From Shigella phage Sf25: a DNA stretch of 64,000 bases. Position numbers and translations under genes: made by a program. The stretch is taken from sequence record MF327009; one strand, given 5' to 3'. The notes under the pieces were generated by a model. The model saw only the letters and a program-made list of their open reading frames with translations, was not told where the DNA came from and did no database searches. Positions 1-64,000 of this stretch are shown here, one piece after another (position 1 is the first letter of the stretch; each line of letters begins with the position of its first letter).

Positions 1-270
1 CAGTATCTAAAATTCGCTGATATAATCTTTGTGTGTCTACGTCAGGCTTAACATGTTTAACTTCTATTTTATTAAACCAAAACTTGCGTGGAGTCTCAAC
101 TAGTCTTGGAATTCCCATACCTAAAGCTAGTTTATATTGGTCTTTGAGAGTAGTAAAAACTCTATCAGCAATCTCTCTTTCAAAAAACACAGCAGGACGA
201 TGTTCATCAAGTGGAACTGGCGCCGTAAATCCGTCTTTGTCTCGGTAAACTATCGCATATACATAAACCA
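1..270 (-). CDS. hypothetical protein, partial (N-terminal ~90 aa; 3' end beyond window start)
   Basis: Open minus-strand frame from ATG at 270 (MVYVYAIVYRDKDG...) running off the window edge. Confidence 0.4.
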
Positions 271-272
271 TA

Positions 273-1019
273 TTATCCTCGGATAAGTTTAAAAATTGAA
301 CAATTTAGCGGGTATCCTCTTTTCAGTTTAAGTTTATCAATAAAAGACAAGTTTTGATACCGCTCTACACCTTGAATAATTTTATCACACATATCATATT
401 GCATTTCTGCTTCTGACAACTTTTTCACAATTTTCCAATCCGAGCCTTTAAGAAGAACGTTCAGTTTAACAACTTCTGCGCCTTCTGCTATGCGAGAACC
501 ATCAATACGAGCTTTAAGTGCTATAATCCTTAGCTTAATGTCAGAGGTCTGTTTTGATTTAGAAAGCTGAGAAATGTGTTCAATTCGATTTTCACGCTTT
601 TTCTGTATAGCTTTAATTTGATTATAAGTCTTTTTGATTTTAGCCCATTTCTTTTCATCTAAATTTAGTTTATGAACTTTTTTCGCAGATGAACGACCAA
701 TTCGCAAAGCAAATAAATCCCGTTTTTCAATCAACTCTTCTAAAGTATAATCAGAACGAAATGTATTATACTTTTTCTTAACAGGGATAACATTTCCTTT
801 AATATATCCAATGTCATTATTAAAACGTTCTAATGATAATTTCTCTCCTTCAATACGATTATCAAAAGGTTCTCCTGAATAGGCACAAACTTTTTGATCT
901 AAAATGTTCTTAATGTAATTGAAGTCTAAGTTAAAATCTTTAGAACGTCTTTTTGCAGATGCCTGAGTGTGCTCTAAACGACGTTTAATTTTACGAATTT
1001 GGTTATTAGACAGTTTCAT
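273..1019 (-). CDS. HNH-family homing-endonuclease-like protein (mob-type)
   Basis: 248 aa; motif CAYSGEPF...SLERFNNDIGYIKGNV resembles the phage HNH endonuclease core; basic C-terminal region. Confidence 0.5.
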   Translation of the reverse strand: MKLSNNQIRKIKRRLEHTQASAKRRSKDFNLDFNYIKNILDQKVCAYSGEPFDNRIEGEKLSLERFNNDIGYIKGNVIPVKKKYNTFRSDYTLEELIEKRDLFALRIGRSSAKKVHKLNLDEKKWAKIKKTYNQIKAIQKKRENRIEHISQLSKSKQTSDIKLRIIALKARIDGSRIAEGAEVVKLNVLLKGSDWKIVKKLSEAEMQYDMCDKIIQGVERYQNLSFIDKLKLKRGYPLNCSIFKLIRG

Positions 1020-1054
1020 ATTTTTCTCACATCTTACGGACGATTTAATACTTT

Positions 1055-1090
1055 ATTACTATAACATTTTTACTTCAGATTGTAAACAAC
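1055..1090 (-). promoter_or_regulatory. T4-type early promoter (GTTTAC -35, A/T-rich -10)
   Basis: gtaaac at 1082-1087 on plus strand, i.e. GTTTAC on minus, with -10-like hexamer 17-18 nt downstream, upstream of the HNH gene. Confidence 0.45.
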
Positions 1091-1143
1091 TTTATGCAAA
1101 ATGCTTTAAAACTTTCATGGTATAATGAATCTAAGTCCTTCCA

Positions 1144-1590
1144 TTATAGATTAAATCCTTCAAAATCAAGAGTATAGATAGTATATGTTGAATACTTTTT
1201 GTACTCATATCTATCTGCAATTCTAAATACACTTCCAGCTGGTATCATTACTTCTTGTTCATCTGAAACTAATTCCATATTACGATAACGATGACTATCC
1301 GGAAACTTAAAGTTTGGATTGTATTCTTTACAGCGTAGAGCTTTTATAGCATACTCCTGGAAATTGAATACCATAGGAGCTTTGAATTCAAAAATAACTT
1401 GTGTGTTATACTCTAAAATTTCATTTAACCAAGTATGGTCATCTGGTTTATTAGTAATACAATGAATTAAAAGTTCAATTTCAGATAAATTAAACCCTTC
1501 AGAAAGTAATTCTTCACGAATAGAAGCACGCACCGATGCATCCATTGATTTTATTTTAAAATCTTTTAGTTGCATTACTGAGTATTTCAT
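1144..1590 (-). CDS. Mod-family ADP-ribosyltransferase-like protein, possibly N-terminally shortened
   Basis: 148 aa; carries E-Q-E-V (ExE) motif matching the EQEW motif of the upstream paralogue but lacks an obvious upstream Arg/STS region; start overlaps upstream stop (ATGA). Confidence 0.4.
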   Translation of the reverse strand: MKYSVMQLKDFKIKSMDASVRASIREELLSEGFNLSEIELLIHCITNKPDDHTWLNEILEYNTQVIFEFKAPMVFNFQEYAIKALRCKEYNPNFKFPDSHRYRNMELVSDEQEVMIPAGSVFRIADRYEYKKYSTYTIYTLDFEGFNL

Positions 1591-2210
1591 TCAACTACCT
1601 CAATATCATAAACTTTAAATGTTCCAAATGAATCGTGTAATTTTTCTTTTGAAATAGAAGTTATTCTATACTTTCCAATTGGAATCATCCATTCTTGTTC
1701 ACGCACAATCATCATTAAGTTATCAGTACGCTCTGAATCTAGCCCATCAGTATCTTCATACGTGTACTTAAACTCAGTATTAGGAGAAGAAAGTATAATA
1801 TCGCTGATATGGTCAGAATAATTAAAAGCTTTATCAGTTTTTAAGCGAAATATTATTTCAGTGAAATACTCAACATAAGAAAAACCACATGCTGTGTGCA
1901 AACTAGTAGTAAATGAATCTACCCTATTCGTTGAAAACACTTCTCCAACTTGTAAATCTTTAATGAGTTCTTTTGTCGATTTTGATATACCACGATATAA
2001 CTGATAAGGTGATTTAGTTAAATGCTTTTTAACGATTTTATTCAACTGCCGATGAAGAGCTTCATTCTTTTTAGCTTCCATACATTGCCAAAGAACAGAC
2101 TGCTCAAAGTCAGTAAATTTTTCACAGACTTTTTTATACATATCATATTGAAAATCGACACTTTCAGCTTTTATAGATAACTGTTCAACATCTGCAAGAT
2201 TAATAATCAT
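1587..2210 (-). CDS. modB: ADP-ribosyltransferase, ModB-like
   Basis: 207 aa; Arg at position 73 (LYRGIS), S-T-N region, ExE (REQEW) - the R/S/ExE triad of T4 Mod/Alt enzymes; length matches T4 ModB. Confidence 0.5.
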   Translation of the reverse strand: MIINLADVEQLSIKAESVDFQYDMYKKVCEKFTDFEQSVLWQCMEAKKNEALHRQLNKIVKKHLTKSPYQLYRGISKSTKELIKDLQVGEVFSTNRVDSFTTSLHTACGFSYVEYFTEIIFRLKTDKAFNYSDHISDIILSSPNTEFKYTYEDTDGLDSERTDNLMMIVREQEWMIPIGKYRITSISKEKLHDSFGTFKVYDIEVVE

Positions 2211-2235
2211 GATAGCCTCCGTATACTTCAGAAGC

Positions 2236-2270
2236 TATCATATCATCGTTAGAAAGGAAAGTAAACAACT
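2236..2270 (-). promoter_or_regulatory. T4-type early promoter
   Basis: GTTTAC (plus gtaaac 2261-2266) plus TATGAT-like -10; a second identical copy lies at 2444-2478 because of the tandem duplication. Confidence 0.45.
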
Positions 2271-2653
2271 TTTTGAATTATTTTGCCCAGGGAGCCCAAG
2301 GCGGAGGGTCAAGATGGTATGAAGCTAGTTCTTCTAGAAGAGCATCTGGGGCTTCAATTCCATAATTCTGTAATACTATACGGTACTCTTTCTTATAATC
2401 ACTAGAATCATTCTGGTTATTCGTAGAATGATTATCTTCTAACATTCATATCATCGTTAGAAAGGAAAGTAAACAACTTTTTGAATTATTTTGCCCAGGG
2501 AGCCCAAGGCGGAGGGTCAAGATGGTATGAAGCTAGTTCTTCTAGAAGAGCATCTGGGGCTTCAATTCCATAATTCTGTAATACTATACGGTACTCTTTC
2601 TTATAATCACTAGAATCATTCTGGTTATTCGTAGAATGATTATCTTCTAACAT
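2238..2653. repeat. perfect tandem duplication, 2 x 208 bp
   Basis: 2238-2445 is identical to 2446-2653; the unit contains a small ORF plus an early promoter. Confidence 0.9.
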
Positions 2654-2668
2654 CTCAAATAAATCCAT
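2486..2668 (-). CDS. hypothetical small acidic protein (60 aa)
   Basis: ORF with ATG at 2668; lies in the upstream copy of the 208-bp duplication; the downstream copy lacks an intact start. Confidence 0.35.
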   Translation of the reverse strand: MDLFEMLEDNHSTNNQNDSSDYKKEYRIVLQNYGIEAPDALLEELASYHLDPPPWAPWAK

Positions 2669-2676
2669 ATTAATTC

Positions 2677-3159
2677 CTAGCGATAAAAACCAAATTGACG
2701 ATTAGCTTCAATAATCTTTCTTTCTTCTTCGGACATTCTCCAGCGTAGTCCAACATCAAAATGAGCCCAGACCATCTTAACAAATGCATTTATATCTTTA
2801 ATATCTTCAATAATGAATGTTTTACTTTTAGAAGGTTGACCTGCTAAATTAAGTGCTAATTTAACTTTATCGTCTTCAAACAGGGCAAAAAGACCATATT
2901 CATGAGCTCTTTTATAGCCTTTAATAGTTAAAGCTTCAGAAGAAGAAAACGGTGAATCAGTATTCTGTAAAATATCTTCAGTATGCTTTATAATTAGAAT
3001 AACATTTTCTGGATATTTTCTTTCTTTTATATCTTTAATTAAAATATCCGGATTTTCTGCTAAAGGAATAATTAATGAGCACTTTTTATCAAGTGTATTT
3101 ACCGATTTACCTTCTTTAGACATAAATTCTATTGAATAATGTTTTGCTACTTCAATCAT
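2677..3159 (-). CDS. hypothetical protein (160 aa)
   Basis: Minus-strand ORF tightly packed with neighbours. Confidence 0.45.
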
Positions 3160-3312
3160 GTGATTTCCTCTTGCCTACTAATGGGCCGTCAGGAATTTTG
3201 TTTTCCTGGATATATTTCTCATTTTCTTCCATCATTTTACTGCCAATTTTAAGAAGCAAATCCAATGCTTCATTTGCTTTAGCCTTGGCCTCTTCTAGCG
3301 TCATATCTCTGT

Positions 3313-3516
3313 TCACGATTTATCCCCATAGATGTCTCTCATCAATTTAAGCGCTGAGCGTTCTAATTTCTTTTCTTTCTCAACGCTAATCATTGATTTC
3401 ATCCATTCTTCTGATTCGTTCTGCATTTCTTTATTTGCTTGTTCAACCCAACCATCATCAATGTACATTGAGTTTGGTCTATTGAACCATTCAAACATTT
3501 TCTTCAGAACTTTCAT
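3313..3516 (-). CDS. hypothetical protein (67 aa)
   Basis: Minus-strand ORF, charged and helical-looking. Confidence 0.35.
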
Positions 3517-4009
3517 TTGTTTTACCTAAAACAACAGTAGGAGCATCATCAAATTCATGAATTTTTAGCAAATTTGGATGTAAACTATTCCATACAGAAG
3601 AAATAAAGTATGATAAAGCATCTTCACTCACAATTATAAATTTATTTCCTTTATCTATTTTCCAACTATATACTGAATCATACGAATAGAAAGATAAAGG
3701 TTTATCATTATAATGTTCTGTGCTAACATTAATGTATTCAGATTTAGTAAATGCTTCAATTGCTCTAAACGGAATATTTGGTACAGTTTCAATAATACCA
3801 ATCTTTTTAAGTTTTATTTCAGCATCTTCTGGAACTGGCATTGAAACAAAATTTTCTACGAGATACATTGGGTCACAATAACCCTTATCAATCATTACTG
3901 CTACGGTAATTGGAACGTCTTTAGCAAACGACATGCTATTACTGCTAATATACATTTCAAACAAAATCGCTTCCATATTTTTCCTCAATCGCAAGATGTA
4001 GATGAACAA
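3491..4009 (-). CDS. hypothetical protein (172 aa)
   Basis: Minus-strand ORF. Confidence 0.45.
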
Positions 4010-4326
4010 CTAGAATCGCAAGAACTTCCACACGAATCGCCCGTCCATACATGAACAGGAACATTAGTGTCATATGAATCAGAACTAGACTGTGTATTCT
4101 GCGTATTAGATGATGTAGTAGGTGTTGACCAGCGCCAAGGATTTTTATAATATTCTTGGGCTTCTTCATAAGTCATAGTAACTGCTTCTACTGTTCCATC
4201 TCCCATATAAACATATTCAACTACAGTTAAAGGAAGGTAGTCATTTGAAATAGGAACTACACCTTCCCCAGGAGTCGTAGAGAAAAAATCCGTAAAGAAA
4301 CTTTTAAACCAATTAAAGATAAACAT
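3985..4326 (-). CDS. hypothetical protein with Cys/Ser-rich C-terminus (113 aa)
   Basis: C-terminal [16 protein letters not shown] tail; start overlaps stop of upstream ORF. Confidence 0.4.
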
Positions 4327-4532
4327 TACAAAAAGCCTCTTTTGAATTCAACTTGTTTATCGCCATAATCATATCGAATCTCTGCATTAAATTCAACAGA
4401 ACCATCTGCGTACATCATAAATGAATGCACAACAACTTCTGTGGACCATGGCTGTAGTTCATATTTCTTCATTACATGTCGTGAAATGATAATATCTAAA
4501 TCTTCATTTGGTTTAATCCAGCGATTTAACAT
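4326..4532 (-). CDS. hypothetical protein (68 aa)
   Basis: Minus-strand ORF preceded by a strong early promoter. Confidence 0.4.
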   Translation of the reverse strand: MLNRWIKPNEDLDIIISRHVMKKYELQPWSTEVVVHSFMMYADGSVEFNAEIRYDYGDKQVEFKRGFL

Positions 4533-4554
4533 AGTGCTCTCCTCTATAAGATAA

Positions 4555-4590
4555 TTCTATTATACCATACTCATTTTGGAAAGTAAACCA
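4555..4590 (-). promoter_or_regulatory. T4-type early promoter (GTTTAC N18 TATAAT)
   Basis: Minus strand reads GTTTACtttccaaaatgagtatggTATAAT upstream of the 4326-4532 ORF. Confidence 0.55.
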
Positions 4591-4597
4591 TTTAAAT

Positions 4598-4622
4598 GAA
4601 AAAAGGACTCCCGAAGGAGTCC
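4598..4622 (-). terminator. rho-independent terminator downstream of soc
   Basis: Hairpin ggactcc-cgaa-ggagtcc followed on the minus strand by a run of U. Confidence 0.6.
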
Positions 4623-4628
4623 TTGAAT

Positions 4629-4874
4629 TTATTCACCAGTTACTTTCCACAAATCTTCATTTGCAGCAATCCATTCAGTACGTTGATTTTCTTCATATAC
4701 TGTAGAATATGCTGCTTTTTCTGAAGGGAATATCTGGTAATGAGCGCCAGAAATTTTATGAACGTCAGAATAAAGAGGGAAAGCTACAGAAATTTCCTTT
4801 CCTTCAATTTTCTTATTTCCATCTAATTTTTGCTCAAATGTTTTAATATTAACATAACCGCGAGTACTAGCCAT
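4629..4874 (-). CDS. soc: small outer capsid protein Soc
   Basis: 81 aa, MASTRGYVNIKTFEQKLDGNKK... near-identical to T4 Soc as recalled; late promoter upstream. Confidence 0.85.
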   Translation of the reverse strand: MASTRGYVNIKTFEQKLDGNKKIEGKEISVAFPLYSDVHKISGAHYQIFPSEKAAYSTVYEENQRTEWIAANEDLWKVTGE

Positions 4875-4904
4875 GTAATTCTCCTTTTATTTAAATTACA
4901 TGAT

Positions 4905-4912
4905 TATTTATA
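4905..4912 (-). promoter_or_regulatory. T4 late promoter TATAAATA for soc
   Basis: plus-strand tatttata, i.e. TATAAATA on minus, about 30 nt upstream of the soc ATG with an AGGAG RBS between. Confidence 0.55.
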
Positions 4913-4957
4913 ATAAATTCTCGCGGCTTTTAAGTCGTCGTTTATTTAAATGAGCTA

Positions 4958-5720
4958 TTAATAGCCTCGATCTTGACGAGCGAAGTTTTCAGCATTTTTC
5001 AGATAATAAAGTTTAAAGATTTCCTCAGCTGACATTCCAAGAGCAATGAATTTATTCATGAAAAAGTGAAATTGGTCAATCAGTTCAAATTTAATTTCAA
5101 GCTGATCTTCAGGAGATAAGTCTTGAATTTTCTTGGATTGCATTTCAGAATAACGTTTCTTCCAAGGTTTCCATACAGCAGAAGCTTCTTTTTCACCATT
5201 ACTCATACCACCAAGAGAAGTATATAGCTCGCGAGTTTCATCTGCGATATAATCGTCTTGGTTTCGCAACCAAGCAAGAACTTCTCCTGCAGTTTCAAGT
5301 GAATCAGGATGACGATTTGTTTCTGGTTTATCATTAGCCAAACGAATCTGTAAATGCCGCTGCATGTCAAATTTTCTTGGATTGCATTTCAGAATAACGT
5401 TTCTTCCAAGGTTTCCATACAGCAGAAGCTTCTTTTTCACCATTACTCATACCACCAAGAGAAGTATATAGCTCGCGAGTTTCATCTGCGATATAATCGT
5501 CTTGGTTTCGCAACCAAGCAAGAACTTCTCCTGCAGTTTCAAGTGAATCAGGATGACGATTTGTTTCTGGTTTATCATTAGCCAAACGAATCTGTAAATG
5601 CCGCTGCATGTCAAGCATAACCTGCAATGGGTCAATACTGTGCATAATATACTCAGCATATGCACGATTTGCTTTATCAACACCTTCGATCAAATGAGCA
5701 CATTCATTAAAGTGAGCCAT
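4958..5720 (-). pseudogene. 56: gene 56 dCTPase/dUTPase, frameshifted by an internal 244-bp tandem duplication
   Basis: Both ORF pieces (5367-5735 and 4958-5443) carry the same segment; N-terminus MAHFNECAHLIEGVDKANRAY and C-terminus ...KNAENFARQDRGY match T4 gp56; 244 is not a multiple of 3. Confidence 0.7.
5126..5613. repeat. perfect tandem duplication, 2 x 244 bp, inside gene 56
   Basis: 5126-5369 is identical to 5370-5613. Confidence 0.9.
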
Positions 5721-5780
5721 TATTTTTCCTTTCAATTCATTAATAAGTTAAATAATTATATCATTTGAGTATGTAAGCAA

Positions 5781-7120
<1,340 letters not shown>

Positions 7121-7139
7121 TATATCATCCTCAGCAATT

Positions 7140-7176
7140 TGTTTTATAATACCATAACAAGCTGAGAAAGTAAACA
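7140..7176 (-). promoter_or_regulatory. T4-type early promoter (GTTTAC N18 TATTAT)
   Basis: gtaaac at 7170-7175 on plus strand; -10 TATTAT; followed by GAGGATGA RBS and the ATG at 7120. Confidence 0.5.
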
Positions 7177-7213
7177 AATTTATGATAAATATTAATTTAA
7201 AGGAGGACGACGC

Positions 7214-7414
7214 ATGGTACAAAAATTAATGGCACTTGTTAATGCCATCAAAGGTAATAAAAAACGTATAGCTTTTACTATTTCTGCTATGGTAGGAATT
7301 TTACTCTGGAACTTTATTTTATCACCTGTTGCAATTGCACATGGTATTAATATTCCAGTAGTTACTCTTGATACATTCGTAGATTTAGCATTTGCTTTAG
7401 TTGGGTTAATTTAA
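7214..7414 (+). CDS. small hydrophobic protein (66 aa), plus strand
   Basis: AAGGAGGA Shine-Dalgarno 6-8 nt before the ATG at 7214; two hydrophobic segments; fills the gap between gene 61 stop and the next minus gene. Confidence 0.4.
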   Translation: MVQKLMALVNAIKGNKKRIAFTISAMVGILLWNFILSPVAIAHGINIPVVTLDTFVDLAFALVGLI

Positions 7415-8439
7415 ATCTTAGCATATTTAGATAACCTCATTTTAGCCATCAACCCCTGGGCAATATTATTTTTCATATATTCCATAATTTGTTCAGGGGT
7501 TGCACCTTCCTTTCTAATCATATCATTAACATCTTTTGATTTCCAGGGAGATTTATCCCAAAACATAACTCTTTCTCCTGCATCAACTAATTTAGTCATT
7601 CGTTTGATAGTGTCAGGGTGACGAGGTTCATTATCTAAAACCCACACTCGTCTATCTTTAAATGGAACAACTTCTAGGTCTAATTGACCACCCGTAATAG
7701 CTATACCATTTTCAATAAAAAGTGAATCTATAGGTCCTTCTAGAACATATACATCACCATCTTTAACTCGTTCAACACCGTAAATTTTTGTTGCCTCAGG
7801 ATAAGCTTTGATGGTGATATACTTTTGTGGAGCATCTTTCTTTAATGCACGACCTTGAAAAGACTCAGCTTTTCCGTTAGCATTATAAATTGGAATAACA
7901 AGACGAGGCTCAGAAATTTCCTTTTTGTATGTTCCCGGTGCTATGCTATTAACTAATTTAGGCCATTCGGTTGTAAACCAAAGATATTTCCATTTATCCT
8001 TTGGAATACAACGAGCTTTTACATATTTTATAATTGGATGGTCTTCCGCCAGTTTATCTAATCTAACGCATGACGGAAGAGATTTAATTATTTTCTTCTC
8101 AGGCTGTTTAGGAAGTTCTTTAGGTTTTTCTACTGGACGACTTTTACCTTTTTCTTTTCTTATTTCAAAGATATACTCACGATATAAATCAGGTTCAAAC
8201 TCCTTTAAATATATTCCGATTGGTGCATGATAGTTACAGTTATAACAATGAATATTTCCTTCATTATTATCACCATAATACCATCCACGGGCTTTATTTT
8301 GGTCGGTTTTTGAATCTCCACAAACAGGGCATCTAAACCGCAACTTAAAGGTTGAACTATTATTTACTTGTGTAAATTTAGGTAAATGAGCTAATGCACG
8401 GTATGCAAACTCATTATCAATCCAAGGTATTGATGACAT
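7411..8439 (-). CDS. 61: DNA primase gp61
   Basis: 342 aa; zinc ribbon CPVCGDSK...CYNC; length and position match T4 gp61. Confidence 0.85.
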   Translation of the reverse strand: MSSIPWIDNEFAYRALAHLPKFTQVNNSSTFKLRFRCPVCGDSKTDQNKARGWYYGDNNEGNIHCYNCNYHAPIGIYLKEFEPDLYREYIFEIRKEKGKSRPVEKPKELPKQPEKKIIKSLPSCVRLDKLAEDHPIIKYVKARCIPKDKWKYLWFTTEWPKLVNSIAPGTYKKEISEPRLVIPIYNANGKAESFQGRALKKDAPQKYITIKAYPEATKIYGVERVKDGDVYVLEGPIDSLFIENGIAITGGQLDLEVVPFKDRRVWVLDNEPRHPDTIKRMTKLVDAGERVMFWDKSPWKSKDVNDMIRKEGATPEQIMEYMKNNIAQGLMAKMRLSKYAKI

Positions 8440-8441
8440 TT

Positions 8442-8607
8442 TTACTCTTCTTTTTCTTTAGATTCCTCTTTCTTCTTTTTAGGAATCTGTTCAGGACCTT
8501 TATTTACTACAGCACCTGACGTTGTTCCAGTAGAGATATTTTCAGGATTACCACCTGAATCTCCAGCGACCATATCTTCTTTAATAAATTCTTTATATGT
8601 TTTCATA
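8442..8607 (-). CDS. small protein with internal-protein-like N-terminal leader (about 55 aa)
   Basis: Below the ORF-track cutoff; begins MKTYKEFIKE, like the capsid-targeting leader of T4 internal proteins; Lys/Glu-rich tail. Confidence 0.35.
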
Positions 8608-9234
8608 TTAACCTCTATTCATAAAAGCATTAAAAATTTGGTCATCAATAGAAACATTTACTTTAGACTGTTTTTCTGATGGTAATTCATATCCACATAT
8701 CACAATTTTATGATCAATATCAAAATACACAGAAGCAATATGATTAATGATATTTTCAGTGAAGTCTAAATCGACATCAATATCTTTTTGACCAAAGCCC
8801 AAAGGATAAATAATGCGAGTAATTCGATTATCTTTAACAAAGATTCCACCGACATACTCTGTACTGCGTTTAAAGTCTACACGCCGACGAAATGAAAAAT
8901 ATTCAGGCTCTTTATGAGCTCGGCTCATAGGACACAACGAATAACTAGAATAAGAGATGTCAAATCCTACGCCTTCAATATGAGCCAAAGTGTCATGATT
9001 AAACCAATTATAATCGTACGCCAAATCCATTAGATTATAATATGTAAAAGGCACCGGATTAACATCATTAGTCACAAGCATGTAATTAGCAACTGCTATA
9101 ATTTCATTGTTTTTAACGAATACAAACCGTGATTGATGCGAATGACCTGGACCCGCGTTTTCACGATTAATGATATAACACTGGGCACCTTTATATTTGT
9201 ATGTATCTTTGCACTTGTGCATTTGATAGAGCAT
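8608..9234 (-). CDS. hypothetical protein (208 aa)
   Basis: Minus-strand ORF between sp and gene 61. Confidence 0.45.
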   Translation of the reverse strand: MLYQMHKCKDTYKYKGAQCYIINRENAGPGHSHQSRFVFVKNNEIIAVANYMLVTNDVNPVPFTYYNLMDLAYDYNWFNHDTLAHIEGVGFDISYSSYSLCPMSRAHKEPEYFSFRRRVDFKRSTEYVGGIFVKDNRITRIIYPLGFGQKDIDVDLDFTENIINHIASVYFDIDHKIVICGYELPSEKQSKVNVSIDDQIFNAFMNRG

Positions 9235-9527
9235 TATTCACCTACCACTTCAGCGATGATATTTTTGTTATTAAAGTTTTTATCGCAATACAGAACATAA
9301 TTATACTGCATTACACCACCAGACTTAAGCTGTTTTTGCACTTCAGCTTTCATTTCAGGACGATCGCGCTCAACAATATTCATAATATCCGCTTCAATTT
9401 GAGTTTCAACCTCAGTCTGATCAGCAGTCATAGACCATTCGCACAAATCTTTATCATAACCTGCCATAGCAGGCTGAGCAGCACAAGAAGCTAAAGCAAA
9501 AATTGTAGCAAAGATAAATTTTTTCAT
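9234..9527 (-). CDS. sp: periplasmic superinfection-exclusion protein Sp (spackle)-like
   Basis: 97 aa with signal peptide MKKFIFATIFALASCAAQPAMA; size and position between 61 and 41 as in T4. Confidence 0.55.
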   Translation of the reverse strand: MKKFIFATIFALASCAAQPAMAGYDKDLCEWSMTADQTEVETQIEADIMNIVERDRPEMKAEVQKQLKSGGVMQYNYVLYCDKNFNNKNIIAEVVGE

Positions 9528-9554
9528 GATAATCTCCTCAGTAGTTTATGTTTA

Positions 9555-9588
9555 TATAGTATCTCAATTTCCAACAAAAGTAAACAGT
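9555..9588 (-). promoter_or_regulatory. T4-type early promoter
   Basis: gtaaac at 9580-9585 on plus strand with A/T-rich -10 downstream on minus. Confidence 0.45.
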
Positions 9589-9887
9589 TATTTTAAAACT
9601 TCTGTGTAATCACATGTTACAAACTGTTTCTCTAGCTTGACGATTTTACGAAAGTATCTTTTACATTGACGAATCTGTCGCTTAGTAGGGCGCACAGCAA
9701 ACTTAATAAATTCCACTCGACCAAATGGAGGGCTTTCTTCTGATGGAATATCTAACACCAATTCCCATGTATCTGCAATAAGTGCTTTGAATTGAGTATT
9801 TTTCCTAACGTTATACGGAGTAGGTTTAAATAAAACAATATGCATATTATCCTCGGCAATCCACTTCACATACTTTCTTGTCATCAA
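9588..9887 (-). CDS. hypothetical protein (up to 99 aa; true start probably internal)
   Basis: Longest ORF overlaps dmd by about 40 nt. Confidence 0.4.
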   Translation of the reverse strand: MMTRKYVKWIAEDNMHIVLFKPTPYNVRKNTQFKALIADTWELVLDIPSEESPPFGRVEFIKFAVRPTKRQIRQCKRYFRKIVKLEKQFVTCDYTEVLK

Positions 9888-10029
9888 TGAAAGCTTTAAC
9901 TAATGCTTTATTAACTTCAGCATACTGAGTAGTAGCCCATTGAACGTCATCTTTCATCATTGTGGTTTCTTTAGTAAACATGCTTTCATTCTTAAACCAC
10001 CCCATAAAAACTACCTTTACCAATTCCAT
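9847..10029 (-). CDS. dmd: Dmd antitoxin (inhibitor of host RnlA/LsoA toxins)
   Basis: 60 aa MELVKVVFMGWFKNESMFTKE...; size and position immediately downstream of gene 41 as in T4. Confidence 0.7.
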   Translation of the reverse strand: MELVKVVFMGWFKNESMFTKETTMMKDDVQWATTQYAEVNKALVKAFIDDKKVCEVDCRG

Positions 10030-10044
10030 AACAATCTCCTCATT

Positions 10045-10088
10045 TAACCAACAAGATTACTATACCATAGTCTTGTCAGCTTGTAAAC
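10045..10088 (-). promoter_or_regulatory. T4-type early promoter upstream of dmd
   Basis: gtaaac at 10083-10088 on plus strand with the ...gattactataccat... -10 block also seen at 46025-46045. Confidence 0.45.
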
Positions 10089-11515
10089 TAAAATTTTAAT
10101 TCATTTGCCAAAGCATCTAACTGAGCTCGAGTAGATTCATTTCTTTGATAGCGATTCTGCTCAGCCTGAATCTGTTGTGAACCTGCTACTTCGTTCACTT
10201 CAGTTGGAGTAGAATCTTGTTCAATTTCTACCCATTTCTGATTTCCTTTTTGAACACCCATCAAAAACTTATTCCATTTATTCTTATCGCCATATCGTGA
10301 TTTGATTTGCTTAATGAGTTGTTGTTCAGCAGCTGCTAGCTCCTCGGTTTCAATGACCGCAAGCATAAAATCAGCTGTTGCTGGAAGACCAGCAGATTCT
10401 GCAATATCGCTCATGTTAACATCGGAAGAGTCCCAAGCTTGTTTACCAACCTGCGCTGCGGTCCAAAGAACAGTTTCGGTTTCAACAGCAAGAGCACGCA
10501 ATTCCTCTGCAATAGCTTTAACAGTTGTGTAACTATTTTCTGAATAAACTCTAATGCGGCAAGATTTACAAATACCTAGATAGTCGACAATAATGATTGT
10601 TGGAACAAAATTCTTCTTGAGCTTCAATTCATTCAAGAGAGACCTGAATGTATTAGCGTCTGCTCCACCAGTAGGATATTGCTTAACGATTAAACGACCG
10701 AGAGTAGATTTCTCACGCCATTTTTCCATTTTTCCTTTATATTCGGCGTAAGAAATATGTCCATCATCAATATCGTCAAGAGAAACATCGAGCATGTTAG
10801 CATCAATACGTTTAGCACAGACTTCTTCTGCCATTTCCATGGAGATATAAAGAACGTTATGACCAAGCTGCAAATAATCTGCTGCTAATGAGCAAAGTCC
10901 TAATGATTTACCAACGTTAACGCCAGCCATTAAAACGTTCAGTGTTCCTGTTTCAGCTCCGCCTTTTGTAATTTTATTCAAAATACGAAGTTTAAATGGA
11001 ACCTTACGAGCTTTATTCATATAAGATAGCCAGCGTGCTTCGTAGTCATCCATCCAATCATGACCAACGTAGCTATCAAATGAAATTGATAATGCTTGGC
11101 GCATGATGTCAGGAATAGCACCTACATCTGGCATTTTCTTATTTCGTTTTTCCGGAGGAAGCTCAGCATTAGTTTGAATTTCGATTATTTTAGACGTAGC
11201 ATTAAACATCGCCCTTTGCTGAACATATTTTTCTGTTTCTTTTACTAACCAACTATGGTCTTCCGGAGAATCAGCTAGTTTTGAAATAAGTGTTTTTACA
11301 CCAGAATATTCTGTTTCAGTAAATGAACTATTTTCTAATGCAACATTTAACGCATTAATAGATGGAACGCTATGATACTCATTAACATGAGATTTAATTA
11401 ATTTGAATGTATTTTTAGCTGGACCACTTTCAAAATATTCTGAATCCATATATGGCCAAACTTTTGAAAAATAAGCTTGATCAAATATGAGATGAGAAAG
11501 AATAATTTCTACCAC
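10088..11515 (-). CDS. 41: replicative DNA helicase gp41 (DnaB-like)
   Basis: 475 aa; Walker A GVNVGKS; length matches T4 gp41. Confidence 0.9.
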   Translation of the reverse strand: MVEIILSHLIFDQAYFSKVWPYMDSEYFESGPAKNTFKLIKSHVNEYHSVPSINALNVALENSSFTETEYSGVKTLISKLADSPEDHSWLVKETEKYVQQRAMFNATSKIIEIQTNAELPPEKRNKKMPDVGAIPDIMRQALSISFDSYVGHDWMDDYEARWLSYMNKARKVPFKLRILNKITKGGAETGTLNVLMAGVNVGKSLGLCSLAADYLQLGHNVLYISMEMAEEVCAKRIDANMLDVSLDDIDDGHISYAEYKGKMEKWREKSTLGRLIVKQYPTGGADANTFRSLLNELKLKKNFVPTIIIVDYLGICKSCRIRVYSENSYTTVKAIAEELRALAVETETVLWTAAQVGKQAWDSSDVNMSDIAESAGLPATADFMLAVIETEELAAAEQQLIKQIKSRYGDKNKWNKFLMGVQKGNQKWVEIEQDSTPTEVNEVAGSQQIQAEQNRYQRNESTRAQLDALANELKF

Positions 11516-11524
11516 ACTTACTCC

Positions 11525-11881
11525 TTAAAAGAATTTAAATTTTTTCTTTGACCTTTTATTAAATGCATCTTGCAGTTGCATTGTAATACATTTTTCTACA
11601 TGAGGAGCTAACTCAGCTTTTCTTTCTTGGTCAAGAACAGCAAAGTCCATTACAACCTTTCCATCAACCCAATCCAGTTTAGTTACATACACTATATGTG
11701 TAGAACCATCTTCTAGTTTAATGACAATCTCCTGGATAACATTTTCCATAGCGGATTTAATTATCTTAAGAGACTCATTAAAAAGACGTTCTTTTCTTTC
11801 TTTTTCCCCCTCCGAAGAGGGGGATTCATCGATAATTTCTAAATCTAAATCATCTTTACTCATTAAATTCTTCCATATCAC
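11525..11881 (-). CDS. 40: gp40-like protein
   Basis: 118 aa between uvsX and 41, the syntenic position of T4 gene 40. Confidence 0.5.
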   Translation of the reverse strand: MIWKNLMSKDDLDLEIIDESPSSEGEKERKERLFNESLKIIKSAMENVIQEIVIKLEDGSTHIVYVTKLDWVDGKVVMDFAVLDQERKAELAPHVEKCITMQLQDAFNKRSKKKFKFF

Positions 11882-13037
11882 TTAACTGCTCGAGGTCAGT
11901 TTCTAAATCAGCTGCTGATTTACTTTTACTTTCTGGAGATTTAAATTTTTCAACCTTTGAGTTAATCAATTCATCAACTTCAGCTTCAACAATTTCATTA
12001 CTATCAATAGCACCTAACTGATAAGCACGTTTAATAGCATCTCGGAATGGCTGATGCTTAAATAAAGGACCCCAGAATGTAGTGCAGTTGGTATCTTTTG
12101 CACGCCAAGATTTTTCTTCGCGAATCATCTCACCGGTTTCTTCGTCAAGAAATTCACGAGCATACCAGCCATTTTTAGGTTTTACCACAAATCCTAATTC
12201 AAGAGCCATATCTAACAATCCAGAATAAGGATCGATGCCACCGTCAAATTTAACATCAATAAAGAATTTACTTTTTTCTTTAACGGTACGAGATTTTTCT
12301 ACATTTAGAACAAATTGATACCCCTGAAGATCAGAACCATCTTTAATCTGGCGCTTACCGATAATGAATACAGTATCAGCCGAATACATTACGCCTGTAC
12401 CACCTGTCATCACGGTTTTACTAAACATTTCAATTGTTTCAATTGTATGGTTAACCGCAACACATGGAATATTTTTAATGCTAAAGTAAGGAGTAACAAT
12501 ACGGAATAATGACTTCAGTGATTTAGCACGAGTCATATCTGCCACAGATTTTTCATTCAAGGCATCTTCAGTTTCTTTCTTAGAAGCCATATTACCGATT
12601 GAGTCGATGAATACAATAACTTTTTCACCGCGCTCAATAGCTTCAAGCTGATTCACCATATCAATTTTTAGCTGTTCAACTGACTGAATCGGCGTATGAA
12701 TTACTCGTTCTGGGTCAACCCCCATGGATCGCAAATAAGCTGGAGTAATACCAAATTCGCTATCATAGAATAGACAAACCGCGTCAGGATATTTGTTCAA
12801 ATATGCCGCAACCATAGTCAAAGACATATTTGATTTAAAGTGTTTAGAAGGCCCTGCGAAAATAGTTAAACCAGACTGCATACCGCCATCAATCGCACCA
12901 GAAATAGCAATATTAAGCATTGGAATTTTTGTACGAATTACATCCTTTTCATTAAAGAATTTAGATGTAGTCAGTTCAGCAGTCATTTTAGAAGTGGAAG
13001 CTTTAATCAAACGGGATTTTAAATCTGCAATAGACAT
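11856..13037 (-). CDS. uvsX: RecA-like recombinase UvsX
   Basis: 393 aa; N-terminus MSIADLKSRLIKASTSK...; Walker A GPSKHFKS; acidic C-terminal tail. Confidence 0.9.
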   Translation of the reverse strand: MSIADLKSRLIKASTSKMTAELTTSKFFNEKDVIRTKIPMLNIAISGAIDGGMQSGLTIFAGPSKHFKSNMSLTMVAAYLNKYPDAVCLFYDSEFGITPAYLRSMGVDPERVIHTPIQSVEQLKIDMVNQLEAIERGEKVIVFIDSIGNMASKKETEDALNEKSVADMTRAKSLKSLFRIVTPYFSIKNIPCVAVNHTIETIEMFSKTVMTGGTGVMYSADTVFIIGKRQIKDGSDLQGYQFVLNVEKSRTVKEKSKFFIDVKFDGGIDPYSGLLDMALELGFVVKPKNGWYAREFLDEETGEMIREEKSWRAKDTNCTTFWGPLFKHQPFRDAIKRAYQLGAIDSNEIVEAEVDELINSKVEKFKSPESKSKSAADLETDLEQLSDMEEFNE

Positions 13038-13114
13038 TCATTTTTTCCATAGGCATCATTATATTTTCCTCACTGGTTAAAGATAGAGTAATTATAACAC
13101 AATAAATTTAGGCA

Positions 13115-13963
13115 TTAATCAACTGCTATTGGATGAATAGCATTAAACTTATGAAATGCTTCTGATTTTTCTTTACGTGAAACGCACATGCGAAGAACCT
13201 TTAATGGTTCGTCTTCTTCACCCAACGATTTTCGTTTTTCAATATTAGAAGTTTTCCAACGAGCTTGCTCTGGAAACTCTCTATTGATTTGCTCAAGCGC
13301 TCTATTATGTTTAGAATTACTACGAATTGAACTGCACCCGCCAGGAGCTTGTGCTTTTCCAGATACAACCAGATATTTGAACAAGGCCAAATGCGGATAA
13401 CCTTGATTAATTAAATTGAGAAATGCATACATATCTTCGCACAAATCAATTTTTCCATACCCAATTTGTTCTGTCGTAAGTTTTCCAAGGTCATACCATG
13501 TATTCGTGAATCCATATGAATTTTCACGATAATTACCCCAAGATGAAGTAATTTTAAAAATTGGTAGGCGAGCATGACCATGATAATACCCGCAATCCAT
13601 GGCATCCTCAACGTATTGAATCAATTCATAGAACTGTTCACGGGTTAATTGATTGACTTTATCTACACAACGACGGTCATCTCTTTTTCGCATTGAACTC
13701 ATACGAATAGTAGTATCATCGTCAATCATCCAGATTCGTTGACCTGCATACATATCAGTAATTGCTTTACGAGTACCGGCAATTCCGTTTACATCATCAG
13801 GAATAGTTATAATTTTAGCTCTAGACCCATAAGCGTCATAATAAGCTTTTTCTTCATGTTCACGCACTACAATATGGGGTTCATAATCAGTCGGAAACAT
13901 ATCAAGGGCAGAAACTGCCCCGACACGCTGATAACTTGGAATTACGAATTGAATCATTTCCAC
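13115..13963 (-). CDS. putative DNA glycosyltransferase (GT-A-like) at the beta-gt locus
   Basis: 282 aa with IWMIDDDTTI (DxD-type motif); occupies the position of T4 beta-gt but does not resemble it as recalled. Confidence 0.45.
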   Translation of the reverse strand: MEMIQFVIPSYQRVGAVSALDMFPTDYEPHIVVREHEEKAYYDAYGSRAKIITIPDDVNGIAGTRKAITDMYAGQRIWMIDDDTTIRMSSMRKRDDRRCVDKVNQLTREQFYELIQYVEDAMDCGYYHGHARLPIFKITSSWGNYRENSYGFTNTWYDLGKLTTEQIGYGKIDLCEDMYAFLNLINQGYPHLALFKYLVVSGKAQAPGGCSSIRSNSKHNRALEQINREFPEQARWKTSNIEKRKSLGEEDEPLKVLRMCVSRKEKSEAFHKFNAIHPIAVD

Positions 13964-14808
13964 TCACCGTTATAATCTTTTTTCACAATATGAGTTTCGC
14001 CAGTATTCCACCAATGATCAACCAAGTAAAAATGACGAGAATATACATGAAGACTTCCAACATTCCATATAATAGAACCTGCTTTATACTGACGAGTTGA
14101 ATCGCCGGCATTCAAATCAGATACTAATTTATCTAATACGTATTTTTGCCATGCATAATCATTACGGAATCCGAAGACCACGTCATTTGAGCGCATGCTT
14201 ACTACTGCATTGACTTTCTTATCACGAATCAGGTACTGTACTGTATTAGTACACATGAAATCTGACATACCATCTTTATTGTAGTCAAATTGCATGGATG
14301 GACGAGTCATGCTTACTACTGCATTGACTTTCTTATCACGAATCAGGTACTGTACTGTATTAGTACACATGAAATCTGACATACCATCTTTATTGTAGTC
14401 AAATTGCATGGATGGACGAGTATAAATCATGATACCACGTCGAGAATCAGGATTTTGACCAAGTTCAGCTAAACACATATCATACTGGGCATAGTTATCT
14501 TCTGACCAAATAGCCCAACCATAATTCGAGTTAATTTCGCCTTTAGAAGATGCTACCTGCTGCCAAATCTTTGGTGTTTCGCCTGGAATATCTTTGACAA
14601 ACAGACTTTGAGACTTGTACCATTCAAGTTCACGCTGAATGTATTCATCATTAAGAGCGCCAAAAATAAAGGGTTCATCTGCTACAAATGATGCGCCAAT
14701 AATTTCAATAGTTTTAACACCGGTTTTATCAACTACGAAATCTTTTTCTTTTAATGCAAGCCCCAAATGAAGACGGATTTCTTCAACTGTCATAAAGTCA
14801 CTAATCAT
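13954..14808 (-). CDS. 42: dCMP hydroxymethylase gp42, with in-frame 38-aa internal duplication
   Basis: 284 aa, 38 more than T4 gp42 (246), exactly the duplicated block SMTRPSMQFDYNKDGMSDFMCTNTVQYLIRDKKVNAVV. Confidence 0.85.
   Translation of the reverse strand: MISDFMTVEEIRLHLGLALKEKDFVVDKTGVKTIEIIGASFVADEPFIFGALNDEYIQRELEWYKSQSLFVKDIPGETPKIWQQVASSKGEINSNYGWAIWSEDNYAQYDMCLAELGQNPDSRRGIMIYTRPSMQFDYNKDGMSDFMCTNTVQYLIRDKKVNAVVSMTRPSMQFDYNKDGMSDFMCTNTVQYLIRDKKVNAVVSMRSNDVVFGFRNDYAWQKYVLDKLVSDLNAGDSTRQYKAGSIIWNVGSLHVYSRHFYLVDHWWNTGETHIVKKDYNGEWK
14194..14421. repeat. perfect tandem duplication, 2 x 114 bp, inside gene 42
   Basis: 14194-14307 is identical to 14308-14421; in-frame. Confidence 0.9.
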
Positions 14809-14961
14809 TTAAACCTCAATTGATACATTCATATTTAACTTGTAACAGTAATAAGCTCCAACCTAAAATAATAGTCGGAATCATAAGAGGAACCGTTACA
14901 CTATAGTATATACTTATTATAATCATCAAGATTAAAAGCAACACTGTTATAATTTTGCTTT

Positions 14962-15213
14962 TCATTCTTTCTCTCTGATGATAATTACCTGATTTGGCTG
15001 TGCAGACTTTTTAGTTTCACCAGCAATTGACCAAATAAATGTAATAAACCAACCAATAATTGACCAGTTAAACAGTAAAGATGTGAAAAAGATTCCTACT
15101 GTCGATTTTGACCCACGCATCAAGGCGATAAACCATGGAAGCATGTATATAATAATAGCCAACACACCTGAAACTAAAACCATAAAAATTGAACCTGCTA
15201 CTAAAGTTTCCAT
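14962..15213 (-). CDS. imm: immunity protein Imm (superinfection exclusion, membrane)
   Basis: 83 aa, two hydrophobic segments, between 42 and 43 as in T4. Confidence 0.75.
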   Translation of the reverse strand: METLVAGSIFMVLVSGVLAIIIYMLPWFIALMRGSKSTVGIFFTSLLFNWSIIGWFITFIWSIAGETKKSAQPNQVIIIREKE

Positions 15214-15220
15214 GTTTTCC

Positions 15221-15601
15221 TCACTTAGTCAAATTTTTTACGCATGAATTATAAGAATTCACTACATACTCCATCGGAGCATTTTTACCAGTACGCCATT
15301 GGTAATTATTAGCCCAATTAGCCCAAAGCTCGGCGCAGTAGTTTTCAATTTTTTCTTCGCGTGTAATTACATCAGAATTACGATATGCTTGAGCAGATTC
15401 ATTTGGACGAATAGCTTCGTCAAAATTCGCCTGCATTTGTTCTACTGTTTGCTTTGGAGCTTCTTTATAACACTTGACATTAGGATTATAAAATTTGCTT
15501 GAACAGTTTACAATTTTTCCTACATCAGACTGATTTATTACCGGTCCTTGAGCTACACAACCAGTAAGACCTAATGCAATAACCAAAATAGCGATTTTCA
15601 T
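15221..15601 (-). CDS. putative lipoprotein (126 aa)
   Basis: Signal peptide with lipobox LTGC. Confidence 0.45.
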   Translation of the reverse strand: MKIAILVIALGLTGCVAQGPVINQSDVGKIVNCSSKFYNPNVKCYKEAPKQTVEQMQANFDEAIRPNESAQAYRNSDVITREEKIENYCAELWANWANNYQWRTGKNAPMEYVVNSYNSCVKNLTK

Positions 15602-15611
15602 AATAATTTCC

Positions 15612-15860
15612 TCAAATGCAAGTAGTAATTACTCCAGTAGTGCTTATGCAGGTATTACCCATTTGCACACCTAAAGATCCATTTGTATTCACATGAAGAT
15701 TATCATCAATTTTAACTGATATTTTACCATTAGTGTGAATAACGGTGCTAGATTCAATCACAGGTTGAGTATCATTTTCAACACTAACAAATGGAACTGC
15801 TGCTAATGCAACTAAACAAACTGCTAAGCATCCCATAACAATTTTCATTTTATTCTCCAA
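15612..15860 (-). CDS. secreted or membrane small protein (82 aa)
   Basis: N-terminal hydrophobic signal-like segment. Confidence 0.4.
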   Translation of the reverse strand: MENKMKIVMGCLAVCLVALAAVPFVSVENDTQPVIESSTVIHTNGKISVKIDDNLHVNTNGSLGVQMGNTCISTTGVITTCI

Positions 15861-15879
15861 ATCCGTATTAGTTGATAGT

Positions 15880-15913
15880 TGTATAGTACCATGGAAGAAC
15901 AGTCTTGTAAACA
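15880..15913 (-). promoter_or_regulatory. T4-type early promoter
   Basis: gtaaac at 15906-15911 on plus strand plus the conserved ...ggtactatacaactatcaacta -10 block shared with 41812, 43250 and 57937. Confidence 0.5.
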
Positions 15914-15993
15914 GTTTTGTGAAAATTTTTTAGGGAATTCTAAAGGTCCAGAATCATCTGTTTTTCATAAGTATAGATTTATATTACTTGTAT

Positions 15994-16016
15994 GAAAAAG
16001 GGACCCGGAGGTCCCT
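15994..16016 (-). terminator. rho-independent terminator downstream of gene 43
   Basis: Hairpin gggacc-cgga-ggtccc followed by a U-run on minus. Confidence 0.6.
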
Positions 16017-16028
16017 AGATTTATTCTA

Positions 16029-18872
16029 TCAGCCAAACAGGAAGTCTAACGAAGCTTTTTCTTCATAGTCCATACCAGCCGATTCACACATGCCTGCAAG
16101 CGGTTTAACAAACGATTTTTGGAACAAAGTTGAGTAGTCAATCCAAGACAGTACGTCAGAACGAATTTCTTTTGGAAGTTCTGTACCCGACGGCCAAGCA
16201 ATGCATTTGTCACCAAATGGATTTCCTTCACGCAATGGAAGAACCATTACTTTATTTCCATCCAAAATTGGAGCTACACCTAAACCGCTAACAGCTCGAC
16301 GATAAGTTAGCACACCACGAATATGGAACGGACATTTAAATCCTGGCCAACCTTTATCATCATATTTCGCTATATCGTTCGCAGTTTTTACTTCAGCAAT
16401 AACTTTATAGTCAAGTTGACGATATTCTTTCTCGAAGTTCTTGTAATATTCTTGGACAGACTCTTCACCTTCCTGAAGAATACGACGAATACTTTCTTCG
16501 AGAGCTTCTTGGACCGCTTTAGGCGTTGAACTCTGCTGAGTTTCCATACCCATGATTTTTAGATGCGGTTCAGCAAATCGCTTATCTTCCATATCATATA
16601 CGTTCAGAGCATAACGCTTTTTCGCTTTCCAAAATCCGCCAACGCCCTTTGAACCAAGTGGAGGGCAAGAAATAGCTTCACGGTCCATATGCATCAGATG
16701 CTCGCGGTTATTCATATAATCACATAACTCACGATATGCAACATCAATCATAGGTTCCATCTTTTTCTTACCGAACTGATTCATGAATTCAACTAAATCG
16801 TTCTGCTCTTTGAATCGGTCAAGACCAACTTTTTCAATAACTTTATCTACACAAACATATACCGAATCAGTATCACCTGCTGCAATGAAATCTTCGCCAT
16901 TAGTTCCGCATACTTTATTCAGATATTCATTAATTTTACGAGCAATCCACTGAATACCAACTTGGCCGAAAATTGTGATAGCAGTAGCATTTCGCAAATC
17001 ATAGTAACGGAAATGAATATTACCAAGAGCACCATAAAGACTGTTAATAAGAATTTTACGGTTCAGCTGATTTGTGTTAGCAAGTGTAGCTGCTTTTTCA
17101 CACTCTTCGATCAAACTATTAAGAACAGATTCGGTGTAATTCGATAGTTCATTTAAGAAATCATCACTGAACTTAACATATCGTTCAACTTCTGGTTTAG
17201 TTGAGCAAGACCCTGCGCCTTTCATAATAATCTTTTTAATAGCTTCGGCATTCATTTCTTCAGCGAACATTTTCTTTTTCCAATCTTTACGCTGGAAAAA
17301 TACTTTAGCGATTTCCTTTGGAATGATACCTTCTTGATGCTTATCATACATCCATCCATTCGGAGAACAAGAATATTCATCACTCGGTTTAGGAGCTGTT
17401 CCTGCGATATATTCATGAATTGGATGAACTTTAAACTGACCACGAATAGTCTCAGGACTAATGTTAACCTGACGAATAATGCTCGGATACAGAGACGTCA
17501 AGTCAAAACTCATAATATATCGACGAGCAATTGGTTTAGGTTCAAACACAAATGCACCCGGAAAACTCTGTTTAACGTGCGAACCTTGTTGAGGAATAAC
17601 CTTATGTTCACCTTTCAATGAGTTAAAAATAATAGCATCCCAAGTTTTAATAGGACTCATTACACCGGAAAAAGGCATTTTAGCGTAATAAGACATACTT
17701 AAAACTAGATCGATAAACCCGCGAATTTTATCAATTGCTTGAACTGATTCTACGTCAATGATGTTATAACTAATGTATCGTTGATGATTAGTCTCACGAA
17801 GTTTATTAATAGGACCGTCGTATGGTAATTTACCTTTTTTGGTTTCATGTTGAGCAACTGATTCCAAAGAGAATGACGGCAAATTAGTAAAAGCGAATTT
17901 CTTGTACAAATCTAAATAATCAAGAATAGATACGCCATCAATAGAATAAATTTCTTTGCTGCCGTACATATTTTGAATTAGTTTGGATTTTACCCGACCG
18001 ATTGGAGAGAAACGTTTCATACTGCGTTCGCCTAGAATCATTTTAACACGATTCATGATATATGGAACGTCAAACCCCTCAATATTCCAACCGGTAAAAA
18101 TAGCAGGTCGTTTCTGTTCCCAGAGATTGATATATTCCATGAGCATATCACGCTCATTATCGAATGGCATATAAATTACTCGGTCAAGAATTTCTTGAGG
18201 AACTTCATCACCACCTTCACAGTCAAGCTTAGCAGCTAACTTTGCATCCCATTTTGATACTGAACCGTACATTGAATTCAAAAGGTCGAAAACATAAAAA
18301 CGATCGTCAATTGAATCGTAATGAGTGATAGCATCAATTTCATATTCAGCTTTCATTGGGTCAGGAAATTTATCACCAGTAACCTCAATGTCACAGTTAG
18401 CTACACGAACACCGTACATTGAATTCAAAAGGTCGAAAACATAAAAACGATCGTCAATTGAATCGTAATGAGTGATAGCATCAATTTCATATTCAGCTTT
18501 CATTGGGTCAGGAAATTTATCACCAGTAACCTCAATGTCACAGTTAGCTACACGAACAAATTTTCGGTCATAAACAATTTCTGAACCATATGTATCACTG
18601 ATATAAGCGAGTTTAAAATCGTTCATACCGAGAGCTTCGAGACCGATGTCTTCCATTCGCTTCATCCAATCTCGAGCATCTTTCATTGATGGAAATTTTT
18701 GAGGAGCGCAGTTTTTACCATAGATGTCTTTGTACTTTGACTCTTCCTTACAATGCCTAAACATAGTTGGAAGATATTCTACTTCACGAGTACGTTCCTT
18801 TCCATTTTCATCAATATAACGTTCAACAATATTATTTCCGACTGTTTCAATAGAGATATAAAATTCTTTCAT
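16029..18872 (-). CDS. 43: DNA polymerase gp43 (family B), with in-frame 49-aa internal duplication
   Basis: 947 aa, 49 more than T4 gp43 (898), exactly the duplicated block VRVANCDIEVTGDKFPDPMKAEYEIDAITHYDSIDDRFYVFDLLNSMYG; exonuclease and polymerase motifs present. Confidence 0.9.
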   Translation of the reverse strand: MKEFYISIETVGNNIVERYIDENGKERTREVEYLPTMFRHCKEESKYKDIYGKNCAPQKFPSMKDARDWMKRMEDIGLEALGMNDFKLAYISDTYGSEIVYDRKFVRVANCDIEVTGDKFPDPMKAEYEIDAITHYDSIDDRFYVFDLLNSMYGVRVANCDIEVTGDKFPDPMKAEYEIDAITHYDSIDDRFYVFDLLNSMYGSVSKWDAKLAAKLDCEGGDEVPQEILDRVIYMPFDNERDMLMEYINLWEQKRPAIFTGWNIEGFDVPYIMNRVKMILGERSMKRFSPIGRVKSKLIQNMYGSKEIYSIDGVSILDYLDLYKKFAFTNLPSFSLESVAQHETKKGKLPYDGPINKLRETNHQRYISYNIIDVESVQAIDKIRGFIDLVLSMSYYAKMPFSGVMSPIKTWDAIIFNSLKGEHKVIPQQGSHVKQSFPGAFVFEPKPIARRYIMSFDLTSLYPSIIRQVNISPETIRGQFKVHPIHEYIAGTAPKPSDEYSCSPNGWMYDKHQEGIIPKEIAKVFFQRKDWKKKMFAEEMNAEAIKKIIMKGAGSCSTKPEVERYVKFSDDFLNELSNYTESVLNSLIEECEKAATLANTNQLNRKILINSLYGALGNIHFRYYDLRNATAITIFGQVGIQWIARKINEYLNKVCGTNGEDFIAAGDTDSVYVCVDKVIEKVGLDRFKEQNDLVEFMNQFGKKKMEPMIDVAYRELCDYMNNREHLMHMDREAISCPPLGSKGVGGFWKAKKRYALNVYDMEDKRFAEPHLKIMGMETQQSSTPKAVQEALEESIRRILQEGEESVQEYYKNFEKEYRQLDYKVIAEVKTANDIAKYDDKGWPGFKCPFHIRGVLTYRRAVSGLGVAPILDGNKVMVLPLREGNPFGDKCIAWPSGTELPKEIRSDVLSWIDYSTLFQKSFVKPLAGMCESAGMDYEEKASLDFLFG
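18264..18557. repeat. perfect tandem duplication, 2 x 147 bp, inside gene 43
   Basis: 18264-18410 is identical to 18411-18557; in-frame. Confidence 0.9.
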
Positions 18873-18874
18873 AG

Positions 18875-18910
18875 ATATTCCTTAGTTTATAGCCCGAGTT
18901 ATTAGGCTCT
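18875..18910 (-). promoter_or_regulatory. putative gene 43 translational operator (hairpin adjacent to RBS)
   Basis: Minus-strand RNA gAGCCuaauaacucGGGCUauaaacuAAGGAAuaucuAUG: short hairpin just 5' of the SD, as described for gp43 autoregulation. Confidence 0.4.
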
Positions 18911-18931
18911 TGATATATTATACTCCAAATA

Positions 18932-18947
18932 AGGGGCCGAAGCCCCT
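18932..18947 (-). other. RNA stem-loop with UUCG tetraloop
   Basis: aggggc-cgaa-gcccct on plus strand; no clear U-run. Confidence 0.4.
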
Positions 18948-18950
18948 TGC

Positions 18951-19214
18951 TTAAATTAGTACTATTTGTCGGTGAAAAATTGTCATTCCATCTGCATTAA
19001 TTGACTTAACGACTGCAGTAAAGTGTTTTTGTTCTGGATGAATTAATTTTTGAAATTCTACCTGAAATTTTAGTTGAAGGTTTTCTGGTAAATCAAAAAG
19101 TGTTTCTGTTGCAGAAAGATTATATTTTTCTTTAAGAGACGTCATGTATTCTTGTGGAGTTATAGCAGTCATATTAATTACCAATCGTATATTTAGGAAC
19201 GAGTTTCCATTCAT
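18951..19214 (-). CDS. hypothetical protein (87 aa)
   Basis: ORF overlapping the regA 3' end. Confidence 0.3.
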   Translation of the reverse strand: MNGNSFLNIRLVINMTAITPQEYMTSLKEKYNLSATETLFDLPENLQLKFQVEFQKLIHPEQKHFTAVVKSINADGMTIFHRQIVLI

Positions 19215-19542
19215 GTTTTTGTTTAAAAGAAATAACTCGGAAGTTATTAGTTAAATCTTTCATAAAAGTTCTTTGACCAGGAACGATTTCAATCAATCCC
19301 CAATCTTCTAACAACCATGCAATCGAATCACGACGAACTTCATCTTCTTCTGCCATTTCAACTTGACGACCATCCATACGAAGCATTTCTTTAAAATGAA
19401 CGATATAGTATAGTCCTTTTTTCTGAAGAATATGACAGGACTGATACAGAACTTTATCTTTATTATTAGCAATTCCCATACGAGTCAAAGTTTCTTTTAC
19501 TTTCAGAAAATCTTCAGGTTTTTTAAGAGTAATTTCAATCAT
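19174..19542 (-). CDS. regA: translational repressor RegA
   Basis: 122 aa, equal to T4 RegA; position between 62 and 43. Confidence 0.8.
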   Translation of the reverse strand: MIEITLKKPEDFLKVKETLTRMGIANNKDKVLYQSCHILQKKGLYYIVHFKEMLRMDGRQVEMAEEDEVRRDSIAWLLEDWGLIEIVPGQRTFMKDLTNNFRVISFKQKHEWKLVPKYTIGN

Positions 19543-19605
19543 TTTACCATTCCAATGCTAGTTTTTTGAGTTGTTTCTGTTCTTTTACGTTCTTAGTCAC
19601 TTCTT

Positions 19606-19989
19606 TCAAAAAATCATATCTTCGACCAGTTTTGCCCATTTACCATATCTTTTACCACGAGGAACTGCAGCCATCAGATAATTAAAATGAGCTTCATCAC
19701 TTAAGCCTGATCCAATTAAATTCATAGCATATACAGCTGGCATGCACTCTGGAAATTGTGATAATGCATTTTCAACCATGAATTTTGAATAATCTTTTTG
19801 AGCAATAGAGCATTTAGTTTTATTATTAATAGCTCCAATTATTTCAAAAAATTCATTTTCAGCTTTTTCTTTAAAAGAATCAGCAGCAGATTGGACAGCT
19901 GTCCAATCTTTTGAATACCAAGCAACTTGATGCTCGTTTAATTGAATATCATCTTCAAATAAGCTCATATCACTTCCACTGCATTTCAC
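19606..19989 (-). pseudogene. 62: clamp-loader subunit gp62, truncated (apparent internal out-of-frame deletion)
   Basis: 127 aa versus 187 in T4; ends ...[11 protein letters not shown]; the short stretch before regA encodes, out of frame, KEVTKNVKEQKQLKKLALEW* which resembles the T4 gp62 C-terminus as recalled. Confidence 0.55.
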
Positions 19990-20929
19990 ATGCTAATTGA
20001 ATGAAAAGATAAGCTAAATGTAATTCAGTGTTAGCTGCAATACCATGATACTGATTATTTTCACCAACAATTTCGTACATACGAATAATACTTTGCGGAG
20101 TTACACGTGAATAGATTTCTTCGGCAAGTTTACCCACGAACCACGAATAATCAGCTGCATATTTTGGTGCTAAAGCTCTGAGTTGTTTAACATCTTTATT
20201 TTTGAGAGACTCAAGAACATCATCAATAGCACCACGATCGTTAGTAACCAGTGATAAAATACCAGCATCCAAAACACCTTTAGATGAATAACTATCGAGC
20301 TCACCAATAGTTTTACGAAAATCAGGAAAATTCTTTTTAACCAAAGCTGCTACAACTTTCATATCAGCTATAGCAATTCCTTCATGCTTGCAGATTTCAG
20401 TCAATCGACGAATCATCTGCTTCATCATTTCAATTTTATCTTCATCGGTCGGTTGACCGAATGTAATAACTCGGCAGCGTGACTGGAGAGGTTTAATAAT
20501 ACCATCAATATTGTTAGCAGTAATAATAATACTACAGTTTGAACTATAAGCTTCCATAAAGGAACGAAGATGTCGCTGAGACTCTGCTAACCCTGAGCGG
20601 TCAAATTCATCAATAACGATTACTTTTTGACGACCATCAAATGAAGCGGCGCTGGCAAAATTAGTCAAAGGACCACGAACGAAATCAATTTTACAATCTG
20701 ACCCATTCACAAACATCATATCAGCATTTACATCATGACACAATGCTTTCGCTACAGTTGTTTTACCTGTTCCTGGAGAAGGAGAATGAAGAATAATATG
20801 TGGAATTTTACCTTTACTTGTAATAGATTTAAAGGTTTCTTTATCAAAGGCGGGAAGAATACATTCATCGATAGTAGATGGACGATATTTCTGTTCAAGA
20901 ATGTGTTCTTTTTCATTTACGGTAATCAT
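19970..20929 (-). CDS. 44: clamp-loader ATPase gp44
   Basis: Walker A GTGKTT, SRC motif; start taken at MITVNEKEH (319 aa as in T4). Confidence 0.9.
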
Positions 20930-20963
20930 AATTTCCTCATACAAGTTTTAGTGTAAATTATAA

Positions 20964-20977
20964 AGGGCCGAAGCCCT
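20964..20977 (-). other. intercistronic RNA stem-loop (UUCG tetraloop) between 45 and 44
   Basis: agggc-cgaa-gccct on plus strand. Confidence 0.4.
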
Positions 20978-20980
20978 CTA

Positions 20981-21667
20981 TTAAAAATCGTGGGTAGAAT
21001 CAGCTTCAAGAGCTACTACATAATTCGCATGTTCACCTTCAAATTTAGCAGCGCCTTGTTTACCTTTTGCCCAAAGCAGAAGTTTATAATTTCCTGGTTG
21101 CATTTTCATATTTGCCATATTGATAATGAAATTAAATGTATTTTCACCATCATAATCACCAAGAGTCAAAGAATATTTAACACGGGTAAGAGCAGAATCT
21201 TCTACTTTATTAAAACCGTTAATTACGATTTTACCTTCTTTTACCGTGATAGCAATTGTATCAATTTGCAGACCACGAGATACACGCAACAGCTGTTGAA
21301 GGTCTTCAGCTTTAATTTCAGTAACAACAGATGCTACCGGGAATGGAATTGGTTTATTAGGAGCAACTACTGTACTCGGATCGGCTGCTGGCCAAAAAAT
21401 TGTTGAACGAGCATCAGCAATTTTAATATTTCCATCTTCTGACTGGGAAATTTCTGCATCATCATTAACTAGAGACAGAATACCGAGAAAACCGTTCAAA
21501 TCGTAAATTGCTACATCAAAATCAATAACGTCAGAAATATTTGCTTCCGCATAAGTTGTACCATTAACTGCGCGAGTCATAATAAATTGACCGGATTTAA
21601 GCATAATACCGGAGTTAATAGTAGCGAAATTTTTAAGCAGAGCAGTAGTATCTTTAGACAGTTTCAT
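20981..21667 (-). CDS. 45: sliding clamp gp45
   Basis: 228 aa, same length as T4 gp45; position. Confidence 0.9.
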   Translation of the reverse strand: MKLSKDTTALLKNFATINSGIMLKSGQFIMTRAVNGTTYAEANISDVIDFDVAIYDLNGFLGILSLVNDDAEISQSEDGNIKIADARSTIFWPAADPSTVVAPNKPIPFPVASVVTEIKAEDLQQLLRVSRGLQIDTIAITVKEGKIVINGFNKVEDSALTRVKYSLTLGDYDGENTFNFIINMANMKMQPGNYKLLLWAKGKQGAAKFEGEHANYVVALEADSTHDF

Positions 21668-21722
21668 GTAATTTCCTTCAATTCAAATGAGATTTAATTT
21701 TATAACTAATTTAATAAAGCAA

Positions 21723-22112
21723 TTAACGATTAAAATCAGCCGCAATTGTTTCAGCAACAATTTGAGCAGCAACAATTAGGCGTTCATCTGCATTACCGCA
21801 ATATTCATCTTCTAAACGTTCACCGCATGAAGTCATAATAAATTTAGCACCGGCGTTTAGGGATTCTGCAGTATGTTTGCGCATTAGTTCAATCCATTTA
21901 TTACTTACTTCACGATCGATAGCTTCATAATACGCATGACGAGCAGGTGCAGATTTAATTTTGTTCTGAATAACTTCCATTGCGTTATCAGAAAGAGACA
22001 AAACCCATGCGCGACGAATTTTATTTTGGTTTTGCGGATTTGAGTCAGAACGCACGTGTTTTGGCTGAATATCTTTTACATCAACAGTATAATTCACAGT
22101 AATTTTAGTCAT
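21723..22112 (-). CDS. rpbA: RNA-polymerase-binding protein RpbA
   Basis: 129 aa, same length as T4 RpbA, between 46 and 45. Confidence 0.6.
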
Positions 22113-22121
22113 AATACACCT

Positions 22122-22310
22122 TTAGTCATAATAATCAGTAACAGTCCAAGCTTCATTTCTATTGGACATTATTTTTGTATATTCTGCTTTAAATGCATTC
22201 CTAAGCATAGATTCAGTAACTATATGCTCTTCATTAGAAAAATTATTTCTCAGAATATATCGTTTTATTTCAGGAAAAGTTAATAGATGCTGTCCAGTTG
22301 AATATTCCAT
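22122..22310 (-). CDS. hypothetical protein (62 aa)
   Basis: Minus-strand ORF; a 10-bp inverted repeat lies upstream at 22321-22365. Confidence 0.4.
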   Translation of the reverse strand: MEYSTGQHLLTFPEIKRYILRNNFSNEEHIVTESMLRNAFKAEYTKIMSNRNEAWTVTDYYD

Positions 22311-22365
22311 GTTTTTCCTCCATAGAGATTATACTCTAATAAATTAAAGCATAATCTCTTATAAA

Positions 22366-24048
22366 TTAAACCATTACAGTAAATCGACCAACTTTCTTCA
22401 TTTGAAGATGCTGACCATATTCTTGCGGGTCATGGTCTTTATGCGAAATTATAAAAACATTAGTGTTTTTCATTGAATTTATAATATTAGCTACACCTTT
22501 AATACCTTCGGCATCAAATGACCCATCAAACACTTCATCGAGTATTAACGTACTAATACTAACACCAGATACAATAGAAGCAATATCACGCCAAGTAAAT
22601 AAAAGAGCAATATCAATTCGTGCTTTTTCACCTTCACTAAATGAAGCATAACTAAAATCTTCACGACCACGGGATTTAATTGTCTCATTAAATTCTTCAT
22701 CTAATGTAAACACATAATCCGCTTCCATTATTTTAAGATAATGGTTAATCTGCTTATTAAATAATGGAACGTACTTTTTAATAATAGCACCTTTAATACC
22801 AGAATCTTTGAGCATATCAGTCAAAATTCCTCGGTGGTATTTTTCCATTACTAAATTAGTTTTTGTCTTAACAATTTTATCAAGTTCTTCTTGAAGCAGT
22901 GCTATTTCATCAGCATGGTCAATAAACTCAGAAGATGCTTTTTCTATAGCTGCTTTAACTTTTTTAGCTTTATCTACCGTCGTGATTAGAGATTGCTTTT
23001 TATTGCGAATATCATTTGCCAACGACTGCTGAGTTTTAATATTATCTCGGTATTCATCAACAAGAACTTTTAAATTATCACGGTGTGTTGAAAGCTGTTC
23101 AAACGAATGCGTACATTCAGAAACTTTATCTTTAATTTTAGAAACAACTTTATCACCGGAACTTAATTGTGACAAACAGGTTGGACATAATCCACCTTCG
23201 TGATACATATTAATGACTTTATTATACGAGTCAATTTTTGATTTAATTAAAACTGCTTCTTGACCGATTTTATTAAATGCATCAGTCGGGTCTTCATCCA
23301 AAACAATATTAACTAATCTTTCGTTAGCTTCTTCTATTTCCGATTTTAGCGTTCTAGCTTCTTTTGCCAAATCATCATACATATTTTGTAGACGTGTAAG
23401 GTTGTCACCCGTTAATTTTTTCTGGCGTTCAACGTTATCATTATATATTTTAATTTGTTGGATAATACTATCTTTTTTAACATCAAGCACTTGGTTCTGC
23501 GAATTTAATTCACGTATTAGTGCTTTATTAAGCTTATCCATTTCAGCTAATGTTCCTACCTCAAGCAGGTCTTCCACAAGCTTTCTTCGCGCAGGGGTCG
23601 ACAAACCCATGAAAGGGGTATACCCTGCTGTACCAAGGACAACAATCTGCTTGAAACTGGCATATGACATTCCGATAAGCTGTTCAAATTCTGCTTGGAA
23701 ATCTTTACTGCTGGCAGATTCATTAAGACGTGTACCGTTAACGGTGATTTCGAAAACGTTTGGTTTTTGTCCTCTTTTGATATAGTACTTTTTCTCATCA
23801 TATTCCATCCACAGTTCAACTAAAAGTTCTTTCTTATTTGTGCTGTTTATTAATTGACCTTTCTTTACATCACGAAATGGCTTGCCAAAAAGCCCAAATG
23901 TGATGGCTTCTAACATAGTAGACTTACCACCGCCATTTCGGCCAGTAATAAGAGTTTTTTGAACCTTATCTAATTGAATGTCAATAGGATTTCCACCTAC
24001 TGACATTATATTTTGATACCTAACTCGGTTTAGTTTAAAATTCTTCAC
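22366..24048 (-). CDS. 46: recombination nuclease subunit gp46 (Rad50/SbcC-like ATPase)
   Basis: 560 aa; Walker A GRNGGGKST, central coiled coil with CPTC hook, signature and Walker B LILDEVFDG. Confidence 0.9.
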   Translation of the reverse strand: MKNFKLNRVRYQNIMSVGGNPIDIQLDKVQKTLITGRNGGGKSTMLEAITFGLFGKPFRDVKKGQLINSTNKKELLVELWMEYDEKKYYIKRGQKPNVFEITVNGTRLNESASSKDFQAEFEQLIGMSYASFKQIVVLGTAGYTPFMGLSTPARRKLVEDLLEVGTLAEMDKLNKALIRELNSQNQVLDVKKDSIIQQIKIYNDNVERQKKLTGDNLTRLQNMYDDLAKEARTLKSEIEEANERLVNIVLDEDPTDAFNKIGQEAVLIKSKIDSYNKVINMYHEGGLCPTCLSQLSSGDKVVSKIKDKVSECTHSFEQLSTHRDNLKVLVDEYRDNIKTQQSLANDIRNKKQSLITTVDKAKKVKAAIEKASSEFIDHADEIALLQEELDKIVKTKTNLVMEKYHRGILTDMLKDSGIKGAIIKKYVPLFNKQINHYLKIMEADYVFTLDEEFNETIKSRGREDFSYASFSEGEKARIDIALLFTWRDIASIVSGVSISTLILDEVFDGSFDAEGIKGVANIINSMKNTNVFIISHKDHDPQEYGQHLQMKKVGRFTVMV

Positions 24049-24308
24049 AAAAGATTCCTTTTAATGTATCTTTTAGACCATTCTATCATATCATCATAAT
24101 CTAAAAAGTATTCATCAAATTCAGCCATGCAAACAACACCTTGTACTGTTTTTGATGTAATATAAATTATTCCAACATATCTGGAATCTTCTTCGGTGTA
24201 ATCAATATTTGCTACGAATTCATCGTTAATGTCAAATGTCGAAAACTTCACAGTATGCATCCTTAATACAAGATACAGCCATATCTCGTAATGATTTAGG
24301 TGTGTCAT
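24045..24308 (-). CDS. hypothetical protein (87 aa)
   Basis: Minus-strand ORF between 47 and 46. Confidence 0.4.
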   Translation of the reverse strand: MTHLNHYEIWLYLVLRMHTVKFSTFDINDEFVANIDYTEEDSRYVGIIYITSKTVQGVVCMAEFDEYFLDYDDMIEWSKRYIKRNLL

Positions 24309-24495
24309 TATCTAAAATGTTGAAGTTAAAAGATACAGCCCAGTCAGTGCAGACCGTAACCTTTTTAATACAATCATCTTCAACCTCTAGCGGTTCAAAC
24401 CAATATTCAATAATTTCTTTATTCCCAATATCATCTTTTACTTCGCATTCAAAATGCTGACTCATCATAACATTTTTAAATTCATCAAAAGTCAT
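24232..24495 (-). CDS. hypothetical protein (87 aa)
   Basis: Minus-strand ORF between 47 and 46. Confidence 0.4.
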   Translation of the reverse strand: MTFDEFKNVMMSQHFECEVKDDIGNKEIIEYWFEPLEVEDDCIKKVTVCTDWAVSFNFNILDNDTPKSLRDMAVSCIKDAYCEVFDI

Positions 24496-25511
24496 TGTGT
24501 TGCCTCTACATATAACTGATTTGCATATTGAATAAGTGCTTCGCGATCAGAATCAGTGATGTCTGGAATTGCATTAATGTATTCTTCCATCAACGTCTGA
24601 AGAGATTGAACTTCCACTTCTTCGCTATCATCTGACTCAACAGAGTTATCAATCTTTGACACAACTCGTAATGAATGCACAACTTTTTCTAGTTCAGATT
24701 CGAACTTCGTTAAATTTTTGTCTACTTCAGTTACTATAACACGCACTGATAGATTTGTAAAATCTTTATAGTCAATTTTTCCCTTAAATGGATATTGAAT
24801 TCGACGATGCCAGGTAGTGTTGTTTGGAATAAATTCCATTCGTTCTGTTTCTGTATCAAACATCCAGAACCCGCGAGGGTCATTCTCGTCACCTGCAGTT
24901 AGTGTCCATGGTGTCCCAATATATCTGACGTTAGCAGCCTCAGAGATAGTATGGAAGTGACCAGACCACACTTCTTTATAAGTCTTAAGGAAATCAGGTT
25001 CAAGACCATGAGATTTCATTCCTTTATAAAAATAAAATCCGTTCAGTTCCCAGTGACCAACGCAAAAAGAAGCAAATGAAGTTTTGATGTGTTCAAGAAT
25101 TTCACCAGTATTTTCTTCGCACATCCAAGGAATTAAATCAATCAAACATCCGTCAAAATCTACTGTAGTAGGCTTATCATATACTTTAACATTAGAATAT
25201 TTAGCCAAAAGCTCAGTAGAAGCATTTGGAGTTAAAGTATTTTTAAAGTGCATATCATGGTTTCCTACAACAGTATGTAGGGTAATACCAGCATCATCAA
25301 GCATTTGAACTATTTCACGGGCGAACTCCATAGTTTTATGTGTGATTGCTTTTCGCACATCAAAAATATCGCCGTATTGAATCCATGTAGTAATTCCATT
25401 TTTCTTAGAATATTCTATTGCTTGTTTAATTCCATCCAACTGAATGGATTGAACCCACTCATCATCGGCTTTAACACCTAAATGCCAATCACCTAAATTT
25501 AAAATTTTCAT
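24492..25511 (-). CDS. 47: recombination nuclease subunit gp47 (Mre11/SbcD-like)
   Basis: 339 aa; phosphoesterase motifs GDWHLG, GDIFD, GNHD. Confidence 0.9.
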   Translation of the reverse strand: MKILNLGDWHLGVKADDEWVQSIQLDGIKQAIEYSKKNGITTWIQYGDIFDVRKAITHKTMEFAREIVQMLDDAGITLHTVVGNHDMHFKNTLTPNASTELLAKYSNVKVYDKPTTVDFDGCLIDLIPWMCEENTGEILEHIKTSFASFCVGHWELNGFYFYKGMKSHGLEPDFLKTYKEVWSGHFHTISEAANVRYIGTPWTLTAGDENDPRGFWMFDTETERMEFIPNNTTWHRRIQYPFKGKIDYKDFTNLSVRVIVTEVDKNLTKFESELEKVVHSLRVVSKIDNSVESDDSEEVEVQSLQTLMEEYINAIPDITDSDREALIQYANQLYVEATQ

Positions 25512-25670
25512 ATATCAAGAACCGTCATTGAAATGCAAAATAAAATTATTGAAATAAATCCATCTGGAGTGCTAAAGAACCCAATCCAACATGCTCTAGT
25601 GAATAGATAAAATGCGAGAAAAAGTATCACATATCCAAGAAATATCATTATATCAAACTCCGTATAAAGC

Positions 25671-25688
25671 TAAAGGGCCGAAGCCCTT
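25671..25688 (-). other. RNA stem-loop (UUCG tetraloop) at the 3' end of alpha-gt
   Basis: aaagggc-cgaa-gcccttt on plus strand. Confidence 0.4.
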
Positions 25689-26890
25689 TATTTTGTAATA
25701 ATGTCAAACTGTTCTTTAAAGCAGAAGCTTGAATCTTGATGCTGATACAAAAATTCATAAGCTTTTTCGCGTTCACGGTCATAAAGAGTTCGGTCAGATG
25801 ACAGTTCTTTAATACGCTCAAATGTTGATTCCATGTCATTTTCATCAAACCAAACGATACCGCTATCATGAGAAATTAACGGAGTATTATCAACACGGAA
25901 TTTTAAATTTTCGCCAGTAGATTTCCAAAATACCGGAATTGTTCCACATGCACCAAGCTCGAGATGAGTATATTCTAAAGAACGTTGTAGATATTTTTTG
26001 TCCAACTTACTCAGCTGATAACCAAATCCGGATTTACTCATGCGTTCAAGCATTTCGCTATTTACATAACGGTCAAGAATTTGCGTTGGCAAATTAGGAG
26101 CAATTTTAATTTGGTCTACTTGATGAAGACGATAATACTCGTATGGAATTCCTTTTTCTTTAATAGGAATGAACGCTGGAGAACGTTCCAGACCTTCCAT
26201 AATAGTACTTAGTCCTGCAGGTTTAAGATGTTTTTCATGAAAATCAAACATCTGATAAAAACCTTTCCATGTAGTCGTACGACCAATCCAACGGTTGATA
26301 TTCATGTTAATTTCAGAAACATCTTTCCAGTAGGTTGACCGAACCTTCGCAATATCCATAGGAGGCTGAAAGTTATATACTGTCGGTGCTTCTTCAATAT
26401 CATCAAACAGAGAAACTGTTTCAGGATACCATTCTTTCATCAGAACTTTATTAAAATCACCATTATCAGAATGGCTAAAAATAACATCAGCTCGACGAAC
26501 AGTTTCTTCTAATCCCAAATTTCGGCGCAAAGAAAGAGAAGAATGGTCATGTTGATAAACTACAACACGAACAGAAGGTTTAATGTTATCAATAATTTTT
26601 TTATAGTTATTAATAGTGTCTTCTTCAACCGAAGTAGCAGGAACTGAATTGATAATTAGAATATCACAATCATTTACCAGCTTAAGTGTTTTATCATATT
26701 CTTTTGCCAATAAAACCGGAATTGAAAATGATTTATAATCATGCGCGCAATTACGAGTAAATGATTTATCTTTAGCATAAACCAAAGTTACTTCATGACC
26801 ATTCTTAATAAACCAATCACGTTGCTCAAGAGAAAATTTAGTTACACCACAACCTTCAAGACCTCGAGCCATAAAAATACATACTTTCAT
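25688..26890 (-). CDS. agt: DNA alpha-glucosyltransferase
   Basis: 400 aa; N-terminus M-x-CIFMARGLEGCGVTKFSLEQRDWFIKNGHEVTLVYAKDKSF matches T4 alpha-gt as recalled. Confidence 0.8.
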   Translation of the reverse strand: MKVCIFMARGLEGCGVTKFSLEQRDWFIKNGHEVTLVYAKDKSFTRNCAHDYKSFSIPVLLAKEYDKTLKLVNDCDILIINSVPATSVEEDTINNYKKIIDNIKPSVRVVVYQHDHSSLSLRRNLGLEETVRRADVIFSHSDNGDFNKVLMKEWYPETVSLFDDIEEAPTVYNFQPPMDIAKVRSTYWKDVSEINMNINRWIGRTTTWKGFYQMFDFHEKHLKPAGLSTIMEGLERSPAFIPIKEKGIPYEYYRLHQVDQIKIAPNLPTQILDRYVNSEMLERMSKSGFGYQLSKLDKKYLQRSLEYTHLELGACGTIPVFWKSTGENLKFRVDNTPLISHDSGIVWFDENDMESTFERIKELSSDRTLYDREREKAYEFLYQHQDSSFCFKEQFDIITK

Positions 26891-27133
26891 TTAATATCCT
26901 CTTTGTTTTGGTTTATTTTACCAAAAATTTATAAAGCAATATAGGAGCCGAAGCTCCTATCCACATAATACGCCATACAGAGGCTCATTAGAACTTTTAA
27001 ATTTTATGCGCTTATATTTTATAGTTCCTTCTGCTTTAGCTTTATCATGAGACGCTTTAAAGAGTCTCATCATTTCCTCTTTAGAGGAACGAATTTTATT
27101 ATAATCTATTTCAGAAGTCTGGGTGTTCATCTT

Positions 27134-27340
27134 TCATAACTGCCACCATTTTTTGACTTGATAAGAATCAACCCACACTTTCATATTAGGGTCTGCTCTT
27201 ACAATAGGAGGATTAACTTCTTTAATTGAACTATCATGGTATTCTTTTTCAGAAATTTTCACACAAAGATGACCATTCAAAGATTCAGTAAATCCTGCAT
27301 TAATTTTAAGACGCTTGAATTTTACGTGTGTAAGCATCAA
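27134..27340 (-). CDS. hypothetical protein (68 aa)
   Basis: Minus-strand ORF. Confidence 0.35.
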   Translation of the reverse strand: MMLTHVKFKRLKINAGFTESLNGHLCVKISEKEYHDSSIKEVNPPIVRADPNMKVWVDSYQVKKWWQL

Positions 27341-27623
27341 TCATATCCTCAATTTGCGATCTAGTAGTCTTCCAAAGAATACTGATGAGTTCATCGTTAT
27401 ATGGCTGTTTTAGAATATCCCGACTTTTCTTGATAGCATATTCGTATTGAGCAAAATTATTATTTTCAGCTGCGATCTGAGCGTGCTTATAAAGACGATT
27501 CAGTTCGCGTTTGTTTTTAGACAATAACTTATTTGCTTTTCTTTCTGCTTCAAGACGGTTCTTTTCTTCAATAGAAGAAATAAGCTTTTCCACTTCATCA
27601 TTAATTTCGGGTTTATCAGTCAT
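27306..27623 (-). CDS. hypothetical protein (105 aa)
   Basis: Minus-strand ORF. Confidence 0.4.
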   Translation of the reverse strand: MTDKPEINDEVEKLISSIEEKNRLEAERKANKLLSKNKRELNRLYKHAQIAAENNNFAQYEYAIKKSRDILKQPYNDELISILWKTTRSQIEDMIDAYTRKIQAS

Positions 27624-27624
27624 A

Positions 27625-27843
27625 TTATTTCTCTAATATAAAATAAAAATCATCATCTGTTAAATGATACCGATAGTTTAATTCTACACCATTAGATTTA
27701 AAAGCGGTATCATACGGATTTTCTGGATCAATATCAATGTCAAGAGCTAAAACTTCCCTGAGATACATTTTAAGTAAATAGGGAATAGCTTCAACTTCAG
27801 GTATTTCTTCCAAGAATCCGGAGAGGTTAATCGTTAGCCTCAT
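27625..27843 (-). CDS. hypothetical protein (72 aa)
   Basis: Minus-strand ORF immediately downstream of gene 55. Confidence 0.4.
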
Positions 27844-28384
27844 ATAAAAAATCCAAACTAGGAGAATCGTCTACAACACTTTTCTTTTCAGCCCCCGGTG
27901 TTCTATAGGTTGATTCTTCGTAATGCGTCATTTTATCATAGATGTCTTGAATAAAAGTTTCATCTACTAACGCAACCATATCGTCGTCACGACTGTCATA
28001 GACATTGTGAACGAAGTAACTATATTTCTTTGCAACTTCCTTACGTTCTTTTTTAATACGCTGGACGAATGCATTAAAACAAGCTTGAGTTATATACGCA
28101 TGTGGGTTTTTATATTTCGTTTCATCAAAATTATGAAGCCCCTTAATAGAAGCTTCTATACCATCTGCAATCATTTCTTGTTTCCAAGACTGGGTGTATC
28201 CTGAAAAGTTGAAACGTTTAGATAAGCCTTCTGCAATAAGCATAATGGCTAATCCAATAGTATCATTTTGACGAACTACTTTATTTGGGTCTTTATTATT
28301 TGCTAATTCTGTTTTCCAATCAATAATAGCTTGTAAAAGCTCTTTATTGTTTACGTAATTATATTTAGGCTTAGTTTCTGACAT
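27827..28384 (-). CDS. 55: late-transcription sigma factor gp55
   Basis: [25 protein letters not shown]-terminus and 185 aa length as T4 gp55. Confidence 0.8.
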
Positions 28385-28462
28385 TTTCACCTCTTAGCTC
28401 AATTCATAGATCTATTATATCATAATATTTGAAGATCTATCTTAAAGCATAGAGGATATCAG

Positions 28463-28732
28463 TTATCTAAGTAAACAGTATGCTTGGAATACTTTTTCCA
28501 TCATCTTTTTAAATTCATGAATATCTATATAATGACTAGTTAAATCAGCATGATATAAAAAGTCTAAAAACTTTTCATGTGTACTAACATATTCGCTTTC
28601 ATTTAATTCAGAAACATGGCTTTCCCAATATCCAACACCAGTCTTATTTGGGAAAAATGAAATTTTCATGTATTGGTCAACATAGAAAATGCCATAATTT
28701 TCAATAGTAATAGAAATATTAATAAATTTCAT
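28463..28732 (-). CDS. hypothetical protein (89 aa)
   Basis: Minus-strand ORF. Confidence 0.4.
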   Translation of the reverse strand: MKFINISITIENYGIFYVDQYMKISFFPNKTGVGYWESHVSELNESEYVSTHEKFLDFLYHADLTSHYIDIHEFKKMMEKVFQAYCLLR

Positions 28733-28944
28733 ACATTCATCAACTTAGCCGCTTCAAGAGCTGCATCTAGTGAATCAAATTGGTCAACATATTCAATCAA
28801 TTCGCCATAATTGGCATATAACCACCATTGGCTAAATTCATACTCAAGGATGAATCCATTTCCTTCAATTTGAGTTAAACCATTGCCGTTTGTATTTACT
28901 TCATATCCGGCAAGACGCAAATCGTTAATAAGAGCTTCGTTCAT
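28729..28944 (-). CDS. hypothetical protein (71 aa)
   Basis: Minus-strand ORF; start overlaps upstream stop. Confidence 0.4.
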   Translation of the reverse strand: MNEALINDLRLAGYEVNTNGNGLTQIEGNGFILEYEFSQWWLYANYGELIEYVDQFDSLDAALEAAKLMNV

Positions 28945-28946
28945 AA

Positions 28947-29273
28947 TTATACCTTAGTAATTTTCAGGTCTGCAAATTTTTTCTTGCGTTGATTTTTCAT
29001 ACGACGAATAGTTTTATCGGAAATTTCATGTTTTTGATAAGCTTTAGATTCTACACCAAAAGCTTTAACATCAAATTCTGACAAGATATATTGAACCAAC
29101 AATTCACGGACAGTATTTCGTCCAATCTTCTGATCATTCTGTTTCATCGTCTGATGAAGCTCTTTTTCCCATTTATCCAAAATTTGAGGAGTTACAATAT
29201 CGCCTTTTTCTAGCAAAGAAACTACTTTATCATATGCGTAAGAATTGATGGCGTTTTTAATTTGAATAGTCAT
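28947..29273 (-). CDS. hypothetical protein (108 aa)
   Basis: Minus-strand ORF, basic C-terminus. Confidence 0.4.
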   Translation of the reverse strand: MTIQIKNAINSYAYDKVVSLLEKGDIVTPQILDKWEKELHQTMKQNDQKIGRNTVRELLVQYILSEFDVKAFGVESKAYQKHEISDKTIRRMKNQRKKKFADLKITKV

Positions 29274-29300
29274 ACATTATCCTCAATTGCGTTAAAATTT

Positions 29301-29328
29301 TATTATCCAAAAAGGGCCGAAGCCCTTA
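29301..29328 (-). terminator. rho-independent terminator
   Basis: agggc-cgaa-gccct hairpin followed by UUUUUGG on minus. Confidence 0.5.
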
Positions 29329-29526
29329 GCTAAACTTTTTGGCACCCTTCCAGCCTTCATACATCATTGCGGCTGATATTAATATTGCTCCTGAGCATTT
29401 TGAATATTTGGTATTCCAAAACCAGTTTAGAAAAACTTCGTCATCAATACCTTGGGCTATCATGTTTTCAAAGAACTGACGACGAGCTTCAGCAATTCGT
29501 TGTGATAATTTAGATTCAGGATTCAT
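29326..29526 (-). CDS. hypothetical protein (66 aa)
   Basis: Minus-strand ORF. Confidence 0.35.
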   Translation of the reverse strand: MNPESKLSQRIAEARRQFFENMIAQGIDDEVFLNWFWNTKYSKCSGAILISAAMMYEGWKGAKKFS

Positions 29527-29664
29527 TTAAATTTTCCAGTTACCGTTTTCATCAATAAATTCAATCCAGTCATTTACTGACCACTTAGTTGTATCGCCTT
29601 TGGGGCAGAATTTAAAGTGTATAACCCCTGCTTAAAAAGCATTCGTTTGATATTCATATTTTCC

Positions 29665-29997
29665 TCAACTGTAACGATAACATTTGTTTGATTTACGTTT
29701 TGCAACACGATGAGAAGTATTGTAATCCAAATCATCCTCAACGTATACATCTTTTTTCAACTGACGAACTTCTTTACGCAGTTGACGATTCATCTCATTC
29801 TTGACTTCTGAATCAACGCCATAAAAACGTTTCCATTTGTCCGAACGGAAGATATTTTTATTCAAAGTTTCTTCTGATACACCGTCAGGTGCTTTACGTC
29901 TAGCCATGCAATTAAAATCTTTAGAAGACAATTCTTTACGACGATACGTTTTACCCATGGAGTTTAATTTCCTTAGCAACTGAACTAAATGCAGCAC
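29665..29997 (-). CDS. hypothetical basic protein (110 aa)
   Basis: Minus-strand ORF, Lys/Arg-rich. Confidence 0.4.
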   Translation of the reverse strand: MLHLVQLLRKLNSMGKTYRRKELSSKDFNCMARRKAPDGVSEETLNKNIFRSDKWKRFYGVDSEVKNEMNRQLRKEVRQLKKDVYVEDDLDYNTSHRVAKRKSNKCYRYS

Positions 29998-30133
29998 GAT
30001 CGCAAATCATGCGTTTATGTAACTTGAGTATAATATAGCAAACTTCAAAACTATTTACATGAGTAACACGAACAGCATTACCATTAATGAGATAATACTG
30101 TCCCTTTTTAATTTCTTTATCAACCACAACCAT
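29951..30133 (-). CDS. hypothetical protein (60 aa)
   Basis: Minus-strand ORF preceded by an early promoter. Confidence 0.35.
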   Translation of the reverse strand: MVVVDKEIKKGQYYLINGNAVRVTHVNSFEVCYIILKLHKRMICDRAAFSSVAKEIKLHG

Positions 30134-30159
30134 ATCAATTCCTCAAAGGTAATTCATAT

Positions 30160-30195
30160 GTTAATAATACCACGGTTTGAACTTGTTGTAAACAA
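30160..30195 (-). promoter_or_regulatory. T4-type early promoter
   Basis: gtaaac at 30188-30193 on plus strand with an upstream A/T-rich tract on minus. Confidence 0.45.
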
Positions 30196-30261
30196 CTTTG
30201 TGAAAAATATTTTAGGGAATGATAAGAAAGGAACGATAGCTTAGAATGGTAATATACAGAA

Positions 30262-30290
30262 TGCGAGAAAGAAAGGCCCAGAGGGCCCGT
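30262..30290 (-). terminator. rho-independent terminator downstream of nrdH
   Basis: ggccc-aga-gggcc hairpin followed by a U-rich run on minus. Confidence 0.5.
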
Positions 30291-30291
30291 C

Positions 30292-30600
30292 TTAATCTTC
30301 TATGATATCTCTATCATATCCAAGTGAAATGAGAGTTTCTTTGAAGTGTTTAATGTTCTTTTGTCTAGAATCATTAATGAAAATGACTGGATAACGAATG
30401 TTAAGAGATGTGAATCCAGCGCGTTTAGCAAGAGATACAATCAGTGGACGATCATACTCAATCTTACCGTTATTTGTAAGAACTTTATAGAAAGTAAAAG
30501 GAGCATTGAGCTCCTTTAGAAGTTTTGTAACTGATTGACATCCAGGACAACGACCTACTTCATCTGGAATTCCATAGACTTCAATCTTATTTTGTTTCAC
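30292..30600 (-). CDS. nrdH: glutaredoxin-like protein NrdH
   Basis: 102 aa with CPGC redox motif, adjacent to nrdG and nrdD. Confidence 0.65.
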   Translation of the reverse strand: MKQNKIEVYGIPDEVGRCPGCQSVTKLLKELNAPFTFYKVLTNNGKIEYDRPLIVSLAKRAGFTSLNIRYPVIFINDSRQKNIKHFKETLISLGYDRDIIED

Positions 30601-30602
30601 AA

Positions 30603-30839
30603 CTATTCCTTACTAAGAGCAGCATTCAGCTTGTTAGTAATTTTATCCAGACGCTCATTGAACTCACTAGAAGATAGTCCTTTTTCTGGAGAAATCAAAC
30701 TAATCACGAAAAATATAGCAATAAAAGGAATAAGGAAAATAGCTCCAACTGCCATAAACAAAAAGAATGTTACAGTTGTAAGAAAATCAGCTAAACCTTT
30801 ACGAAATTTATACATATTTACCCTTAATTGATTAACCAA
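30603..30839 (-). CDS. small membrane protein (78 aa)
   Basis: Long central hydrophobic segment. Confidence 0.4.
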   Translation of the reverse strand: MVNQLRVNMYKFRKGLADFLTTVTFFLFMAVGAIFLIPFIAIFFVISLISPEKGLSSSEFNERLDKITNKLNAALSKE

Positions 30840-30929
30840 GCATTGATAAGCACTAAACTATATTGCGAATAAAATTCTGGACCAAAATGAAAAATCATAT
30901 CATTTATAGTGTCCATAATATAATTCAAT

Positions 30930-31400
30930 TTAATCATGTTTCCACACCCCATCGGTATTTGACCAAAGTCGCTGATTATCTGATCCTCGCCACAGCTTTT
31001 TGGTCGGAAGATTTTTCTCATACTTCCCATCAATAATAACATCAACATATTTAAGCATTTCTAGTTGTTTAATATCTTCAAATTTATATCCTGTCCACAA
31101 CCAAATGCTTTTATTGGGATAAAGATTTTTTACTGTTTGAACAATGCAATGAACAACATCTCGGTTATCAGGATAGAGAGGGTCTCCTCCAGTTATAGTT
31201 AATCCTTCTATATAATCATTATTCAAACATTCAATTAATTGTTCTAGTGTTTCACCAGTGAATGGAACACCGTTTCTAGCGTTCCATGTTGATTTATTAT
31301 AACACCCTTCGCATTTATGCAAACAACCTGTAACGAAAAGAACGACCCTGCAACCAGGGCCATTCACAAAATCACAAGGATAAAATCTATCATAATTCAT
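30930..31400 (-). CDS. nrdG: anaerobic ribonucleotide reductase activase NrdG (radical SAM)
   Basis: 156 aa; cysteine cluster CLHKCEGC. Confidence 0.85.
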   Translation of the reverse strand: MNYDRFYPCDFVNGPGCRVVLFVTGCLHKCEGCYNKSTWNARNGVPFTGETLEQLIECLNNDYIEGLTITGGDPLYPDNRDVVHCIVQTVKNLYPNKSIWLWTGYKFEDIKQLEMLKYVDVIIDGKYEKNLPTKKLWRGSDNQRLWSNTDGVWKHD

Positions 31401-31654
31401 TGATGCTTAACCCTATGCATGATTTCTTTATTTTTACCGAGATTAAATCCGCGCTCGTTAGGATTTCCCAAATAACCAACACCCTTCGCATTTATGCAAA
31501 CAACCTGTAACGAAAAGAACGACCCTGCAACCAGGGCCATTCACAAAATCACAAGGATAAAATCTATCATAATTCATTGATGCTTAACCCTATGCATGAT
31601 TTCTTTATTTTTACCGAGATTAAATCCGCGCTCGTTAGGATTTCCCAAATAACC
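31301..31654. repeat. perfect tandem duplication, 2 x 177 bp, spanning the nrdD 3' end, intergenic region and nrdG 5' end
   Basis: 31301-31477 is identical to 31478-31654; leaves a nrdG 5' fragment (ATG at 31577) between intact nrdD and intact nrdG. Confidence 0.9.
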
Positions 31655-33391
31655 GCATGTTCTTCTTATAGTATTCATCTTTTTGGGATCAGTTTCTCCA
31701 CAAATAGAACAAACAAATCCGTTTTCAGTAGGAGTCATTTCATGGGTGCTTCCGCATGTAAAACATTTATCTACTGGCATATTAACACCAAAATAATCTA
31801 AATGTTGTGCAGCATAATCCCATACGGCCTCAAGACCTTTTAAGTTATTTTTCATATCAGGAAGTTCAACATAAGAAATGTGACCGCCTGTCGCAATGAA
31901 ATGATATGGGGCTTCGCGAGAAATCTTTTCAAACGGAGTAATATTTTCTTCTACTGAAACATGGAAACTGTTAGTGTACCAACCTTTATCGGTAACATCT
32001 TTTACGCTTCCATATTTTTCTGTATCGAGTTTACAGAAGCGATAGCACAGGTTTTCAGCGGGAGTAGAATACAAGCTAAAAGCAAATCCAGTTCTTTCAG
32101 TCCACTGTTTAAGATGAGCATTCATTTTAGTTAAAATTTCTCGTCCAATATCACGACCGACAAGAATATTCAATTCGTGAATACCAATGTATCCTAAAGA
32201 CACTGAACTTCTACCGTTTTTAAATAACTCAATTATGTCGTCATCAGGTTTAAGACGAACCCCGAATGCACCTTCTTGGTAAAGAATAGGAGCAACAGTA
32301 GCTTTAACTCCTTTTAAGGAACTAATTCTACACATCAAAGCTTCAAAACATAAATCCATTCGTTCATTGAATAATTCAGCAAATTTCTGTTCATTGAACT
32401 GTGTTCCAATATAAGAATCTAACGCGATGCGAGGAAGATTCAGTGTTACAACACCAAGATTATTACGTCCATCAAGAATTTCATTACCAGTCGAATCTTT
32501 CCATACGCTCAAGAAACTACGGCAACCCATTGGAGAAACAGGAACAGATGAACCAGTGATAGCTTTATTGTTCTTAGCTGAAATAATATCAGGATACATC
32601 CTTTTGCTTGCACACTCTAGAGCAAGCTGCTTAATATCATAGTTCGGATCGTCTTTGTAAAGATTAACGCCTTCTTCGACGAACATAACAAGCTTAGGAA
32701 AAATAGGAGTTATCCCATCACGACCGAGACCTTTAATACGATTTTTCAGAATTGCTTTCTGAATCATTCGTTCAGTCCAGTCAGTTCCCGTACCAAATGT
32801 AATTGTTACAAAAGGCGTTTGCCCGTTTGAACTAAAGAGAGTATTTACTTCATATTCATAAGCTTGAAATGCATCGTATACGTCTTTTTCTGTTTTAGAT
32901 TGAGCATAATTCAACGCATCAGCGATTTGCCATTTTTCTGCATCCTCAATATGTTTTGCATAGGTGCGTTTAACATAAGGAGAAAGTACTTTATCTACAT
33001 TCGCAAAAGTCGTTCCGCCGTATTGGTGAGAAGCAACCTGTGCAGTAATTTGTGCCATAATTGCAGTAGCAACGCCAATTGATTTAGGAGTTTCAATCTG
33101 TGCATTACCAAGCTTAAATCCGTTCTCAAGCATTCCTTTTAAATCTACTAAACAGCAATTAGTAAATGGAAGAGCAGGGGAATAATCAATATCGTGGAAA
33201 TGGATAATTCCGCTTTCATGTGCTTTCATAATAAAAGACGGGACCATATTTTTGGCAATGTGTTTAGACACAATACCAGCCATAAGGTCCCGTTGAGTTG
33301 GAAAAACACGAGAATCTTTATTAGCATTCTCGTTTAAAAGGTCTTTATTAGTTTTATGAATCAATCCTTCAATTTCTTTTTCAATTGTCAT
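31574..33391 (-). CDS. nrdD: anaerobic ribonucleoside-triphosphate reductase NrdD (intronless)
   Basis: 605 aa; glycyl-radical motif RRTCGYLG near the C-terminus; no intron interrupts the frame. Confidence 0.9.
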   Translation of the reverse strand: MTIEKEIEGLIHKTNKDLLNENANKDSRVFPTQRDLMAGIVSKHIAKNMVPSFIMKAHESGIIHFHDIDYSPALPFTNCCLVDLKGMLENGFKLGNAQIETPKSIGVATAIMAQITAQVASHQYGGTTFANVDKVLSPYVKRTYAKHIEDAEKWQIADALNYAQSKTEKDVYDAFQAYEYEVNTLFSSNGQTPFVTITFGTGTDWTERMIQKAILKNRIKGLGRDGITPIFPKLVMFVEEGVNLYKDDPNYDIKQLALECASKRMYPDIISAKNNKAITGSSVPVSPMGCRSFLSVWKDSTGNEILDGRNNLGVVTLNLPRIALDSYIGTQFNEQKFAELFNERMDLCFEALMCRISSLKGVKATVAPILYQEGAFGVRLKPDDDIIELFKNGRSSVSLGYIGIHELNILVGRDIGREILTKMNAHLKQWTERTGFAFSLYSTPAENLCYRFCKLDTEKYGSVKDVTDKGWYTNSFHVSVEENITPFEKISREAPYHFIATGGHISYVELPDMKNNLKGLEAVWDYAAQHLDYFGVNMPVDKCFTCGSTHEMTPTENGFVCSICGETDPKKMNTIRRTCGYLGNPNERGFNLGKNKEIMHRVKHQ

Positions 33392-33861
33392 TTTAAACTC
33401 TTTCTAAGCTGCTTCTTAAATGAAGCTATTAACTGTGTTTTAGTGTCAGATTCATTATATTCAAATCCTCTTTGAAGCATCTCGGCCATCATTTCCTCTT
33501 TTCCTAAACGAGAAAATTCCTTTGATTTATCTCCAACAAAGTTAGGGTGAATATTATTTTGGGTGTAATCGGATTTTAAATAAGTAAGTAAATTTTCTAA
33601 CCATTCAAGATAATCAACACCTTGTCCCTTTAAGCCAGAACGATTAAATTTGTGCTTCATTTGACCTTCTGTGGCATTGCAGAGATTACAAAGCAATCCA
33701 CGTACTTTTCCTGCTTTTGGTCCATTTAATTCATGGTCATGGTCGAGGTGATTAGCTTGAACGTCAGGATTTAGTTCTCGTTGGCAAATTAAGCATTTAC
33801 CGTTTTGTGCATCATAAAATTTCTGTTTTTCTTCTTTATATAATTTGCCAGTCAATAACAT
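33388..33861 (-). CDS. 49: endonuclease VII (gp49), Holliday-junction resolvase
   Basis: 157 aa with zinc-binding Cys pairs and His-rich HNH-like core (NHLDHDHELNG). Confidence 0.8.
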   Translation of the reverse strand: MLLTGKLYKEEKQKFYDAQNGKCLICQRELNPDVQANHLDHDHELNGPKAGKVRGLLCNLCNATEGQMKHKFNRSGLKGQGVDYLEWLENLLTYLKSDYTQNNIHPNFVGDKSKEFSRLGKEEMMAEMLQRGFEYNESDTKTQLIASFKKQLRKSLK

Positions 33862-33903
33862 AATAAAACCCTTACCTTAAATAGATAAGGGTATTTATTA
33901 TTT

Positions 33904-34407
33904 TCAAGTATTGTAAAACATTTGATTCAATCGCTTATATTGCCGAATCTTTTGGTCAGAAAAAGAAATTTGAGTTTCAAGCCATTCAATATATTCTGCC
34001 GCAGCTTGCATCAAATTTCCTTCATAGCCATCGTTATTTTCTTGTGCAGCTAATTTAGCTAATGCATATGAAATACGTTCACCTTGAAAATCGGCTTTAG
34101 GCTTCTGAACAACTTGATTAGTTCGCTCTACAACTTCTTCAATTTCGCCATTTTCGACTGATTCAGTATTCCACAAGCACCAATACGTAATTGGCTTATC
34201 GTAGATGTTAATAATCTTTCCATCAGAAAGTTCAATTTCAATAATTCCAGTGTCAGGCTCTATATCATCTTCACATTCTTTTGCAAGTTCACGAACTTTA
34301 AAGACAGTACCTGCACTAAGTTCCGGCCAGTAATTACACAGCCCTTTATCAGCACGATTAATTCTAAACCACTTATTTACTGCAATCATGTCCCATCTCC
34401 ATATCAA
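33904..34407 (-). CDS. hypothetical protein (167 aa); possible Pin-like by position
   Basis: Sits where T4 has pin, but the sequence is not recognised with certainty. Confidence 0.35.
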   Translation of the reverse strand: MIWRWDMIAVNKWFRINRADKGLCNYWPELSAGTVFKVRELAKECEDDIEPDTGIIEIELSDGKIINIYDKPITYWCLWNTESVENGEIEEVVERTNQVVQKPKADFQGERISYALAKLAAQENNDGYEGNLMQAAAEYIEWLETQISFSDQKIRQYKRLNQMFYNT

Positions 34408-34512
34408 TTAAGTCATTTATTGTTGGTTCATTATATACTGTTTCTTCATCAGTGTAAACCGGTTCTTCCGGCTCTGGCTCTACAGTTTCCCATCTAGCCG
34501 CCCACCAAGGTT

Positions 34513-34833
34513 TTATAGCGTAATCCATTCTCGTACTGTCTGAGTTACTACACGTTCACGGGGCTCGACTAGTTCAACAGTCGGAACTGCATAATACCAG
34601 TCAGAATGATAAGAACCTGAGCGAGTTTCATTTACGGAAACATGTACATTGTGTTTTGGACTAAAATAAACACACTGACGATATTGGCATTTACCATCTT
34701 GCACCCAGTCTTCTATTTCGATAGGTTTAAGATAATCCGAAAAATCGAAATCATAATTTTCTGAAAATGCATCATGGTCTTCGATGATTTCACTCAGAAC
34801 TGCATCAACATCTAATTTATTTTCAATATTCAT
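34513..34833 (-). CDS. hypothetical acidic protein (106 aa)
   Basis: Minus-strand ORF. Confidence 0.4.
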   Translation of the reverse strand: MNIENKLDVDAVLSEIIEDHDAFSENYDFDFSDYLKPIEIEDWVQDGKCQYRQCVYFSPKHNVHVSVNETRSGSYHSDWYYAVPTVELVEPRERVVTQTVREWITL

Positions 34834-34843
34834 TTTTCACCAA

Positions 34844-35053
34844 TTAATTTCGCAATTTATTAAGTTCTTCATAATCAATCCATGATTCTAGTCCTGATGG
34901 CAAATCAGATTCAATTTCCCAAAGAAGTTCTTCAATTTTCTGAAGACGATCTAGTTCTTCAGCAGGAATAGTAACCATTGACGGAGTTCTTGATACGCTA
35001 ATATCGTAAATCATATTTACCCCAGTTTGACCATACAATCGCCGTATTTCCAT
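34844..35053 (-). CDS. hypothetical protein (69 aa)
   Basis: Minus-strand ORF. Confidence 0.35.
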   Translation of the reverse strand: MEIRRLYGQTGVNMIYDISVSRTPSMVTIPAEELDRLQKIEELLWEIESDLPSGLESWIDYEELNKLRN

Positions 35054-35232
35054 TTAGAAATAGACTTTTCACCATTAGAATAATAAACTTCGAGTTTAGC
35101 ACGGTTATTTTTAATTTGAATAACTTTGGCTGTCATCAAAGTTCCATAACCATAGTAAACTGCGACTTCATCACCTACATATACCGCGCTTCCGCGGTAG
35201 TCATGGATATAATCAGTTCCTTCGAGCATCAT
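35017..35232 (-). CDS. hypothetical protein (71 aa)
   Basis: Minus-strand ORF. Confidence 0.35.
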   Translation of the reverse strand: MMLEGTDYIHDYRGSAVYVGDEVAVYYGYGTLMTAKVIQIKNNRAKLEVYYSNGEKSISKWKYGDCMVKLG

Positions 35233-35492
35233 TTAAAGTATTCCCGCAATTGGTCAAATCCACCAATATGACTTCCATCAGGAGCAAATACTTGTGGCAT
35301 CGTCAAACCAATTTGAGTATCACGACCTAGTTTCGTCAGAAGCTCAGCAATTTTCTCATCATCAAAAACACCTTTTTCCGGCATAATGTTGATAAATTCA
35401 AACGGCTGTTTCTTTACAGTCAAAAGACGTTTTGCATTATCGCAATACACACATTTATGGATGTTGCTATTATAACCATATACTTTAAACAT
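35229..35492 (-). CDS. nrdC: thioredoxin/glutaredoxin NrdC
   Basis: 87 aa, CVYC active site; matches T4 NrdC as recalled. Confidence 0.8.
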   Translation of the reverse strand: MFKVYGYNSNIHKCVYCDNAKRLLTVKKQPFEFINIMPEKGVFDDEKIAELLTKLGRDTQIGLTMPQVFAPDGSHIGGFDQLREYFK

Positions 35493-35493
35493 A

Positions 35494-35736
35494 TTATTCC
35501 TTAATTCCTAGTACTTGTTTAAAAGTCTCGTCGTAATCAAGACTTTGACCCGTTTGTTCTTTATGTTTGTATATAATATCACTTACTTCTGATAGCATAT
35601 TTTTATATGAACGAGTTAAAGCAGATTTAAGCACGCTGTATCTATCAGGAAATTTACCATGTTCATTATAATAAGCTATTGCTAATTCACGGACTGCCTT
35701 TTCAGCAGCCTCCATATATTCTTTACGCTTGGTCAT
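35494..35736 (-). CDS. hypothetical protein (80 aa)
   Basis: Minus-strand ORF. Confidence 0.4.
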
Positions 35737-35738
35737 TT

Positions 35739-36128
35739 TTAATCCAAAATATTATTAGGCATTGGTTGAACACTCACAAGTTCTTTAAAGAACTCAGTAG
35801 AGTCAGGCAATTTAACCATTTCCGGAGCATGCTTACTGAATTTATGTTTACATTGACGGCATTTATATTCAAGCTCTGGTTTACGCCAGTTAATCAATTG
35901 AACTTGTTCAGTACCGCATTCAGGGCAATTAGGAACGTTTTTAGAAGCCCTTTCACGACGTTCAACCATAACCATAATAGCATCCCATGCTGGAGGTTTA
36001 AAATCTAAATCGTCGCAGCCGTGAATCTTTCCACGCATTTCCATATCATCTTCCTCACCAGCCATAATAATTTTAATTAAACTGGAATTACTTGAAGCTG
36101 CAATGTCTTCTAATAAACGCTTTTTCAT
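35739..36128 (-). CDS. zinc-ribbon protein (129 aa)
   Basis: CPEC...CRQC four-Cys zinc-ribbon motif. Confidence 0.45.
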
Positions 36129-36874
36129 TTCAATACCTCAATAGCATTACGTAAACCATTTGCTTTTGCATTAAGAGCTTTTAACAATTTGGTGTGTTCT
36201 GCAATTTGGGCTTCAACTTCAATCAAACGGGCATTGAGATATTCACGTTCTTCACTCAGATTATCAACCTTTTCTACTTTAGGCTCTTTTACAACTGTCT
36301 TATATGTATTAGGGTTCTTCAGTTTAATTAGAATGCGTGAACTGTATAACATTGAACCATTATCTTCGGTTTCGTCATACATTTCCACTACGTCCATAAT
36401 TTTTAACATCATGCGGAGTTTATAAGACAACGAACGAATAGTTTTGTTGTGCTTATTAATTTCTTTAGCTGTCATGGTGCCAAGATTACGTGAGTAATAA
36501 TAAGGAACCTGGATATTAATTAATACTGATGAACCACCTGGCTTGTGTGTTACTTCATCAGCAATAACCCAGTCCTTAACATGAACTGTATTTGTACGGT
36601 CATCGCCCGCGGTAAATAGTTTGCGAGCATGCTTAAAAAGCATATTCACTTGGTCATTGAATTGACAAGCAAATTTATCAGCAAATTTAGTTTCAGGAAT
36701 GGTAGAAAACCAATCAGCCAAATGAGTCTTTTTAACATCATTAACAATAGTAAATTCAACCAAATCGGTTATAGATGTCTCAGATTTAATGAAGCTCGGC
36801 TTCATAAAGTTTTTAATGTTCTCATGAGCTACAGTAGAAGATAACATACGAGAACGTTTAAACCATTCAAGCAA
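36125..36874 (-). CDS. hypothetical protein with C-terminal coiled coil (249 aa)
   Basis: C-terminal 45 aa heptad-like ([42 protein letters not shown]). Confidence 0.45.
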   Translation of the reverse strand: MLEWFKRSRMLSSTVAHENIKNFMKPSFIKSETSITDLVEFTIVNDVKKTHLADWFSTIPETKFADKFACQFNDQVNMLFKHARKLFTAGDDRTNTVHVKDWVIADEVTHKPGGSSVLINIQVPYYYSRNLGTMTAKEINKHNKTIRSLSYKLRMMLKIMDVVEMYDETEDNGSMLYSSRILIKLKNPNTYKTVVKEPKVEKVDNLSEEREYLNARLIEVEAQIAEHTKLLKALNAKANGLRNAIEVLK

Positions 36875-37059
36875 ATTGCCTAACGAATGAGAATAAGCGT
36901 TTTGAGTATCTTTACAGATATGATTTTCCTGACCAACATATTGAAGGAAATCACGAAGAATATTATTGATTACTGCTCTGTGTCCTATCTGATAATTACG
37001 ATGTTTAGTAATAAGACTGTGGTTAATGGTTTATACTCCGAGCCATACTTGGCTTTAAA

Positions 37060-38361
37060 TTACTTAATTAACTGTAAAGCTTGTTCAAGACGATCAAGAC
37101 GATTAACGGATTCTTCCCAAATCTTTTTAGCACTTTCATATTCTTTTTCTGCTTTATTTTTAATTTCTAAAGCTTCTTTATAAGCTTTTTCTAGTGCAAT
37201 AACTTCTGGACGAATTTCTATTGGCTCAGGAGAATCATCGAGCCAATCCATCAATTCTTCAAGTGTGGTTTCTTCTTTAGGAGCATTCACAATTTCTTCA
37301 CATTTCTTCTGATGAATTTCTTTATCTGTTAGTGAATAAGCACATTTCACTTCACGAAGACTAATTACAATTTTATATCCTTCCCATCCGCATATATTCT
37401 TAAAAGGATATGTATGAATATTTTCTACTGTTTCCATACAAAGTAATGCAGTCTCTAACTGACGAGTTATAGTGCTAGCAATTGAGAAAAATTTATTAAT
37501 ATTCTTTTGGTTAGCGTTTGGTGTAAAAAATCCATAATTCACAAAAATAGCTACTTTATTTTCATCAAGCTCATATTCTAGTGAATAAGCACATTTCACT
37601 TCACGAAGACTAATTACAATTTTATATCCTTCCCATCCGCATATATTCTTAAAAGGATATGTATGAATATTTTCTACTGTTTCCATACAAAGTAATGCAG
37701 TCTCTAACTGACGAGTTATAGTGCTAGCAATTGAGAAAAATTTATTAATATTCTTTTGGTTAGCGTTTGGTGTAAAAAATCCATAATTCACAAAAATAGC
37801 TACTTTATTTTCATCAAGCTCATATTCTTTTACGATAATCATATCAGAAGCCAAAGGATGAATTTGACGATAATCGCCATAACATAATTTAGAAGCTGAT
37901 TTTAGAATTTGTCCTTTGAAAAGTCTGAAATTACTAATCCAACGACGAGTAAAAATATTCTCAGGGTCTTCTTTATTATTAAGATGATAAGAATTAACAT
38001 CACCGAACCAATTATATCCTACTACATCTTTGGTTCGTTTAATTTCTTTCCCAAAATTACCAAGAATATCCCGATTAACCAAATATGAAAGAAGACGAGA
38101 CTCTTTAAAGGTTTTCTTGATATTATCTTTATCTACACGGCTAGAAATTTTACGAATTTCATGAATAAATTTAGTAGAAGAAACAATACTTGCATCAACA
38201 CTATTGAGCCATTGATTGATAATGGAAAGAACGATATTTTGACCAAACATCGGTATAGCTTTATCATCAATAACGCTATTGAATGATTTGATATATTCGT
38301 TACGAGTCATATTAATCTCCTCAGTAGAAAGTAAGAACATTATACCACATCCTTGTGGCAA
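37060..38361 (-). CDS. hypothetical protein with C-terminal coiled coil and in-frame 83-aa internal duplication
   Basis: 433 aa as given; block YELDENKVAIFVNYGFF...REVKCAYSL occurs twice; likely real start MTRNEYIKSF. Confidence 0.45.
   Translation of the reverse strand: MPQGCGIMFLLSTEEINMTRNEYIKSFNSVIDDKAIPMFGQNIVLSIINQWLNSVDASIVSSTKFIHEIRKISSRVDKDNIKKTFKESRLLSYLVNRDILGNFGKEIKRTKDVVGYNWFGDVNSYHLNNKEDPENIFTRRWISNFRLFKGQILKSASKLCYGDYRQIHPLASDMIIVKEYELDENKVAIFVNYGFFTPNANQKNINKFFSIASTITRQLETALLCMETVENIHTYPFKNICGWEGYKIVISLREVKCAYSLEYELDENKVAIFVNYGFFTPNANQKNINKFFSIASTITRQLETALLCMETVENIHTYPFKNICGWEGYKIVISLREVKCAYSLTDKEIHQKKCEEIVNAPKEETTLEELMDWLDDSPEPIEIRPEVIALEKAYKEALEIKNKAEKEYESAKKIWEESVNRLDRLEQALQLIK
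37331..37828. repeat. perfect tandem duplication, 2 x 249 bp
   Basis: 37331-37579 is identical to 37580-37828; in-frame. Confidence 0.9.
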
Positions 38362-38367
38362 AGTAAA

Positions 38368-39642
38368 CTAGTTCAGTGCATTTAGTGCATTGTTCAGTTT
38401 AGAACGTTGCTTCGTGAGATTTTTGACTTTTTCTTGTGCTTTTTCTAGCATCTTTTCAGCTTCTAACACTTCATTGGTCGCTTTAACGAGTTCATCATCT
38501 ACTGCCTTAAGGGACTTCTCAATCGCATCCGCGTGCCATTTTTCAACAGGTTTAAGACTCGGATTTTCAATAGGAAGAAAATTCACTTTATTGAATTTCC
38601 ATGCATCTTTATTACCTGAACTATACATCCAAAATTTAGGATCGTTTGATGAGTAATTGGATAAATTTAAATTTAAGTTATCTTGCACTTCTTGCTTTTT
38701 CTCTTGCGTGACTTCGTCCTTTCTCAAAAAATCGTATTTAAATGAAACGATCATATCAAGTTCATATGTTGTTGTGTCTAATTTAAATCGTTCGAAATGC
38801 TGTGAAATCTTAGACTGAATAGGAAGAAAATTCACTTTATTGAATTTCCATGCATCTTTATTACCTGAACTATACATCCAAAATTTAGGATCGTTTGATG
38901 AGTAATTGGATAAATTTAAATTTAAGTTATCTTGCACTTCTTGCTTTTTCTCTTGCGTGACTTCGTCCTTTCTCAAAAAATCGTATTTAAATGAAACGAT
39001 CATATCAAGTTCATATGTTGTTGTGTCTAATTTAAATCGTTCGAAATGCTGTGAAATCTTAGACTGAACAGCAGCAACAACATCCATATACTTAAATGCT
39101 TCTGTCAACTGTGATTTAAGACATTCGCAAATTGAAAGAGAATTTTTTGTATTAGGTTTAAAGCTAATTCGTGCAGTTCTATTATTTTCTTTTAATGGTC
39201 TTACTTCCATCTGAAGAGTATAACCATCAAATTTCAGGTTCTTTAAGTTAATATCAGAACCTTTTAATCGACTCGCAGTTGATAAAATTTGCTTTAATTG
39301 TCTACGGAATAGAGCAATAAATCTCCATTCAATACGATAATGATTTGGATTGAAAAATCCAGATGATAAATCGACCTTACTTTGACCAACGCCTTGAACA
39401 AATAGAGGATTTTTATAATCAATAGTTTTACAGAAATCGGTTAGCTGCTCACGAGCAGTCATTTGTGTAATATACCCCGCTTTACTAAAATGACGTAACC
39501 ATTCACTGCTATTCATATATTTAAAGTGAATATCACGATTAACTTTATCAGGGTCTAAATTATTTTGGCACAAAAATGTCATAACATCACGAGTATAGCT
39601 GGCATTACGAATCATATCTTCAATTTGAGAACGAGTTTTCAT
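38368..39642 (-). CDS. hypothetical protein with C-terminal coiled coil and in-frame 83-aa internal duplication
   Basis: 424 aa as given; block ...SKISQHFERFKLDTTTYELDMIVSFKYDF...KVNFLP occurs twice. Confidence 0.45.
   Translation of the reverse strand: MKTRSQIEDMIRNASYTRDVMTFLCQNNLDPDKVNRDIHFKYMNSSEWLRHFSKAGYITQMTAREQLTDFCKTIDYKNPLFVQGVGQSKVDLSSGFFNPNHYRIEWRFIALFRRQLKQILSTASRLKGSDINLKNLKFDGYTLQMEVRPLKENNRTARISFKPNTKNSLSICECLKSQLTEAFKYMDVVAAVQSKISQHFERFKLDTTTYELDMIVSFKYDFLRKDEVTQEKKQEVQDNLNLNLSNYSSNDPKFWMYSSGNKDAWKFNKVNFLPIQSKISQHFERFKLDTTTYELDMIVSFKYDFLRKDEVTQEKKQEVQDNLNLNLSNYSSNDPKFWMYSSGNKDAWKFNKVNFLPIENPSLKPVEKWHADAIEKSLKAVDDELVKATNEVLEAEKMLEKAQEKVKNLTKQRSKLNNALNALN
38569..39066. repeat. 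perfect tandem duplication, 2 x 249 bp
   Basis: 38569-38817 is identical to 38818-39066; in-frame. Confidence 0.9.
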
Positions 39643-39650
39643 GGTGTTCC

Positions 39651-40808
39651 TTAAGATTTAAGTAAATCAACAATTTTAATTAACTTTTCACGCTCGGATT
39701 TAGCTTTACTACTCAGTCCAGATAGTCTGAAAATTTCATCATCATATTGTTGAATAGAAATATTCAGCTCTTCAATCTGTTTATTAAAATAATCAATTTG
39801 TTCAGAATGTTTTTCGTTACTACGAACTGGTACAGGTTTTGTAGGCAATTTAGTTGAACTGGATTCATCCGGGCGATAAATTAAAATACAACTTGAACCA
39901 ATAGGGCATTTTGCACCAGATGAATATTCTAATGTTCCAGCTTCTTTTAAAACTTCAAAAGCTAAACAGAGATGATGCCCCATATTAACATAATCTGTAG
40001 AGTGAGCTCTGATCAGCTCTTCAATCTGTTTATTAAAATAATCAATTTGTTCAGAATGTTTTTCGTTACTACGAACTGGTACAGGTTTTGTAGGCAATTT
40101 AGTTGAACTGGATTCATCCGGGCGATAAATTAAAATACAACTTGAACCAATAGGGCATTTTGCACCAGATGAATATTCTAATGTTCCAGCTTCTTTTAAA
40201 ACTTCAAAAGCTAAACAGAGATGATGCCCCATATTAACATAATCTGTAGAGTGAGCTCTGATGTAATAATCATCTCCACGAATACTAAATTTAAAGCATT
40301 TAAGGTCTTCTGTATTATTGGTCTTAAAAATCATTTGTTTATCTAGACCTTTAGCTAATCGAGCGCCTAATGCTAATAATCGTCGTTGATTTTCCCACAA
40401 ATCCGCAATCATTTGATCGAATGATAATTTCGGCATTAGTCGACCATAAAGGTCATATCCTTTATTATAATTGCGAAGGATTTCACTCGCATTAATACGA
40501 GACAACGCTCCAATTTTATTAAGGGCTTTCATGATGCGATTAGATAAACCCATTCCAGACCCGTTTGTTCGTTGTAAATGTTTATCTAATCCAAACCCAA
40601 TATCAACTTTAAATTTATCTAAAATTTCAGCATGAACATCTCTGTCAATAACATTCAAATCCAAAGTTTGGTTAAATCTATGAAAAAATTTATCTGGCTC
40701 TCCACGACGAAGTACAGTCCATTCATTCAATTTTTTATTAACTAAAGATTTAATTACTGCATTGACATTATTAATTACTACTGACATATTTTCCTCACTC
40801 AATTTCAA
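39651..40808 (-). CDS. hypothetical protein with C-terminal coiled coil and in-frame 83-aa internal duplication
   Basis: 385 aa as given; block RAHSTDYVNMGHHLCLAFEVLKEAGT...NKQIEEL occurs twice. Confidence 0.45.
   Translation of the reverse strand: MKLSEENMSVVINNVNAVIKSLVNKKLNEWTVLRRGEPDKFFHRFNQTLDLNVIDRDVHAEILDKFKVDIGFGLDKHLQRTNGSGMGLSNRIMKALNKIGALSRINASEILRNYNKGYDLYGRLMPKLSFDQMIADLWENQRRLLALGARLAKGLDKQMIFKTNNTEDLKCFKFSIRGDDYYIRAHSTDYVNMGHHLCLAFEVLKEAGTLEYSSGAKCPIGSSCILIYRPDESSSTKLPTKPVPVRSNEKHSEQIDYFNKQIEELIRAHSTDYVNMGHHLCLAFEVLKEAGTLEYSSGAKCPIGSSCILIYRPDESSSTKLPTKPVPVRSNEKHSEQIDYFNKQIEELNISIQQYDDEIFRLSGLSSKAKSEREKLIKIVDLLKS
39765..40262. repeat. perfect tandem duplication, 2 x 249 bp
   Basis: 39765-40013 is identical to 40014-40262; in-frame. 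Confidence 0.9.
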
Positions 40809-41202
40809 TTTTACTAAATATACAGAATAAGATGGAACAGACTATATAAGCACCACACACAGATTGAACTAATACCATTCCAAAGAACCAAACAATATTA
40901 TCAAACAATGTCTGTTTTACGTCGAAAGGACGTAAACTTACAGTAATATTATCGCCTTTTTCTATTGATGAATACATCTCTGGTGAAATATATTCGCTAA
41001 ATCTATAACCGTCTTTGAGTTCATATACGGCAATAAACGATAAACTAGACCCCTTTACTTGAGTTCCTGTAAGGGTATTAACTACAGTAACATCATAATC
41101 TTTATAATGCATATAATCATTAATTGCGTAATAACCATATGCAACTACTACACATAAACAACATATCAATAAATTCAATCTTTTAATTATCAACTGTTTC
41201 AT
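40795..41202 (-). CDS. membrane protein (135 aa)
   Basis: N- and C-terminal hydrophobic segments. Confidence 0.45.
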   Translation of the reverse strand: MKQLIIKRLNLLICCLCVVVAYGYYAINDYMHYKDYDVTVVNTLTGTQVKGSSLSFIAVYELKDGYRFSEYISPEMYSSIEKGDNITVSLRPFDVKQTLFDNIVWFFGMVLVQSVCGAYIVCSILFCIFSKIEIE

Positions 41203-41257
41203 AATAATCTCAGTTAAAAGGGCTTAGAACCATTATACCATCCTTGGTATAAAGCTG

Positions 41258-41785
41258 TTATGCGAGTACCGTCTTTAACCGTTCTTCAAACTTCCGAAGA
41301 GTATTCTGGCGTTCAGCTCTTTGCTTTTTATAAGTTTCAATACGCTCTGAAATGAGAGTGTATCGTTCATTTACTGATTCTTTCATAAAATCAGGAATTT
41401 CACGAGAAGCTTTAATCTCGTCAAATTTATCAATAACAGCTTGCTCTTCAGCAATTAAGTTATCATACATCAAAATATCTTTCTTGATGAACTCAATATC
41501 TTCTTGAGTTACACGAGATAATTTAGATGCTTTATCCTTTTTGTACTGTTCGTTAGTATCACGAGACCAGTGTAATGTACGATTTTTATTCGTATTCTTG
41601 TAAATTTCTACAATACCAATCTCATCAATAATAACGATCCAATTCCAACGTGATTTGTAAATTTGTCCTCCATCAACAGTGATTTCACCTCCGATTGAGA
41701 TGTCGTTAAAGAACTTGCTTTGTGCTTCAGATTTAAATTTACCATCGTTGTAATTTACCAAGTTGAAAATATCTTTAGCGTTCAT
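41258..41785 (-). CDS. hypothetical protein (175 aa)
   Basis: Minus-strand ORF preceded by an early promoter. Confidence 0.45.
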   Translation of the reverse strand: MNAKDIFNLVNYNDGKFKSEAQSKFFNDISIGGEITVDGGQIYKSRWNWIVIIDEIGIVEIYKNTNKNRTLHWSRDTNEQYKKDKASKLSRVTQEDIEFIKKDILMYDNLIAEEQAVIDKFDEIKASREIPDFMKESVNERYTLISERIETYKKQRAERQNTLRKFEERLKTVLA

Positions 41786-41811
41786 TTTCTGTTCCTCCGT
41801 AGTTGATAGTT

Positions 41812-41845
41812 GTATAGTACCACAGAGGAACAGTCTTGTAAACCA
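41812..41845 (-). promoter_or_regulatory. T4-type early promoter
   Basis: gtaaac at 41838-41843 on plus strand plus the conserved -10 block. Confidence 0.5.
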
Positions 41846-42160
41846 CTAAAAGAAACTTCTTTCACAATTTTTTCCACTGAACCATGCACTTACCGCTTTC
41901 TTAGTCTCAGGAGCAGTGTTATCCATAAACCATTCAAAGGCAGCCTTTTTATGATTCTGGAGGGCTTCTCGGGCTTTAATCTGCTCACGGTCTATTAACA
42001 CTAACATATGAGCCTTTCTTGTCACCATGGGCTTCTTATGATTTTTTGAATACTCCCAGTCATTTGTCCATCGCATTGTCGTTGCGAACTGAAATACTGC
42101 TTCTTTAATTTTAGTTTCGTAAATTTCACGAGCCTTTGAGTATAACATCATTACCTCCAT
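41846..42160 (-). CDS. hypothetical protein (104 aa)
   Basis: Minus-strand ORF. Confidence 0.4.
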   Translation of the reverse strand: MEVMMLYSKAREIYETKIKEAVFQFATTMRWTNDWEYSKNHKKPMVTRKAHMLVLIDREQIKAREALQNHKKAAFEWFMDNTAPETKKAVSAWFSGKNCERSFF

Positions 42161-42249
42161 TCACCGGTTTAATTCTAGTCATCTTTTTAATGGCAGTCCA
42201 TATAATCTATTTCTGAACTGCCTTTTTGTCATAGAAGTCCTCTTATGAA

Positions 42250-43284
42250 TTATTTCAGAAGAGTAACCTCAGCAATTTCTTCCCAACCGTTTTTGTCGGT
42301 CATAATAAAGTCAGCAAGATAAAGAGCAGTACGCAGTGAAACATTGCGTAAACGATTAACATTAACTTTCATCCATGATAATGCTTTATAAGTTTCTTCA
42401 TCAGAAAGACCGCGCTTTTGCATCATGTCAGTTGAAAGAATAACATCTTCAACCCTGACCATAATTTCTTCATTAGTGTGAACACCCAAATCTAAATAAA
42501 CCGAGCGGGACACTAATGCTTGTAAATGTGGAGCAAGTTTAGTACCACGGTCTAATTCGCGGTCAATGTCAACGTTTGTGATAAAAACAATCGTTCCTTT
42601 AAATTCAAACTCACGCTCAATGCCTTTTTCTTCTAAGTAAGAAGACGCAGTGCTCCAGCAGACTTTACGGGTCTCTCCAGTGTCCAGAGCGGCTTTTAGA
42701 AGATTAAGAATGTCCATATCAGAGAAAACATCCACATCATCAATCAAAAGGACAGAATTCTCTTCACGATTATTCCAAAGCTGTTCATAAAGACCGATAC
42801 CAGAGATTTTACCATTAATGCTTTTATATTCAATGTATCCAATATCATTTGCTTTATTTAAAGCTTTATCTAAAGAATACGTTTTACCAATACCTGCTGC
42901 ACCAGAGATAATTAATGAACGAATGTTTCCGTTAATAATACCATTCGTCATCATTCCCATAACATTAAATCTTTTATTAATGCGGGTTTTCATATCTTCA
43001 TACGATTCTTTAACTTCTTCAACTTTTACACCATCATATGAAATGTCTGATTTGTAAACCCAAACACCGCGACGCTTACCGTCAATTTCAACAAAAACTT
43101 TACCATCTCCTTGCGCATCTACTGGAGCATTATCAGGGAACCACTCACCTAAGAGTTCAAAAGTTCCAGAGATTTCTTTGCCAAAGTAGATACCCTTATT
43201 GATAGTTACAGTTTTCATTTTATTCTCCAAATCCGCATCAGTTGATAGTTGTATAGTACCATAAAGCTTTATGCTTGTAAACAA
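42250..43284 (-). CDS. P-loop NTPase (344 aa)
   Basis: Walker A GAAGIGKTYS and Walker B-like VLLIDDVD; about 110-aa N-terminal extension of unknown fold. Confidence 0.5.
   Translation of the reverse strand: MFTSIKLYGTIQLSTDADLENKMKTVTINKGIYFGKEISGTFELLGEWFPDNAPVDAQGDGKVFVEIDGKRRGVWVYKSDISYDGVKVEEVKESYEDMKTRINKRFNVMGMMTNGIINGNIRSLIISGAAGIGKTYSLDKALNKANDIGYIEYKSINGKISGIGLYEQLWNNREENSVLLIDDVDVFSDMDILNLLKAALDTGETRKVCWSTASSYLEEKGIEREFEFKGTIVFITNVDIDRELDRGTKLAPHLQALVSRSVYLDLGVHTNEEIMVRVEDVILSTDMMQKRGLSDEETYKALSWMKVNVNRLRNVSLRTALYLADFIMTDKNGWEEIAEVTLLK
43250..43284 (-). promoter_or_regulatory. T4-type early promoter
   Basis: gtaaac at 43277-43282 on plus strand plus the conserved -10 block; just upstream of the ATPase ATG. 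Confidence 0.5.
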
Positions 43285-43304
43285 CTTTGTGAAAAAATTT
43301 TGAA

Positions 43305-43331
43305 ATAAAAAAGGGAGCCCGAAGGCTCCCT
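43305..43331 (-). terminator. rho-independent terminator
   Basis: gggagcc-cgaa-ggctccc hairpin followed by UUUUUUU on minus, downstream of the 43333-44346 gene. Confidence 0.6.
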
Positions 43332-43332
43332 A

Positions 43333-44346
43333 TCATTTATAATAACTTCGGTGGTTTTCAAGATAAACCCTCTCAAGGAAGTCATCCCAAAAACTCATGT
43401 CTACTTTTTGCTGCATACCGTTCTTAGAAGCTTCAGTAGATGCTGCTTCTACTTGATCGACCACATCTTCCAAAAACTCTTGAACTGTTTTAAATGGATG
43501 TTTACCCAACTTCACGTCGAGAATAAATGGAGCATCTTGGAGTGGATAGACTAAGTCACCAGTTTTGTAAATTTCCAATAGTTGAAGTCCACCACGACAG
43601 GCATGGCTCAGAGCTTTCCAGTCAATGCCCTCATTCGCTTCAGCCTTACGAGCACGTTCGCCGTATTCAGCATCAAGTTTATTCAAAGACTGCTTAAGCT
43701 CAATAAGAGAAAGTGTTGTCTGATATTTACGACCCAACACAGTATAGAACGTTTGCGGCCCTGTTTTCTCATGATTATGGAATACCCATTCGCAGAATTC
43801 GTTTTCTGGAAGACGATGCTTAATATCTTCAACTTTAGTACGACGCTGCTTAATAGAACCATCTTCTTGGTAATCAATCCACTGCTCAGGAATTTGATTA
43901 ACTACTTTCAATACATCACGTAATGCAGCCAAACGAGAACCCTTGACACCGTATTTAGAAGCTTGCTTGCGAACATATCCTAAATAGGATTTCATGTTAG
44001 TCGTATAAAAACGAGAACGGTTGTCTTGAATAAACTTCCACACATCAGGCAAATCAGATTTAACCACTAGTTCAGGTGGAGTGTGAAGCATATCCAACGC
44101 TACAGTTTCACCATCTGCTGCTAATTTAAAGAAATATTTAAGACTGTATAGTTCATGGTCAATATCATCTTTAGTGTTTTTAGATGATGTATTGTTGGTA
44201 TTTTTACTCATATGCTCTTTAACATTTCCGATAAGAATATCACGAGCAGGAGGAACAAAGATTTCTTTAAAATCTACATCAGATTCTGGGGTAGAAGTTC
44301 CATAAAGATGACTACCAAAATAGCTTTTCATTACTGTTTTCATCAT
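43333..44346 (-). CDS. putative nucleotidyltransferase-fold protein (337 aa)
   Basis: N-terminal GSHLYGTSTPESDVDF fits the Pol-beta superfamily G-S-x(9-13)-D-x-D signature. Confidence 0.4.
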   Translation of the reverse strand: MMKTVMKSYFGSHLYGTSTPESDVDFKEIFVPPARDILIGNVKEHMSKNTNNTSSKNTKDDIDHELYSLKYFFKLAADGETVALDMLHTPPELVVKSDLPDVWKFIQDNRSRFYTTNMKSYLGYVRKQASKYGVKGSRLAALRDVLKVVNQIPEQWIDYQEDGSIKQRRTKVEDIKHRLPENEFCEWVFHNHEKTGPQTFYTVLGRKYQTTLSLIELKQSLNKLDAEYGERARKAEANEGIDWKALSHACRGGLQLLEIYKTGDLVYPLQDAPFILDVKLGKHPFKTVQEFLEDVVDQVEAASTEASKNGMQQKVDMSFWDDFLERVYLENHRSYYK

Positions 44347-44804
44347 TCAGCCTTATATTCAATAACAGGACATACTTTAGCTTTACGCGCTTTTAAAAAT
44401 TCGACGATAATAGATTTCTTGGGTTGAATAGGAGGTAAACCTTTATACGCTCTATCAATATTTTCTACATGTAAAGCATAATCCTTTTTCCATTTATAAT
44501 CTTTATATTTTTCATGCAGTTGTGCAGGAATAACAAATGAACCAATAATAAGTAAAACAAGCAAAATGGCAAGTATAAATGCTGATGGAATAAGAGTCCA
44601 TAAACTACCAAAAATAAGCCATTTCTGTATGATTTCTGCACAGATAATAGTTAGACCTGTGAGTATAGTACATCCGAAAAAAGAAACGAAAAATGTAGGG
44701 ATAACAATAGACCAAAAGTATGCACACAGTGTCTTAGGTCGTTTCCATTCATCATTAAACAGTTTGAATAATTTATAGTGCCAAGAGTTTTCATTAATAA
44801 TCAT
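44343..44804 (-). CDS. polytopic membrane protein (153 aa)
   Basis: Three to four hydrophobic segments. Confidence 0.45.
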   Translation of the reverse strand: MIINENSWHYKLFKLFNDEWKRPKTLCAYFWSIVIPTFFVSFFGCTILTGLTIICAEIIQKWLIFGSLWTLIPSAFILAILLVLLIIGSFVIPAQLHEKYKDYKWKKDYALHVENIDRAYKGLPPIQPKKSIIVEFLKARKAKVCPVIEYKAE

Positions 44805-44806
44805 AA

Positions 44807-45328
44807 TTATCCTTTCATTGAAGGTGTAACAGTTGTTAAATACTTAATCATAGCTTCAGCTTCTGATTTTGATAATGAAATTTCTCCATTGTTTTGACGA
44901 ATAGAAATAAAATCCGGATGACGGTCACCACCAGCTTTTAAAACACACATATAAGTATCAGTTTCATCTTCAATATCTGAAATGATTGAAGCAGTTCCAC
45001 ATGAATGTGGTTTTTGATAAATCAATGCAGCTTTTCTTCCACCGTTTGACTGTTCATAAACTTTTAACACATCAAACAAATCGCTTCTTTTATCAATAGC
45101 TAAGATGTTGTTTTCATCTTCAATGTTAAATCCTTCGGATACTTCATAAAGTGTCACCCATAAATCACCTATATCGATAGTAGCATTTCCTTTTCCACGA
45201 CTTTCAAGAATATGACAAATTTTCTTGATTTCGTCATAACTCATTTTAATAATATCATCTCCTTGAATAAGGAAGATGTCATTTTTAAATTCAACACGAA
45301 TTAAACCACTTCCACTTGAAATAAACAT
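44807..45328 (-). CDS. hypothetical protein, paralogue of the 45335-45892 gene
   Basis: Shared C-terminal motif (K-S/D-EA-x-A-x-x-YL-x-x-V-x-P-x-M). Confidence 0.45.
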   Translation of the reverse strand: MFISSGSGLIRVEFKNDIFLIQGDDIIKMSYDEIKKICHILESRGKGNATIDIGDLWVTLYEVSEGFNIEDENNILAIDKRSDLFDVLKVYEQSNGGRKAALIYQKPHSCGTASIISDIEDETDTYMCVLKAGGDRHPDFISIRQNNGEISLSKSEAEAMIKYLTTVTPSMKG

Positions 45329-45334
45329 ATTTCC

Positions 45335-45892
45335 TCACTTTGAAATCATAGTTGGAATGACAGAATCAAGATAAGTCTTTAGCGCAATAGCTTCGTCTTT
45401 GGTAAATGTGACAATATGCGATCGAAAATCATCAATTTGACGAATAGTTAAGACATCACCATCTTCATAGCATTTTGATACGTTTAAAACAGTTTCATCA
45501 TTCTGATTGCAAGCGTTAGTAATAATAGCATTGCAATTTTTGAGCCATTTTAAACTATGTTTTCTTTCATTAGAATAATAAAAATATTTAATCTTATCTA
45601 TAAAACTATCCCAATGGATAACTGATAAACACATTGACTCACTTTTAATATTAAATCCTGGGCATGAAGAATAAAAATGAATTTTGTGCTCATCATTGAT
45701 GCTTACTATTTTATCAGTATAAGGATATTCAATTTGGGTTAAATGAATGATTTCGCTAGGAGTAAAATATAGCATATCATCTTCTTGCGTCAAACGATAC
45801 ATATTATTTACTTTTTCTATAGCCAATTCGCCAAAAAGCGGACTAACTTCTAATACTAATCGTTTCATATTGATTCTCTTCGACTCACTCAC
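45335..45892 (-). CDS. hypothetical protein, paralogue of the 44807-45328 gene
   Basis: Shared C-terminal motif with neighbour. Confidence 0.45.
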   Translation of the reverse strand: MSESKRINMKRLVLEVSPLFGELAIEKVNNMYRLTQEDDMLYFTPSEIIHLTQIEYPYTDKIVSINDEHKIHFYSSCPGFNIKSESMCLSVIHWDSFIDKIKYFYYSNERKHSLKWLKNCNAIITNACNQNDETVLNVSKCYEDGDVLTIRQIDDFRSHIVTFTKDEAIALKTYLDSVIPTMISK

Positions 45893-46024
45893 AATTACAT
45901 ACTCCTTTGAATAATATCAATAATGTTGTTCACCAAATTATACGTAAACATTGGGTAATTATATTGAATCATCACATACACAACAAACAAAACTTTCATT
46001 CTCTTCTCCTTAGCAGTTGACAAG

Positions 46025-46060
46025 ATTACTATACCATAACCTTGCCAACTTGTAAACCAT
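46025..46060 (-). promoter_or_regulatory. T4-type early promoter (GTTTAC N18 TATAGT)
   Basis: gtaaac at 46052-46057 on plus strand; AAGGAG RBS and small ORF downstream on minus. Confidence 0.45.
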
Positions 46061-46222
46061 TAAATGACGTTTTCAATAAAATTCTGAAGCTTTGTGTGAG
46101 CATCAACCATGATTTTCATTTCTTCCTTTGCGAAAGCTGTACCTCTTTCCCTAGCAGAATACTCATAATCAGAAACTGCATTAGCATATTCTTCAATTAG
46201 CTTCATTAAAAACATCTGCTTT

Positions 46223-46417
46223 TCAGTTTTCATTATTCCACCTAATCATTTCAAGATATTGAACTAACTTAGCTTTGGATTTATCCAAATCTCTTTTAGC
46301 TGCTTCTATACCATCGTATGAGTATCCTTCACAATGCTCAACTGCCAATTGGTATGAATCTATTTCAATATCACGTGCTAATTTAATGATTTTTTCAAAC
46401 TGTTCGCGTGTTAACAT
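46223..46417 (-). CDS. hypothetical protein (64 aa)
   Basis: Minus-strand ORF. Confidence 0.35.
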   Translation of the reverse strand: MLTREQFEKIIKLARDIEIDSYQLAVEHCEGYSYDGIEAAKRDLDKSKAKLVQYLEMIRWNNEN

Positions 46418-46419
46418 AC

Positions 46420-46638
46420 TTAAACTCTCGTATTATGATCGATAATTTCATCAAGAAACATATCTAAAGCTTCTAAAGCATTATCAACTTTAGCTTCAAA
46501 TTCTTCAATACCTGATAAGGCAAAGTTAACGCGTTCCTCATCTGCTTTGCGAATTAAAGCTACCAATTCTTTAATTTTATCTGCTTGTTCGATACTAATC
46601 ATTATTCCACCACATATGAAAGAGAGAATATTGCACAC
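46420..46638 (-). CDS. hypothetical protein (72 aa)
   Basis: Minus-strand ORF. Confidence 0.35.
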
Positions 46639-46790
46639 GCCATGTGAGTTGCAACTTCATCACACATATTATAACGTTTCTTAAGAAATTCTACAAGTTC
46701 TTCACTAGTAACTTCATCCATGTCGACGAAAAAATCACCATTAATGATGACGTAGATATTTCCTTCTTGATTGAGTGCTTCAATTTTCAT
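46602..46790 (-). CDS. hypothetical protein (62 aa)
   Basis: Minus-strand ORF. Confidence 0.35.
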
Positions 46791-46803
46791 GATGTTCTCC
46801 TCT

Positions 46804-47127
46804 TTATCCGATAGTTGTATAGTACCACAGAATGCTGTTAGATTGGTCTAGTATGTGATCAATCATTTTAATTGTGTCGGTAGGAAGTTTACTGGCATCT
46901 GGAATTGAAGGCGTGTATTTTCTACCAGAATACCCCAAATATTGCTCACCAAATTTATCAATCAAATCTGGCAACTCGGAGAAAATAAAATCGTATGCTT
47001 TGTGTCTAGCATAACTTTTAGTTTCAAAATGCGCAGAATGAAAATAAGCTTGTGCAGCCATTAATAAACCTAAGTATTCATCTGCCTTTGAAGGTTTTCC
47101 ACTTTGTGAAAAGTCGCTGAATTTCAT
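46804..47127 (-). CDS. hypothetical protein (107 aa)
   Basis: Minus-strand ORF downstream of rI; stop-start overlap. Confidence 0.4.
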
Positions 47128-47417
47128 TCAGTCTCCAATTTAATGTTCATAATTCTAGCGTATGATTGTGCCATCTCCGCGCCTCGCTCTATACATTCAA
47201 AATCGGAAGAGCACGGGTCATTTTTATAAGTCGTTCGCATAAAACTATAGAACTGTTCAGATGATTCTACGCTTTTATTTTCAAAAAGCATATAAACGTG
47301 TCTAATACCAGATTCCATAAATTTATCAAAATGAGGATCGACATTCGCTTCAATCGGTGGAGATAAAGCAAACGCTAATCCTAGCATGGCAAATAGTGCC
47401 GTTGCTTTTAAGGCCAT
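47124..47417 (-). CDS. rI: lysis-inhibition regulator RI (periplasmic antiholin)
   Basis: 97 aa, signal-anchor N-terminus MALKATALFAMLGLAFALSPPIEA; matches T4 RI as recalled. Confidence 0.75.
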   Translation of the reverse strand: MALKATALFAMLGLAFALSPPIEANVDPHFDKFMESGIRHVYMLFENKSVESSEQFYSFMRTTYKNDPCSSDFECIERGAEMAQSYARIMNIKLETE

Positions 47418-47429
47418 AAAGGCCTCCTA

Positions 47430-47642
47430 TCATTTTTGTCCTGTATTTACTTTATGCCGATGCACGGCCTTAACTTTATCAAGGTATTTTTCAAAATTTC
47501 GCAATCTAGTATAGTCTGCCGGAGATTGGTTGAGTGATACTTCTCGACGCAAAGCTGAAATGATATTTCCAACTTCCCTACGAATTTCATCTAATTGAAG
47601 AACAGTAAGATTGCGAAGTTGCTTTTCAGTTAATTGTAGCAT
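47430..47642 (-). CDS. hypothetical protein (70 aa)
   Basis: Minus-strand ORF between tk and rI. Confidence 0.4.
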
Positions 47643-47684
47643 ATATACCCCTTTAGTTAGATAAACCTATTTATAACTTTTGCA

Positions 47685-48266
47685 CTAACCGAGCTTTTTA
47701 GTTAATTCATTCCAATGTTTTCTGCACAAAGAAACATAAATTTCATCACCAATACAGATTTGATTACCTTCTTTAACTGGTGTTCCATCTTCCATTAATC
47801 GAGCTGTCATAATAGCTTTTTTACCACAATGACAAACTGCTTTTAGTTCAATAAGTTTATCTGCAATCGCCAAAAGTTCTTTAGAACCTTCAAATAATTT
47901 TCCAGCGAAATCAGTCCTTAGTCCATAAGCCATAACAGGAACATTATATGTATCAACAATTCGGCTTAATTGATGCACCTGTTCAGTTTTTAAAAACTGA
48001 GCTTCATCTACAAATACACAATGAATATCTTTTTGTGCTTCAGCCCATTTATAGAACTCAAAAATATCCATATCATCCGTAATAATATTCGCTTCCTGCT
48101 TAATTCCAATGCGAGAAACGACTTCACAGACAGAATCGCGAGTATCAATAGCAGGTTTAAGAACTAATACACCCATTCCGCGTTCTTTATAATTATGCGC
48201 AGCAGTCAAAAGAGAAGCAGATTTTCCAGCATTCATTGCTGCATAAGTAAAAATTAAACTCGCCAT
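47685..48266 (-). CDS. tk: thymidine kinase
   Basis: 193 aa; P-loop AMNAGKS and C-terminal zinc-binding Cys pairs. Confidence 0.85.
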   Translation of the reverse strand: MASLIFTYAAMNAGKSASLLTAAHNYKERGMGVLVLKPAIDTRDSVCEVVSRIGIKQEANIITDDMDIFEFYKWAEAQKDIHCVFVDEAQFLKTEQVHQLSRIVDTYNVPVMAYGLRTDFAGKLFEGSKELLAIADKLIELKAVCHCGKKAIMTARLMEDGTPVKEGNQICIGDEIYVSLCRKHWNELTKKLG

Positions 48267-48275
48267 ATCACCTTC

Positions 48276-48461
48276 TTAAAGCGTATTCACATAAGCTATT
48301 AATTCGTTTTCTTTCTTATCAAACCGGTCAGCAAATTCTTCTTGCTGTTCGGGAGATAGCGGGCCGTATTCATCATAAAAGGTGTTTGCTTCTGTATGCT
48401 CATCTAGAAGTTCATGGATAAGCTCAAACAATTTATCTTTTTGTTCTTTGCTTAGGCTCAC
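48276..48461 (-). CDS. hypothetical acidic protein (61 aa)
   Basis: Minus-strand ORF. Confidence 0.35.
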   Translation of the reverse strand: MSLSKEQKDKLFELIHELLDEHTEANTFYDEYGPLSPEQQEEFADRFDKKENELIAYVNTL

Positions 48462-48630
48462 AGTATGTCAATCCCCAAAAGTTTTAAAATGACTCGTTTC
48501 TGATTCATAACCGCTACGATTGAATGACCGTTGGGGTCTTTTTGACCTGATCCAATTATAAATCCTTTTTGCGCAGAAAGTTTAATCAAAACATCAAGTT
48601 CACGTAATAATTGATATTTTAAATCATCAT

Positions 48631-48858
48631 TCATTTTGGTTTACCTTCTTTAACGAAATCAGGATAAGGATAAAATCCTGAATAAAATCCTTCACCTTTA
48701 TGATTGATGCATCCTTTATTAGAACAATAGCACCAATAATCGAAATCACAAGCCATTTCATCGTTGCATAAAGCAAAAACAACCGGCCACTTACACTTTT
48801 CACAGTGGGCATTTTTAAGAATACTAGTTTGGCTCATAACCATGTAACCTTTAAGCAA
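48631..48858 (-). CDS. Cys-rich small protein (75 aa)
   Basis: Nine or more Cys residues (CEKC...CNDEMACDFDYWCYCSNKGC). Confidence 0.4.
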   Translation of the reverse strand: MLKGYMVMSQTSILKNAHCEKCKWPVVFALCNDEMACDFDYWCYCSNKGCINHKGEGFYSGFYPYPDFVKEGKPK

Positions 48859-49046
48859 TATTCTTCTACATGTTGTTTACGACCTTTCTTATCAATAAAG
48901 GTATATTCAACGAATGTTCCAATGTAGTCTTTATCTACATCATGTGGACTATTAATTGGACATTTAGTACGGCAAATGCGTTCCCATTGACGAATAATTA
49001 CTGCTTTGTTTTTAGGATCAAACGGATGTGGGTAATGCACTTTCAT
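48834..49046 (-). CDS. hypothetical protein (70 aa)
   Basis: Minus-strand ORF. Confidence 0.35.
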   Translation of the reverse strand: MKVHYPHPFDPKNKAVIIRQWERICRTKCPINSPHDVDKDYIGTFVEYTFIDKKGRKQHVEEYCLKVTWL

Positions 49047-49497
49047 AATCCACCGCTATTAAATCAATATCAGGAGTAAACATGTCGATTAATTTAGAAA
49101 CCTTATCCCAATCGCCGCCAGCAATACCACAACCTATGCGTGGAATGTAAATTACCGGTTTAAACAAAAGGGTTTCTGCCTGTAGATTTAATTCTATCAT
49201 GCAGTTTACTAAAGCACCATAATCAAGATTAGGACCTGGTTCGTATTGCGTATACAGGTTATAGCATATACCAAATCCCGTAGGACTATGTTTAAAAACA
49301 ATAGACATATCGCCTAATTTATCGCGAGAACCGTACTCAGTAGTGGTTTTATCTATTTCTAAAATTTTGGGATAGGCTCTGGCTAATTGACCCGCTACAC
49401 CTGAACCCATAGTATGAAAACAATTGCACCCGTGCGCAATAATATTACCTTGAAGAAATAGGGCGACAATATCGCCCTTGATATATTTTACAATCAT
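49018..49497 (-). CDS. macro-domain-like protein (putative ADP-ribose binding or hydrolase)
   Basis: GDIVALFLQGNIIAHGCNCFHTMGSGVAGQL and IPRIGCGIAGG resemble the macro-domain GDI...GGGV and P-x-I-S-T-G-I-Y-G motifs. Confidence 0.45.
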   Translation of the reverse strand: MIVKYIKGDIVALFLQGNIIAHGCNCFHTMGSGVAGQLARAYPKILEIDKTTTEYGSRDKLGDMSIVFKHSPTGFGICYNLYTQYEPGPNLDYGALVNCMIELNLQAETLLFKPVIYIPRIGCGIAGGDWDKVSKLIDMFTPDIDLIAVDYESALPTSV

Positions 49498-49835
49498 CTA
49501 GTACTCAATCCTCGATTATAAGAATCTACCAAACGGTCAACCATTGAATGACAAGCGGCTTTATCTTTTTCCTCCGCAACTGAACATTCTAAGGTATTCC
49601 ACTTTTTAGCATATCGTTTTAACAATGTATCATTTTTGTATCTGCTTGATTTATCTCTTTCTCCGTCTTTATATGCATATATTAATTTCTGTGCAAATTC
49701 AGCTTGGCATGCTTTATTTTTCCCGCAATAATCCGCTGCAGTACGGTTTACATACTCTCTAATTTCAGTATATGATGTATCTGCTAACGCAGAAAATGAA
49801 ATTAATCCTATACATAAAACCAAAATTTTAGTCAT
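49494..49835 (-). CDS. secreted protein (113 aa)
   Basis: Signal peptide MTKILVLCIGLISFSALADT; four Cys. Confidence 0.45.
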   Translation of the reverse strand: MTKILVLCIGLISFSALADTSYTEIREYVNRTAADYCGKNKACQAEFAQKLIYAYKDGERDKSSRYKNDTLLKRYAKKWNTLECSVAEEKDKAACHSMVDRLVDSYNRGLSTR

Positions 49836-50373
49836 TTACTATTTCCAAAAGTTTATTATTTTTAAGGTAATTAGCCTTTTCTAGGACTTCAGAAGCATAT
49901 TTAGAACCAGCTTTAACATTCCATCCCGAATTATAAGAGGATATTGCTTTTCTTATATCGCCCTTATGTATATTTAACCAATAAGAAAGTTCAATGTACG
50001 CCCAGGAAGCTGAATTGGACCGTTTATTCAACATTCTTTTTATTTCAGCATCGGTCATATTATAACCAAGTTCCTTAACTCTTGCTCGCATAGTAGGCAA
50101 ATAATTTTGGAACATTCCATAAGCGTGATGCTTTGGTTTAGATTTTAAATTAACTCCGCCAGAGCTTTCTTGCCATAAAATAGCAGCCATTATATGACCT
50201 AATCCGCTCTTGTGGATATTTTTGTGTGTTTTATATTTTCCATCCTTAGAAAATTGTTCCCCGAATTGATACGCGTAACGCATGTTATCGAGTTGGACAT
50301 TACTGAAAGTATGCTCGGAGCTATGTGCCATCATTGAAATGGCCAATAGACCAGCGAGTAGTGCTTTTCTCAT
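49828..50373 (-). CDS. secreted lytic-transglycosylase-like (SLT-domain) protein
   Basis: Signal peptide; WQESSGG (Glu-Ser catalytic motif), GMFQ and SYNSGW resemble SLT motifs. Confidence 0.45.
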   Translation of the reverse strand: MRKALLAGLLAISMMAHSSEHTFSNVQLDNMRYAYQFGEQFSKDGKYKTHKNIHKSGLGHIMAAILWQESSGGVNLKSKPKHHAYGMFQNYLPTMRARVKELGYNMTDAEIKRMLNKRSNSASWAYIELSYWLNIHKGDIRKAISSYNSGWNVKAGSKYASEVLEKANYLKNNKLLEIVND

Positions 50374-50380
50374 GCTTACC

Positions 50381-50842
50381 TCATTGAGTTTTAATTACTG
50401 CTTTAGAAGCCTTTCCTGGTAAACGACGACTGTTGATAATTGCCATCCTGCATTGAAGTGACGGGTTTTTAAACTTCTCATTAGGCTTACAAACTGTAAA
50501 TCCAAGCCAAAGATTTCCATCTGTGATTTCTAAACGTCCAGGACGATATTCAACCCCATCAATAAAATCCTCGTCAATGTCAGGACGCGGAGGCATACTC
50601 AGGAATTCATTAACTTCTAAAACATGGTCTTTTATTTTATGGAATAATTCAAAAACATATGTCTCATCAATCTCCCGTTGAATTGCACGATCAAGAAGAT
50701 GCTGAGAATATTTTAGATGAAACGATGAGACCCCTGCTGCTTTTGATGCCTCACGAATCTCATTGTTAATTTGACGAAACTCCGACTCAAAATGACGACG
50801 AAGCTTATTTCGACGGATAAAAACTTCTGTATTGATAGTCAT
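50381..50842 (-). CDS. regB: site-specific endoribonuclease RegB
   Basis: 153 aa, same length as T4 RegB, own early promoter upstream, position between tk and e. Confidence 0.65.
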   Translation of the reverse strand: MTINTEVFIRRNKLRRHFESEFRQINNEIREASKAAGVSSFHLKYSQHLLDRAIQREIDETYVFELFHKIKDHVLEVNEFLSMPPRPDIDEDFIDGVEYRPGRLEITDGNLWLGFTVCKPNEKFKNPSLQCRMAIINSRRLPGKASKAVIKTQ

Positions 50843-50867
50843 GTTATTCTCCTCTTAACTGATAGAA

Positions 50868-50900
50868 AAATTATACCACAGTCAAGAGGAAAAGTAAACA
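50868..50900 (-). promoter_or_regulatory. T4-type early promoter upstream of regB
   Basis: gtaaac at 50894-50899 on plus strand. Confidence 0.45.
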
Positions 50901-50901
50901 G

Positions 50902-51222
50902 TTATTCTTTAAATCTAATCAATTTATTCATAGACTTTGAAACTTCTGCACGAACCTCATGCAAGTTTTTAAGCTGTTCAAGACGCTGTTCATAGTAAGC
51001 AATTTCATCTTCTTCGAGACAGTCCTGTGAATCTTCTTTAAGATAATGTGCATAGTCCTGAAAAGCTTTACGGACTACTTCCTGGAAGTCATCAAGACTT
51101 TGAATTTTCTTAGGAGCGGCAGATACACGACGAGGTGCAGTATAATACTCATAACCAAACCCTGCACTTAATTGAGCCATTAGTATTTTTCCTCTGGTTG
51201 GAACACTGCACGACAAGCCCAC
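50902..51222 (-). CDS. hypothetical protein (106 aa)
   Basis: Minus-strand ORF. Confidence 0.4.
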
Positions 51223-51482
51223 ATACTGGCTTCTTTGAGTTTCGTTTTAGCAATAGTTAACTGATCGAGGCTTTCAGCATAATTCTTCGCGAGTTCATCG
51301 TCTTCACAGCTATCAAATGCTTCCCAAAATTCATCGTATAAAGCATCAAAGATAAGTCCTAAACGAACTTCAGCGTCTTTAATAGCATTTACTTTACCGA
51401 TTTTTTCGTCGGTATGTGGCTTATAACCTTTAATATCTTCAATCATATTTGACTTCCTCGCCAGTACATAAATCGTATTCAA
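51180..51482 (-). CDS. hypothetical protein (100 aa)
   Basis: Minus-strand ORF. Confidence 0.4.
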
Positions 51483-51660
51483 CTAAACGAATAGGTTCAT
51501 GAATGCCATATCCTTGAACAGAAATTTCTGTCGTAGGATAAATTCCATCAATATCACCCATATTCCAGGCTTCATTAAATTGCTGTTCGCCTGAATTACT
51601 AAACCACTCGGCGAAAGCATTTAGCACATCTTTAGAACCTTCAATAATTATCTTTGCCAT
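51439..51660 (-). CDS. hypothetical protein (73 aa)
   Basis: Minus-strand ORF. Confidence 0.35.
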   Translation of the reverse strand: MAKIIIEGSKDVLNAFAEWFSNSGEQQFNEAWNMGDIDGIYPTTEISVQGYGIHEPIRLVEYDLCTGEEVKYD

Positions 51661-52022
51661 TACAAACTCTCAGTAAAGGTACGAGCGATAACGTCGCGCT
51701 GCTGTTCCGGAGTCAGAGAGTTAAAGCGAACTGCATAACCAGATACACGGATGGTCAGCTGCGGATATTTTTCCGGATGCTTAACTGCATCTTCCAGAGT
51801 TTCACGACGCAGAACGTTAACGTTCAGGTGTTGACCACCTTCAATTTTAACTGTAGGTTGTGTTTCAATTTCAATTTCACGGGCATGCAAACCATAGAAA
51901 ATTTCTGGGTCTACAAAGGAGTCTTCTTTAAAAGTTTTAGAGACAATAATTCGTGCTTGAATACCATCTTCAAAATAAATAGTACCTTTGTGTGTGCCTT
52001 CAAGAATTTGATATGCTTTCAT
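51660..52022 (-). CDS. autonomous glycyl-radical cofactor (GrcA/YfiD-like)
   Basis: 120 aa; C-terminal half [56 protein letters not shown] carries the RVSGY glycyl-radical motif and closely resembles E. coli GrcA. Confidence 0.8.
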
Positions 52023-52029
52023 ATAAACC

Positions 52030-52410
52030 TCAATTAGAAAATAAATTTATCCAAGATTGTTCTTTAATTAAAAACGGCTCAGAATCATATGCCATTAAAC
52101 TCTGTGTGATTAGTCCTTTAAAAGGCCCATCAATAAATTCCATGGTAAAATATGGAATTTTATTCATTAATCTTGCATTAGGAGCAGTGCACAAAACTCT
52201 GCATCCTTCGAATACGCCTTTTTGTAATTTGTATTGCTTAGGATAAAATTCGCTCAAGACGTTGTTATTTGCCAAAATTTCAAAATGATTCACCAATTTA
52301 TTTTTAATAGTTTTTGGCGAAAAATAAAGATATTCGAAAAGTTGCGTGTCTGTCATCATTGCATTCCGATTATGAAAAACTGTGGACGAGTAATACCACC
52401 AATGCAACAT
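52030..52410 (-). CDS. hypothetical protein (126 aa)
   Basis: Minus-strand ORF. Confidence 0.4.
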
Positions 52411-52895
52411 TTACTATTGCAGCAGTGTTGCACAGTTTCAATATGAATATCGTAAATTTTATCCATATCAGGAGATTTAACAGGCTCATCGATTATATAC
52501 AAAATCCGTGAAAGCGATAAACCTCTGAACTTGCTTCCTTTATTACCGATAAAACTACGGACAGAATCGGTAAATAAACGGAATCGAATATCATCGCTAG
52601 AATAACGAGAAAATTCTTTTTTAATGTGGCCTGCAGAAATTTTAGCGTAAGCTGAAGTATTAGAAAGAACAATAACTGTTCCACCATCATACAGCCAATT
52701 AGCAGCAAAGTTAGTCACAGCAGTTGATTTACCGGATTGTCTGCCACCATCTAATCGAAGTGTGCAATACTGCTTGAGTAAGTCTTCAAATGGTGGGATA
52801 TAATCGTTTTTACAAATTTCTTCTACTCTAGCATCAGAATGGTGTGTAAAAGCATTCATCAGGGATAGATAAGGACCAGTTAAAAATGTTCTCAT
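52356..52895 (-). CDS. P-loop-containing protein (179 aa)
   Basis: Walker-A-like GGRQSGKST. Confidence 0.4.
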   Translation of the reverse strand: MRTFLTGPYLSLMNAFTHHSDARVEEICKNDYIPPFEDLLKQYCTLRLDGGRQSGKSTAVTNFAANWLYDGGTVIVLSNTSAYAKISAGHIKKEFSRYSSDDIRFRLFTDSVRSFIGNKGSKFRGLSLSRILYIIDEPVKSPDMDKIYDIHIETVQHCCNSKCCIGGITRPQFFIIGMQ

Positions 52896-53035
52896 TTCTT
52901 CTCTCTAAGTTTGGGCCATTCCATGGCGCATGAATTGTCCATTTCTGTATTTACCCATTACCGCACTTGGGCTCGACCTTATTACAGGTTGGCGGGAATC
53001 CCTCATAGAATCATGAGGTCCAGTTTGTTCCCATA

Positions 53036-53509
53036 TTATTTGAACGATTTAACGTACTGAATAGAACCTTTACTATTTACAAAGGCAATTTTACCATTTT
53101 TATTATACATTGTAGCAGTACGTTGATAGCCATAAGTTTGTTTACCAGATTGATAACCAACTAATGCAAAATTATCTTCACCCATTTTATTCTGTTTAGC
53201 GCGAATGCGTTCATGACCATGTGCCATAAGAACCTTAGCATCACCAGTTGCAATGGATCGACGAGTTTTTTCATCTTCAACTGTATTAACAAAGTCGTCA
53301 AATGAATCAAATTTAGCATGAGATTTATTATACAATTTTCCATCTACTGCATAATTATATCCCTGTACATCCATCTCAACTTCTGTACCATCATCCAATA
53401 CAGCAGTAATTTTCTGTCCTTTTTTAAATTTCAAAAGATCAGTAAAAGATTCAGCAATAATTTGAGAATTAATAGCTGCTTCAGTGATAAATTCTTGATA
53501 TGTTTTCAT
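53036..53509 (-). CDS. internal protein (IPII/IPIII family) with capsid-targeting leader
   Basis: N-terminus MKTYQEFITEAA (leader cleaved by the prohead protease in T4 IPs); position next to e. Confidence 0.6.
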   Translation of the reverse strand: MKTYQEFITEAAINSQIIAESFTDLLKFKKGQKITAVLDDGTEVEMDVQGYNYAVDGKLYNKSHAKFDSFDDFVNTVEDEKTRRSIATGDAKVLMAHGHERIRAKQNKMGEDNFALVGYQSGKQTYGYQRTATMYNKNGKIAFVNSKGSIQYVKSFK

Positions 53510-53525
53510 GTGTATCCTTTAATTT

Positions 53526-53843
53526 TTATTCTTTAGGGAAGTTTTTAGAATATGCATCATAAAGCTTATTTCCAATACGGCGGAAAACTCTAGCCGCAAA
53601 ACGATTTTCTGGGTTTTTAATCATGATTTGCATCATATAAGTACCCGCGTCAGAAAGAGCTTCTTCATAGTACCCGTTAATTTCTTTAAGAGTCCTACGT
53701 TTACCGCCAGGACCATCAACAGTGATTTTCCATTTACCTGTAGAAGTGCGACTTGGCGGCTCAACTTGTTCAATCCAGATATAACCGCCTTCTACACGTT
53801 GTCCTGCAGCAGATTCTGCAATAAATTCTTGATAGGTTTTCAT
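53526..53843 (-). CDS. internal protein (IPII/IPIII family) with capsid-targeting leader
   Basis: N-terminus MKTYQEFIAESAA; basic. Confidence 0.6.
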   Translation of the reverse strand: MKTYQEFIAESAAGQRVEGGYIWIEQVEPPSRTSTGKWKITVDGPGGKRRTLKEINGYYEEALSDAGTYMMQIMIKNPENRFAARVFRRIGNKLYDAYSKNFPKE

Positions 53844-53895
53844 GTGTTTCCTTTAAATATTTTAATTAGTAATTTGTCTCTTCAAGCAACTGTGA

Positions 53896-53928
53896 ATATA
53901 CTATCACAATTCTAGGAGAAAGTAAACA
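53896..53928 (-). promoter_or_regulatory. T4-type early promoter
   Basis: gtaaac at 53922-53927 on plus strand. Confidence 0.4.
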
Positions 53929-53931
53929 ACT

Positions 53932-54462
<531 letters not shown>

Positions 54463-54918
54463 TTAAAAGAGGCTGTTCATTATTCGGTAAAGTGAAGGAC
54501 CCATCACATATTGCCACTGAGTACGAGGAATAAGAGCAAAAGCATCCATCTCTGGAATCATAACGCCATCTTTATTTTCAAAATAAGACTCACAACGGCA
54601 ATTTCTGAACATCTCATGCTCTACTGGAATCGTATAATAAAATAACTGTAAGTCTTTATTACTAGAATATTTAAATACACCTAGGTCTTCTAGAAGGTCT
54701 GGATTATAATTGTTAAAACCAGTCTCTTCTGAGCATTCTCTTCGTGCTGCATCTAATGCGCTTAAATCAGAATTTTCTACACGCCCCTTTGGAATATCCC
54801 AGCGATGTGCCATCATTCCAGGCTTACGAGAACCAGTAACTCGTCCCATAAATAAATCTTTATCTTCTGTCATAAAGATAATACCAGCTGATAATGTTTT
54901 CATTTTAATTTCCTGCAT
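54463..54918 (-). CDS. nudE: Nudix hydrolase NudE
   Basis: 151 aa; Nudix box GRVENSDLSALDAARRECSEETG. Confidence 0.8.
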   Translation of the reverse strand: MQEIKMKTLSAGIIFMTEDKDLFMGRVTGSRKPGMMAHRWDIPKGRVENSDLSALDAARRECSEETGFNNYNPDLLEDLGVFKYSSNKDLQLFYYTIPVEHEMFRNCRCESYFENKDGVMIPEMDAFALIPRTQWQYVMGPSLYRIMNSLF

Positions 54919-55388
54919 TCAGTGATAAAATTATTTAAATTTTGAGTATATTTCTTTTCATCAAAAATCTTTTGCTGCCTACGTAACCGCCATGGCATTT
55001 CAATGAACACGCACCATATTCCTGATAGTACTGCTGCTGTAAAAATATTAACAAGTATAATTAAAAGAATCCAATCTTCCGTTCTGCCTACTGGACTTTC
55101 TCCAAAGAAGCAAAATACAAATGATGTCACAGGAAAACTAATAATATACCACAGAATAACCTTCTTATCTGTGAACCAATCAGCGTTCGTTAACTTAGCA
55201 CGACCATTTTGAATACACACGAATTTATCATCTGTTACAGTAGATGGCTTAACTGCTTGATATCCCATTCTAAACTCCCTAATTAATCGTTTCTTTGTAT
55301 CTTCAGAACAGCCGCTCCAGTCAACTCTATCGACTGAAATGCCATCGTCCCCATCATCTAAATCATACCAGCGAGTTTTTAAAATCAT
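54900..55388 (-). CDS. membrane protein, member of a three-gene paralogous set
   Basis: Hydrophobic core plus conserved Cys-containing basic C-terminal tail (..ECRKLK). Confidence 0.45.
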   Translation of the reverse strand: MILKTRWYDLDDGDDGISVDRVDWSGCSEDTKKRLIREFRMGYQAVKPSTVTDDKFVCIQNGRAKLTNADWFTDKKVILWYIISFPVTSFVFCFFGESPVGRTEDWILLIILVNIFTAAVLSGIWCVFIEMPWRLRRQQKIFDEKKYTQNLNNFITECRKLK

Positions 55389-55759
55389 TTGATTTTCCTA
55401 CAATCATTCACGAATTCTTTCATTGATTCATTTTCAATATAAGACATGTAGTTATTATATTCTTTTAATTGTATTTTGTAATCCTTTTTTCTTTGCCAAT
55501 TTATTTTAAAATTATCATAATGAAAATATAAAATGATACTAAAGAATGAAAATAATGAAATTGCTATAGTATAATGAAGTTCACTCCAAACTTCTATTAT
55601 ATCTACTATACCGCTGACGTTACTGCGGATGTTTAAAATAATACAGTCAATCATTAATCCAATAAGACTACCAGCAAGAGCTGCAGCCAACGCCACAGCA
55701 AAAATTAAAAATGACTCAGAAAAAGAATATTTGACTTTATTTAGTTTTGGCTTTTGCAT
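55385..55759 (-). CDS. membrane protein, member of a three-gene paralogous set
   Basis: Tail ..DCRKIK similar to neighbours. Confidence 0.45.
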   Translation of the reverse strand: MQKPKLNKVKYSFSESFLIFAVALAAALAGSLIGLMIDCIILNIRSNVSGIVDIIEVWSELHYTIAISLFSFFSIILYFHYDNFKINWQRKKDYKIQLKEYNNYMSYIENESMKEFVNDCRKIK

Positions 55760-56154
55760 CGTGATTCCTTAACAAATTTCATAATTTCATTAAATTCATA
55801 CATATTTAGTTTAAGCTGGTGTTCCTTTTTAATCTTTTTACACTGAGCTTTCCATTCACGTACACGTTTACGATAATGCCTTCCTTGATACCAATATCCT
55901 ACCCAATTTACAGGTACCAATAAAAATGGAACTACTAATGGAAGAATTAATACTAACAAAAATATTACGCCAGATTCAATATCAGTCATAAAGTCTATAA
56001 CCATTCCAACAATCAATAGAATTACAAATGATATAGCTGTCACAGGACCTATTAATACATCAGTAGGAATTAGCTGACGCTTTAGTTCATACTTCACAGG
56101 TTCACTTGGAAGGTATAGTGATGGCTTTGACATATTCTCTACATTCCTTAACAA
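55741..56154 (-). CDS. membrane protein, member of a three-gene paralogous set
   Basis: Tail ..ESRCKSQN; hydrophobic core. Confidence 0.45.
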   Translation of the reverse strand: MLRNVENMSKPSLYLPSEPVKYELKRQLIPTDVLIGPVTAISFVILLIVGMVIDFMTDIESGVIFLLVLILPLVVPFLLVPVNWVGYWYQGRHYRKRVREWKAQCKKIKKEHQLKLNMYEFNEIMKFVKESRCKSQN

Positions 56155-56707
56155 ATTTTTCTAATAATAAATCGCTTTCAAAATTAGGATTTTCTACGAA
56201 TTTATCAAAAAGATCATCAACAATAGTTAAGATATTCTTTTTACTAAGAATACGTTTATTTTCATGCTTTGTTTCAGAATCAACTATAAGAGTAAAGAAA
56301 TATTTCTTTCCCTGAAATTTTACCGTAGTATCAATATAAAATAAATTTGACTTTTGTAAATTACGTTTAAACCATGCGTCGCTTAAACTATAAACGCCAA
56401 GATAATCATAATCGTCGTTTAAATAACAAACCGTCCATTCAGGAGAAATGAAATCAGTAAATTCAACATCAAAATCACATGTCAATGAATGAATTGATTC
56501 AATACTTTTAATGAGTATTCCAGGACGTATTAAAGACTTTTTACCTTTATAAAATCCAGAAAGACTTTCATCAGTTTCATATGAAGACCCCCAATAGTAA
56601 TTACGTCCTTCTGCCATACGTTTAAGAGCATTTAGTAATTGATCTGGAACATCAACCTGTCTTTGGAACTCTTCAAACATTGAATTGAAATCACTTTGCA
56701 TTTTCAT
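56102..56707 (-). CDS. hypothetical protein (201 aa)
   Basis: Minus-strand ORF. Confidence 0.45.
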   Translation of the reverse strand: MKMQSDFNSMFEEFQRQVDVPDQLLNALKRMAEGRNYYWGSSYETDESLSGFYKGKKSLIRPGILIKSIESIHSLTCDFDVEFTDFISPEWTVCYLNDDYDYLGVYSLSDAWFKRNLQKSNLFYIDTTVKFQGKKYFFTLIVDSETKHENKRILSKKNILTIVDDLFDKFVENPNFESDLLLEKFVKECREYVKAITIPSK

Positions 56708-56727
56708 TCCTATTTACTCCAAGTAAT

Positions 56728-56743
56728 AGGGGCCGAAGCCCCT
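56728..56743 (-). other. RNA stem-loop (UUCG tetraloop)
   Basis: aggggc-cgaa-gcccct on plus strand, between two genes. Confidence 0.4.
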
Positions 56744-56748
56744 TATCA

Positions 56749-57342
56749 TTATTTCAGAGAATTAATGTATTCCTGAACATCGGCAGAGGTAGTTTCAACC
56801 CCAGAAATATTGCCATTAAAGGTTTCAACTCGAGCAAGGGTATCTTCAATATCAACCTTAGTCAGTGCTGCAATTTCAACTACATCATCGGCAGTACTAA
56901 TTCCAAGGGCATTTGCCGCACGAGTTTCACGGATATATTCCAATTTAACTGCAAGTTCTTGGCGAGCATCATCTAACTCAACTACTTTCTTGGCAATTTC
57001 AATTCGCATTTCAGCATAACCATCAGCTTTAGTAGTCAACTGCTCAGCTGTTCGACGATATAGTAAACCGAGTTTAGCATGCATTGTTACATCTTGACCT
57101 TCAGAAAGAAGCTTGCGAATTTCACGCTCTTTTGATTCGGCCTGTCGATTCTTTTCGACAATAAGTTCACGAATACGTTTTTCTTCATTAATAGATTTAA
57201 CAGAAGCAGTTTTTAGATCTTTAATCTTATCAAGTAGTTTTGCTGCCGCAGCAGTATACTGTTCTTCAACAGATAGATTTTTAGCCATAGCAGAACCAAG
57301 TTTAGTGCGAATAAACTCAACAATTTTCTTCAGTGTGTTCAT
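56749..57342 (-). CDS. coiled-coil protein, PspA/IM30-like (tentative)
   Basis: 197 aa, predominantly helical heptad-like sequence rich in charged residues. Confidence 0.35.
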
Positions 57343-57376
57343 AGTATTTCCTTAGGTTAATTAAGATTTAAAATCC

Positions 57377-57409
57377 ACGAGAGTATTATACTCCGGATAG
57401 TTTGTAAAC
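57377..57409 (-). promoter_or_regulatory. T4-type early promoter
   Basis: gtaaac at 57403-57408 on plus strand. Confidence 0.4.
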
Positions 57410-57631
57410 TATTTCAACATCGCCTTTTGCTGCTTTATAACCTTCAGCCCAAGATACAACCGAGTTTTTATCTGAAGATTCAAATTCTGGCATTGGGCTT
57501 TCGCCAATGTTCACGCAGTATGTTTCTTCATTTTCGTCAAACCAAATAATTAAAGTAGTCATTTATTTCTCCGTTTTCTGTATTTGTTTTGATAAGTCTA
57601 TAATAACACCGTCCTTGGTGTTTGTATACAA

Positions 57632-57958
57632 TTATTTCATATTATTGAAATATTCTTCTGCGATTTCGTCGTTATCATGGTAAACTTTAGAAGACAGTTT
57701 AACATAACCTTCTGCCGTGAACATATTAATCACAACCTTTACAGTATACCACTGACCATCTTCATTACCCATTACTGCGTAAGTTTCAAACATCGGATGA
57801 TCAGGACCGATAACTTTAATATCATTCACTGTACGACCAAAATCTTCTGAAACACATTTCATAAAGAAGTTGAACAGTTCGCCGTAATTATCCATTTCAT
57901 TCTCCAAGTTGTTTTCTGTATCAGTAGTTGATAGTTGTATAGTACCATGGAAGGACAA
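57632..57958 (-). CDS. hypothetical acidic protein (108 aa)
   Basis: Minus-strand ORF with early promoter upstream. Confidence 0.4.
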   Translation of the reverse strand: MSFHGTIQLSTTDTENNLENEMDNYGELFNFFMKCVSEDFGRTVNDIKVIGPDHPMFETYAVMGNEDGQWYTVKVVINMFTAEGYVKLSSKVYHDNDEIAEEYFNNMK

Positions 57959-57969
57959 GGATGTAAACC
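57937..57969 (-). promoter_or_regulatory. T4-type early promoter
   Basis: gtaaac at 57963-57968 on plus strand plus the conserved -10 block. Confidence 0.5.
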
Positions 57970-58099
57970 GTTTTGTGAAAAAATTTTTTAAAAAGTTTTA
58001 GGGAATTCTAGGGCAGGGAGGGGCAATTAAAAGATAGGATAATATATTATAAAGGGTATAAACTAAATGATGCCTAGAGAGGCCCGGAAAGGCCTAGAT

Positions 58100-58131
58100 A
58101 CCAAAAAGCCCCAACCTTTCGGCTGGGGCTA
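58100..58131 (-). terminator. rho-independent terminator
   Basis: agcccca-N-tggggct hairpin followed by a U-run on minus; near-identical copy at 58660-58691. Confidence 0.55.
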
Positions 58132-58137
58132 AGAATG

Positions 58138-58611
58138 TTATTTGATTTGTTTAGCAGACCAAATGCGGTCTTTAATAATTTTTTGGATGTCTTCAACATA
58201 TTCAAGAGAGTGAACATGTGGGTTATCTTTGAAACTATAAGCACGAGCTAGCTTTTGGCCTTCAGTTTTGATTACTAAAAGCTCTTTAAGGATAGCTTCA
58301 TATTTGGAGATAATTCCTTTAACGATATTTTTCTCTTGTGTGACTTTAGGATCTGCTTTAGGAGCAGGTTTATCTGAAGCCTTTGCAAAAGCAGCTCCAG
58401 TAGCAACTAAACTTTTCCAAGCCATACTAACTGCATTCCCTGTAAATCCTTCGGCTTTCATATCACGAGCAAATTGGAATCGTGATTCATCGGAAGCATC
58501 TTTATAGGAATATTTACCCGCGGCAATGGCTGCTTTTGCGACAGCTTGAATTTCGGTGCTAGATGCTTCATTTAGCACCGCTTCATTTAAAAATTGAGCA
58601 TATGATTTCAT
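58138..58611 (-). CDS. internal-protein-like capsid-packaged protein with CTS leader
   Basis: N-terminus MKSYAQFLNEAVLNE (CTS-like); preceded by late promoter TATAAATA and RBS; Ala/Lys-rich. Confidence 0.5.
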   Translation of the reverse strand: MKSYAQFLNEAVLNEASSTEIQAVAKAAIAAGKYSYKDASDESRFQFARDMKAEGFTGNAVSMAWKSLVATGAAFAKASDKPAPKADPKVTQEKNIVKGIISKYEAILKELLVIKTEGQKLARAYSFKDNPHVHSLEYVEDIQKIIKDRIWSAKQIK

Positions 58612-58651
58612 CTTATTTCCTGTTTTAATTCGTGGTTTTAATATACTACTA

Positions 58652-58659
58652 TATTTATA
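58652..58659 (-). promoter_or_regulatory. T4 late promoter TATAAATA
   Basis: plus-strand tatttata immediately after the terminator on minus, about 40 nt upstream of the ATG at 58611. Confidence 0.5.
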
Positions 58660-58691
58660 CCAAAAAGCCCCAACCTTTCGGTCGGGGCTAA
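58660..58691 (-). terminator. rho-independent terminator closing the tRNA/stable-RNA transcription unit
   Basis: agcccca-N-cggggct hairpin plus U-run on minus. Confidence 0.55.
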
Positions 58692-58694
58692 GCC

Positions 58695-58916
58695 TTGCGG
58701 CAACCTTGTCGGGGTTCCACCTGCTAAGGCAAGTGTTTGTACGAAACGCCGGGATTCGAACCCGGTTATCAAGCAGTTGACGCTACTCAATATTTTTAAA
58801 AGGCCATATCTCGACCATATCCGAACGTTCCGTCAAAAACGCTACTCGGCTTACGGCAAAGATATTTCCTCGAATCGATAATTCGGTGCGCCGTTTCTGC
58901 TGTGCGACCCGGTTTC
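58695..58916 (-). ncRNA. possible small stable RNA with tRNA-like T-arm (cf. T4 species 1/2 RNAs)
   Basis: Non-coding stretch distal to the tRNA cluster containing GGTTCGAATCC (T-loop-like) with flanking stem, but no full cloverleaf. Confidence 0.3.
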
Positions 58917-59267
58917 TTAATATTCTTTTAAAGCATCAATTTGTTCACGGCGTTTACGCCATAAATCAATTGCTTCATAAGCAGATTCAGCATTTCGAAT
59001 TAGCCGACATTTATGTAAAGACTTATGATTTTGATATTGTGTAGATAACGGAATTTTATCTAAAAGGTCTTTACGTTCAAAATATTCGTAACCATCTAAA
59101 CCAAATGAACGATTTTTGAGAAATTGCCAATGACCAAATTCGTTTTCGACATAAACATAATCTGCATGCTGATAAAGCAAATTAATTACACGTTCAGAAA
59201 TAACAGTATCATTATGATTAAAATAGAATGTTAAATCATGAACTACTAAGTAAACATTGCCTTTCAT
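58917..59267 (-). CDS. hypothetical protein (about 117 aa)
   Basis: Start taken at MKGNVYLVV (GAGGAAAAT RBS) because the longer ORF would overlap tRNA-Arg. Confidence 0.4.
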   Translation of the reverse strand: MKGNVYLVVHDLTFYFNHNDTVISERVINLLYQHADYVYVENEFGHWQFLKNRSFGLDGYEYFERKDLLDKIPLSTQYQNHKSLHKCRLIRNAESAYEAIDLWRKRREQIDALKEY

Positions 59268-59285
59268 ATTTTCCTCACTTATAAT

Positions 59286-59362
<77 letters not shown>

Positions 59363-59366
59363 TATT

Positions 59367-59441
59367 TGGCGGACATGCATGGATTCGAACCATGGACCAA
59401 TTGATTAACAGTCAACTGCTCTACCACTGAGCTACACATCC
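59367..59441 (-). tRNA. tRNA-Asn (anticodon GUU)
   Basis: Anticodon loop CUGUUAA (same as E. coli tRNA-Asn), T-arm GGTTCGAATCC, encoded CCA. Confidence 0.65.
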
Positions 59442-59445
59442 AAAT

Positions 59446-59532
59446 TGGTGGGGAGTGATGGAGTCGAACCACCCGAGTCGCAATGACAATGAATTTACAG
59501 TCCACACCGCTACCTCTACGGGATAACTCCCC
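59446..59532 (-). tRNA. tRNA-Tyr (anticodon GUA), class II with long variable arm
   Basis: Anticodon loop CUGUAAA and 13-nt variable arm, overall close to the E. coli tRNA-Tyr layout; encoded CCA. Confidence 0.6.
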
Positions 59533-59544
59533 TAATTCATAATT

Positions 59545-59619
59545 TGGTGGCCCTGGGTGGAATTGAACCACCATCTGGCGATTATGAGTCGCTTGCTTGA
59601 ACCTTCCAGCTACAGGGCC
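59545..59619 (-). tRNA. tRNA with CAU anticodon (Ile-lysidine type as in T4, or Met)
   Basis: Anticodon loop CUCAUAA; acceptor GGCCCTG/CAGGGCC; encoded CCA. Confidence 0.6.
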
Positions 59620-59620
59620 T

Positions 59621-59696
59621 TGGTGCTGATTGACGGAATCGAACCGCCGACCTTCTCATTACAAGTGAGTTGCTCTACCTACTGAGCTAAATCAGC
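59621..59696 (-). tRNA. tRNA-Thr (anticodon UGU)
   Basis: Anticodon loop CUUGUAA; T-arm GGTTCGATTCC; encoded CCA. Confidence 0.7.
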
Positions 59697-59701
59697 AAAA
59701 C

Positions 59702-59791
59702 TGGCGGAGGCGATAGGATTTGAACCTATGAGTCGCCGGAGCGACTGCCGGTTTTCAAGACCGGTGCATTAAACCACTCTGCCACGCCTCC
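59702..59791 (-). tRNA. tRNA-Ser (anticodon UGA), class II
   Basis: Anticodon loop CUUGAAA, long variable arm, encoded CCA. Confidence 0.7.
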
Positions 59792-59793
59792 AG

Positions 59794-59867
59794 TCTCCAT
59801 ACAAGGATTTGAACCTTGGACCTCCTGATCCCAAATCAGGCGCTCTACCAAACTGAGCTACACGGAG
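59794..59867 (-). tRNA. tRNA-Pro (anticodon UGG), CCA not encoded
   Basis: Anticodon loop UUUGGGA; abuts tRNA-Ser with a 2-nt spacer (dimeric precursor arrangement known in T4). Confidence 0.65.
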
Positions 59868-59877
59868 TAAATTAAAT

Positions 59878-59951
<74 letters not shown>

Positions 59952-59956
59952 AAATT

Positions 59957-60042
59957 TGGTGCGAGAAGTGGGACTCGAACCCACAAGGAAATCATTCCGC
60001 AGCATTTTAAGTGCTGTGCCAACTTGGCTAATTCCCAATTAT
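59957..60042 (-). pseudogene. chimeric tRNA remnant: 3' two-thirds of tRNA-Leu(UAA) fused to a 5' segment that looks like the start of tRNA-Gln
   Basis: Intact Leu anticodon arm (CUUAAAA), long variable arm, T-arm and acceptor 3' strand TTCTCGC-A-CCA, but the 5' side reads TTGGGAATTAGCCAAGTTGGCA, which cannot pair with the acceptor 3' strand and resembles a tRNA-Gln 5' end. Confidence 0.5.
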
Positions 60043-60123
60043 TAACAAAGGCTCTCAAGCAAGAACCCTTGATGATAGAGGGTATTAATCAGTGCGGTAT
60101 GAGTTAATAATAACAAATAATTC

Positions 60124-60648
60124 TTAAAGCAAATTAAACATTTTAACGGTCGGCAAAACAATTTCTTCTTCTATATAAGAGTATTTAACACTCTCAACTA
60201 CACGCAAGAAATCATAGTCATAATATTCAGAAGCATGACCAAGAATATCAATAAGGCCTTCAAATATCTTATTACCATTCACAAAGAATAAGTCAAATAC
60301 ACGTTCTTCATCTTCTTCGGATTTATTACCAAGGTCAACTTCTATATCAAAGACCTTTTTAATGAATTCTGGATAAAGTTGTTCTGAGAACAGTCCTTCA
60401 ACCAAGTATTCATAAATAAAAAGCGATTGCTCGCTGAACAAGCCATTACCACAATAACGTTCAGCTTTAGTACTAGAATGTCTGCTTTTAAACTTCTTTA
60501 AAAGATATTGGAACTGTAAGATTTCATGCTCTTCTACGCCAAACAGTGTTTTAGTTTTATAGTTGTCACCATCATTTTCCCAGGTAGTGACATCAATTAC
60601 GTAACCCTGCGGAATTGTAGTACCTAAACAAATATTCATTTTCACCAC
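60124..60648 (-). CDS. hypothetical protein (174 aa)
   Basis: Minus-strand ORF upstream of the tRNA cluster. Confidence 0.45.
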   Translation of the reverse strand: MVKMNICLGTTIPQGYVIDVTTWENDGDNYKTKTLFGVEEHEILQFQYLLKKFKSRHSSTKAERYCGNGLFSEQSLFIYEYLVEGLFSEQLYPEFIKKVFDIEVDLGNKSEEDEERVFDLFFVNGNKIFEGLIDILGHASEYYDYDFLRVVESVKYSYIEEEIVLPTVKMFNLL

Positions 60649-60932
60649 GCTGCATTAATATAAGTATATTTAATACATTCAAGACTTAAAGGATTCTTGA
60701 AAATATCATATTCAAGAGGACCTTTTTCTGTTTCAATAAAGAAATCAAAATTTACTGTATTAAATTTACGGTCTTCCTTCACTAATTTAACCTGAGAAGA
60801 TGAACGGTCAATGTAAACCTTTTCAACTTCAAAACATGTTAAAATGCCATAATCATCAATCAAGGCTTTAGCTGCTTCTTGATCATATTTATATCCATTT
60901 TCAATGGACGATACTTTAGCATAAAGAATCAT
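60642..60932 (-). CDS. hypothetical protein (96 aa)
   Basis: Minus-strand ORF. Confidence 0.4.
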   Translation of the reverse strand: MILYAKVSSIENGYKYDQEAAKALIDDYGILTCFEVEKVYIDRSSSQVKLVKEDRKFNTVNFDFFIETEKGPLEYDIFKNPLSLECIKYTYINAAW

Positions 60933-60934
60933 TA

Positions 60935-61354
60935 TTACCCTTCATCAACAATAGTATGAGTGTGGGCATTTACAATTTGCCACCAATCAAAGCGATTAGA
61001 ACCATACATCGGTTTGTTTTCATTTTCTTTGATAATATCACGAAGTTCATCTTCGGTAGCGGCTTTCGCGATTAAATCAGCATATCCACCGCGAGGATAA
61101 TAATTATCACCTGCAAAAAGTAAAAAGTTCGGTTTAATGTTATTGAACTCTTCAAGAGTAATAACCTTTCCTGACGGTTGAACAATCTCTACATATTTAT
61201 ATCCCAATTTTTGAGCAGCATCTACTGCTTCAAGCAAAGTATCATGAGCCCATCCAATTTGACAACCTGGCTTTTCAGATGGATTAGCCTGATAATCCGC
61301 ATACACTTTGTACATTCTATTCACCTTTAGAAATTTTATCCATAACGATAGCAA
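60935..61354 (-). CDS. hypothetical protein (139 aa)
   Basis: Minus-strand ORF. Confidence 0.45.
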   Translation of the reverse strand: MLSLWIKFLKVNRMYKVYADYQANPSEKPGCQIGWAHDTLLEAVDAAQKLGYKYVEIVQPSGKVITLEEFNNIKPNFLLFAGDNYYPRGGYADLIAKAATEDELRDIIKENENKPMYGSNRFDWWQIVNAHTHTIVDEG

Positions 61355-61562
61355 TTAAACCAATTAAAAATGCTACTACAAGTGAAAATACATTTTCTGC
61401 TGTAGTTAATAATCCGCATATAAATCCAACAAACATTGAAAAACTAAAAGCGGAAGCAGAAATTGCAATAGCAACATTTCGAATTAATTCACAACGTTTC
61501 ATTTTATTCTCCTCAGTAGTTGATAGGGTAATAGTATCACTACTAAAACCCCGTGTAAACAA
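61317..61562 (-). CDS. small membrane protein (81 aa)
   Basis: Hydrophobic C-terminal half. Confidence 0.4.
   Translation of the reverse strand: MFTRGFSSDTITLSTTEENKMKRCELIRNVAIAISASAFSFSMFVGFICGLLTTAENVFSLVVAFLIGLIAIVMDKISKGE
61528..61562 (-). promoter_or_regulatory. T4-type early promoter
   Basis: gtaaac at 61556-61561 on plus strand; near-duplicate of the promoter at 61860-61892. Confidence 0.45.
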
Positions 61563-61572
61563 CTTTGTGAAA

Positions 61573-61830
61573 TTATTTTAAATCTTCTAATCGTTTCTTC
61601 ATCTTAGAACCATTTTTAGCGATTTCTCCTGCGTCAGAGCATAATGCTAAAAGTGCTTTAACTTTAGTTTGGTCTCCTTTAAAAGACGAAGGATCGACTG
61701 CAGCAGCAAGTTCTTTAATACGAGAGAAAAGACGCTCAGCTTCGGCTAAAGCCATTCCAAGCTTTACTTCCATACCATGAGAAGATTCAGTGATAATAGT
61801 TTCTGTAGCAAACTCTTTATAAGTTTTCAT
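61573..61830 (-). CDS. internal-protein-like protein with CTS leader (ipI-locus position)
   Basis: N-terminus MKTYKEFATETIITES; located just upstream of 57B where T4 has ipI. Confidence 0.5.
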   Translation of the reverse strand: MKTYKEFATETIITESSHGMEVKLGMALAEAERLFSRIKELAAAVDPSSFKGDQTKVKALLALCSDAGEIAKNGSKMKKRLEDLK

Positions 61831-61859
61831 TTTATTTTTCCTAATTAATTTTGATGAGG

Positions 61860-61892
61860 TAATAGTATCACTACCTCATCAGTGTGTAAACA
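61860..61892 (-). promoter_or_regulatory. T4-type early promoter
   Basis: gtaaac at 61886-61891 on plus strand. Confidence 0.45.
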
Positions 61893-61903
61893 ACTTTGTG
61901 AAA

Positions 61904-62600
<697 letters not shown>

Positions 62601-62601
<1 letters not shown>

Positions 62602-63314
62602 TATAGTACCTTTAGTGTATTTTTAATTTTAGAAAAAAGTTCTTCAAGAGAACCATCGTTTGTAATTACTAAATCGCCATCACGAATTGGCAATCCAGCT
62701 TCTGTAATATGTGTATCATTGGATTTTTGACCAGGACGAACTACATGAATTACTGTAGCACCCATCGCCCTAGCCGCATCCATTTCATGATCTTGACGAG
62801 TATCAGGAACGATATAATAATCATAACCTGAGTTAAATTTATCAAGATAATCTAAAGCAAATAATTTTACCCAGTACATGCGGTCGAAGTTATTAACAAT
62901 CAAATCCGTACCTAGGGCTTGCATCAGACGACGGACTGACCATTGATCTTCAATATTATTTATAACGTCAGCAATCTTGTTAAATGCTACGAAATTAACT
63001 GCGTCATCAAAAACAAACACACCTTTAATTGGGCTTTTACTATTAAGATAGCAAAATGCTTGTTCCATAATCGTAATTACTTCTAATTTAGTCAGATTTA
63101 AATTAGTTTCACGATCATAGTCAATTCCTTCAAACTCTTTACGAGTTAAACAAGGATAGTCAGTGTTTGCTGCAAATACACCCCATGCATAAGCCAATGC
63201 ATCCTTAATAGGACCAGCAAGTTGATATTTAACTGCAGAATAATTATTCATAATAAAATCTGCAGTAGTATCTTTTCCACTACGCTTTACACCACTTAAA
63301 AAGATTAGTTTCAT
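62601..63314 (-). CDS. 1: deoxynucleoside monophosphate kinase gp1
   Basis: 237 aa; P-loop GVKRSGKDT; N-terminus MKLIFLSGVKRSGKDTTADFIM as T4 gp1. Confidence 0.85.
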
Positions 63315-63363
63315 ATGTTTCTCCTCAAATTTAGTTAAGATTATAACACATGAAACTGAAGCA

Positions 63364-63894
63364 TTAAACTTCTGCTATAATTTTTCCATCTTTTTCTACT
63401 TGAAAATACGTATAAGGAATCGTTGCTGTGCATACTAAGGCTGGGTCTGAATCTTCTGTGTAGCTAAATTCTACTTCAGACAGGTCAGAAACCCAAGGCT
63501 TATAAAAATTTATTGACATCACGATTTCAGTTTTACTATTATCTAAAATGTAAAGCGTAATGTATTCAGGACCTGTTTTTTGGGCAGTATTTTCGCCTGT
63601 AAGATAGTTACTAGTTCCTAGCATCCATTCATACATTCCTATCCATGACTTAAGCTCTTCATCAACTATAAATCTCACGATGAGTGGGTCGTACTCAAAT
63701 GTAACACCTGGACGTTGTGCTCGGCCTAGTCCAAACGGCCCAGTCACGGTATCAGTAACAGGTATCCTAATTCCCGGAATAGGAACTGACTGAGCATTTA
63801 AAGTAAAAGCAGATGTAGTATTACTATGCGGTATTGATACTACAAAGTTAGTTGTATTTGCTTGGTTAAAAATTTGTTGTAGTGCTTGCGACAT
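63364..63894 (-). CDS. 3: tail completion/sheath stabiliser gp3
   Basis: Start taken at MSQALQQIF (176 aa as T4 gp3); the longer ORF to 63975 probably over-extends. Confidence 0.6.
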   Translation of the reverse strand: MSQALQQIFNQANTTNFVVSIPHSNTTSAFTLNAQSVPIPGIRIPVTDTVTGPFGLGRAQRPGVTFEYDPLIVRFIVDEELKSWIGMYEWMLGTSNYLTGENTAQKTGPEYITLYILDNSKTEIVMSINFYKPWVSDLSEVEFSYTEDSDPALVCTATIPYTYFQVEKDGKIIAEV

Positions 63895-64000
63895 ATATTC
63901 CTCATAATGCTTCATAAATGTTGGTGGTATAATGGGTCTAAGTCCCTTCCATTCAATTCCAATTAGAACAAACAATAGAAAAGAATGGAAGATAATAGAA

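Follow-up and report, generated by a model that had tools for sequence, protein, structure and literature searches.

Four tightly packed genes on the minus strand of Shigella phage Sf25, located at 36125, 37060, 38368, and 39651 of the 64,000-nt stretch of sequence record MF327009 that we analysed (the window), are, as judged from amino acid identity and gene order, one-to-one orthologs of T4 nrdC.3, nrdC.4, nrdC.5, and nrdC.6. They are already-known early, non-essential accessory genes of T4 and not new ones. Profile comparisons indicate that the four products are also tandem paralogs belonging to one protein superfamily. We hold with moderate confidence to an overall explanation in which these T4 orthologs make up an array of paralogous inhibitors that would oligomerise through a coiled coil, and in which the lesions that the record carries in the four genes are artefactual.

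Identity and organisation of the genes

The sequence record is that of a T4-like Tequatrovirus whose nearest genome is Sf24 (98–99% identity). The initial annotation had described four tightly packed genes of the same orientation followed by a small membrane protein, and had found none of the four assignable to a T4 protein. The ORFs confirmed the first statement; the second was overturned by identity and synteny. The corresponding proteins of Sf24 and NR1, which were annotated by BLAST to T4 NP_049701–NP_049704, share 94–99% amino acid identity with Sf25 NrdC.3–NrdC.6. Relatives carry the NrdC.3–NrdC.6 annotation at the same positions and the T4 gene lengths agree. Comparison of ORF order with Sf24, NR1, and T4 showed that the synteny nrdD-49-pin-nrdC-nrdC.1...nrdC.11 is kept in the window. 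Once the repeats described below are removed, the proteins are approximately 309, 333, 341, and 295 aa long (NrdC.3, NrdC.4, NrdC.5, and NrdC.6, respectively), matching relatives.

The nrdC.3 ortholog (36125–37018, minus strand) is 5'-truncated in this record, with codons 13–309 in frame by comparison of the translation with Sf24 NrdC.3 and with neither an SD nor an ATG. The nrdC.4 ortholog (37060–38310, minus strand) encodes 333 aa when de-duplicated and 416 aa as recorded, with 94–95% identity to NrdC.4 of Sf24 and NR1. Both NrdC.3 (E 8e-116) and NrdC.4 (E 1e-165) cover the PHROG 1435 profile over its full length (1–334 of 334), and the nrdC.6 ortholog (39651–40787, minus strand; 295 aa de-duplicated, 378 aa as recorded) matches PHROG 2257 (E 9e-153). 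By sequence and synteny, these three correspond to the conserved hypothetical early proteins T4 NrdC.3 and NrdC.4 (PHROG 1435, PF26897, the latter found on homologs of NrdC.4) and NrdC.6 (PHROG 2257, PF26899). The true starts are the ATG codons at 38310 for nrdC.4 and at 40787 for nrdC.6; the upstream TTG codons are wrong. [quoted passage not shown] It differs from the T4 protein in that the Sf25 record carries an 83-aa repeat missing in relatives, and the anti-Dsr1 phenotype discussed below is that of the T4 protein.

In coordinates, nrdC.6 is followed by the nrdC.7 ortholog (40795–41202, minus strand; PHROG 2547), encoding a small 135-aa membrane protein with an N-terminal and a C-terminal hydrophobic segment (Kyte-Doolittle windows above 1.6 at both ends), and then by the nrdC.8 ortholog (41258–41785, minus strand). 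The genes are co-oriented, and gaps of 7–8 bp separate nrdC.7, nrdC.6, and nrdC.5. Promoter-like sites on the minus strand, which are consensus matches only, lie in the nrdC.5–nrdC.4 gap (38339–38367; TTTACT-17-TATAAT with TG) and upstream of nrdC.7 (41232–41261). They fall in fitting gaps, yet the total count in the promoter scan was not above that in shuffles. Rfam and tRNA scans of 33–45 kb returned nothing relevant.

Duplications and a deletion in the sequence record

Each of nrdC.4, nrdC.5, and nrdC.6 contains an exact two-copy, in-frame tandem duplication of 249 bp (83 aa). The two copies span 37330–37827 in nrdC.4 (residues 163–245 repeated), 38569–39066 in nrdC.5 (residues 193–275 repeated), and 39764–40261 in nrdC.6 (residues 176–258 repeated). 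At its start, nrdC.3 is 47 bp shorter than in every relative that was compared. Alignment to Sf24 and SholemSchwarzbard placed the deletion junction at about 37019–37020, and the loss removes the SD, the ATG, and the first 11 codons. When a 430-bp query at the nrdC.3 start was used, every listed relative aligned in two pieces spanning approximately 474–477 bp. Because the deletion removed the true start, the ORF lister began nrdC.3 at an internal TTG (36874).

We judged the three duplications and the deletion to be assembly artefacts because the same set of lesions also frameshifts two essential genes in the record: gene 56 by a 244-bp duplication and gene 62 by a 139-bp deletion. The lesions are consistent with contigs that were put end to end with overlaps left unmerged and gaps unfilled. 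The duplications mentioned in the initial annotation are present in the record, but in our judgement are not a biological feature. An alternative is that the 249-bp duplications are genuine and recent in Sf25, representing domain expansions favoured by selection in anti-defence proteins, like the segmental amplifications of T-even phages. The repeats each keep the frame (83 codons) and hit roughly the same structural region of each paralog, the deposited annotation includes the duplicated NrdC.6 (P0122, 'Sf25_gp220', matches the recorded 378-aa ORF exactly), and anti-defence loci do get amplified in T-even phages. However, the natural amplifications on record are of whole genes and not of 249-bp intragenic pieces, and each repeat begins within a predicted strand or at the edge of one, so that only part of a domain would be added. 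Eight perfect two-copy tandem duplications occur within the 64 kb, three of them exactly 249 bp, with junction microhomology of 0–2 bp, and the companion frameshifts in genes 56 and 62 are untenable for a plaque-forming phage. The junctions also occur in none of approximately 380–500 related records. In BLAST searches with 200-nt junction queries, the nrdC.4 junction was spanned in one piece by 0 of 380 matching phage records, the nrdC.5 junction was absent from 492 matching phage records, and the nrdC.6 junction was absent from 499 phage records. The nrdC.6 junction was likewise missing from metagenome contigs. Scans of IMG/VR for exact junction 22-mers gave zero matches and are uninformative, since a wild-type control 22-mer likewise gave zero. 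We consider it very improbable that the duplications are genuine, although an individual in-frame duplication could formally still be real. The lesions have already propagated to protein databases as a 378-aa 'thioredoxin' (NCBI; UniProt/BFVD A0A2K9VMF6), and these entries should not be taken as biology.

Architecture and paralogy of NrdC.3–NrdC.6

The four proteins appear to share one layout, in which a helical domain at the N-terminus is followed by an alpha/beta domain, a linker with little order, and, at the C-terminus, a heptad-repeat helix. The elements of the alpha/beta domain follow the order long helix, beta-hairpin, helix, beta-hairpin, and secondary-structure elements succeed one another in the same way in AlphaFold2 models of the NrdC.4 and NrdC.6 orthologs. 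These two models also have Foldseek matches in common among distant T4-like phages (BFVD A0A345AUV5, A0A7G3KGN9, A0A0A0PZG4, and A0A2S1GM98; E 1e-4 to 1e-8), with TM-scores to the common matches of only 0.4–0.5. The fold comparison is based on these two models, by element order and common matches.

An unbroken heptad register runs through a C-terminal helix of approximately 42–48 aa in each of the four proteins. The last 42 residues (six heptads) are encoded on the minus strand at 36128–36253 (NrdC.3), 37063–37188 (NrdC.4), 38371–38496 (NrdC.5), and 39654–39779 (NrdC.6). Hydrophobic occupancy within them is 0.83–0.92 at a/d positions versus 0.17–0.33 elsewhere, a contrast that was equalled by 0–66 of 2000 shuffles across the four proteins (0 of 2000 for NrdC.5). 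In the AlphaFold2 models, the terminal helix comprises residues 285–332 of the NrdC.4 ortholog, and the NrdC.6 ortholog has helices at 242–271 and 277–294. The common architecture and the C-terminal coiled coil of approximately 40 aa proposed in the initial annotation are borne out by heptad analysis and, for NrdC.4 and NrdC.6, by the models. The helix is among the best-conserved segments of the family, more so than the globular part, and its end motif resembles [QE]R..L..A[IL]..L[KN]. It has the sequence properties of a coiled coil, and oligomerisation is predicted.

Pairwise and profile comparisons point to shared ancestry of the four proteins, and not convergence, as the origin of this layout. 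BLASTP aligned NrdC.3 and NrdC.4 at 25.5% identity over 231 aa (E 2e-6). With hhalign, NrdC.3 matched NrdC.4 (97.5% probability, E 6e-12) and NrdC.4 matched NrdC.5 (91.8% probability, E 7.5e-7), and the NrdC.3–NrdC.5 superfamily profile matched the NrdC.6 family over 122 columns (90.6% probability, E 1.3e-6). A shallower profile matched NrdC.6 with E 0.005 and 7% probability only. The kinship of NrdC.6 rests on the 122-column profile match together with topology. Databases split NrdC.3/NrdC.4, NrdC.5, and NrdC.6 into three families, which these alignments unite at the sequence level into one superfamily. The initial annotation had named clear T4 orthology coupled with no detectable similarity among the four as evidence against its grouping; the orthology was found, whereas hhalign detected the similarity. 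NrdC.8 was rejected as a fifth member, having no detectable homology to NrdC.3–NrdC.6 (hhalign E 0.55) and only its terminal 42-aa heptad helix in common with them.

The family is confined to T4-like phages, and none of the solved structures is an informative relative. An exhaustive HMMER search of 1.84 billion representatives with the superfamily profile gave 18 matches, all phage-like, with no cellular homologs and without recovering NrdC.6. Both family profiles were without a match in a PDB sequence search, and PADLOC defence-system models gave no match at E ≤ 0.1 for NrdC.3, NrdC.4, NrdC.5, NrdC.6, or NrdC.8. Apart from DUF7235, Pfam and NCBIfam gave sub-threshold matches only. Those to an integrase SAM-like domain, PHL, BipA_C, and coiled-coil families were not adopted.

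We weighed two other readings of the block. The four proteins, perhaps with NrdC.8, could form one hetero-oligomeric complex through their heptad helices that has one host-takeover task to perform, perhaps together with NrdC.7 at the membrane. The terminal helix is found in all of them, with its register at the same offset from the C-terminus and with a similar end motif, it is conserved more than the globular part, and the genes are co-oriented with the short gaps noted above between nrdC.7, nrdC.6, and nrdC.5. The variability and genetic data presented below argue against such a complex, and we regard it as rather unlikely. Alternatively, nucleic acid or phage metabolism could be what the proteins act on, with the N-terminal helical domain serving, for instance, in DNA-binding regulation, and the effect of NrdC.5 on Dsr1 would then be indirect, through suppression of a phage-derived trigger. 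Residues 30–86 of NrdC.3 weakly resemble the N-terminal SAM-like core-binding domain of tyrosine recombinases (Pfam E 0.12; NCBIfam E 0.003–0.03), and nucleotide-metabolism genes surround the block. We give this possibility little credence, less than we give to a single complex.

Variability of the locus and proposed counter-defence function

Flanking genes are 99–100% identical among Tequatroviruses, versus averages of 87–92% for nrdC.2–nrdC.5 and values as low as 59–61% for nrdC.3 alleles. NrdC.6 is well conserved (97.7%) and falls outside this hypervariable pattern. Copy number differs between genera: Gaprivervirus and Dhakavirus are without nrdC.3 and nrdC.7, and JD18 has one superfamily member confirmed by sequence. 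Split genes occur naturally, individual members are pseudogenised, and P0120 is a fusion of NrdC.5 and NrdC.3. We count the sequence divergence, the changes in copy number, and the split and fused genes as evidence for an arms race. The differences in copy number are hard to reconcile with a fixed complex of all four proteins, as is the natural loss of individual members.

Dsr1, a sirtuin defence, is overcome by T4 nrdC.5, whose expression restores infection of dsr1-carrying cells (Srikant, Guegler and Laub, 2022; PMC9391042). Plasmid-borne nrdC.5 alone rescues a T4 deletion clone on Dsr1 cells, which would also speak against a requirement for a single complex. Given the 93% identity to the T4 ortholog, Sf25 NrdC.5 probably has the same role. 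The verdict of unknown function in the initial annotation is superseded for nrdC.5 by the anti-Dsr1 activity of its T4 ortholog; for nrdC.3, nrdC.4, and nrdC.6, we found no function or phenotype in the accessible literature. T4 nrdC.3–nrdC.6 are non-essential. The rows listed for one T4 comparison in the HIDEN-SEQ supplement (file 7) show nrdC.3–nrdC.6 without significant depletion, which, like the conservation of NrdC.6, counts against an array of defence inhibitors.

The surroundings of the block are also linked to counter-defence, in line with the guess of the initial annotation that the nrdC–tk interval holds anti-defence genes. Besides nrdC.5 itself, Septu is inhibited by nrdC.1 and Druantia III by a Bas37 gene that has the position and length of nrdC.8 (bas37_0203, 528 bp; bioRxiv 10.1101/2025.11.20.689424), and OLD is inhibited by gp49.2 (PMC13096335). 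This T-even cluster round pin and nrdC resembles nrdC.3–nrdC.6 in neighbourhood, early expression, non-essentiality, and variable content. By contrast, its proteins are small and lack sequence kinship to NrdC.3–NrdC.6, NrdC.8 sharing the terminal heptad helix alone. As a functional analogy only, DSAD1, an SPbeta-type phage inhibitor of DSR2, reportedly neutralises a defence-associated sirtuin NADase by binding. It differs in coming from another phage group and in its target, which is DSR2 and not Dsr1.

The reading that we favour for the block is a hypervariable array of defence inhibitors. In the mechanism that we propose, NrdC.3–NrdC.6 would be a diversifying array of inhibitors of host immunity, and the globular part of each would bind and block one particular bacterial defence protein. 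The target of NrdC.5 would be Dsr1, a SIR2-domain NAD+-depleting enzyme, presumably bound directly, nrdC.3, nrdC.4, and nrdC.6 may have anti-defence roles of their own, and each inhibitor would oligomerise via its C-terminal coiled coil. A broader and more tentative idea, which we think possible but doubtful, is that NrdC.3–NrdC.6 and their distant relatives constitute one modular superfamily of immune inhibitors. The fast-evolving head would set the target, with Dsr1 the first known and NAD+-depleting or unrelated systems the targets of other paralogs, and the conserved tail would serve oligomerisation or docking, possibly in mixed oligomers. The distant relatives include Klebsiella phage proteins at the same locus, a context seen in JD18, and matches at the level of structure in T4-like phages of Acinetobacter, Erwinia, Pectobacterium, and Serratia.

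The one anti-Dsr1 gene characterised so far sits in a four-member family of tandem paralogs with a conserved coiled-coil tail. This paralogy nominates nrdC.3, nrdC.4, and nrdC.6 as candidate counter-defence genes, and the conserved layout of head and tail makes the family suited to studies of mechanism.

Identity of the four ORFs and state of the Sf25 record

Five ORFs follow one another on the minus strand between 36125 and 41202, and the G+C content across this block is flat (0.29–0.35) and resembles that of the flanks. The initial annotation could not assign the four large ORFs to any T4 protein. Synteny, lengths, and 94–99% identity to Sf24 and NR1 identify them as T4 nrdC.3 (36125–37018), nrdC.4 (37060–38310), nrdC.5 (38368–39642), and nrdC.6 (39651–40787). 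A megablast comparison with 50,697 phage records yielded 740 related Tequatrovirus records, the top relative being Shigella phage Sf24 (98–99% identity); none of the 740 reached 99% identity over the nrdC.3–nrdC.6 block. The equivalent sites in Sf24, vB_Eco_NR1, and SholemSchwarzbard are annotated as NrdC.3 (309 aa), NrdC.4 (333 aa), NrdC.5 (341/330 aa), and NrdC.6 (295–296 aa), and the gene order in relatives is nrdD, 49, pin, nrdC, nrdC.1, nrdC.2, then NrdC.3–NrdC.6, followed by NrdC.7, NrdC.8 and onwards. Gene sizes agree with the T4 gene table (HIDEN-SEQ supplement), and NrdC.5 is 93% identical to T4T NrdC.5. The block is a set of known T4 ORFs, one with a published role, and is itself already known. 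Many GenBank and UniProt records of relatives call the NrdC.3–NrdC.8 proteins "thioredoxin", a label that appears to have spread from the gene-name prefix nrdC; a Pfam search of these proteins gave no thioredoxin family match.

A perfect 83-aa repeat is present in three of the four large ORFs; in the DNA it corresponds to exact 249-bp tandem duplications, two copies each, at 37330–37827, 38569–39066, and 39764–40261. With one copy per repeat removed, the proteins have exactly the lengths of NrdC.3–NrdC.6 in relatives and are 94–99% identical to the Sf24 and NR1 counterparts. The deposited protein Sf25_gp220 (P0122, 378 aa; A0A2K9VMF6 in BFVD) equals the nrdC.6 ORF at every residue, including the 83-aa repeat, and the duplications are therefore a property of the public Sf25 record. 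When 200-nt queries over each 249-bp junction were compared with phage records, no junction was found as a single piece among the 380–499 related records per junction. The best records contained both halves at 99.5–100% identity, always as two pieces about 249 bp apart, and one junction was also missing from a metagenome collection. At nrdC.3, the ORF was listed solely from an internal TTG (36125–36874), while the frame stays open and homologous to 37018 without an ATG. A 47-bp deletion relative to Sf24 has removed the ribosome-binding site, the ATG, and 11 codons that are present in all listed relatives.

The whole window contains eight perfect two-copy tandem duplications (periods 208, 244, 114, 147, 177, 249, 249, and 249 bp) with only 0–2 bp of junction microhomology. 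Mapped on Sf24, the five outside nrdC.4–nrdC.6, which are lesions of the same kind, fall on modA.2 and the gap upstream of it (208 bp, 2238–2653), in gene 56 encoding dCTPase, where the frame is shifted (244 bp, 5126–5614), in gene 42 for dCMP hydroxymethylase (114 bp, 14194–14421), in gene 43 for DNA polymerase (147 bp, 18264–18558), and across the nrdG/nrdD junction (177 bp, 31301–31654). Alignment of the de-duplicated window to Sf24 also revealed deletions in modA (156 bp, about 1417–1590), mrh.1 (about 162 bp, about 4060–4326), Sf24 gp155/gp156 (335 bp, about 4930), and gene 62 (139 bp, about 19616). Some of those in modA, mrh.1, and gp155/gp156 could be natural variation of accessory genes, but the gene 62 deletion cannot be: it removes residues 118–164 of the clamp-loader subunit and shifts the frame. 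Similarly, the gene 56 duplication leaves residues 1–117 and 36–172 in separate frames. Genes 56 and 62 are essential in T4, and this sequence is therefore impossible for a plaque-purified phage. The 249-bp duplications and the absent nrdC.3 start are almost certainly artefacts of the record. Because of the perfect identity, the lack of microhomology, the apparent 249-bp ceiling, and the companion deletions, we infer that contigs were concatenated with overlaps unmerged and gaps unfilled. The lesions are concentrated where the genome is most variable among related phages, and assemblies are prone to fragment in such parts. That the Sf25 record is damaged in the nrdC.3–nrdC.6 region is a modest addition of the present analysis.

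Architecture and kinship of NrdC.3–NrdC.6

The last 42 residues of each of the four proteins form one unbroken heptad register, in which 83–92% of a/d positions are hydrophobic versus 17–33% of other positions; 0–66 of 2000 shuffles matched this contrast. The AlphaFold2 model of the NrdC.4 ortholog P0002 (mean pLDDT 83.6) has a helical N-domain (3–84), a small sheet (88–110), a long helix (119–142), a beta-hairpin (158–175), a helix (185–208), a second beta-hairpin (212–235), a low-confidence linker, and a terminal helix (285–332). The order of elements is identical in the model of the NrdC.6 ortholog P0123 (mean pLDDT 78.3), with helices at 3–106 and 123–144, a hairpin at 165–178, a helix at 186–199, a hairpin at 204–221, a linker, and helices at 242–271 and 277–294. 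On these heptad statistics and modelled terminal helices, the initial observation of a shared architecture with a C-terminal coiled coil is real. Within families, conservation is lowest in the hairpin region and among the highest in the C-terminal helix.

The four proteins are related to each other. NrdC.3 and NrdC.4 share 25.5% identity over 231 aa (BLASTP, E 2e-6), each matches the whole of PHROG 1435, and their profiles align with 97.5% probability (E 6e-12). NrdC.4 and NrdC.5 are linked by profile–profile comparison (91.8%, E 7.5e-7, 231 columns), and collinearity in the joint alignment extends from the N-terminus through the C-terminal "L..AL..LK" end. Shallow profiles gave no link between NrdC.6 and the other three, but a superfamily profile enriched with distant relatives from exhaustive HMMER searches matched the NrdC.6 family (90.6%, E 1.3e-6, 122 columns) over a stretch that runs from the end of the N-domain through the long helix and first hairpin to the second helix. 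Independently of the profiles, the models of NrdC.4 and NrdC.6 have common BFVD matches, aligned over their full length (E 1e-4 to 1e-8), to proteins of the distant T4-like phages Acinetobacter fHyAci03, Enterobacter IME523, Pectobacterium PM2, and Erwinia Cronus; in Acj61 they match neighbouring accessions, E5E4A1 and E5E4A2. The three database families PF26897/PHROG 1435, DUF7235, and PF26899/PHROG 2257 form a single superfamily whose coiled-coil tail is conserved, which is a second modest addition.

Residues 30–86 of NrdC.3 (about 36870–37010) have a weak, repeated, sub-threshold likeness to the SAM-like core-binding domain that lies N-terminally in tyrosine recombinases (Pfam PF02899, E 0.12; XerD/XerC NCBIfam models, E 0.003–0.03), which probably reflects merely a common helical bundle.

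NrdC.7 (40795–41202) has a hydrophobic segment at each end. NrdC.8 (41258–41785) has a six-heptad C-terminal helix behind a different, small N-terminal part; despite this helix it has no detectable homology to the superfamily. Further along, a strong GC-rich hairpin, AGGGAGCC-TTCG-GGCTCCCT, lies at 43312–43331 between the nrdC.11 and nrdC.10 orthologs. Either strand scores as terminator-like, only the minus strand has a clear T-run, and terminators are annotated at the equivalent site in vB_Eco_NR1.

Distribution and diversification of the block

When 1.84 billion representative proteins were searched exhaustively with a profile, just 18 matched, all of them members of this phage family, and word-indexed searches matched only proteins of T4-like phages or phage contamination of bacterial assemblies. 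In Gaprivervirus and Dhakavirus, nrdC.4 and nrdC.6 occur together with a divergent nrdC.5-like gene, and nrdC.3 and nrdC.7 are missing. Klebsiella phage JD18 has a distant family member at the same syntenic site.

Compared with seven Tequatroviruses, the flanking genes 49, nrdC, nrdC.1, and nrdC.8–nrdC.10 are 99–100% identical, nrdC.2, nrdC.3, nrdC.4, and nrdC.5 average 87–92%, and NrdC.6 is conserved (97.7%). At 35739–37018, three relatives' loci (L005, L007, and L008) have nrdC.2 alleles of 60–79% and two nrdC.3 alleles of 59–61% amino acid identity between flanks of 99–100%, which suggests cassette-like exchange. In an IMG/VR Tequatrovirus (L007, about 7054–8090), natural pseudogenisation has broken nrdC.4 into two ORFs, and in Shigella phage SP18 (L011, 4956–5860) it has split the nrdC.5-like gene. 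In a natural 299-aa chimera on a 167-kb contig (P0120), a central portion of NrdC.5 is joined to the C-terminal two-thirds of NrdC.3, implying that nrdC.4 was lost when paralogs recombined at a short motif similar in both (FNKVN/FNDQVN).

A possible role in counter-defence

PDB sequence searches with two family profiles and a PADLOC search of the proteins gave no match, and Pfam and NCBIfam returned DUF7235 alone, otherwise sub-threshold noise; these structure and sequence comparisons yielded no enzymatic or binding-domain assignment. The published role is that of nrdC.5. [quoted passage not shown] Anti-defence activity has also been described for neighbouring genes: gp49.2 is anti-OLD (PMC13096335), nrdC.1 is anti-Septu, and bas37_0203, which from its position and 528-bp length is the nrdC.8 ortholog, inhibits Druantia type III (bioRxiv 10.1101/2025.11.20.689424). 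The data set of the latter study rates nrdC.3–nrdC.6 as non-essential.

The block is best read as immune inhibitors arrayed in tandem and undergoing diversification. NrdC.5 would target Dsr1, and NrdC.3, NrdC.4, and NrdC.6 would inhibit other targets, perhaps with the variable globular part binding the target directly and the coiled coil mediating putative oligomerisation. A T4 specialist would find nothing surprising in the nrdC.3–nrdC.6 block. Given the family link, nrdC.3, nrdC.4, and nrdC.6 are sensible candidates for counter-defence screens.

Follow-up and report, generated by a model that had tools for sequence, protein, structure and literature searches.

Perfect 249-bp tandem duplications in nrdC.4, nrdC.5 and nrdC.6 of the Shigella phage Sf25 record are very probably assembly artefacts

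Genes and duplications at the locus

The window, i.e. the whole 64-kb stretch of DNA analysed here, comes from the deposited record MF327009.1 of Shigella phage Sf25, a T4-like Tequatrovirus. The three consecutive genes singled out in the first-pass annotation are present on the minus strand, and correspond to T4 nrdC.4, nrdC.5 and nrdC.6. The extents proposed for them hold as open reading frames, although GenBank places two of the starts at 38310 and 40787 and not at the TTG codons that lie further upstream, 38361 and 40808. The genes, with the lengths of their products as deposited and after the repeat is collapsed, are as follows.

37060-38310, minus strand: nrdC.4 homologue (Sf25_gp218, AUV63498.1); 416 aa deposited, 333 aa collapsed
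38368-39642, minus strand: nrdC.5 homologue (Sf25_gp219, AUV63499.1); 424 aa deposited, 341 aa collapsed; DUF7235
39651-40787, minus strand: nrdC.6 homologue (Sf25_gp220, AUV63500.1); 378 aa deposited, 295 aa collapsed

Each gene carries one tandem duplication (unstranded features).

37330-37827: tandem duplication, 2 x 249 bp, in nrdC.4; copies 37330-37578 and 37579-37827, join 37578/37579
38569-39066: tandem duplication, 2 x 249 bp, in nrdC.5; copies 38569-38817 and 38818-39066, join 38817/38818
39764-40261: tandem duplication, 2 x 249 bp, in nrdC.6; copies 39764-40012 and 40013-40261, join 40012/40013

The claim of three perfect tandem duplications of exactly 249 bp was reproduced by two programs and an exact-match script, and the three units are equal on recount. 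The positions first given for them differ from ours by at most 1 nt, which, with matching runs of 250, 251 and 250 nt, lies inside the phase ambiguity of 1-2 nt. All three repeats have 100% identity, no indel, two copies and a period of 249. A perfect repeat of 249 nt cannot arise by chance, and we also agree that three events of equal length cannot have come about independently by chance. The units themselves bear no sequence relation to one another. Since 249 equals 3 x 83 nt and the units lie within coding sequence, the reading frame is kept automatically, and its retention adds no further coincidence.

Proteins encoded by nrdC.4, nrdC.5 and nrdC.6

As had been proposed, 83 codons are copied in each gene, giving an exact 83-residue repeat at residues 162-244/245-327 in the nrdC.4 protein, 193-275/276-358 in the nrdC.5 protein and 176-258/259-341 in the nrdC.6 protein. 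The repeats lie about 90, 67 and 38 codons, respectively, from the stop. The C-terminal coiled coil attributed to all three proteins is upheld at a heuristic level, from hydrophobic periodicity: over its last ~50 residues, each protein is strongly periodic in hydrophobicity, with a period of 3.5 residues (P <= 0.003 against shuffles), and contains 0 or 1 Pro/Gly there.

These features bear on the second of the two explanations first offered for the duplications, a systematic artefact or an engineered or selected domain doubling. Three neighbouring genes of similar size, each ending in a heptad-periodic helix and each enlarged by exactly 83 codons, might suggest that a shared domain was doubled by selection in three paralogous coiled-coil proteins, or by deliberate engineering. 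However, the unrelated units lie at unlike positions in the proteins, and the proteins are not demonstrable paralogues; a comparison of the three, put forward earlier as a check of paralogy, gave a best E value of 0.84 with blastp and of 0.05, at 1% probability, with hhalign. Among the nrdC.3-nrdC.6 proteins, nrdC.3 and nrdC.4 are the sole supported paralogue pair. The nrdC.4 protein matches phrog_1435 in two stretches and its relatives bear Pfam PF26897, while the relatives of nrdC.6 bear PF26899. Domain doubling would lead one to expect homology of the repeat between the proteins and its conservation in homologues, both of which are absent: the 83-residue repeat was found in no homologue in any collection examined, and homologues, all lacking it, measure 333-343 aa for nrdC.4, 339-341 aa for nrdC.5 and 294-296 aa for nrdC.6. 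Engineering or domain doubling is further at odds with the origin of the phage, an environmental isolate from river water, and with events of the same type at five unrelated places, essential genes included. We therefore regard both as having a negligible probability. The artefact explanation, by contrast, is borne out by the window-wide set of events, the essential genes hit, the lack of microhomology and the lack of the duplications in relatives, as described below.

The collapsed proteins of 333, 341 and 295 aa share 87-99% identity with their Sf24 homologues, and are ordinary full-length members of the T4 nrdC.3-nrdC.6 families (PF26897 Phage_T4_Y04OP, PF23882 DUF7235 and PF26899 Phage_T4_Y05B), whereas the deposited versions differ from these accessory proteins by 83 spurious extra residues. 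The true nrdC.4, nrdC.5 and nrdC.6 genes appear to be single-copy, encoding 333, 341 and 295 aa.

Other duplications and deletions in the window

Five further duplications, absent from the first-pass annotation, begin at 2238, 5126, 14194, 18264 and 31301 (unstranded features).

2238-2653: tandem duplication, 2 x 208 bp; modA.2, a small gene, is doubled in full
5126-5613: tandem duplication, 2 x 244 bp, within gene 56 (dCTPase); frame shifted, annotated products of 117 and 135 aa
14194-14421: tandem duplication, 2 x 114 bp, within gene 42 (dCMP hydroxymethylase); 284 aa vs 246
18264-18557: tandem duplication, 2 x 147 bp, within gene 43 (DNA polymerase); 947 aa vs 898, residues ~106-154 doubled
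31301-31654: tandem duplication, 2 x 177 bp, spanning the nrdG start and the nrdD stop

The window as a whole contains eight perfect two-copy tandem duplications, of 114, 147, 177, 208, 244, 249, 249 and 249 bp. Against every relative compared, it also shows at least five equally abrupt deletions, of about 45 to 156 bp (likewise unstranded).

1417/1418: 156-bp abrupt deletion within modA relative to Sf24 and T4; 148 aa vs 200
19617/19618: 139-bp abrupt deletion in gene 62 (clamp-loader small subunit); residues 118-164 lost, frameshift, 120 aa vs 187
37016-37020: abrupt deletion of about 43-47 bp; the nrdC.3 start and first 12 codons are gone
46830/46831: 145-bp abrupt deletion; the last 29 codons of mobD.6 are gone
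58904: 83-bp abrupt deletion; surrounding DNA 99.9-100% identical to Sf24

The deletion at 37016-37020 is absent from Sf24, T4 and all ten of the independent assemblies (of 11) that retain the region. The density of join errors in the window is about one per 5 kb. Pfam scans of two open reading frames near the tRNA cluster gave no match.

Two properties of this set are those that errors of joining would be expected to leave. All eight duplications are exact head-to-tail copies without divergence or indels, at 100% identity and exactly 2.0 copies; and they are accompanied by the deletions, with genes 56, 62, nrdC.3 and mobD.6 damaged. Three of the eight reach the maximum of 249 bp with unrelated units, which may reflect a technical bound on length. 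In the sister genome Sf20, from the same study, perfect tandem duplications of 74 bp and 332 bp occur within alt and at the end of gene 34. The longer one exceeds 249 bp, implying that a limit of 249 is not universal for the pipeline of that study.

The alternative that Sf25 itself acquired these duplications, through illegitimate or short-homology recombination or replication slippage of the sort known from T4-type phages, with the in-frame ones tolerated in nrdC.4-nrdC.6, is very improbable in our estimation. The record was deposited as a complete genome with the duplicated proteins annotated, nrdC.4-nrdC.6 are non-essential accessory genes with no assigned function in which the insertions keep the frame, and the lengths of six of the eight duplications are multiples of three, a possible hint of selection. 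This last excess is not significant; counting the three 249s as one capped value leaves four of six (P about 0.1, calculated by hand). Against genuine duplication stand the equality of three lengths in unrelated sequences, copies that are always perfect and always two in number, the abrupt deletions alongside, and the findings on viability, distribution and junctions that follow.

Damage to essential genes

Genes 56, 62, 43 and 42 are essential according to established T4 genetics. In Sf25, the sibling events split gene 56 by a frameshift, truncate and frameshift gene 62, and add 49 aa to gp43, around its Exo I region, and 38 aa to gp42. A number of these changes would be lethal, and a phage that was isolated and forms plaques cannot carry them. 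The gene 56 frameshift and the gene 62 truncation in particular, with essentiality taken from T4 genetics, are inconsistent with the viability that a genuine duplication would have to preserve. On that footing, the pattern of events is incompatible with a viable phage.

Presence in the public record and absence from relatives

The defects are reproduced verbatim in the annotated proteins of MF327009.1. AUV63498-63500 have 416, 424 and 378 aa; AUV63457 has 947 aa against 898 in the remaining full-length members of its cluster; AUV63460 has 120 aa against 187; and AUV63439 and AUV63438 have 117 + 135 aa against 172. They have also passed into UniProt, as A0A2K9VM97, A0A2K9VMG1 and A0A2K9VMF6 for nrdC.4-nrdC.6 and A0A2K9VME2 for the 947-aa DNA polymerase, and the 424-aa protein falls outside its true family in 90% clustering. 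As the duplicated proteins stand verbatim in both databases, the idea that the duplications had been planted in the window was rejected.

Every relative and independent assembly examined lacks the duplications, as expected for an artefact and contrary to genuine duplication. Comparison with T4 (49 kb), Sf24 (67 kb) and 11 independent assemblies (226 kb) turned up no perfect tandem duplication of this kind. Among 740 phage records, the best 25 all align the 5,001-nt region to about 4,300 nt. Queries of 140 nt spanning the joins matched their top hits at up to 100% identity, but always in two pieces with a span of 245-251 bp. The three 249-bp sites are single-copy in those 25 best records, in the 11 independent assemblies and in every top hit of the join queries. 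Exact k-mers across the join 37578/37579 were not found in the viral contig set, nor were those across 38817/38818, either there or in the metagenome and genome contig sets. The exact Sf25 nrdC.7 protein occurs on no other record, and the collections include no second, independent assembly of this isolate.

Junctions and similarity to Sf24

A genuine duplication might be expected to have its endpoints in short direct repeats. At all eight duplications, however, the matching run beyond the period is only 0-2 nt, which is the level expected by chance, and no event has endpoints of that kind.

The positions of the joins seem instead to be related to the similarity with Sf24, which by segment is 96.4, 99.8, 97.3, 98.6, 99.7, 98.8, 93.4, 98.4, 99.7 and 96.2%. 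Joins tend to be placed where this similarity changes, the mean change in identity being 0.023 across joins and 0.012 at random sites (P = 0.013). In the 244- and 249-bp events, the unit lies on the Sf24-identical side of a transition from divergent to identical sequence, and in three of these four its edge is 0-6 nt from the last variant. For nrdC.4, the Sf24-divergent stretch stops at most 2 nt from the start of the unit; for nrdC.6, the first Sf24 mismatch is 1 nt past the unit. The duplicated units contain seven Sf24 mismatches in 1,637 nt, compared with 1.8% overall, a depletion that is no more than suggestive in a placement test (P = 0.06).

Possibly, the Sf25 record mixes two genotypes that were sequenced together, as a patchwork. 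A plain chimera of genomes from the databases was considered and rejected, as the segments between joins are not 100% copies of any of them; the best identities are 97.9-99.7%, the best matches being slur07, Sf24 (for both 37579-38817 and 38818-40012) and G9062. Were the in-frame 249-bp events real, they would call for homology-free copying of a fixed 249 nt into the adjacent position, e.g. by a template switch of constant length at mosaic boundaries during replication, with the out-of-frame events and the deletions derived from defective genomes in the lysate. We hold this combination to be extremely improbable.

A model of unmerged overlaps at assembly joins

We conclude with high confidence that the three 249-bp duplications are artefacts of assembly or finishing in MF327009.1 and not biology. 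In the model that we favor, the record would consist of contigs or unitigs placed end to end. Where neighbouring pieces overlap, the shared end would be written twice, producing a perfect two-copy tandem repeat; where they do not meet, a short stretch would be lost, leaving an abrupt deletion. The pieces would presumably end at branches of the assembly graph, at which sequence shared with a second, Sf24-like genotype gives way to differing sequence. We infer that the length of 249 bp recurs, and is the largest observed, as a result of an upper bound that the data impose. Most likely, this bound is one less than the length of 250-nt reads, or a comparable fixed overlap.

An artefact could also have been produced by another route, either a large-k de Bruijn assembly with a fixed k-mer overlap, or iterative read-walking or reference-guided consensus building that re-adds a read-sized block with every extension. 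A recurrent maximum of 249 suits any fixed upper bound, deletions of less than 250 bp elsewhere suit stepwise extension or reference-ordered abutment, and the 332-bp event of Sf20 indicates that a simple rule of read length minus one was not universal there. A fixed k-mer overlap, however, predicts one constant length and not a range from 114 to 249. Overlap-type joins fit better, since the lengths are variable and pile up at the maximum, and we consider such a different route possible but rather unlikely.

Significance and comparison with known systems

The significance of the presumed unmerged overlaps in this record concerns data quality only. Spurious insertions, truncations and split genes are present in MF327009.1 and in the protein entries that stem from it, and errors of this type can be misleading when domain repeats, protein-family alignments or clustering are studied and when pangenome genes or tRNAs are counted. 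A simple screen for records of this kind could look for several perfect two-copy tandem repeats whose maximum length recurs.

Genuine tandem duplications of T4-type phages, and the gene 'accordions' of large DNA viruses, usually have endpoints in short homologies. Their size and often their copy number vary, selection acts on them, and the virus stays viable. The Sf25 duplications resemble them in being head-to-tail doublings of a segment in a large dsDNA virus, but differ in having 0-2 nt of homology, three equal sizes, always two copies and lethal siblings.

A closer counterpart is offered by the homotype false duplications at contig boundaries that are known from long-read assemblies of vertebrate genomes (Rhie et al. 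2021, Nature; PMC8081667). The Sf25 case differs from these in concerning a phage genome of 168 kb, presumably assembled from short reads, in which join errors appear to be unusually dense. As in that class (PMC8081667), however, the Sf25 duplications are exact, lie head to tail at joins and have a length that may be about one read or less, and they likewise inflate genes, create false exon or domain duplications and accompany further join errors.

Results

Three perfect two-copy tandem repeats of period 249, all without gaps, are recovered alike by Tandem Repeats Finder, by a repeat finder and by an exact-match script, confirming the duplications that the first-pass annotation had reported in three adjacent genes.

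Perfect tandem repeats of 2 x 249 bp
37330-37827, minus-strand gene nrdC.4
38569-39066, minus-strand gene nrdC.5
39764-40261, minus-strand gene nrdC.6

The hosts are three consecutive ORFs, homologues of the T4 accessory genes so named, and each encoded protein contains an exact 83-residue repeat, matching the 83 copied codons per gene claimed at first. Two of the originally proposed gene starts (38361 and 40808) need correction, as GenBank places them at the ATG codons at 38310 and 40787, not at upstream TTG codons. The unit, i.e. one copy, lies ~90, ~67 and ~38 codons from the stop codon of nrdC.4, nrdC.5 and nrdC.6, respectively (hand count from coordinates). The three 249-nt units have nothing in common when compared with one another, and the in-frame insertion is mere arithmetic, since 249 = 3 x 83.

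The window (G+C ~33%, nearly all genes on the minus strand) aligns over its whole length with Tequatrovirus (T4-like) phages, the best relative being Shigella phage Sf24. An exact-sequence look-up returns the duplicated proteins as AUV63498.1, AUV63499.1 and AUV63500.1 of Shigella phage Sf25 (168,573-bp record; accession MF327009.1 according to a published table); therefore, the duplications belong to the public record and were not introduced later.

With the repeats collapsed, the three proteins are ordinary family members (DUF7235 for nrdC.5; PF26897 and PF26899 in relatives). Paralogy among the three with the duplicate removed, which had been proposed for checking, is unsupported, as relatedness among nrdC.4, nrdC.5 and nrdC.6 is not demonstrable by pairwise comparison including hhalign; nrdC.3 is a paralogue of nrdC.4 (hhalign probability 92%, E = 6e-7). 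Each of nrdC.4-6 ends in a heptad-periodic, highly charged helix of ~50 residues with 0 or 1 Pro/Gly, so that the coiled coils suggested earlier are reasonable but have nothing to do with the duplications. From nrdC.3 to nrdC.6 (36125-40787), four consecutive proteins of 295-341 aa are encoded, which beyond the nrdC.3/nrdC.4 pair are unrelated save for short C-terminal helix matches; in profile comparison, the C-terminus of nrdC.3 matches the C-termini of nrdC.5 and nrdC.6 over short stretches.

Eleven independent assemblies of the locus, all from isolates other than Sf25, were taken from GenBank, ENA and JGI. Tandem duplications of at least 30 bp are absent from their 226 kb, from 49 kb of T4 and from 67 kb of Sf24. 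Where the genes are present, nrdC.6 encodes 294-296 aa, nrdC.5 339-341 aa and nrdC.4 333-343 aa. In each assembly retaining the region, the alignment to the window breaks at the same four positions with a subject overlap of ~248 bp, the signature of a single-copy unit. In the best 25 of 740 phage records, 5,001 nt of the window map onto ~4,300 nt. Queries of 140 nt spanning the joins (the boundaries between first and second copy) match many records at 100% identity at all three joins, the match being split in every case into two parts separated by 245-251 bp. For two of the three 249-bp joins, the join k-mers have no match in the viral contig collection; for one of these two, the metagenome and genome collections likewise contain none.

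Duplication events extend beyond nrdC.4-nrdC.6: eight perfect two-copy tandem duplications are found over all 64 kb (208, 244, 114, 147, 177, 249, 249 and 249 bp). At all eight, the match continues only 0-2 nt past the period, implying no microhomology at the joins. Alignment to Sf24 and T4 also reveals at least five abrupt deletions, with junction homology of 0-2 nt, which probably mark places where assembly pieces were abutted across a gap.

Abrupt deletions
1417|1418, 156 bp, modA truncated
19617|19618, 139 bp, gene 62 truncated
37016-37020, ~45 bp, nrdC.3 start lost
46830|46831, 145 bp, mobD.6 end lost
58904, 83 bp, called against Sf24 only

According to established T4 genetics, genes 56, 62, 43 and 42 are essential. 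Gene 56 (dCTPase) is broken into two reading frames, annotated as products of 117 aa and 135 aa vs 172 aa elsewhere. Gene 62 (clamp loader) lacks residues 118-164 and is frame-shifted, the deposited protein having 120 aa where the other listed members of its cluster have 187 aa. The DNA polymerase has 947 aa, not 898, with residues ~106-154 occurring twice, and gp42 has 284 aa, not 246. Since the Sf25 isolate forms plaques, the deposited versions of these essential genes cannot be right.

Identity to Sf24 steps at the joins between segments of ~99.7-99.8% and segments of 93-98%; averaged over the joins, the change is 0.023, vs 0.012 at random positions (P = 0.013). Each unit of 244 or 249 bp sits where divergence from Sf24 gives way to identity, on the identical side of that transition; in three of these four cases, the last variant is 0-6 nt away from the unit edge. 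Depletion of Sf24 mismatches inside the units reaches only P = 0.06.

Segments at 5370-14307, 19618-31477, 38818-40012 and 58657-64000 are 99.7-99.9% identical to Sf24, vs 93-98% in their neighbours, and the switches often coincide exactly with faulty joins. Two genotypes may have been patched together in the deposited sequence, or the library may have contained Sf24-like reads.

Dispersed repeats of ~45-70 nt (plus-strand form TTGATAGTTGTATAGTACCA...TGTAAAC) lie upstream of minus-strand genes; they resemble T4 early promoter regions and are ordinary in this phage group.

Dispersed repeats
15850-15940
30150-30220
41781-41873
43208-43310
57906-58010
61498-61588
61851-61919

An insertion of ~520 bp relative to Sf24 (58134-58656), both sides of which align to the same 36 nt of Sf24, carries a 157-aa minus-strand ORF (58138-58611) without a match in a Pfam search. 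The tRNA cluster has 9 tRNAs vs 10 in Sf24; a published tRNA-count table already gives 9 for Sf25. A ~70-bp deletion merges tRNA-Leu and tRNA-Gln into a single 82-nt 'tRNA-Leu' (59957-60038, join near 60010-60020). At this junction, ~11 nt match each of the two flanks of the Sf24 stretch that is missing here; the deletion could be natural or could reflect a collapse during assembly.

Discussion

The first-pass annotation had left the choice between an artefact and an engineered or selected domain doubling. The 249-bp events are of exactly the same kind as the gene-breaking events, and the three equal lengths, being also the series maximum, suggest a technical upper bound rather than three biological events. 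Together with the window-wide duplications and deletions, this makes an assembly or finishing error in the public record the very probable origin of the feature, and the biological reading falls away.

A second, Sf24-like genotype among the reads would create branch points, where the pieces of an overlap-type assembly would end; neighbouring pieces of this kind would share at most one base less than a full read. The identity steps at the joins are as expected if pieces had stopped there. For this specific route, a read-length-minus-one overlap at strain branch points, we put the chances at even or slightly better.

Sf20, a sister genome of the same study (Doore et al. 2018), also has perfect two-copy tandem duplications in the first 99 kb scanned, indicating that the problem is not limited to Sf25.

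Tandem duplications in Sf20 (MF327006.1)
49625-49772, 74 bp, within the alt ADP-ribosyltransferase gene
83680-84343, 332 bp, end of gene 34 (long tail fibre)

The two lengths are not multiples of 3, and a join error of this sort probably underlies both duplications; the 332-bp event shows that 249 is no universal cap within that study.

These results can serve to flag the Sf25 record and its derived protein entries. The Sf25 nrdC.4, nrdC.5 and nrdC.6 proteins occupy 90%-identity clusters of 4, 3 and 1 members, the remaining members, if any, being fragments. The clusters are tiny and apart from the true families because of the false 83-aa repeats, an example of assembly errors spreading into clustered protein databases. 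In its exact head-to-tail copies, their absence from relatives and the accompanying join errors, the Sf25 case agrees with the homotype false duplications at contig boundaries described by Rhie et al. 2021 (PMC8081667).

What the first reader, a model, noticed from the sequence alone, without database searches (positions are those of the whole stretch)
49018..49497. Macro-domain-like protein in a phage that also encodes ADP-ribosyltransferases
The motifs resemble the ADP-ribose-binding macro fold (GDI...G-x-G-V and P-x-I-G-x-G-I-x-G). A phage macro domain could remove ADP-ribose marks and so counter ADP-ribosylating host defences, or regulate the phage's own Mod-type enzymes. The assignment rests on motif reading only.
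Basis: partly seen in the sequence, partly recalled or inferred. Interest (0 to 1): 0.45.

Follow-up and report, generated by a model that had tools for sequence, protein, structure and literature searches.

The report
Phage T4 tk.4/adfM macrodomain gene
This is a real macro-domain (ADP-ribose-removing) gene, the counterpart of phage T4 gene tk.4, which was recently shown to protect T4 from a bacterial defence that ADP-ribosylates phage DNA, so the finding is correct but already known.

Summary

The window is a Tequatrovirus (T4-like phage). The ORF sits between vs and tk.3, where T4 has tk.4. A 2025 preprint renamed T4 tk.4 adfM: deleting it makes T4 sensitive to DarTG2, a defence that ADP-ribosylates thymidines in DNA. 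The most likely function is therefore removal of ADP-ribose from phage DNA.

Two details go beyond the annotation:
- This allele is only 58% identical to T4 Tk.4, although the flanking genes are 96-100% identical. That pattern indicates a swapped allele cassette.
- The whole family has an invariant Gln84 where DarG and TARG1 have their catalytic lysine. The same arrangement is found in SCO6735, a stand-alone Streptomyces enzyme that cleaves thymidine-linked ADP-ribose. The His22, Asn25 and Gly124 counterparts of its other active-site residues are also present.

Bacterial homologues have no DarT neighbour. ModB is intact in the window; ModA carries a 52-residue deletion.

The parts
49018..49497 (-). 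tk.4/adfM coding sequence: a 159-aa single-domain macrodomain protein
49393..49434 (-). Residues H22-A35 (HGCNCFHTMGSGVA): first ADP-ribose-binding loop. Contains invariant H22 and N25 and the G-x-G motif.
   Evidence: H22, G23, N25, C26, G33 and A35 are invariant in 89 homologues. N25 aligns with the DarG 'TVN' Asn and with PhiKZ AdfM N23, whose N23A mutant has reduced activity (PMC13309987). SCO6735 His24 and Asn27 are the counterparts (PMC9411070).
49246..49260 (-). Residues N80-L-Y-T-Q84: invariant Gln84 at the position of the catalytic lysine of TARG1 (K84) and DarG (K80)
   Evidence: N80, Y82 and Q84 are invariant. MAFFT aligns NLYTQ with TARG1 YLITK, DarG NFPTK and PhiKZ MFPTK. The HMM profile aligns NlYtQ with TARG1 YLITK and BT1257 NMIGQ. 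SCO6735 Gln85 is stated to be the equivalent of K84/K80, and Q85A is inactive (PMC9411070).
49114..49143 (-). Residues P119-G128 (PRIGCGIAGG): second, phosphate-binding loop
   Evidence: P119, G122 and G124 are invariant. Matches 'PRIGCGLAGG' in BT1257 and SCO6735. SCO6735 G128E reduces activity.
49494..49835 (-). vs (valyl-tRNA synthetase modifier). This is the upstream gene; its stop codon overlaps the tk.4 start (ATGA), so the two are probably translationally coupled.
   Evidence: ORF. 97.4% identity to T4 Vs. Overlap read from the sequence.
48834..49046 (-). tk.3 (DUF7202). This is the downstream gene; its first 29 nt overlap the end of tk.4. It marks the right-hand boundary of the divergent allele cassette.
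   Evidence: Pfam DUF7202 E=8e-39. 95.7% identity to T4 Tk.3. DNA identity to T4 resumes at the tk.3 start.
1587..2210 (-). modB, an intact ADP-ribosyltransferase (context for the finding's title)
   Evidence: PHROG 832 'RNA polymerase ADP-ribosylase' E=7e-42. 96% identical to T4 ModB.
1144..1590 (-). modA with an in-frame 52-residue internal deletion (148 aa against 200 aa in T4)
   Evidence: BLASTP against T4 ModA: 142 identities with one 52-residue gap. PHROG 832 E=2e-14, C-terminal part only.
54463..54918 (-). nudE (e.1), a Nudix hydrolase and a possible consumer of the free ADP-ribose released by the macrodomain
   Evidence: The ORF lies next to the lysozyme gene e and carries a Nudix box, GRVENSDLSALDAARRECSEETGF. 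ADP-ribose is a reported substrate of T4 NudE (PMC9503650). The functional link to tk.4 is inference only.

Best explanation
The ORF is this phage's allele of T4 tk.4 (adfM). It is a stand-alone macrodomain of the ALC1-like class, which includes TARG1, DarG, SCO6735, BT1257 and Poa1p. It is probably co-transcribed with regB-vs.1-vs and translationally coupled to vs.

Its most likely job is to hydrolyse the ADP-ribose that the host DarT2 toxin (DarTG2 defence) attaches to thymidines in single-stranded phage DNA, so that replication can continue. The free ADP-ribose could then be broken down, for example by NudE.

The active site is not of the DarG/TARG1 lysine type. An invariant Gln84, held by Asn25 and accompanied by His22 and Gly124, matches the Streptomyces enzyme SCO6735. 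That enzyme cleaves thymidine-linked ADP-ribose through a water-activated mechanism that depends on the glutamine.

Shown here: the ORF, the fold, the class, the residue pattern, the position in the genome and the allele divergence. Shown by others for T4 only: protection against DarTG2. Inferred: the enzyme activity, the substrate and the function of this 58%-identical allele.
For: Fold and class:
- Pfam Macro above its cut-off. AF2 pLDDT 94.
- Foldseek: TARG1 E=3e-10, then Poa1p, BT1257 and DarG.

Orthology:
- Same slot as T4 tk.4, between vs and tk.3.
- 58% identity over the full length, E=4e-70.

Function of the T4 gene:
- tk.4 was the only significant hit in the transposon screen on a DarTG2 host.
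- The deletion mutant is sensitive to DarTG2 (bioRxiv 10.1101/2025.11.20.689424).

Chemistry:
- H22, N25, Q84 and G124 are invariant across 89 homologues, including both Tequatrovirus alleles.
- Q84 aligns with TARG1 K84 and DarG K80 in two independent alignments.
- SCO6735 has Gln85, Asn27, His24 and Gly128 at these positions. It removes DarT-made dT-ADPr from DNA, Q85A abolishes activity, and the enzyme protects against DarT toxicity (PMC9411070).
- SCO6735 and its close relative BT1257 are among the best sequence matches.

Precedent: PhiKZ AdfM, an unrelated phage macrodomain, removes DarT2 marks from DNA in vitro (PMC13309987).
Against: - No biochemical activity has been reported for any Tk.4-family protein. 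The preprint itself says only that enzymatic removal 'seems likely'.
- The genetic evidence is from a preprint, for the T4 allele, under particular conditions (M9 glucose medium, 30 C).
- This allele differs from T4's at 42% of positions.
- The catalytic lysine that defines DarG is absent.
- The lysines SCO6735 uses for DNA binding (K34, K89) have no obvious counterpart. By spacing, the matching positions are S32 and G88; this was not checked on a structural alignment.
- Bacterial members of the family are not linked to DarT, so the family's ancestral role may be something else.
- Database annotation calls it a 'phosphatase' (Poa1p-like).
Confidence: 0.7

Rival explanations
1. It processes small ADP-ribose metabolites. 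It would act as an ADP-ribose-1''-phosphate phosphatase or an O-acetyl-ADP-ribose deacetylase, as yeast Poa1p does. This is the basis of the 'phosphatase' annotation.
For: - T4 Tk.4 is annotated 'contains A1pp phosphatase motif', and PHROG 335 is named 'phosphatase'.
- Iyer et al. argue that phage macro and NADAR domains may prefer soluble ADP-ribose derivatives (PMC9503650).
- Bacterial homologues stand alone and have no toxin partner.
Against: - The only phenotype known for the T4 gene is specific to DarTG2.
- The Poa1p match is confined to the N-terminal half.
- By my reading of the alignment, Poa1p F152, a residue chosen for mutation in PDB 6lfu, corresponds to Ala126 here.
- The Gln/Asn/His/Gly pattern matches the DNA-active enzyme SCO6735.
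- By established knowledge of T4, no phage pathway that produces Appr-1''-p is known.
Confidence: 0.12
2. It erases the phage's own ADP-ribosylation, or RNAylation, marks made by Alt, ModA or ModB. That would reset or tune host takeover.
For: ModB is intact and a ModA remnant is present in the same window. A transferase and a hydrolase in the same genome is a common regulatory pairing.
Against: - Tk.4-family macrodomains occur in 2774 phage records, including Pseudomonas, Vibrio, Aeromonas, Acinetobacter and Campylobacter phages. ModB-like proteins occur in 1010 records, essentially all phages of enterobacteria.
- Alt and Mod enzymes modify arginine, and ALC1-class macrodomains are not known to cleave arginine-linked ADP-ribose (established knowledge). 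The arginine-specific MavL-type macrodomain was described as a separate type (title of PMC10951314).
- tk.4 was reported as a screen hit only in the presence of DarTG2.
- ModA is deleted internally here while the macrodomain is intact.
Confidence: 0.06
3. It mainly acts without catalysis. It would bind and block DarT2, or sequester an ADP-ribose-containing signal, rather than hydrolyse DNA adducts.
For: Catalytically dead SCO6735 Q85A still inhibits DarT by direct interaction, more strongly than DarG or TARG1 do (PMC9411070). Other phage anti-DarT factors, such as AdfB, act by binding (PMC10760071).
Against: All positions important for SCO6735 catalysis are invariant across a family spanning many phage and bacterial lineages. 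That conservation argues for selection on chemistry rather than on one binding partner. The protein also lacks the C-terminal DarT-binding domain of DarG (159 aa, single domain).
Confidence: 0.07

Closest known systems
Phage T4 Tk.4 = AdfM (anti-DarT factor, macrodomain; bioRxiv 10.1101/2025.11.20.689424)
   Same: Same genomic slot between vs and tk.3, similar length (159 against 155 aa) and the same fold family. All 14 residues invariant across the 89-sequence family alignment are also identical in the direct comparison with T4 Tk.4. 58% identity over the full length.
   Different: 42% of residues differ although the flanking genes are 96-100% identical, so this is a distinct allele class. 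Its 3' end overlaps tk.3 by 29 nt instead of 4. Protection against DarTG2 has been shown only for the T4 allele.
Streptomyces coelicolor SCO6735 (PDB 5e3b) and Bacteroides BT1257 (PDB 2afc/2fg1): stand-alone Gln-type ALC1-like macrodomains
   Different: Only about 26-28% identity. The SCO6735 lysines implicated in DNA binding (K34, K89) are not evident here. SCO6735 is a cellular, DNA-damage-regulated enzyme, not a phage counter-defence gene.
DarG2 antitoxin macrodomain (T. aquaticus 5m31, M. tuberculosis 5m3i)
   Different: Gln84 replaces the catalytic Lys80. There is no C-terminal DarT-binding domain and no adjacent darT. Sequence similarity is weak (E=7.8e-5 and 1.3 for the single sequence).
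PhiKZ gp104 'AdfM' (Cell Rep 2026, PMC13309987)
   Same: A phage-encoded stand-alone macrodomain that counters DarTG2. It carries the same name and the same conserved Asn.
   Different: It belongs to a different lineage. PhiKZ gp104 is truly DarG-like (E=9e-25 to M. tuberculosis DarG, with the FPTK lysine). It is only about 22% identical to the Tk.4 family (hhalign probability 96.4%). Its activity has been shown in vitro, which is not so for Tk.4.
Human TARG1/OARD1 (PDB 4j5r)
   Same: Top Foldseek hit (TM 0.72-0.83). Shares the KGD, MGxG and PRIGCG motifs.
   Different: The TARG1 catalytic pair K84/D125 corresponds to Q84/A126 here.

Membership tests
Macro domain (Pfam PF01661) | Profile score above the curated gathering threshold | tested here: met
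   32 bits against a cut-off of 22, E=1.3e-7, profile positions 2-117 of 118.
Macro domain (Pfam PF01661) | Three-layer alpha/beta/alpha macro fold | tested here: met
Macro domain (Pfam PF01661) | ADP-ribose-binding loops: G-x-G after strand 2 and a glycine-rich phosphate loop | tested here: met
   G31-S-G33-V and P119-R-I-G-C-G-I-A-G-G128. The glycines are invariant in 89 homologues.
ALC1-like macrodomain class (TARG1/DarG/SCO6735/Poa1p) | Closest structural neighbours belong to this class rather than to the MacroD, viral or PARG classes | tested here: met
DarG2 antitoxin | Catalytic lysine (T. aquaticus DarG K80) | tested here: not met
   Gln84 occupies this position and is invariant in the family.
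DarG2 antitoxin | C-terminal DarT-binding domain and an adjacent darT gene | tested here: not met
   The protein is 159 aa with a single domain. Its neighbours are vs and tk.3. None of 125 genes flanking 79 bacterial homologues was among the 25 most frequent Pfam or PADLOC families as a DarT/DUF4433 match.
SCO6735-type (Gln) DNA ADP-ribosylhydrolase | Gln at the K84/K80-equivalent position, with the Asn, His and loop-Gly counterparts | tested here: met
   Q84, N25, H22 and G124 are invariant. The equivalence runs through TARG1 K84 and the paper's statement that Gln85 = K84 = K80. A direct residue alignment to SCO6735 was obtained only for the C-terminal loop.
SCO6735-type (Gln) DNA ADP-ribosylhydrolase | Extended mobile loop with Lys89/Lys94, and Lys34, for DNA binding | tested here: inconclusive
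   By residue spacing the matching positions are S32 and G88 (sequence). No structural superposition on 5e3b was available.
SCO6735-type (Gln) DNA ADP-ribosylhydrolase | Hydrolysis of thymidine-linked ADP-ribose on ssDNA | not testable with these tools
   Needs an enzyme assay.
T4 Tk.4 / AdfM | Orthologous position and full-length homology | tested here: met
   Lies between vs (97.4% identity) and tk.3 (95.7%). 58% identity, E=4e-70, no gaps over 155 residues.
T4 Tk.4 / AdfM | Confers resistance to DarTG2 | not testable with these tools
   Shown only for the T4 allele, by deletion.
Poa1p-type ADP-ribose-1''-phosphate phosphatase | Residues probed in Poa1p (H23, S30, F152, known from the PDB mutant entries) | tested here: inconclusive
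   H23 corresponds to H22 (conserved), S30 to T29 (similar) and F152 to A126 (not conserved). This comes from the alignment, and the significant match covers only the N-terminal half.

The most novel reading that the evidence does not exclude
The Tk.4 family may not descend from DarG antitoxins at all. It could be an independent recruitment by phages of a housekeeping, SCO6735-like, Gln-type DNA de-ADP-ribosylase. The sharply divergent tk.4 alleles (58% identity inside a backbone that is 96-100% identical) could then be specificity variants, exchanged by recombination to match different ADP-ribosylating toxins: DarT2 variants or as yet unknown nucleic-acid ADP-ribosyltransferases.
Probability: 0.25. 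Interest if true: 0.45.

Novelty: already known. Interest (0 to 1): 0.2.

Why it matters
The finding confirms that a motif-only reading picked out a real counter-defence gene. Practically, hundreds of T4-like phage records label this gene 'phosphatase' or 'hypothetical'. The better label is a macrodomain ADP-ribosylhydrolase and probable anti-DarTG2 factor.

Two modest points go beyond the literature read here. The Tk.4 family has a glutamine-type active site like SCO6735, not the lysine type of DarG with which it has been compared. Tequatroviruses also carry at least two or three strongly divergent alleles at this one locus. Both points could guide experiments on which defence variants each allele neutralises. 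That matters when predicting the host range of therapeutic T4-like phages.

Tried and rejected
1. Search for a toxin partner. I fetched 80 bacterial loci encoding family members. A first motif-based neighbour analysis missed 30 loci, so I redid it with tblastn coordinates. I then scanned 125 flanking proteins against Pfam and PADLOC.
   - No DarT/DUF4433 family appeared among the 25 most frequent families shown for each library.
   - The recurrent neighbours were lineage-specific synteny (rpoC, EamA and Exo_endo_phos in the Ruegeria group) plus 3 NADAR proteins.
   - I therefore rejected the idea that the family is a toxin-antitoxin antitoxin in bacteria.

2. Promoter and terminator scan of 47400-53200. 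It found 19 promoter-like sites against 22.6 expected, so it was not informative. Only the site upstream of regB (50898-50870) looks like a strong early promoter.

3. Direct residue alignment to SCO6735 around Gln85. The PDB search printed only the C-terminal loop, and the profile search ranked 5e3b below the five alignments shown. The equivalence rests on TARG1 K84 as a bridge, plus the paper's own statement.

4. ICP1 AdfB as a phage macrodomain precedent. Rejected: it binds DarT and is not a macrodomain.

5. Neutralisation of the CmdT mRNA ADP-ribosyltransferase. Rejected for T4, because CmdTAC still defends strongly against T4.

6. The Pfam scan found no family for ModA or ModB. PHROGs identified them.

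Full report
**Observation**

The quoted motifs are in the translation:
- KGDI at residues 7-10.
- GSGV at residues 31-34.
- PRIGCGIAG at residues 119-127.

The ATG overlaps the stop codon of the upstream gene (ATGA). The last 29 nt of the ORF overlap the start of the downstream gene.

**What the window is**

A 3-kb stretch around the ORF is 99.1% identical to Escherichia phage vB_EcoM_Kelasse and matches 788 phage records, almost all T4-like phages of enterobacteria. Annotated relatives and T4 itself show the local gene order: regB, vs.1, vs, this ORF, tk.3, then on to tk.

The ORF occupies the slot of T4 tk.4. The T4 record annotates that gene as 'phosphatase; contains A1pp phosphatase motif'. 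Other records call it 'macro domain containing protein', 'phosphatase' or 'hypothetical protein'.

**Is it a macrodomain?**

Yes. The evidence:
- Pfam Macro: E=1.3e-7, 32 bits against a cut-off of 22, nearly full profile coverage.
- PHROG 335: E=1.4e-70.
- Single-sequence search of the PDB finds BT1257 (about 1e-9), yeast Poa1p (2.7e-9), SCO6735 (1.5e-7), M. tuberculosis DarG (7.8e-5) and TARG1 (0.017).
- A profile of 89 homologues raises these to 5.6e-19, 1.9e-14, 4.6e-15, 9.3e-12 and 1e-16 respectively.
- AlphaFold2 run with that alignment gives pLDDT 94.1 and pTM 0.89.
- Foldseek against the PDB: TARG1 E=3e-10, TM 0.72-0.83, followed by Poa1p, BT1257 and DarG.

The protein therefore belongs to the ALC1-like class of macrodomains.

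**What is known about the orthologue**

A November 2025 preprint ran a transposon screen of T4 on a host expressing DarTG2. tk.4 was the single significant hit, and a clean deletion sensitised T4 to DarTG2. The authors renamed the gene adfM and proposed, without an enzyme assay, that it removes ADP-ribose from DNA (bioRxiv 10.1101/2025.11.20.689424).

DarT2 ADP-ribosylates thymidines in ssDNA, and macrodomains of the DarG class reverse this (PMC11825919; PMC13309987). A separate 2026 paper showed that PhiKZ gp104, also named AdfM, removes DarT2 marks in vitro and that N23A reduces its activity.

**How this gene differs from T4's**

The protein is only 58% identical to T4 Tk.4 (90 of 155 residues, no gaps). 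Its neighbours are close to identical to T4's: Tk.3 95.7%, Vs 97.4%, Vs.1 100%, RegB 99.3%.

At the DNA level:
- Identity to T4 is 100% through the end of vs and the first ~37 nt of the gene.
- It then falls, by eye, to roughly 85% over the next ~130 nt and to roughly 55-60% over the rest of the gene.
- It returns at the tk.3 start.

This is an allele cassette replaced by recombination. In the phage collection:
- 312 records carry this allele at 90% identity or more.
- 221 records carry the T4 allele at 95% or more.
- 159 records carry a third allele about 80-90% identical to T4's.

**Active site**

Fourteen residues are invariant across 89 family members, which include 58%-identical sequences of the T4 allele type: H22, G23, N25, C26, G33, A35, D49, N80, Y82, Q84, P119, G122, G124 and W130.

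The MAFFT alignment also places it on the lysine of DarG ('FPTK', K80) and of PhiKZ AdfM (K78). N25 falls on DarG N22 and PhiKZ N23.

So the Tk.4 family fails one defining feature of DarG, the lysine. PhiKZ AdfM, by contrast, is a true DarG relative (E=9e-25 to M. tuberculosis DarG) and only distantly related to Tk.4 (hhalign probability 96.4%, 22% identity).

The Gln arrangement has a characterised precedent in Streptomyces SCO6735. That enzyme:
- Has Gln85 at the K84/K80 position, plus Asn27, His24 and Gly128.
- Cleaves thymidine-linked ADP-ribose from DNA faster than DarG or TARG1.
- Is dead as Q85A.
- Protects cells from DarT (PMC9411070).

The most economical reading is that Tk.4-family proteins are SCO6735-like, glutamine-type de-ADP-ribosylases of DNA. 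This is inference. No activity has been measured, and the DNA-binding lysines of SCO6735 have no obvious counterpart here.

**Origin and partners**

The family is widespread in bacteria: at least 562 loci were confirmed, and 80 were fetched. I scanned 125 immediate neighbours of 79 homologues against Pfam and PADLOC. No DarT appeared among the recurrent families shown, and no other conserved toxin partner emerged. The only recurrent neighbours were lineage-specific synteny and three NADAR proteins. The family therefore looks like a stand-alone enzyme, not a captured antitoxin.

ModB is intact in the window (96% identity to T4). ModA has lost 52 internal residues. ModB-like proteins occur in 1010 phage records, essentially all phages of enterobacteria. 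The macrodomain family occurs in 2774 records, including Pseudomonas, Vibrio, Aeromonas, Acinetobacter and Campylobacter phages. So most carriers lack a Mod-type enzyme detectable at E<=1e-5.

Alt and Mod modify arginine (established knowledge), a linkage not known to be cleaved by this macrodomain class. I rate this reading low.

The 'phosphatase' reading (Poa1p-like) rests on similarity limited to the N-terminal half and has no pathway support in T4.

CmdTAC, an mRNA ADP-ribosyltransferase defence, still blocks T4 (PMC11618068). The T4 macrodomain is therefore not a general eraser of nucleic-acid ADP-ribosylation.

**Expression context**

The gene is translationally coupled to vs. It lies downstream of a strong promoter-like site in front of regB (50898-50870, 10 of 12 matches with an extended TG). 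Overall, though, the scan found no more promoter-like sites than chance would give.

**Verdict**

- The gene is a known one, tk.4/adfM, and near-identical copies sit in hundreds of sequenced phages. Novelty is low.
- Two points are worth recording: the Gln-type active site (SCO6735-like rather than DarG-like) and the strongly divergent alleles at a conserved locus.
- Confidence that it is a macrodomain is about 0.99. Confidence that this allele counters DarT2-type DNA ADP-ribosylation by hydrolysis is about 0.7.

Noticed in passing
window 1144-1590 (-): ModA is 148 aa instead of 200. An in-frame 52-residue deletion removes roughly T4 residues 55-110. By my recollection of ART motifs, that stretch holds the Arg and S-x-S parts of the R-S-E ADP-ribosyltransferase motif, so ModA is probably inactive in this phage. 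ModB next to it is intact.
   Followed up: partly
window 53036-53843 (-), and the whole window: T4 denV (endonuclease V) has no tblastn match anywhere in the 64-kb window. At its T4 position, after vs.8, the window has two ORFs that begin MKTYQEF, like T4 internal head proteins.
   Followed up: partly
window 48276-48858 (-): The tk.1-tk.2 segment is also mosaic. tk.1 is absent and tk.2 is only 52% identical to T4. Two unrelated small ORFs (48458-48634 and 48631-48858) lie between tk.2 and tk.3. Together with tk.4 this makes a variable patch in a conserved backbone.
   Followed up: partly
window 49460-49478: A perfect 8-bp stem with a 3-nt loop (AGGGCGATATTGTCGCCCT) lies inside the first 40 nt of tk.4, in the stretch that is 100% identical to T4 and encodes KGDIVAL. 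It may be chance, or a structure that affects the translational coupling with vs.
   Followed up: no
window 54463-54918 (-): NudE (e.1), a Nudix hydrolase, is present. ADP-ribose is one of its reported substrates (PMC9503650), so it could dispose of the ADP-ribose released by the macrodomain.
   Followed up: no
L024 4481-5017, L025 3873-4400, L026 4463-4990 (bacterial loci): Three flanking genes of bacterial Tk.4-family homologues encode a NADAR domain (Pfam count). I assign them to these three ~176-179-aa upstream ORFs; only L026's sequence was read, and a NADAR-like motif was seen in it. NADAR is the other DNA de-ADP-ribosylase family (T4 AdfN/30.3). Two neighbours match Pfam Phage_30_3, so the two eraser types are sometimes adjacent.
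   Followed up: partly
L009, L011 (labelled as bacterial MAGs): Some 'bacterial' loci look like phage contigs. L009 has a Vs.1-like SLT transglycosylase two genes downstream of the macrodomain. L011 has a neighbouring ORF that I read, by eye and without a family search, as ribose-phosphate pyrophosphokinase-like.
   Followed up: no
Literature: Two unrelated phage macrodomain lineages have both been named AdfM: T4 Tk.4 (Gln-type) and PhiKZ gp104 (Lys-type, DarG-like). The shared name could cause annotation confusion.
   Followed up: yes

Follow-up and report, generated by a model that had tools for sequence, protein, structure and literature searches.

An Escherichia coli grcA tract in the 3' half of vs.6, a phage glycyl-radical gene of Shigella phage Sf25

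The 64,000-nt stretch of Shigella phage Sf25 DNA analyzed here (sequence record MF327009; hereafter, the window) carries a small gene whose product closely resembles GrcA (YfiD), a glycyl-radical protein of Escherichia coli. This locus raises the question of whether the phage acquired the gene from its host, and that of what such a protein would do during infection. The coding sequence, vs.6 (Y06I), spans 51660..52022 (-). It is an intact ORF of 120 codons with an ATG start and a TAA stop, and encodes a stand-alone glycyl-radical protein of the GrcA/YfiD type (120 aa, 13.8 kDa). A GAGG Shine-Dalgarno sequence at 52028..52031 (-), 7 nt upstream, overlaps the TGA stop of vs.7. At the other end, the TAA stop of vs.6 overlaps the ATG of vs.5 (TAATG; vs.5 ORF at 51439..51660 (-)); small genes are packed closely on the minus strand here. 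Scans for sigma-70 promoters and terminators around vs.6 returned no more sites than were found in shuffled sequence, and strict MotA-box and early-promoter patterns gave no match upstream of it. On the opposite strand, a 127-aa ORF spans all of vs.6 (51654-52037 (+)); it is most likely a functionless mirror ORF.

The gene order in the window (vs.8, vs.7, vs.6, vs.5, vs.4, vs.3, regB) is that of RB51 and T4, with the position of vs.6 between vs.7 and vs.5 in the vs cluster conserved, and the DNA is that of a T-even phage (Tequatrovirus). About 650 phage records contain the vs.6 ORF, annotated as vs.6 or GrcA, with 93-99% nucleotide identity. Its product matched phrog_1209 over its full length (PHROGs; E=5.4e-63, residues 1-120 of a 121-position profile). 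A search of T4 and its relatives, and of phages more generally, recovered homologs in 1,521 phage records from several families, including T4-like genera, T5-like phages, Aeromonas phages and jumbo phages. The T4 protein (Vs.6/Y06I, NP_049730.1) is also 120 aa long and is identical to that of Sf25 at 118/120 positions, the differences being T54 and R73 in Sf25 versus P54 and H73 in T4; its gene has the same neighbors, vs.8-vs.7-vs.6-vs.5-vs.4. The gene studied here is the long-known T4-type vs.6/Y06I, and neither it nor its function is new. Indeed, both the relationship to YfiD/GrcA and the biochemical activity of the protein have been on record since 2001, and RefSeq uses the name GrcA for it.

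Several features of the surrounding region were also recorded. Unlike T4 and RB51, Sf25 lacks denV between vs.8 and the lysozyme gene e, and the interval holds internal-protein genes other than those of T4 in the form of two ORFs (53036-53843 (-)). Both begin with MKTYQEFI, which resembles an internal-protein capsid-targeting leader; one is Ip4-like (DUF7412 / phrog_3155, 'internal virion protein') and the other, of 105 aa, belongs to phrog_3966. The vs.8 gene (52356-52895 (-)) contains a Walker-A-like GGRQSGKST and weakly resembles the ATPase region of terminase large subunits (phrog_2, E=4e-6). Two genes downstream of vs.6, the vs.4 ORF (51180-51482 (-)) matched Pfam PF24729 (Acb2/Tad1 hairpin domain, E=1.4e-19), a family of cyclic-oligonucleotide sponges countering CBASS; in one Klebsiella phage record, the gene adjoining grcA is annotated 'anti-CBASS protein 2'. 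Finally, a tRNA cluster at 59286-60038 (-) comprises nine genes (Arg, Asn, Tyr, Met, Thr, Ser, Pro, Gly, Leu), a set that presumably differs from T4's eight, and its tRNA-Tyr region is a 90% match to an E. coli plasmid record.

The first-pass annotation described the C-terminal 60 residues of Vs.6 as almost identical to E. coli GrcA. On alignment the identity proved to be exact: residues 61-120 of Vs.6 and 68-127 of GrcA agree at 60/60 positions, RVSGYAVRF included (BLASTP, E=9e-53), and the Pfam Gly_radical domain (PF01228) was matched over residues 60-101 (E=2.2e-18). The C-terminus of pyruvate formate-lyase (PFL) was matched as well: the last 63 residues of Vs.6 align to PFL 697-759 (phmmer, E=4.8e-26), and over 51-63 residues, among them those of the glycine loop, approximately 76% are identical. 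Alignment to GrcA (YfiD) and PFL 697-759 predicts Gly95, encoded by the GGT codon at 51738..51740 (-), to be the radical-bearing glycine; it aligns with GrcA G102 and PFL G734, in a column that is invariant across 56 aligned homologs. The whole C-terminal domain is nearly invariant in these homologs, and the N-terminal half is of a phage type distinct from that of bacterial GrcA.

Vs.6 and E. coli GrcA are both stand-alone proteins of about 14 kDa that can be aligned from residue 22, but the N-terminal half of Vs.6 is diverged and 7 residues shorter. Their genomic settings also differ, vs.6 lying in an AT-rich phage operon and the host gene at the ung-grcA-eamB locus. The best NCBIfam match of Vs.6 was TIGR04365 (autonomous glycyl radical cofactor GrcA; residues 20-120). 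The score of 154.6 bits falls below the curated equivalog cut-off of 170, because of the divergence of the N-terminal half. Vs.6 thus represents a phage subfamily and not a strict bacterial GrcA equivalog (TIGR04365, IPR011140).

Structural comparison was consistent with this picture of a shared C-terminal domain. Vs.6 matched the sequence of the YfiD NMR structure (PDB 6OWR; phmmer, E=4.6e-42), and its AlphaFold2 model was superposed by Foldseek on both 6OWR and PFL (2PFL, rmsd 2.3 Å). The C-terminal domain of PflB (2PFL/1H16, 697-759) has the same fold and would be the piece replaced by Vs.6; Vs.6, by contrast, exists as a polypeptide of its own and has an additional N-terminal domain. In the model, residues 1-50 form a small four-stranded beta domain (pLDDT 87-90), and the glycyl-radical half scores lower (pLDDT 46-79). 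A Foldseek search with the N-terminal half returned only faint KOW-like matches (E>0.1), and a KOW-like fold was set aside for this reason. In E. coli YfiD, NMR finds the N-terminal half to be disordered and residues 61-127 to be structured; the latter stand in for the part that PFL has lost, and residues 1-60 assist binding to cleaved PFL and installation of the radical. Since the diverged half of Vs.6 corresponds to this binding aid, the phage protein may differ from YfiD in affinity or partner.

Taken with the biochemistry of its orthologs, these data make it very probable that Vs.6 is the T-even phage copy of GrcA/YfiD, a spare part for PFL, encoded by an old phage gene whose 3' half recently recombined with E. 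coli DNA. A role as a spare radical domain had already been suggested in the first-pass annotation, and it gains support from the T4 ortholog. In PMC8683613, which cites Wagner 2001 (PMID 11444864; Knappe's group), T4 Y06I is reported to gain a glycyl radical through the host PFL-activase, and both E. coli YfiD and T4 Y06I to reactivate oxygen-cleaved PFL in vitro; the same source describes these two as still the sole validated PFL spare-part proteins. The PFL-rescue activity of Sf25 Vs.6 is predicted from this T4 ortholog, which is 98% identical. Nolan 2006 listed vs.6 among eleven unknown T4 ORFs common to all five T4-like genomes, with a guess at nucleotide metabolism. The phage-genomics literature missed the spare-part work on Y06I, and the searchable literature yielded no in vivo phenotype of vs.6.

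The following sequence of events can be proposed. At low oxygen, host PFL would carry its radical on Gly734, where traces of O2 would cut the chain and leave a dead enzyme. Vs.6 would then bind the cleaved PFL, its C-terminal 60 residues (with the fold of PFL 697-759) standing in for the missing piece. PFL would become active again once the host activase PflA had put a new radical on Gly95 of Vs.6. T4 infection shuts off host gene expression. Host GrcA would therefore not be replenished, and by analogy with general T4 biology this may be why the phage encodes its own copy. The benefit might lie in the infection of gut bacteria under micro-oxic conditions.

The phage has another glycyl-radical protein that Vs.6 might serve. 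As the first-pass annotation had pointed out, the window encodes an anaerobic ribonucleotide reductase, nrdD (31574..33391 (-); Pfam NRDD 3.3e-171, Gly_radical 1.2e-25), and its radical-SAM activase, nrdG (30930..31400 (-); Fer4_12 1.4e-48, Radical_SAM 6e-7), which makes vs.6 its second glycyl-radical protein gene. Vs.6 could then be a spare radical domain for phage NrdD, activated by NrdG, instead of one for host PFL. The nucleotide-metabolism role guessed by Nolan 2006 would fit such a function, as would the gene arrangement of Salmonella jumbo phage 7t3, where nrdD and nrdG directly flank a vs.6 homolog. However, Vs.6 has no detectable similarity to the NrdD of the window (BLASTP E=2.7, with no meaningful alignment), its C-terminal domain is that of GrcA and, at about 76%, of PFL 697-759, and the T4 protein is reported to rescue PFL (PMC8683613). 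We consider a function in NrdD repair very improbable and rejected it, as sequence similarity to NrdD is absent; this absence argues for host PFL with PflA, and not NrdD with NrdG, as the likely partner of Vs.6. The arrangement in 7t3 (L093 621-983) has no counterpart in T4-like phages, and might reflect either activation by NrdG or simply a common 'anaerobic' module.

It is similarly unlikely that Vs.6 acts as a decoy or modulator which sequesters PFL-activase, or binds PFL through its divergent N-terminus, and so redirects host fermentation without repairing the enzyme. The phage-specific N-terminal half is conserved across phage families, and is predicted with high confidence to be a folded beta domain where that of YfiD is disordered by NMR, both of which speak for such a role. 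Against this, the functional domain remains the same, residue for residue, as that of the host's working spare part, and has even been renewed from host DNA (see below); the T4 ortholog, moreover, reportedly restores PFL activity (PMC8683613).

We then considered the origin of the gene at the DNA level. The identity of the C-terminus to GrcA is by itself no proof of host origin, because this domain varies so little among all the homologs. The nucleotide sequence is more informative, and divides vs.6 into unequal parts. The 5' half (gene nt 1-178, approximately residues 1-59; 51845..52022 (-)) is of phage type. It is AT-rich (GC 32.6%, GC3 17%), 72-97% identical to the vs.6 genes of other T4-like phages and only 45% identical to E. 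coli grcA, being homologous to the N-terminal half of bacterial GrcA but far diverged from it. It is followed by a tract (gene nt 179-353; 51670..51844 (-)) encoding the structured glycyl-radical domain, in which 174/175 nt are those of E. coli grcA, the sole mismatch being at 51741. At the edge of the tract, GC rises from 32.6% to 48.6%. The last 10 nt of the gene (51660..51669 (-)) are phage-type again in the alignment (GAG AGT TTG TAA, versus GAA AGC CTG TAA in the host). The DNA match of vs.6 to E. coli grcA is limited to gene nt 179-363, where it amounts to 97.8%.

The third codon positions of the tract were compared with those of other phages. In Sf25, 56/57 are the same as in E. coli grcA; the copies in Karamvirus, Slopekvirus and Pseudotevenvirus share only 26-34/57, though they encode 51-59 of the same 60 residues (Fisher p=2e-7). 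It is this identity at synonymous sites, and not that of the protein, that shows a recent host origin of the tract. The tract is specifically Escherichia-like, with 97.8% identity for E. coli as against 91.8% for Citrobacter and 82.8% for Salmonella, and corresponds to grcA (97.8%) and not to pflB or tdcE (about 76%). All 5426/5426 complete E. coli genomes match the tract, at 95-99%. In a megablast comparison of the 64-kb window with E. coli, no other protein-coding stretch gave a match; the tRNA cluster did. E. coli grcA is uniform along its length in comparison with other enterobacteria, and therefore the direction of transfer is from host to phage. Judged from the sequences, the 3' half of vs.6 is E. 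coli grcA DNA recombined into an older phage gene. The first-pass view of vs.6 as a host-derived gene thus holds for the 175-nt tract, and not for the gene as a whole, which is a member of an old phage family (phrog_1209) whose N-terminal half is phage-specific.

The tract is not peculiar to Sf25. It was found at 95% identity or more in 638 phage records, T4 (98.4% to E. coli grcA) and T2 among them, and its start always lies at grcA nt 199/200. It is also present, always as the E. coli type, in Tequatroviruses whose isolation hosts were Yersinia, Hafnia, Salmonella and Citrobacter. It is hardly credible that the tract is a mere passenger without selected function, be it a piece of host DNA or an artefact of assembly. 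A match of 174/175 nt and a host-like GC content are what a passenger would show, but the tract is in frame with a common left edge in all the independent records that carry it, the ORF is intact, its family is maintained across about 1,500 phage records, and a parallel tract of Klebsiella type exists in Klebsiella phages.

This second tract was characterized in Klebsiella phage KPV15 (Jiaodavirus). Its vs.6 is the same gene at the same position, with a homologous phage-type 5' half (72.5% nucleotide identity to the window; GC 36%) and the mosaic edges seen in Sf25, but a 3' tract of 56% GC (GC3 60%). Among 81 bacterial loci, the best grcA match to this tract reached 90%. Metagenomes were therefore scanned with a 35-mer from it to find the bacterial donor. 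The scan led to 27 bacterial metagenome contigs of about 57% GC, on which GrcA is exactly GRCA_KLEP7, the protein of the K. pneumoniae complex. Moreover, a Jiaodavirus-like phage contig from a metagenome (L101) shares a 158-nt exact run with K. pneumoniae grcA (gene nt 181-338; GC 58%), and not with E. coli grcA, and 106 phage records match K. pneumoniae grcA at 95-99%. In the KPV15 RefSeq record (L085 801-1162), vs.6 is frameshifted into two annotated ORFs and the near-identical contig L101 is intact; the frameshift may be a sequencing error or mark a recent pseudogene.

For other bacterial donors, no phage record matched Salmonella grcA at 90% or more, and a single one matched Enterobacter grcA at 90-95%. 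For the copies in Karamvirus, Slopekvirus, Pseudotevenvirus, Krischvirus, T5-like, Aeromonas and jumbo phages, the highest identity to any of the bacterial grcA genes compared was 75-85%, and for this reason we do not claim conversion in these lineages. Klebsiella phage M1 (Slopekvirus; L089 660-1022) has the Klebsiella-type TLLDAVEH in its radical domain, with DNA only 81% identical to K. pneumoniae grcA. This could be the result of an old conversion or of convergent selection toward a host match.

With an E. coli tract in T-even phages and a separate K. pneumoniae tract in Jiaodavirus, the 3' half of vs.6 has thus been overwritten by host DNA at least twice, from different hosts. In both cases, the tract edges coincide with a block of phage-host similarity high enough for recombination, and this block is the structured domain. 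The tracts probably arose when short patches of the phage gene recombined homologously with the chromosome of the infected host. We lean toward a broader interpretation, in which vs.6 is a recurrent, host-specific hotspot of gene conversion, the grcA of the current host (E. coli for Tequatrovirus/Mosigvirus, K. pneumoniae for Jiaodavirus) replacing the structured half. The searchable literature, whose coverage excluded key older work, held no mention of the vs.6/grcA DNA mosaic, and a recurrent host-matched conversion tract is possibly unreported.

Altogether, vs.6 illustrates how misleading protein-level identity alone can be as an argument for host origin. As an evolutionary side-finding, it is modest, but it offers a clean, datable example of short-patch recombination from host to phage in a lytic phage. 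If our reading is correct, the tract would be direct natural evidence that T-even phages, which are strictly lytic and degrade host DNA, recombine with the host chromosome, and it could indicate, from within the genome, which host a phage has recently been associated with.
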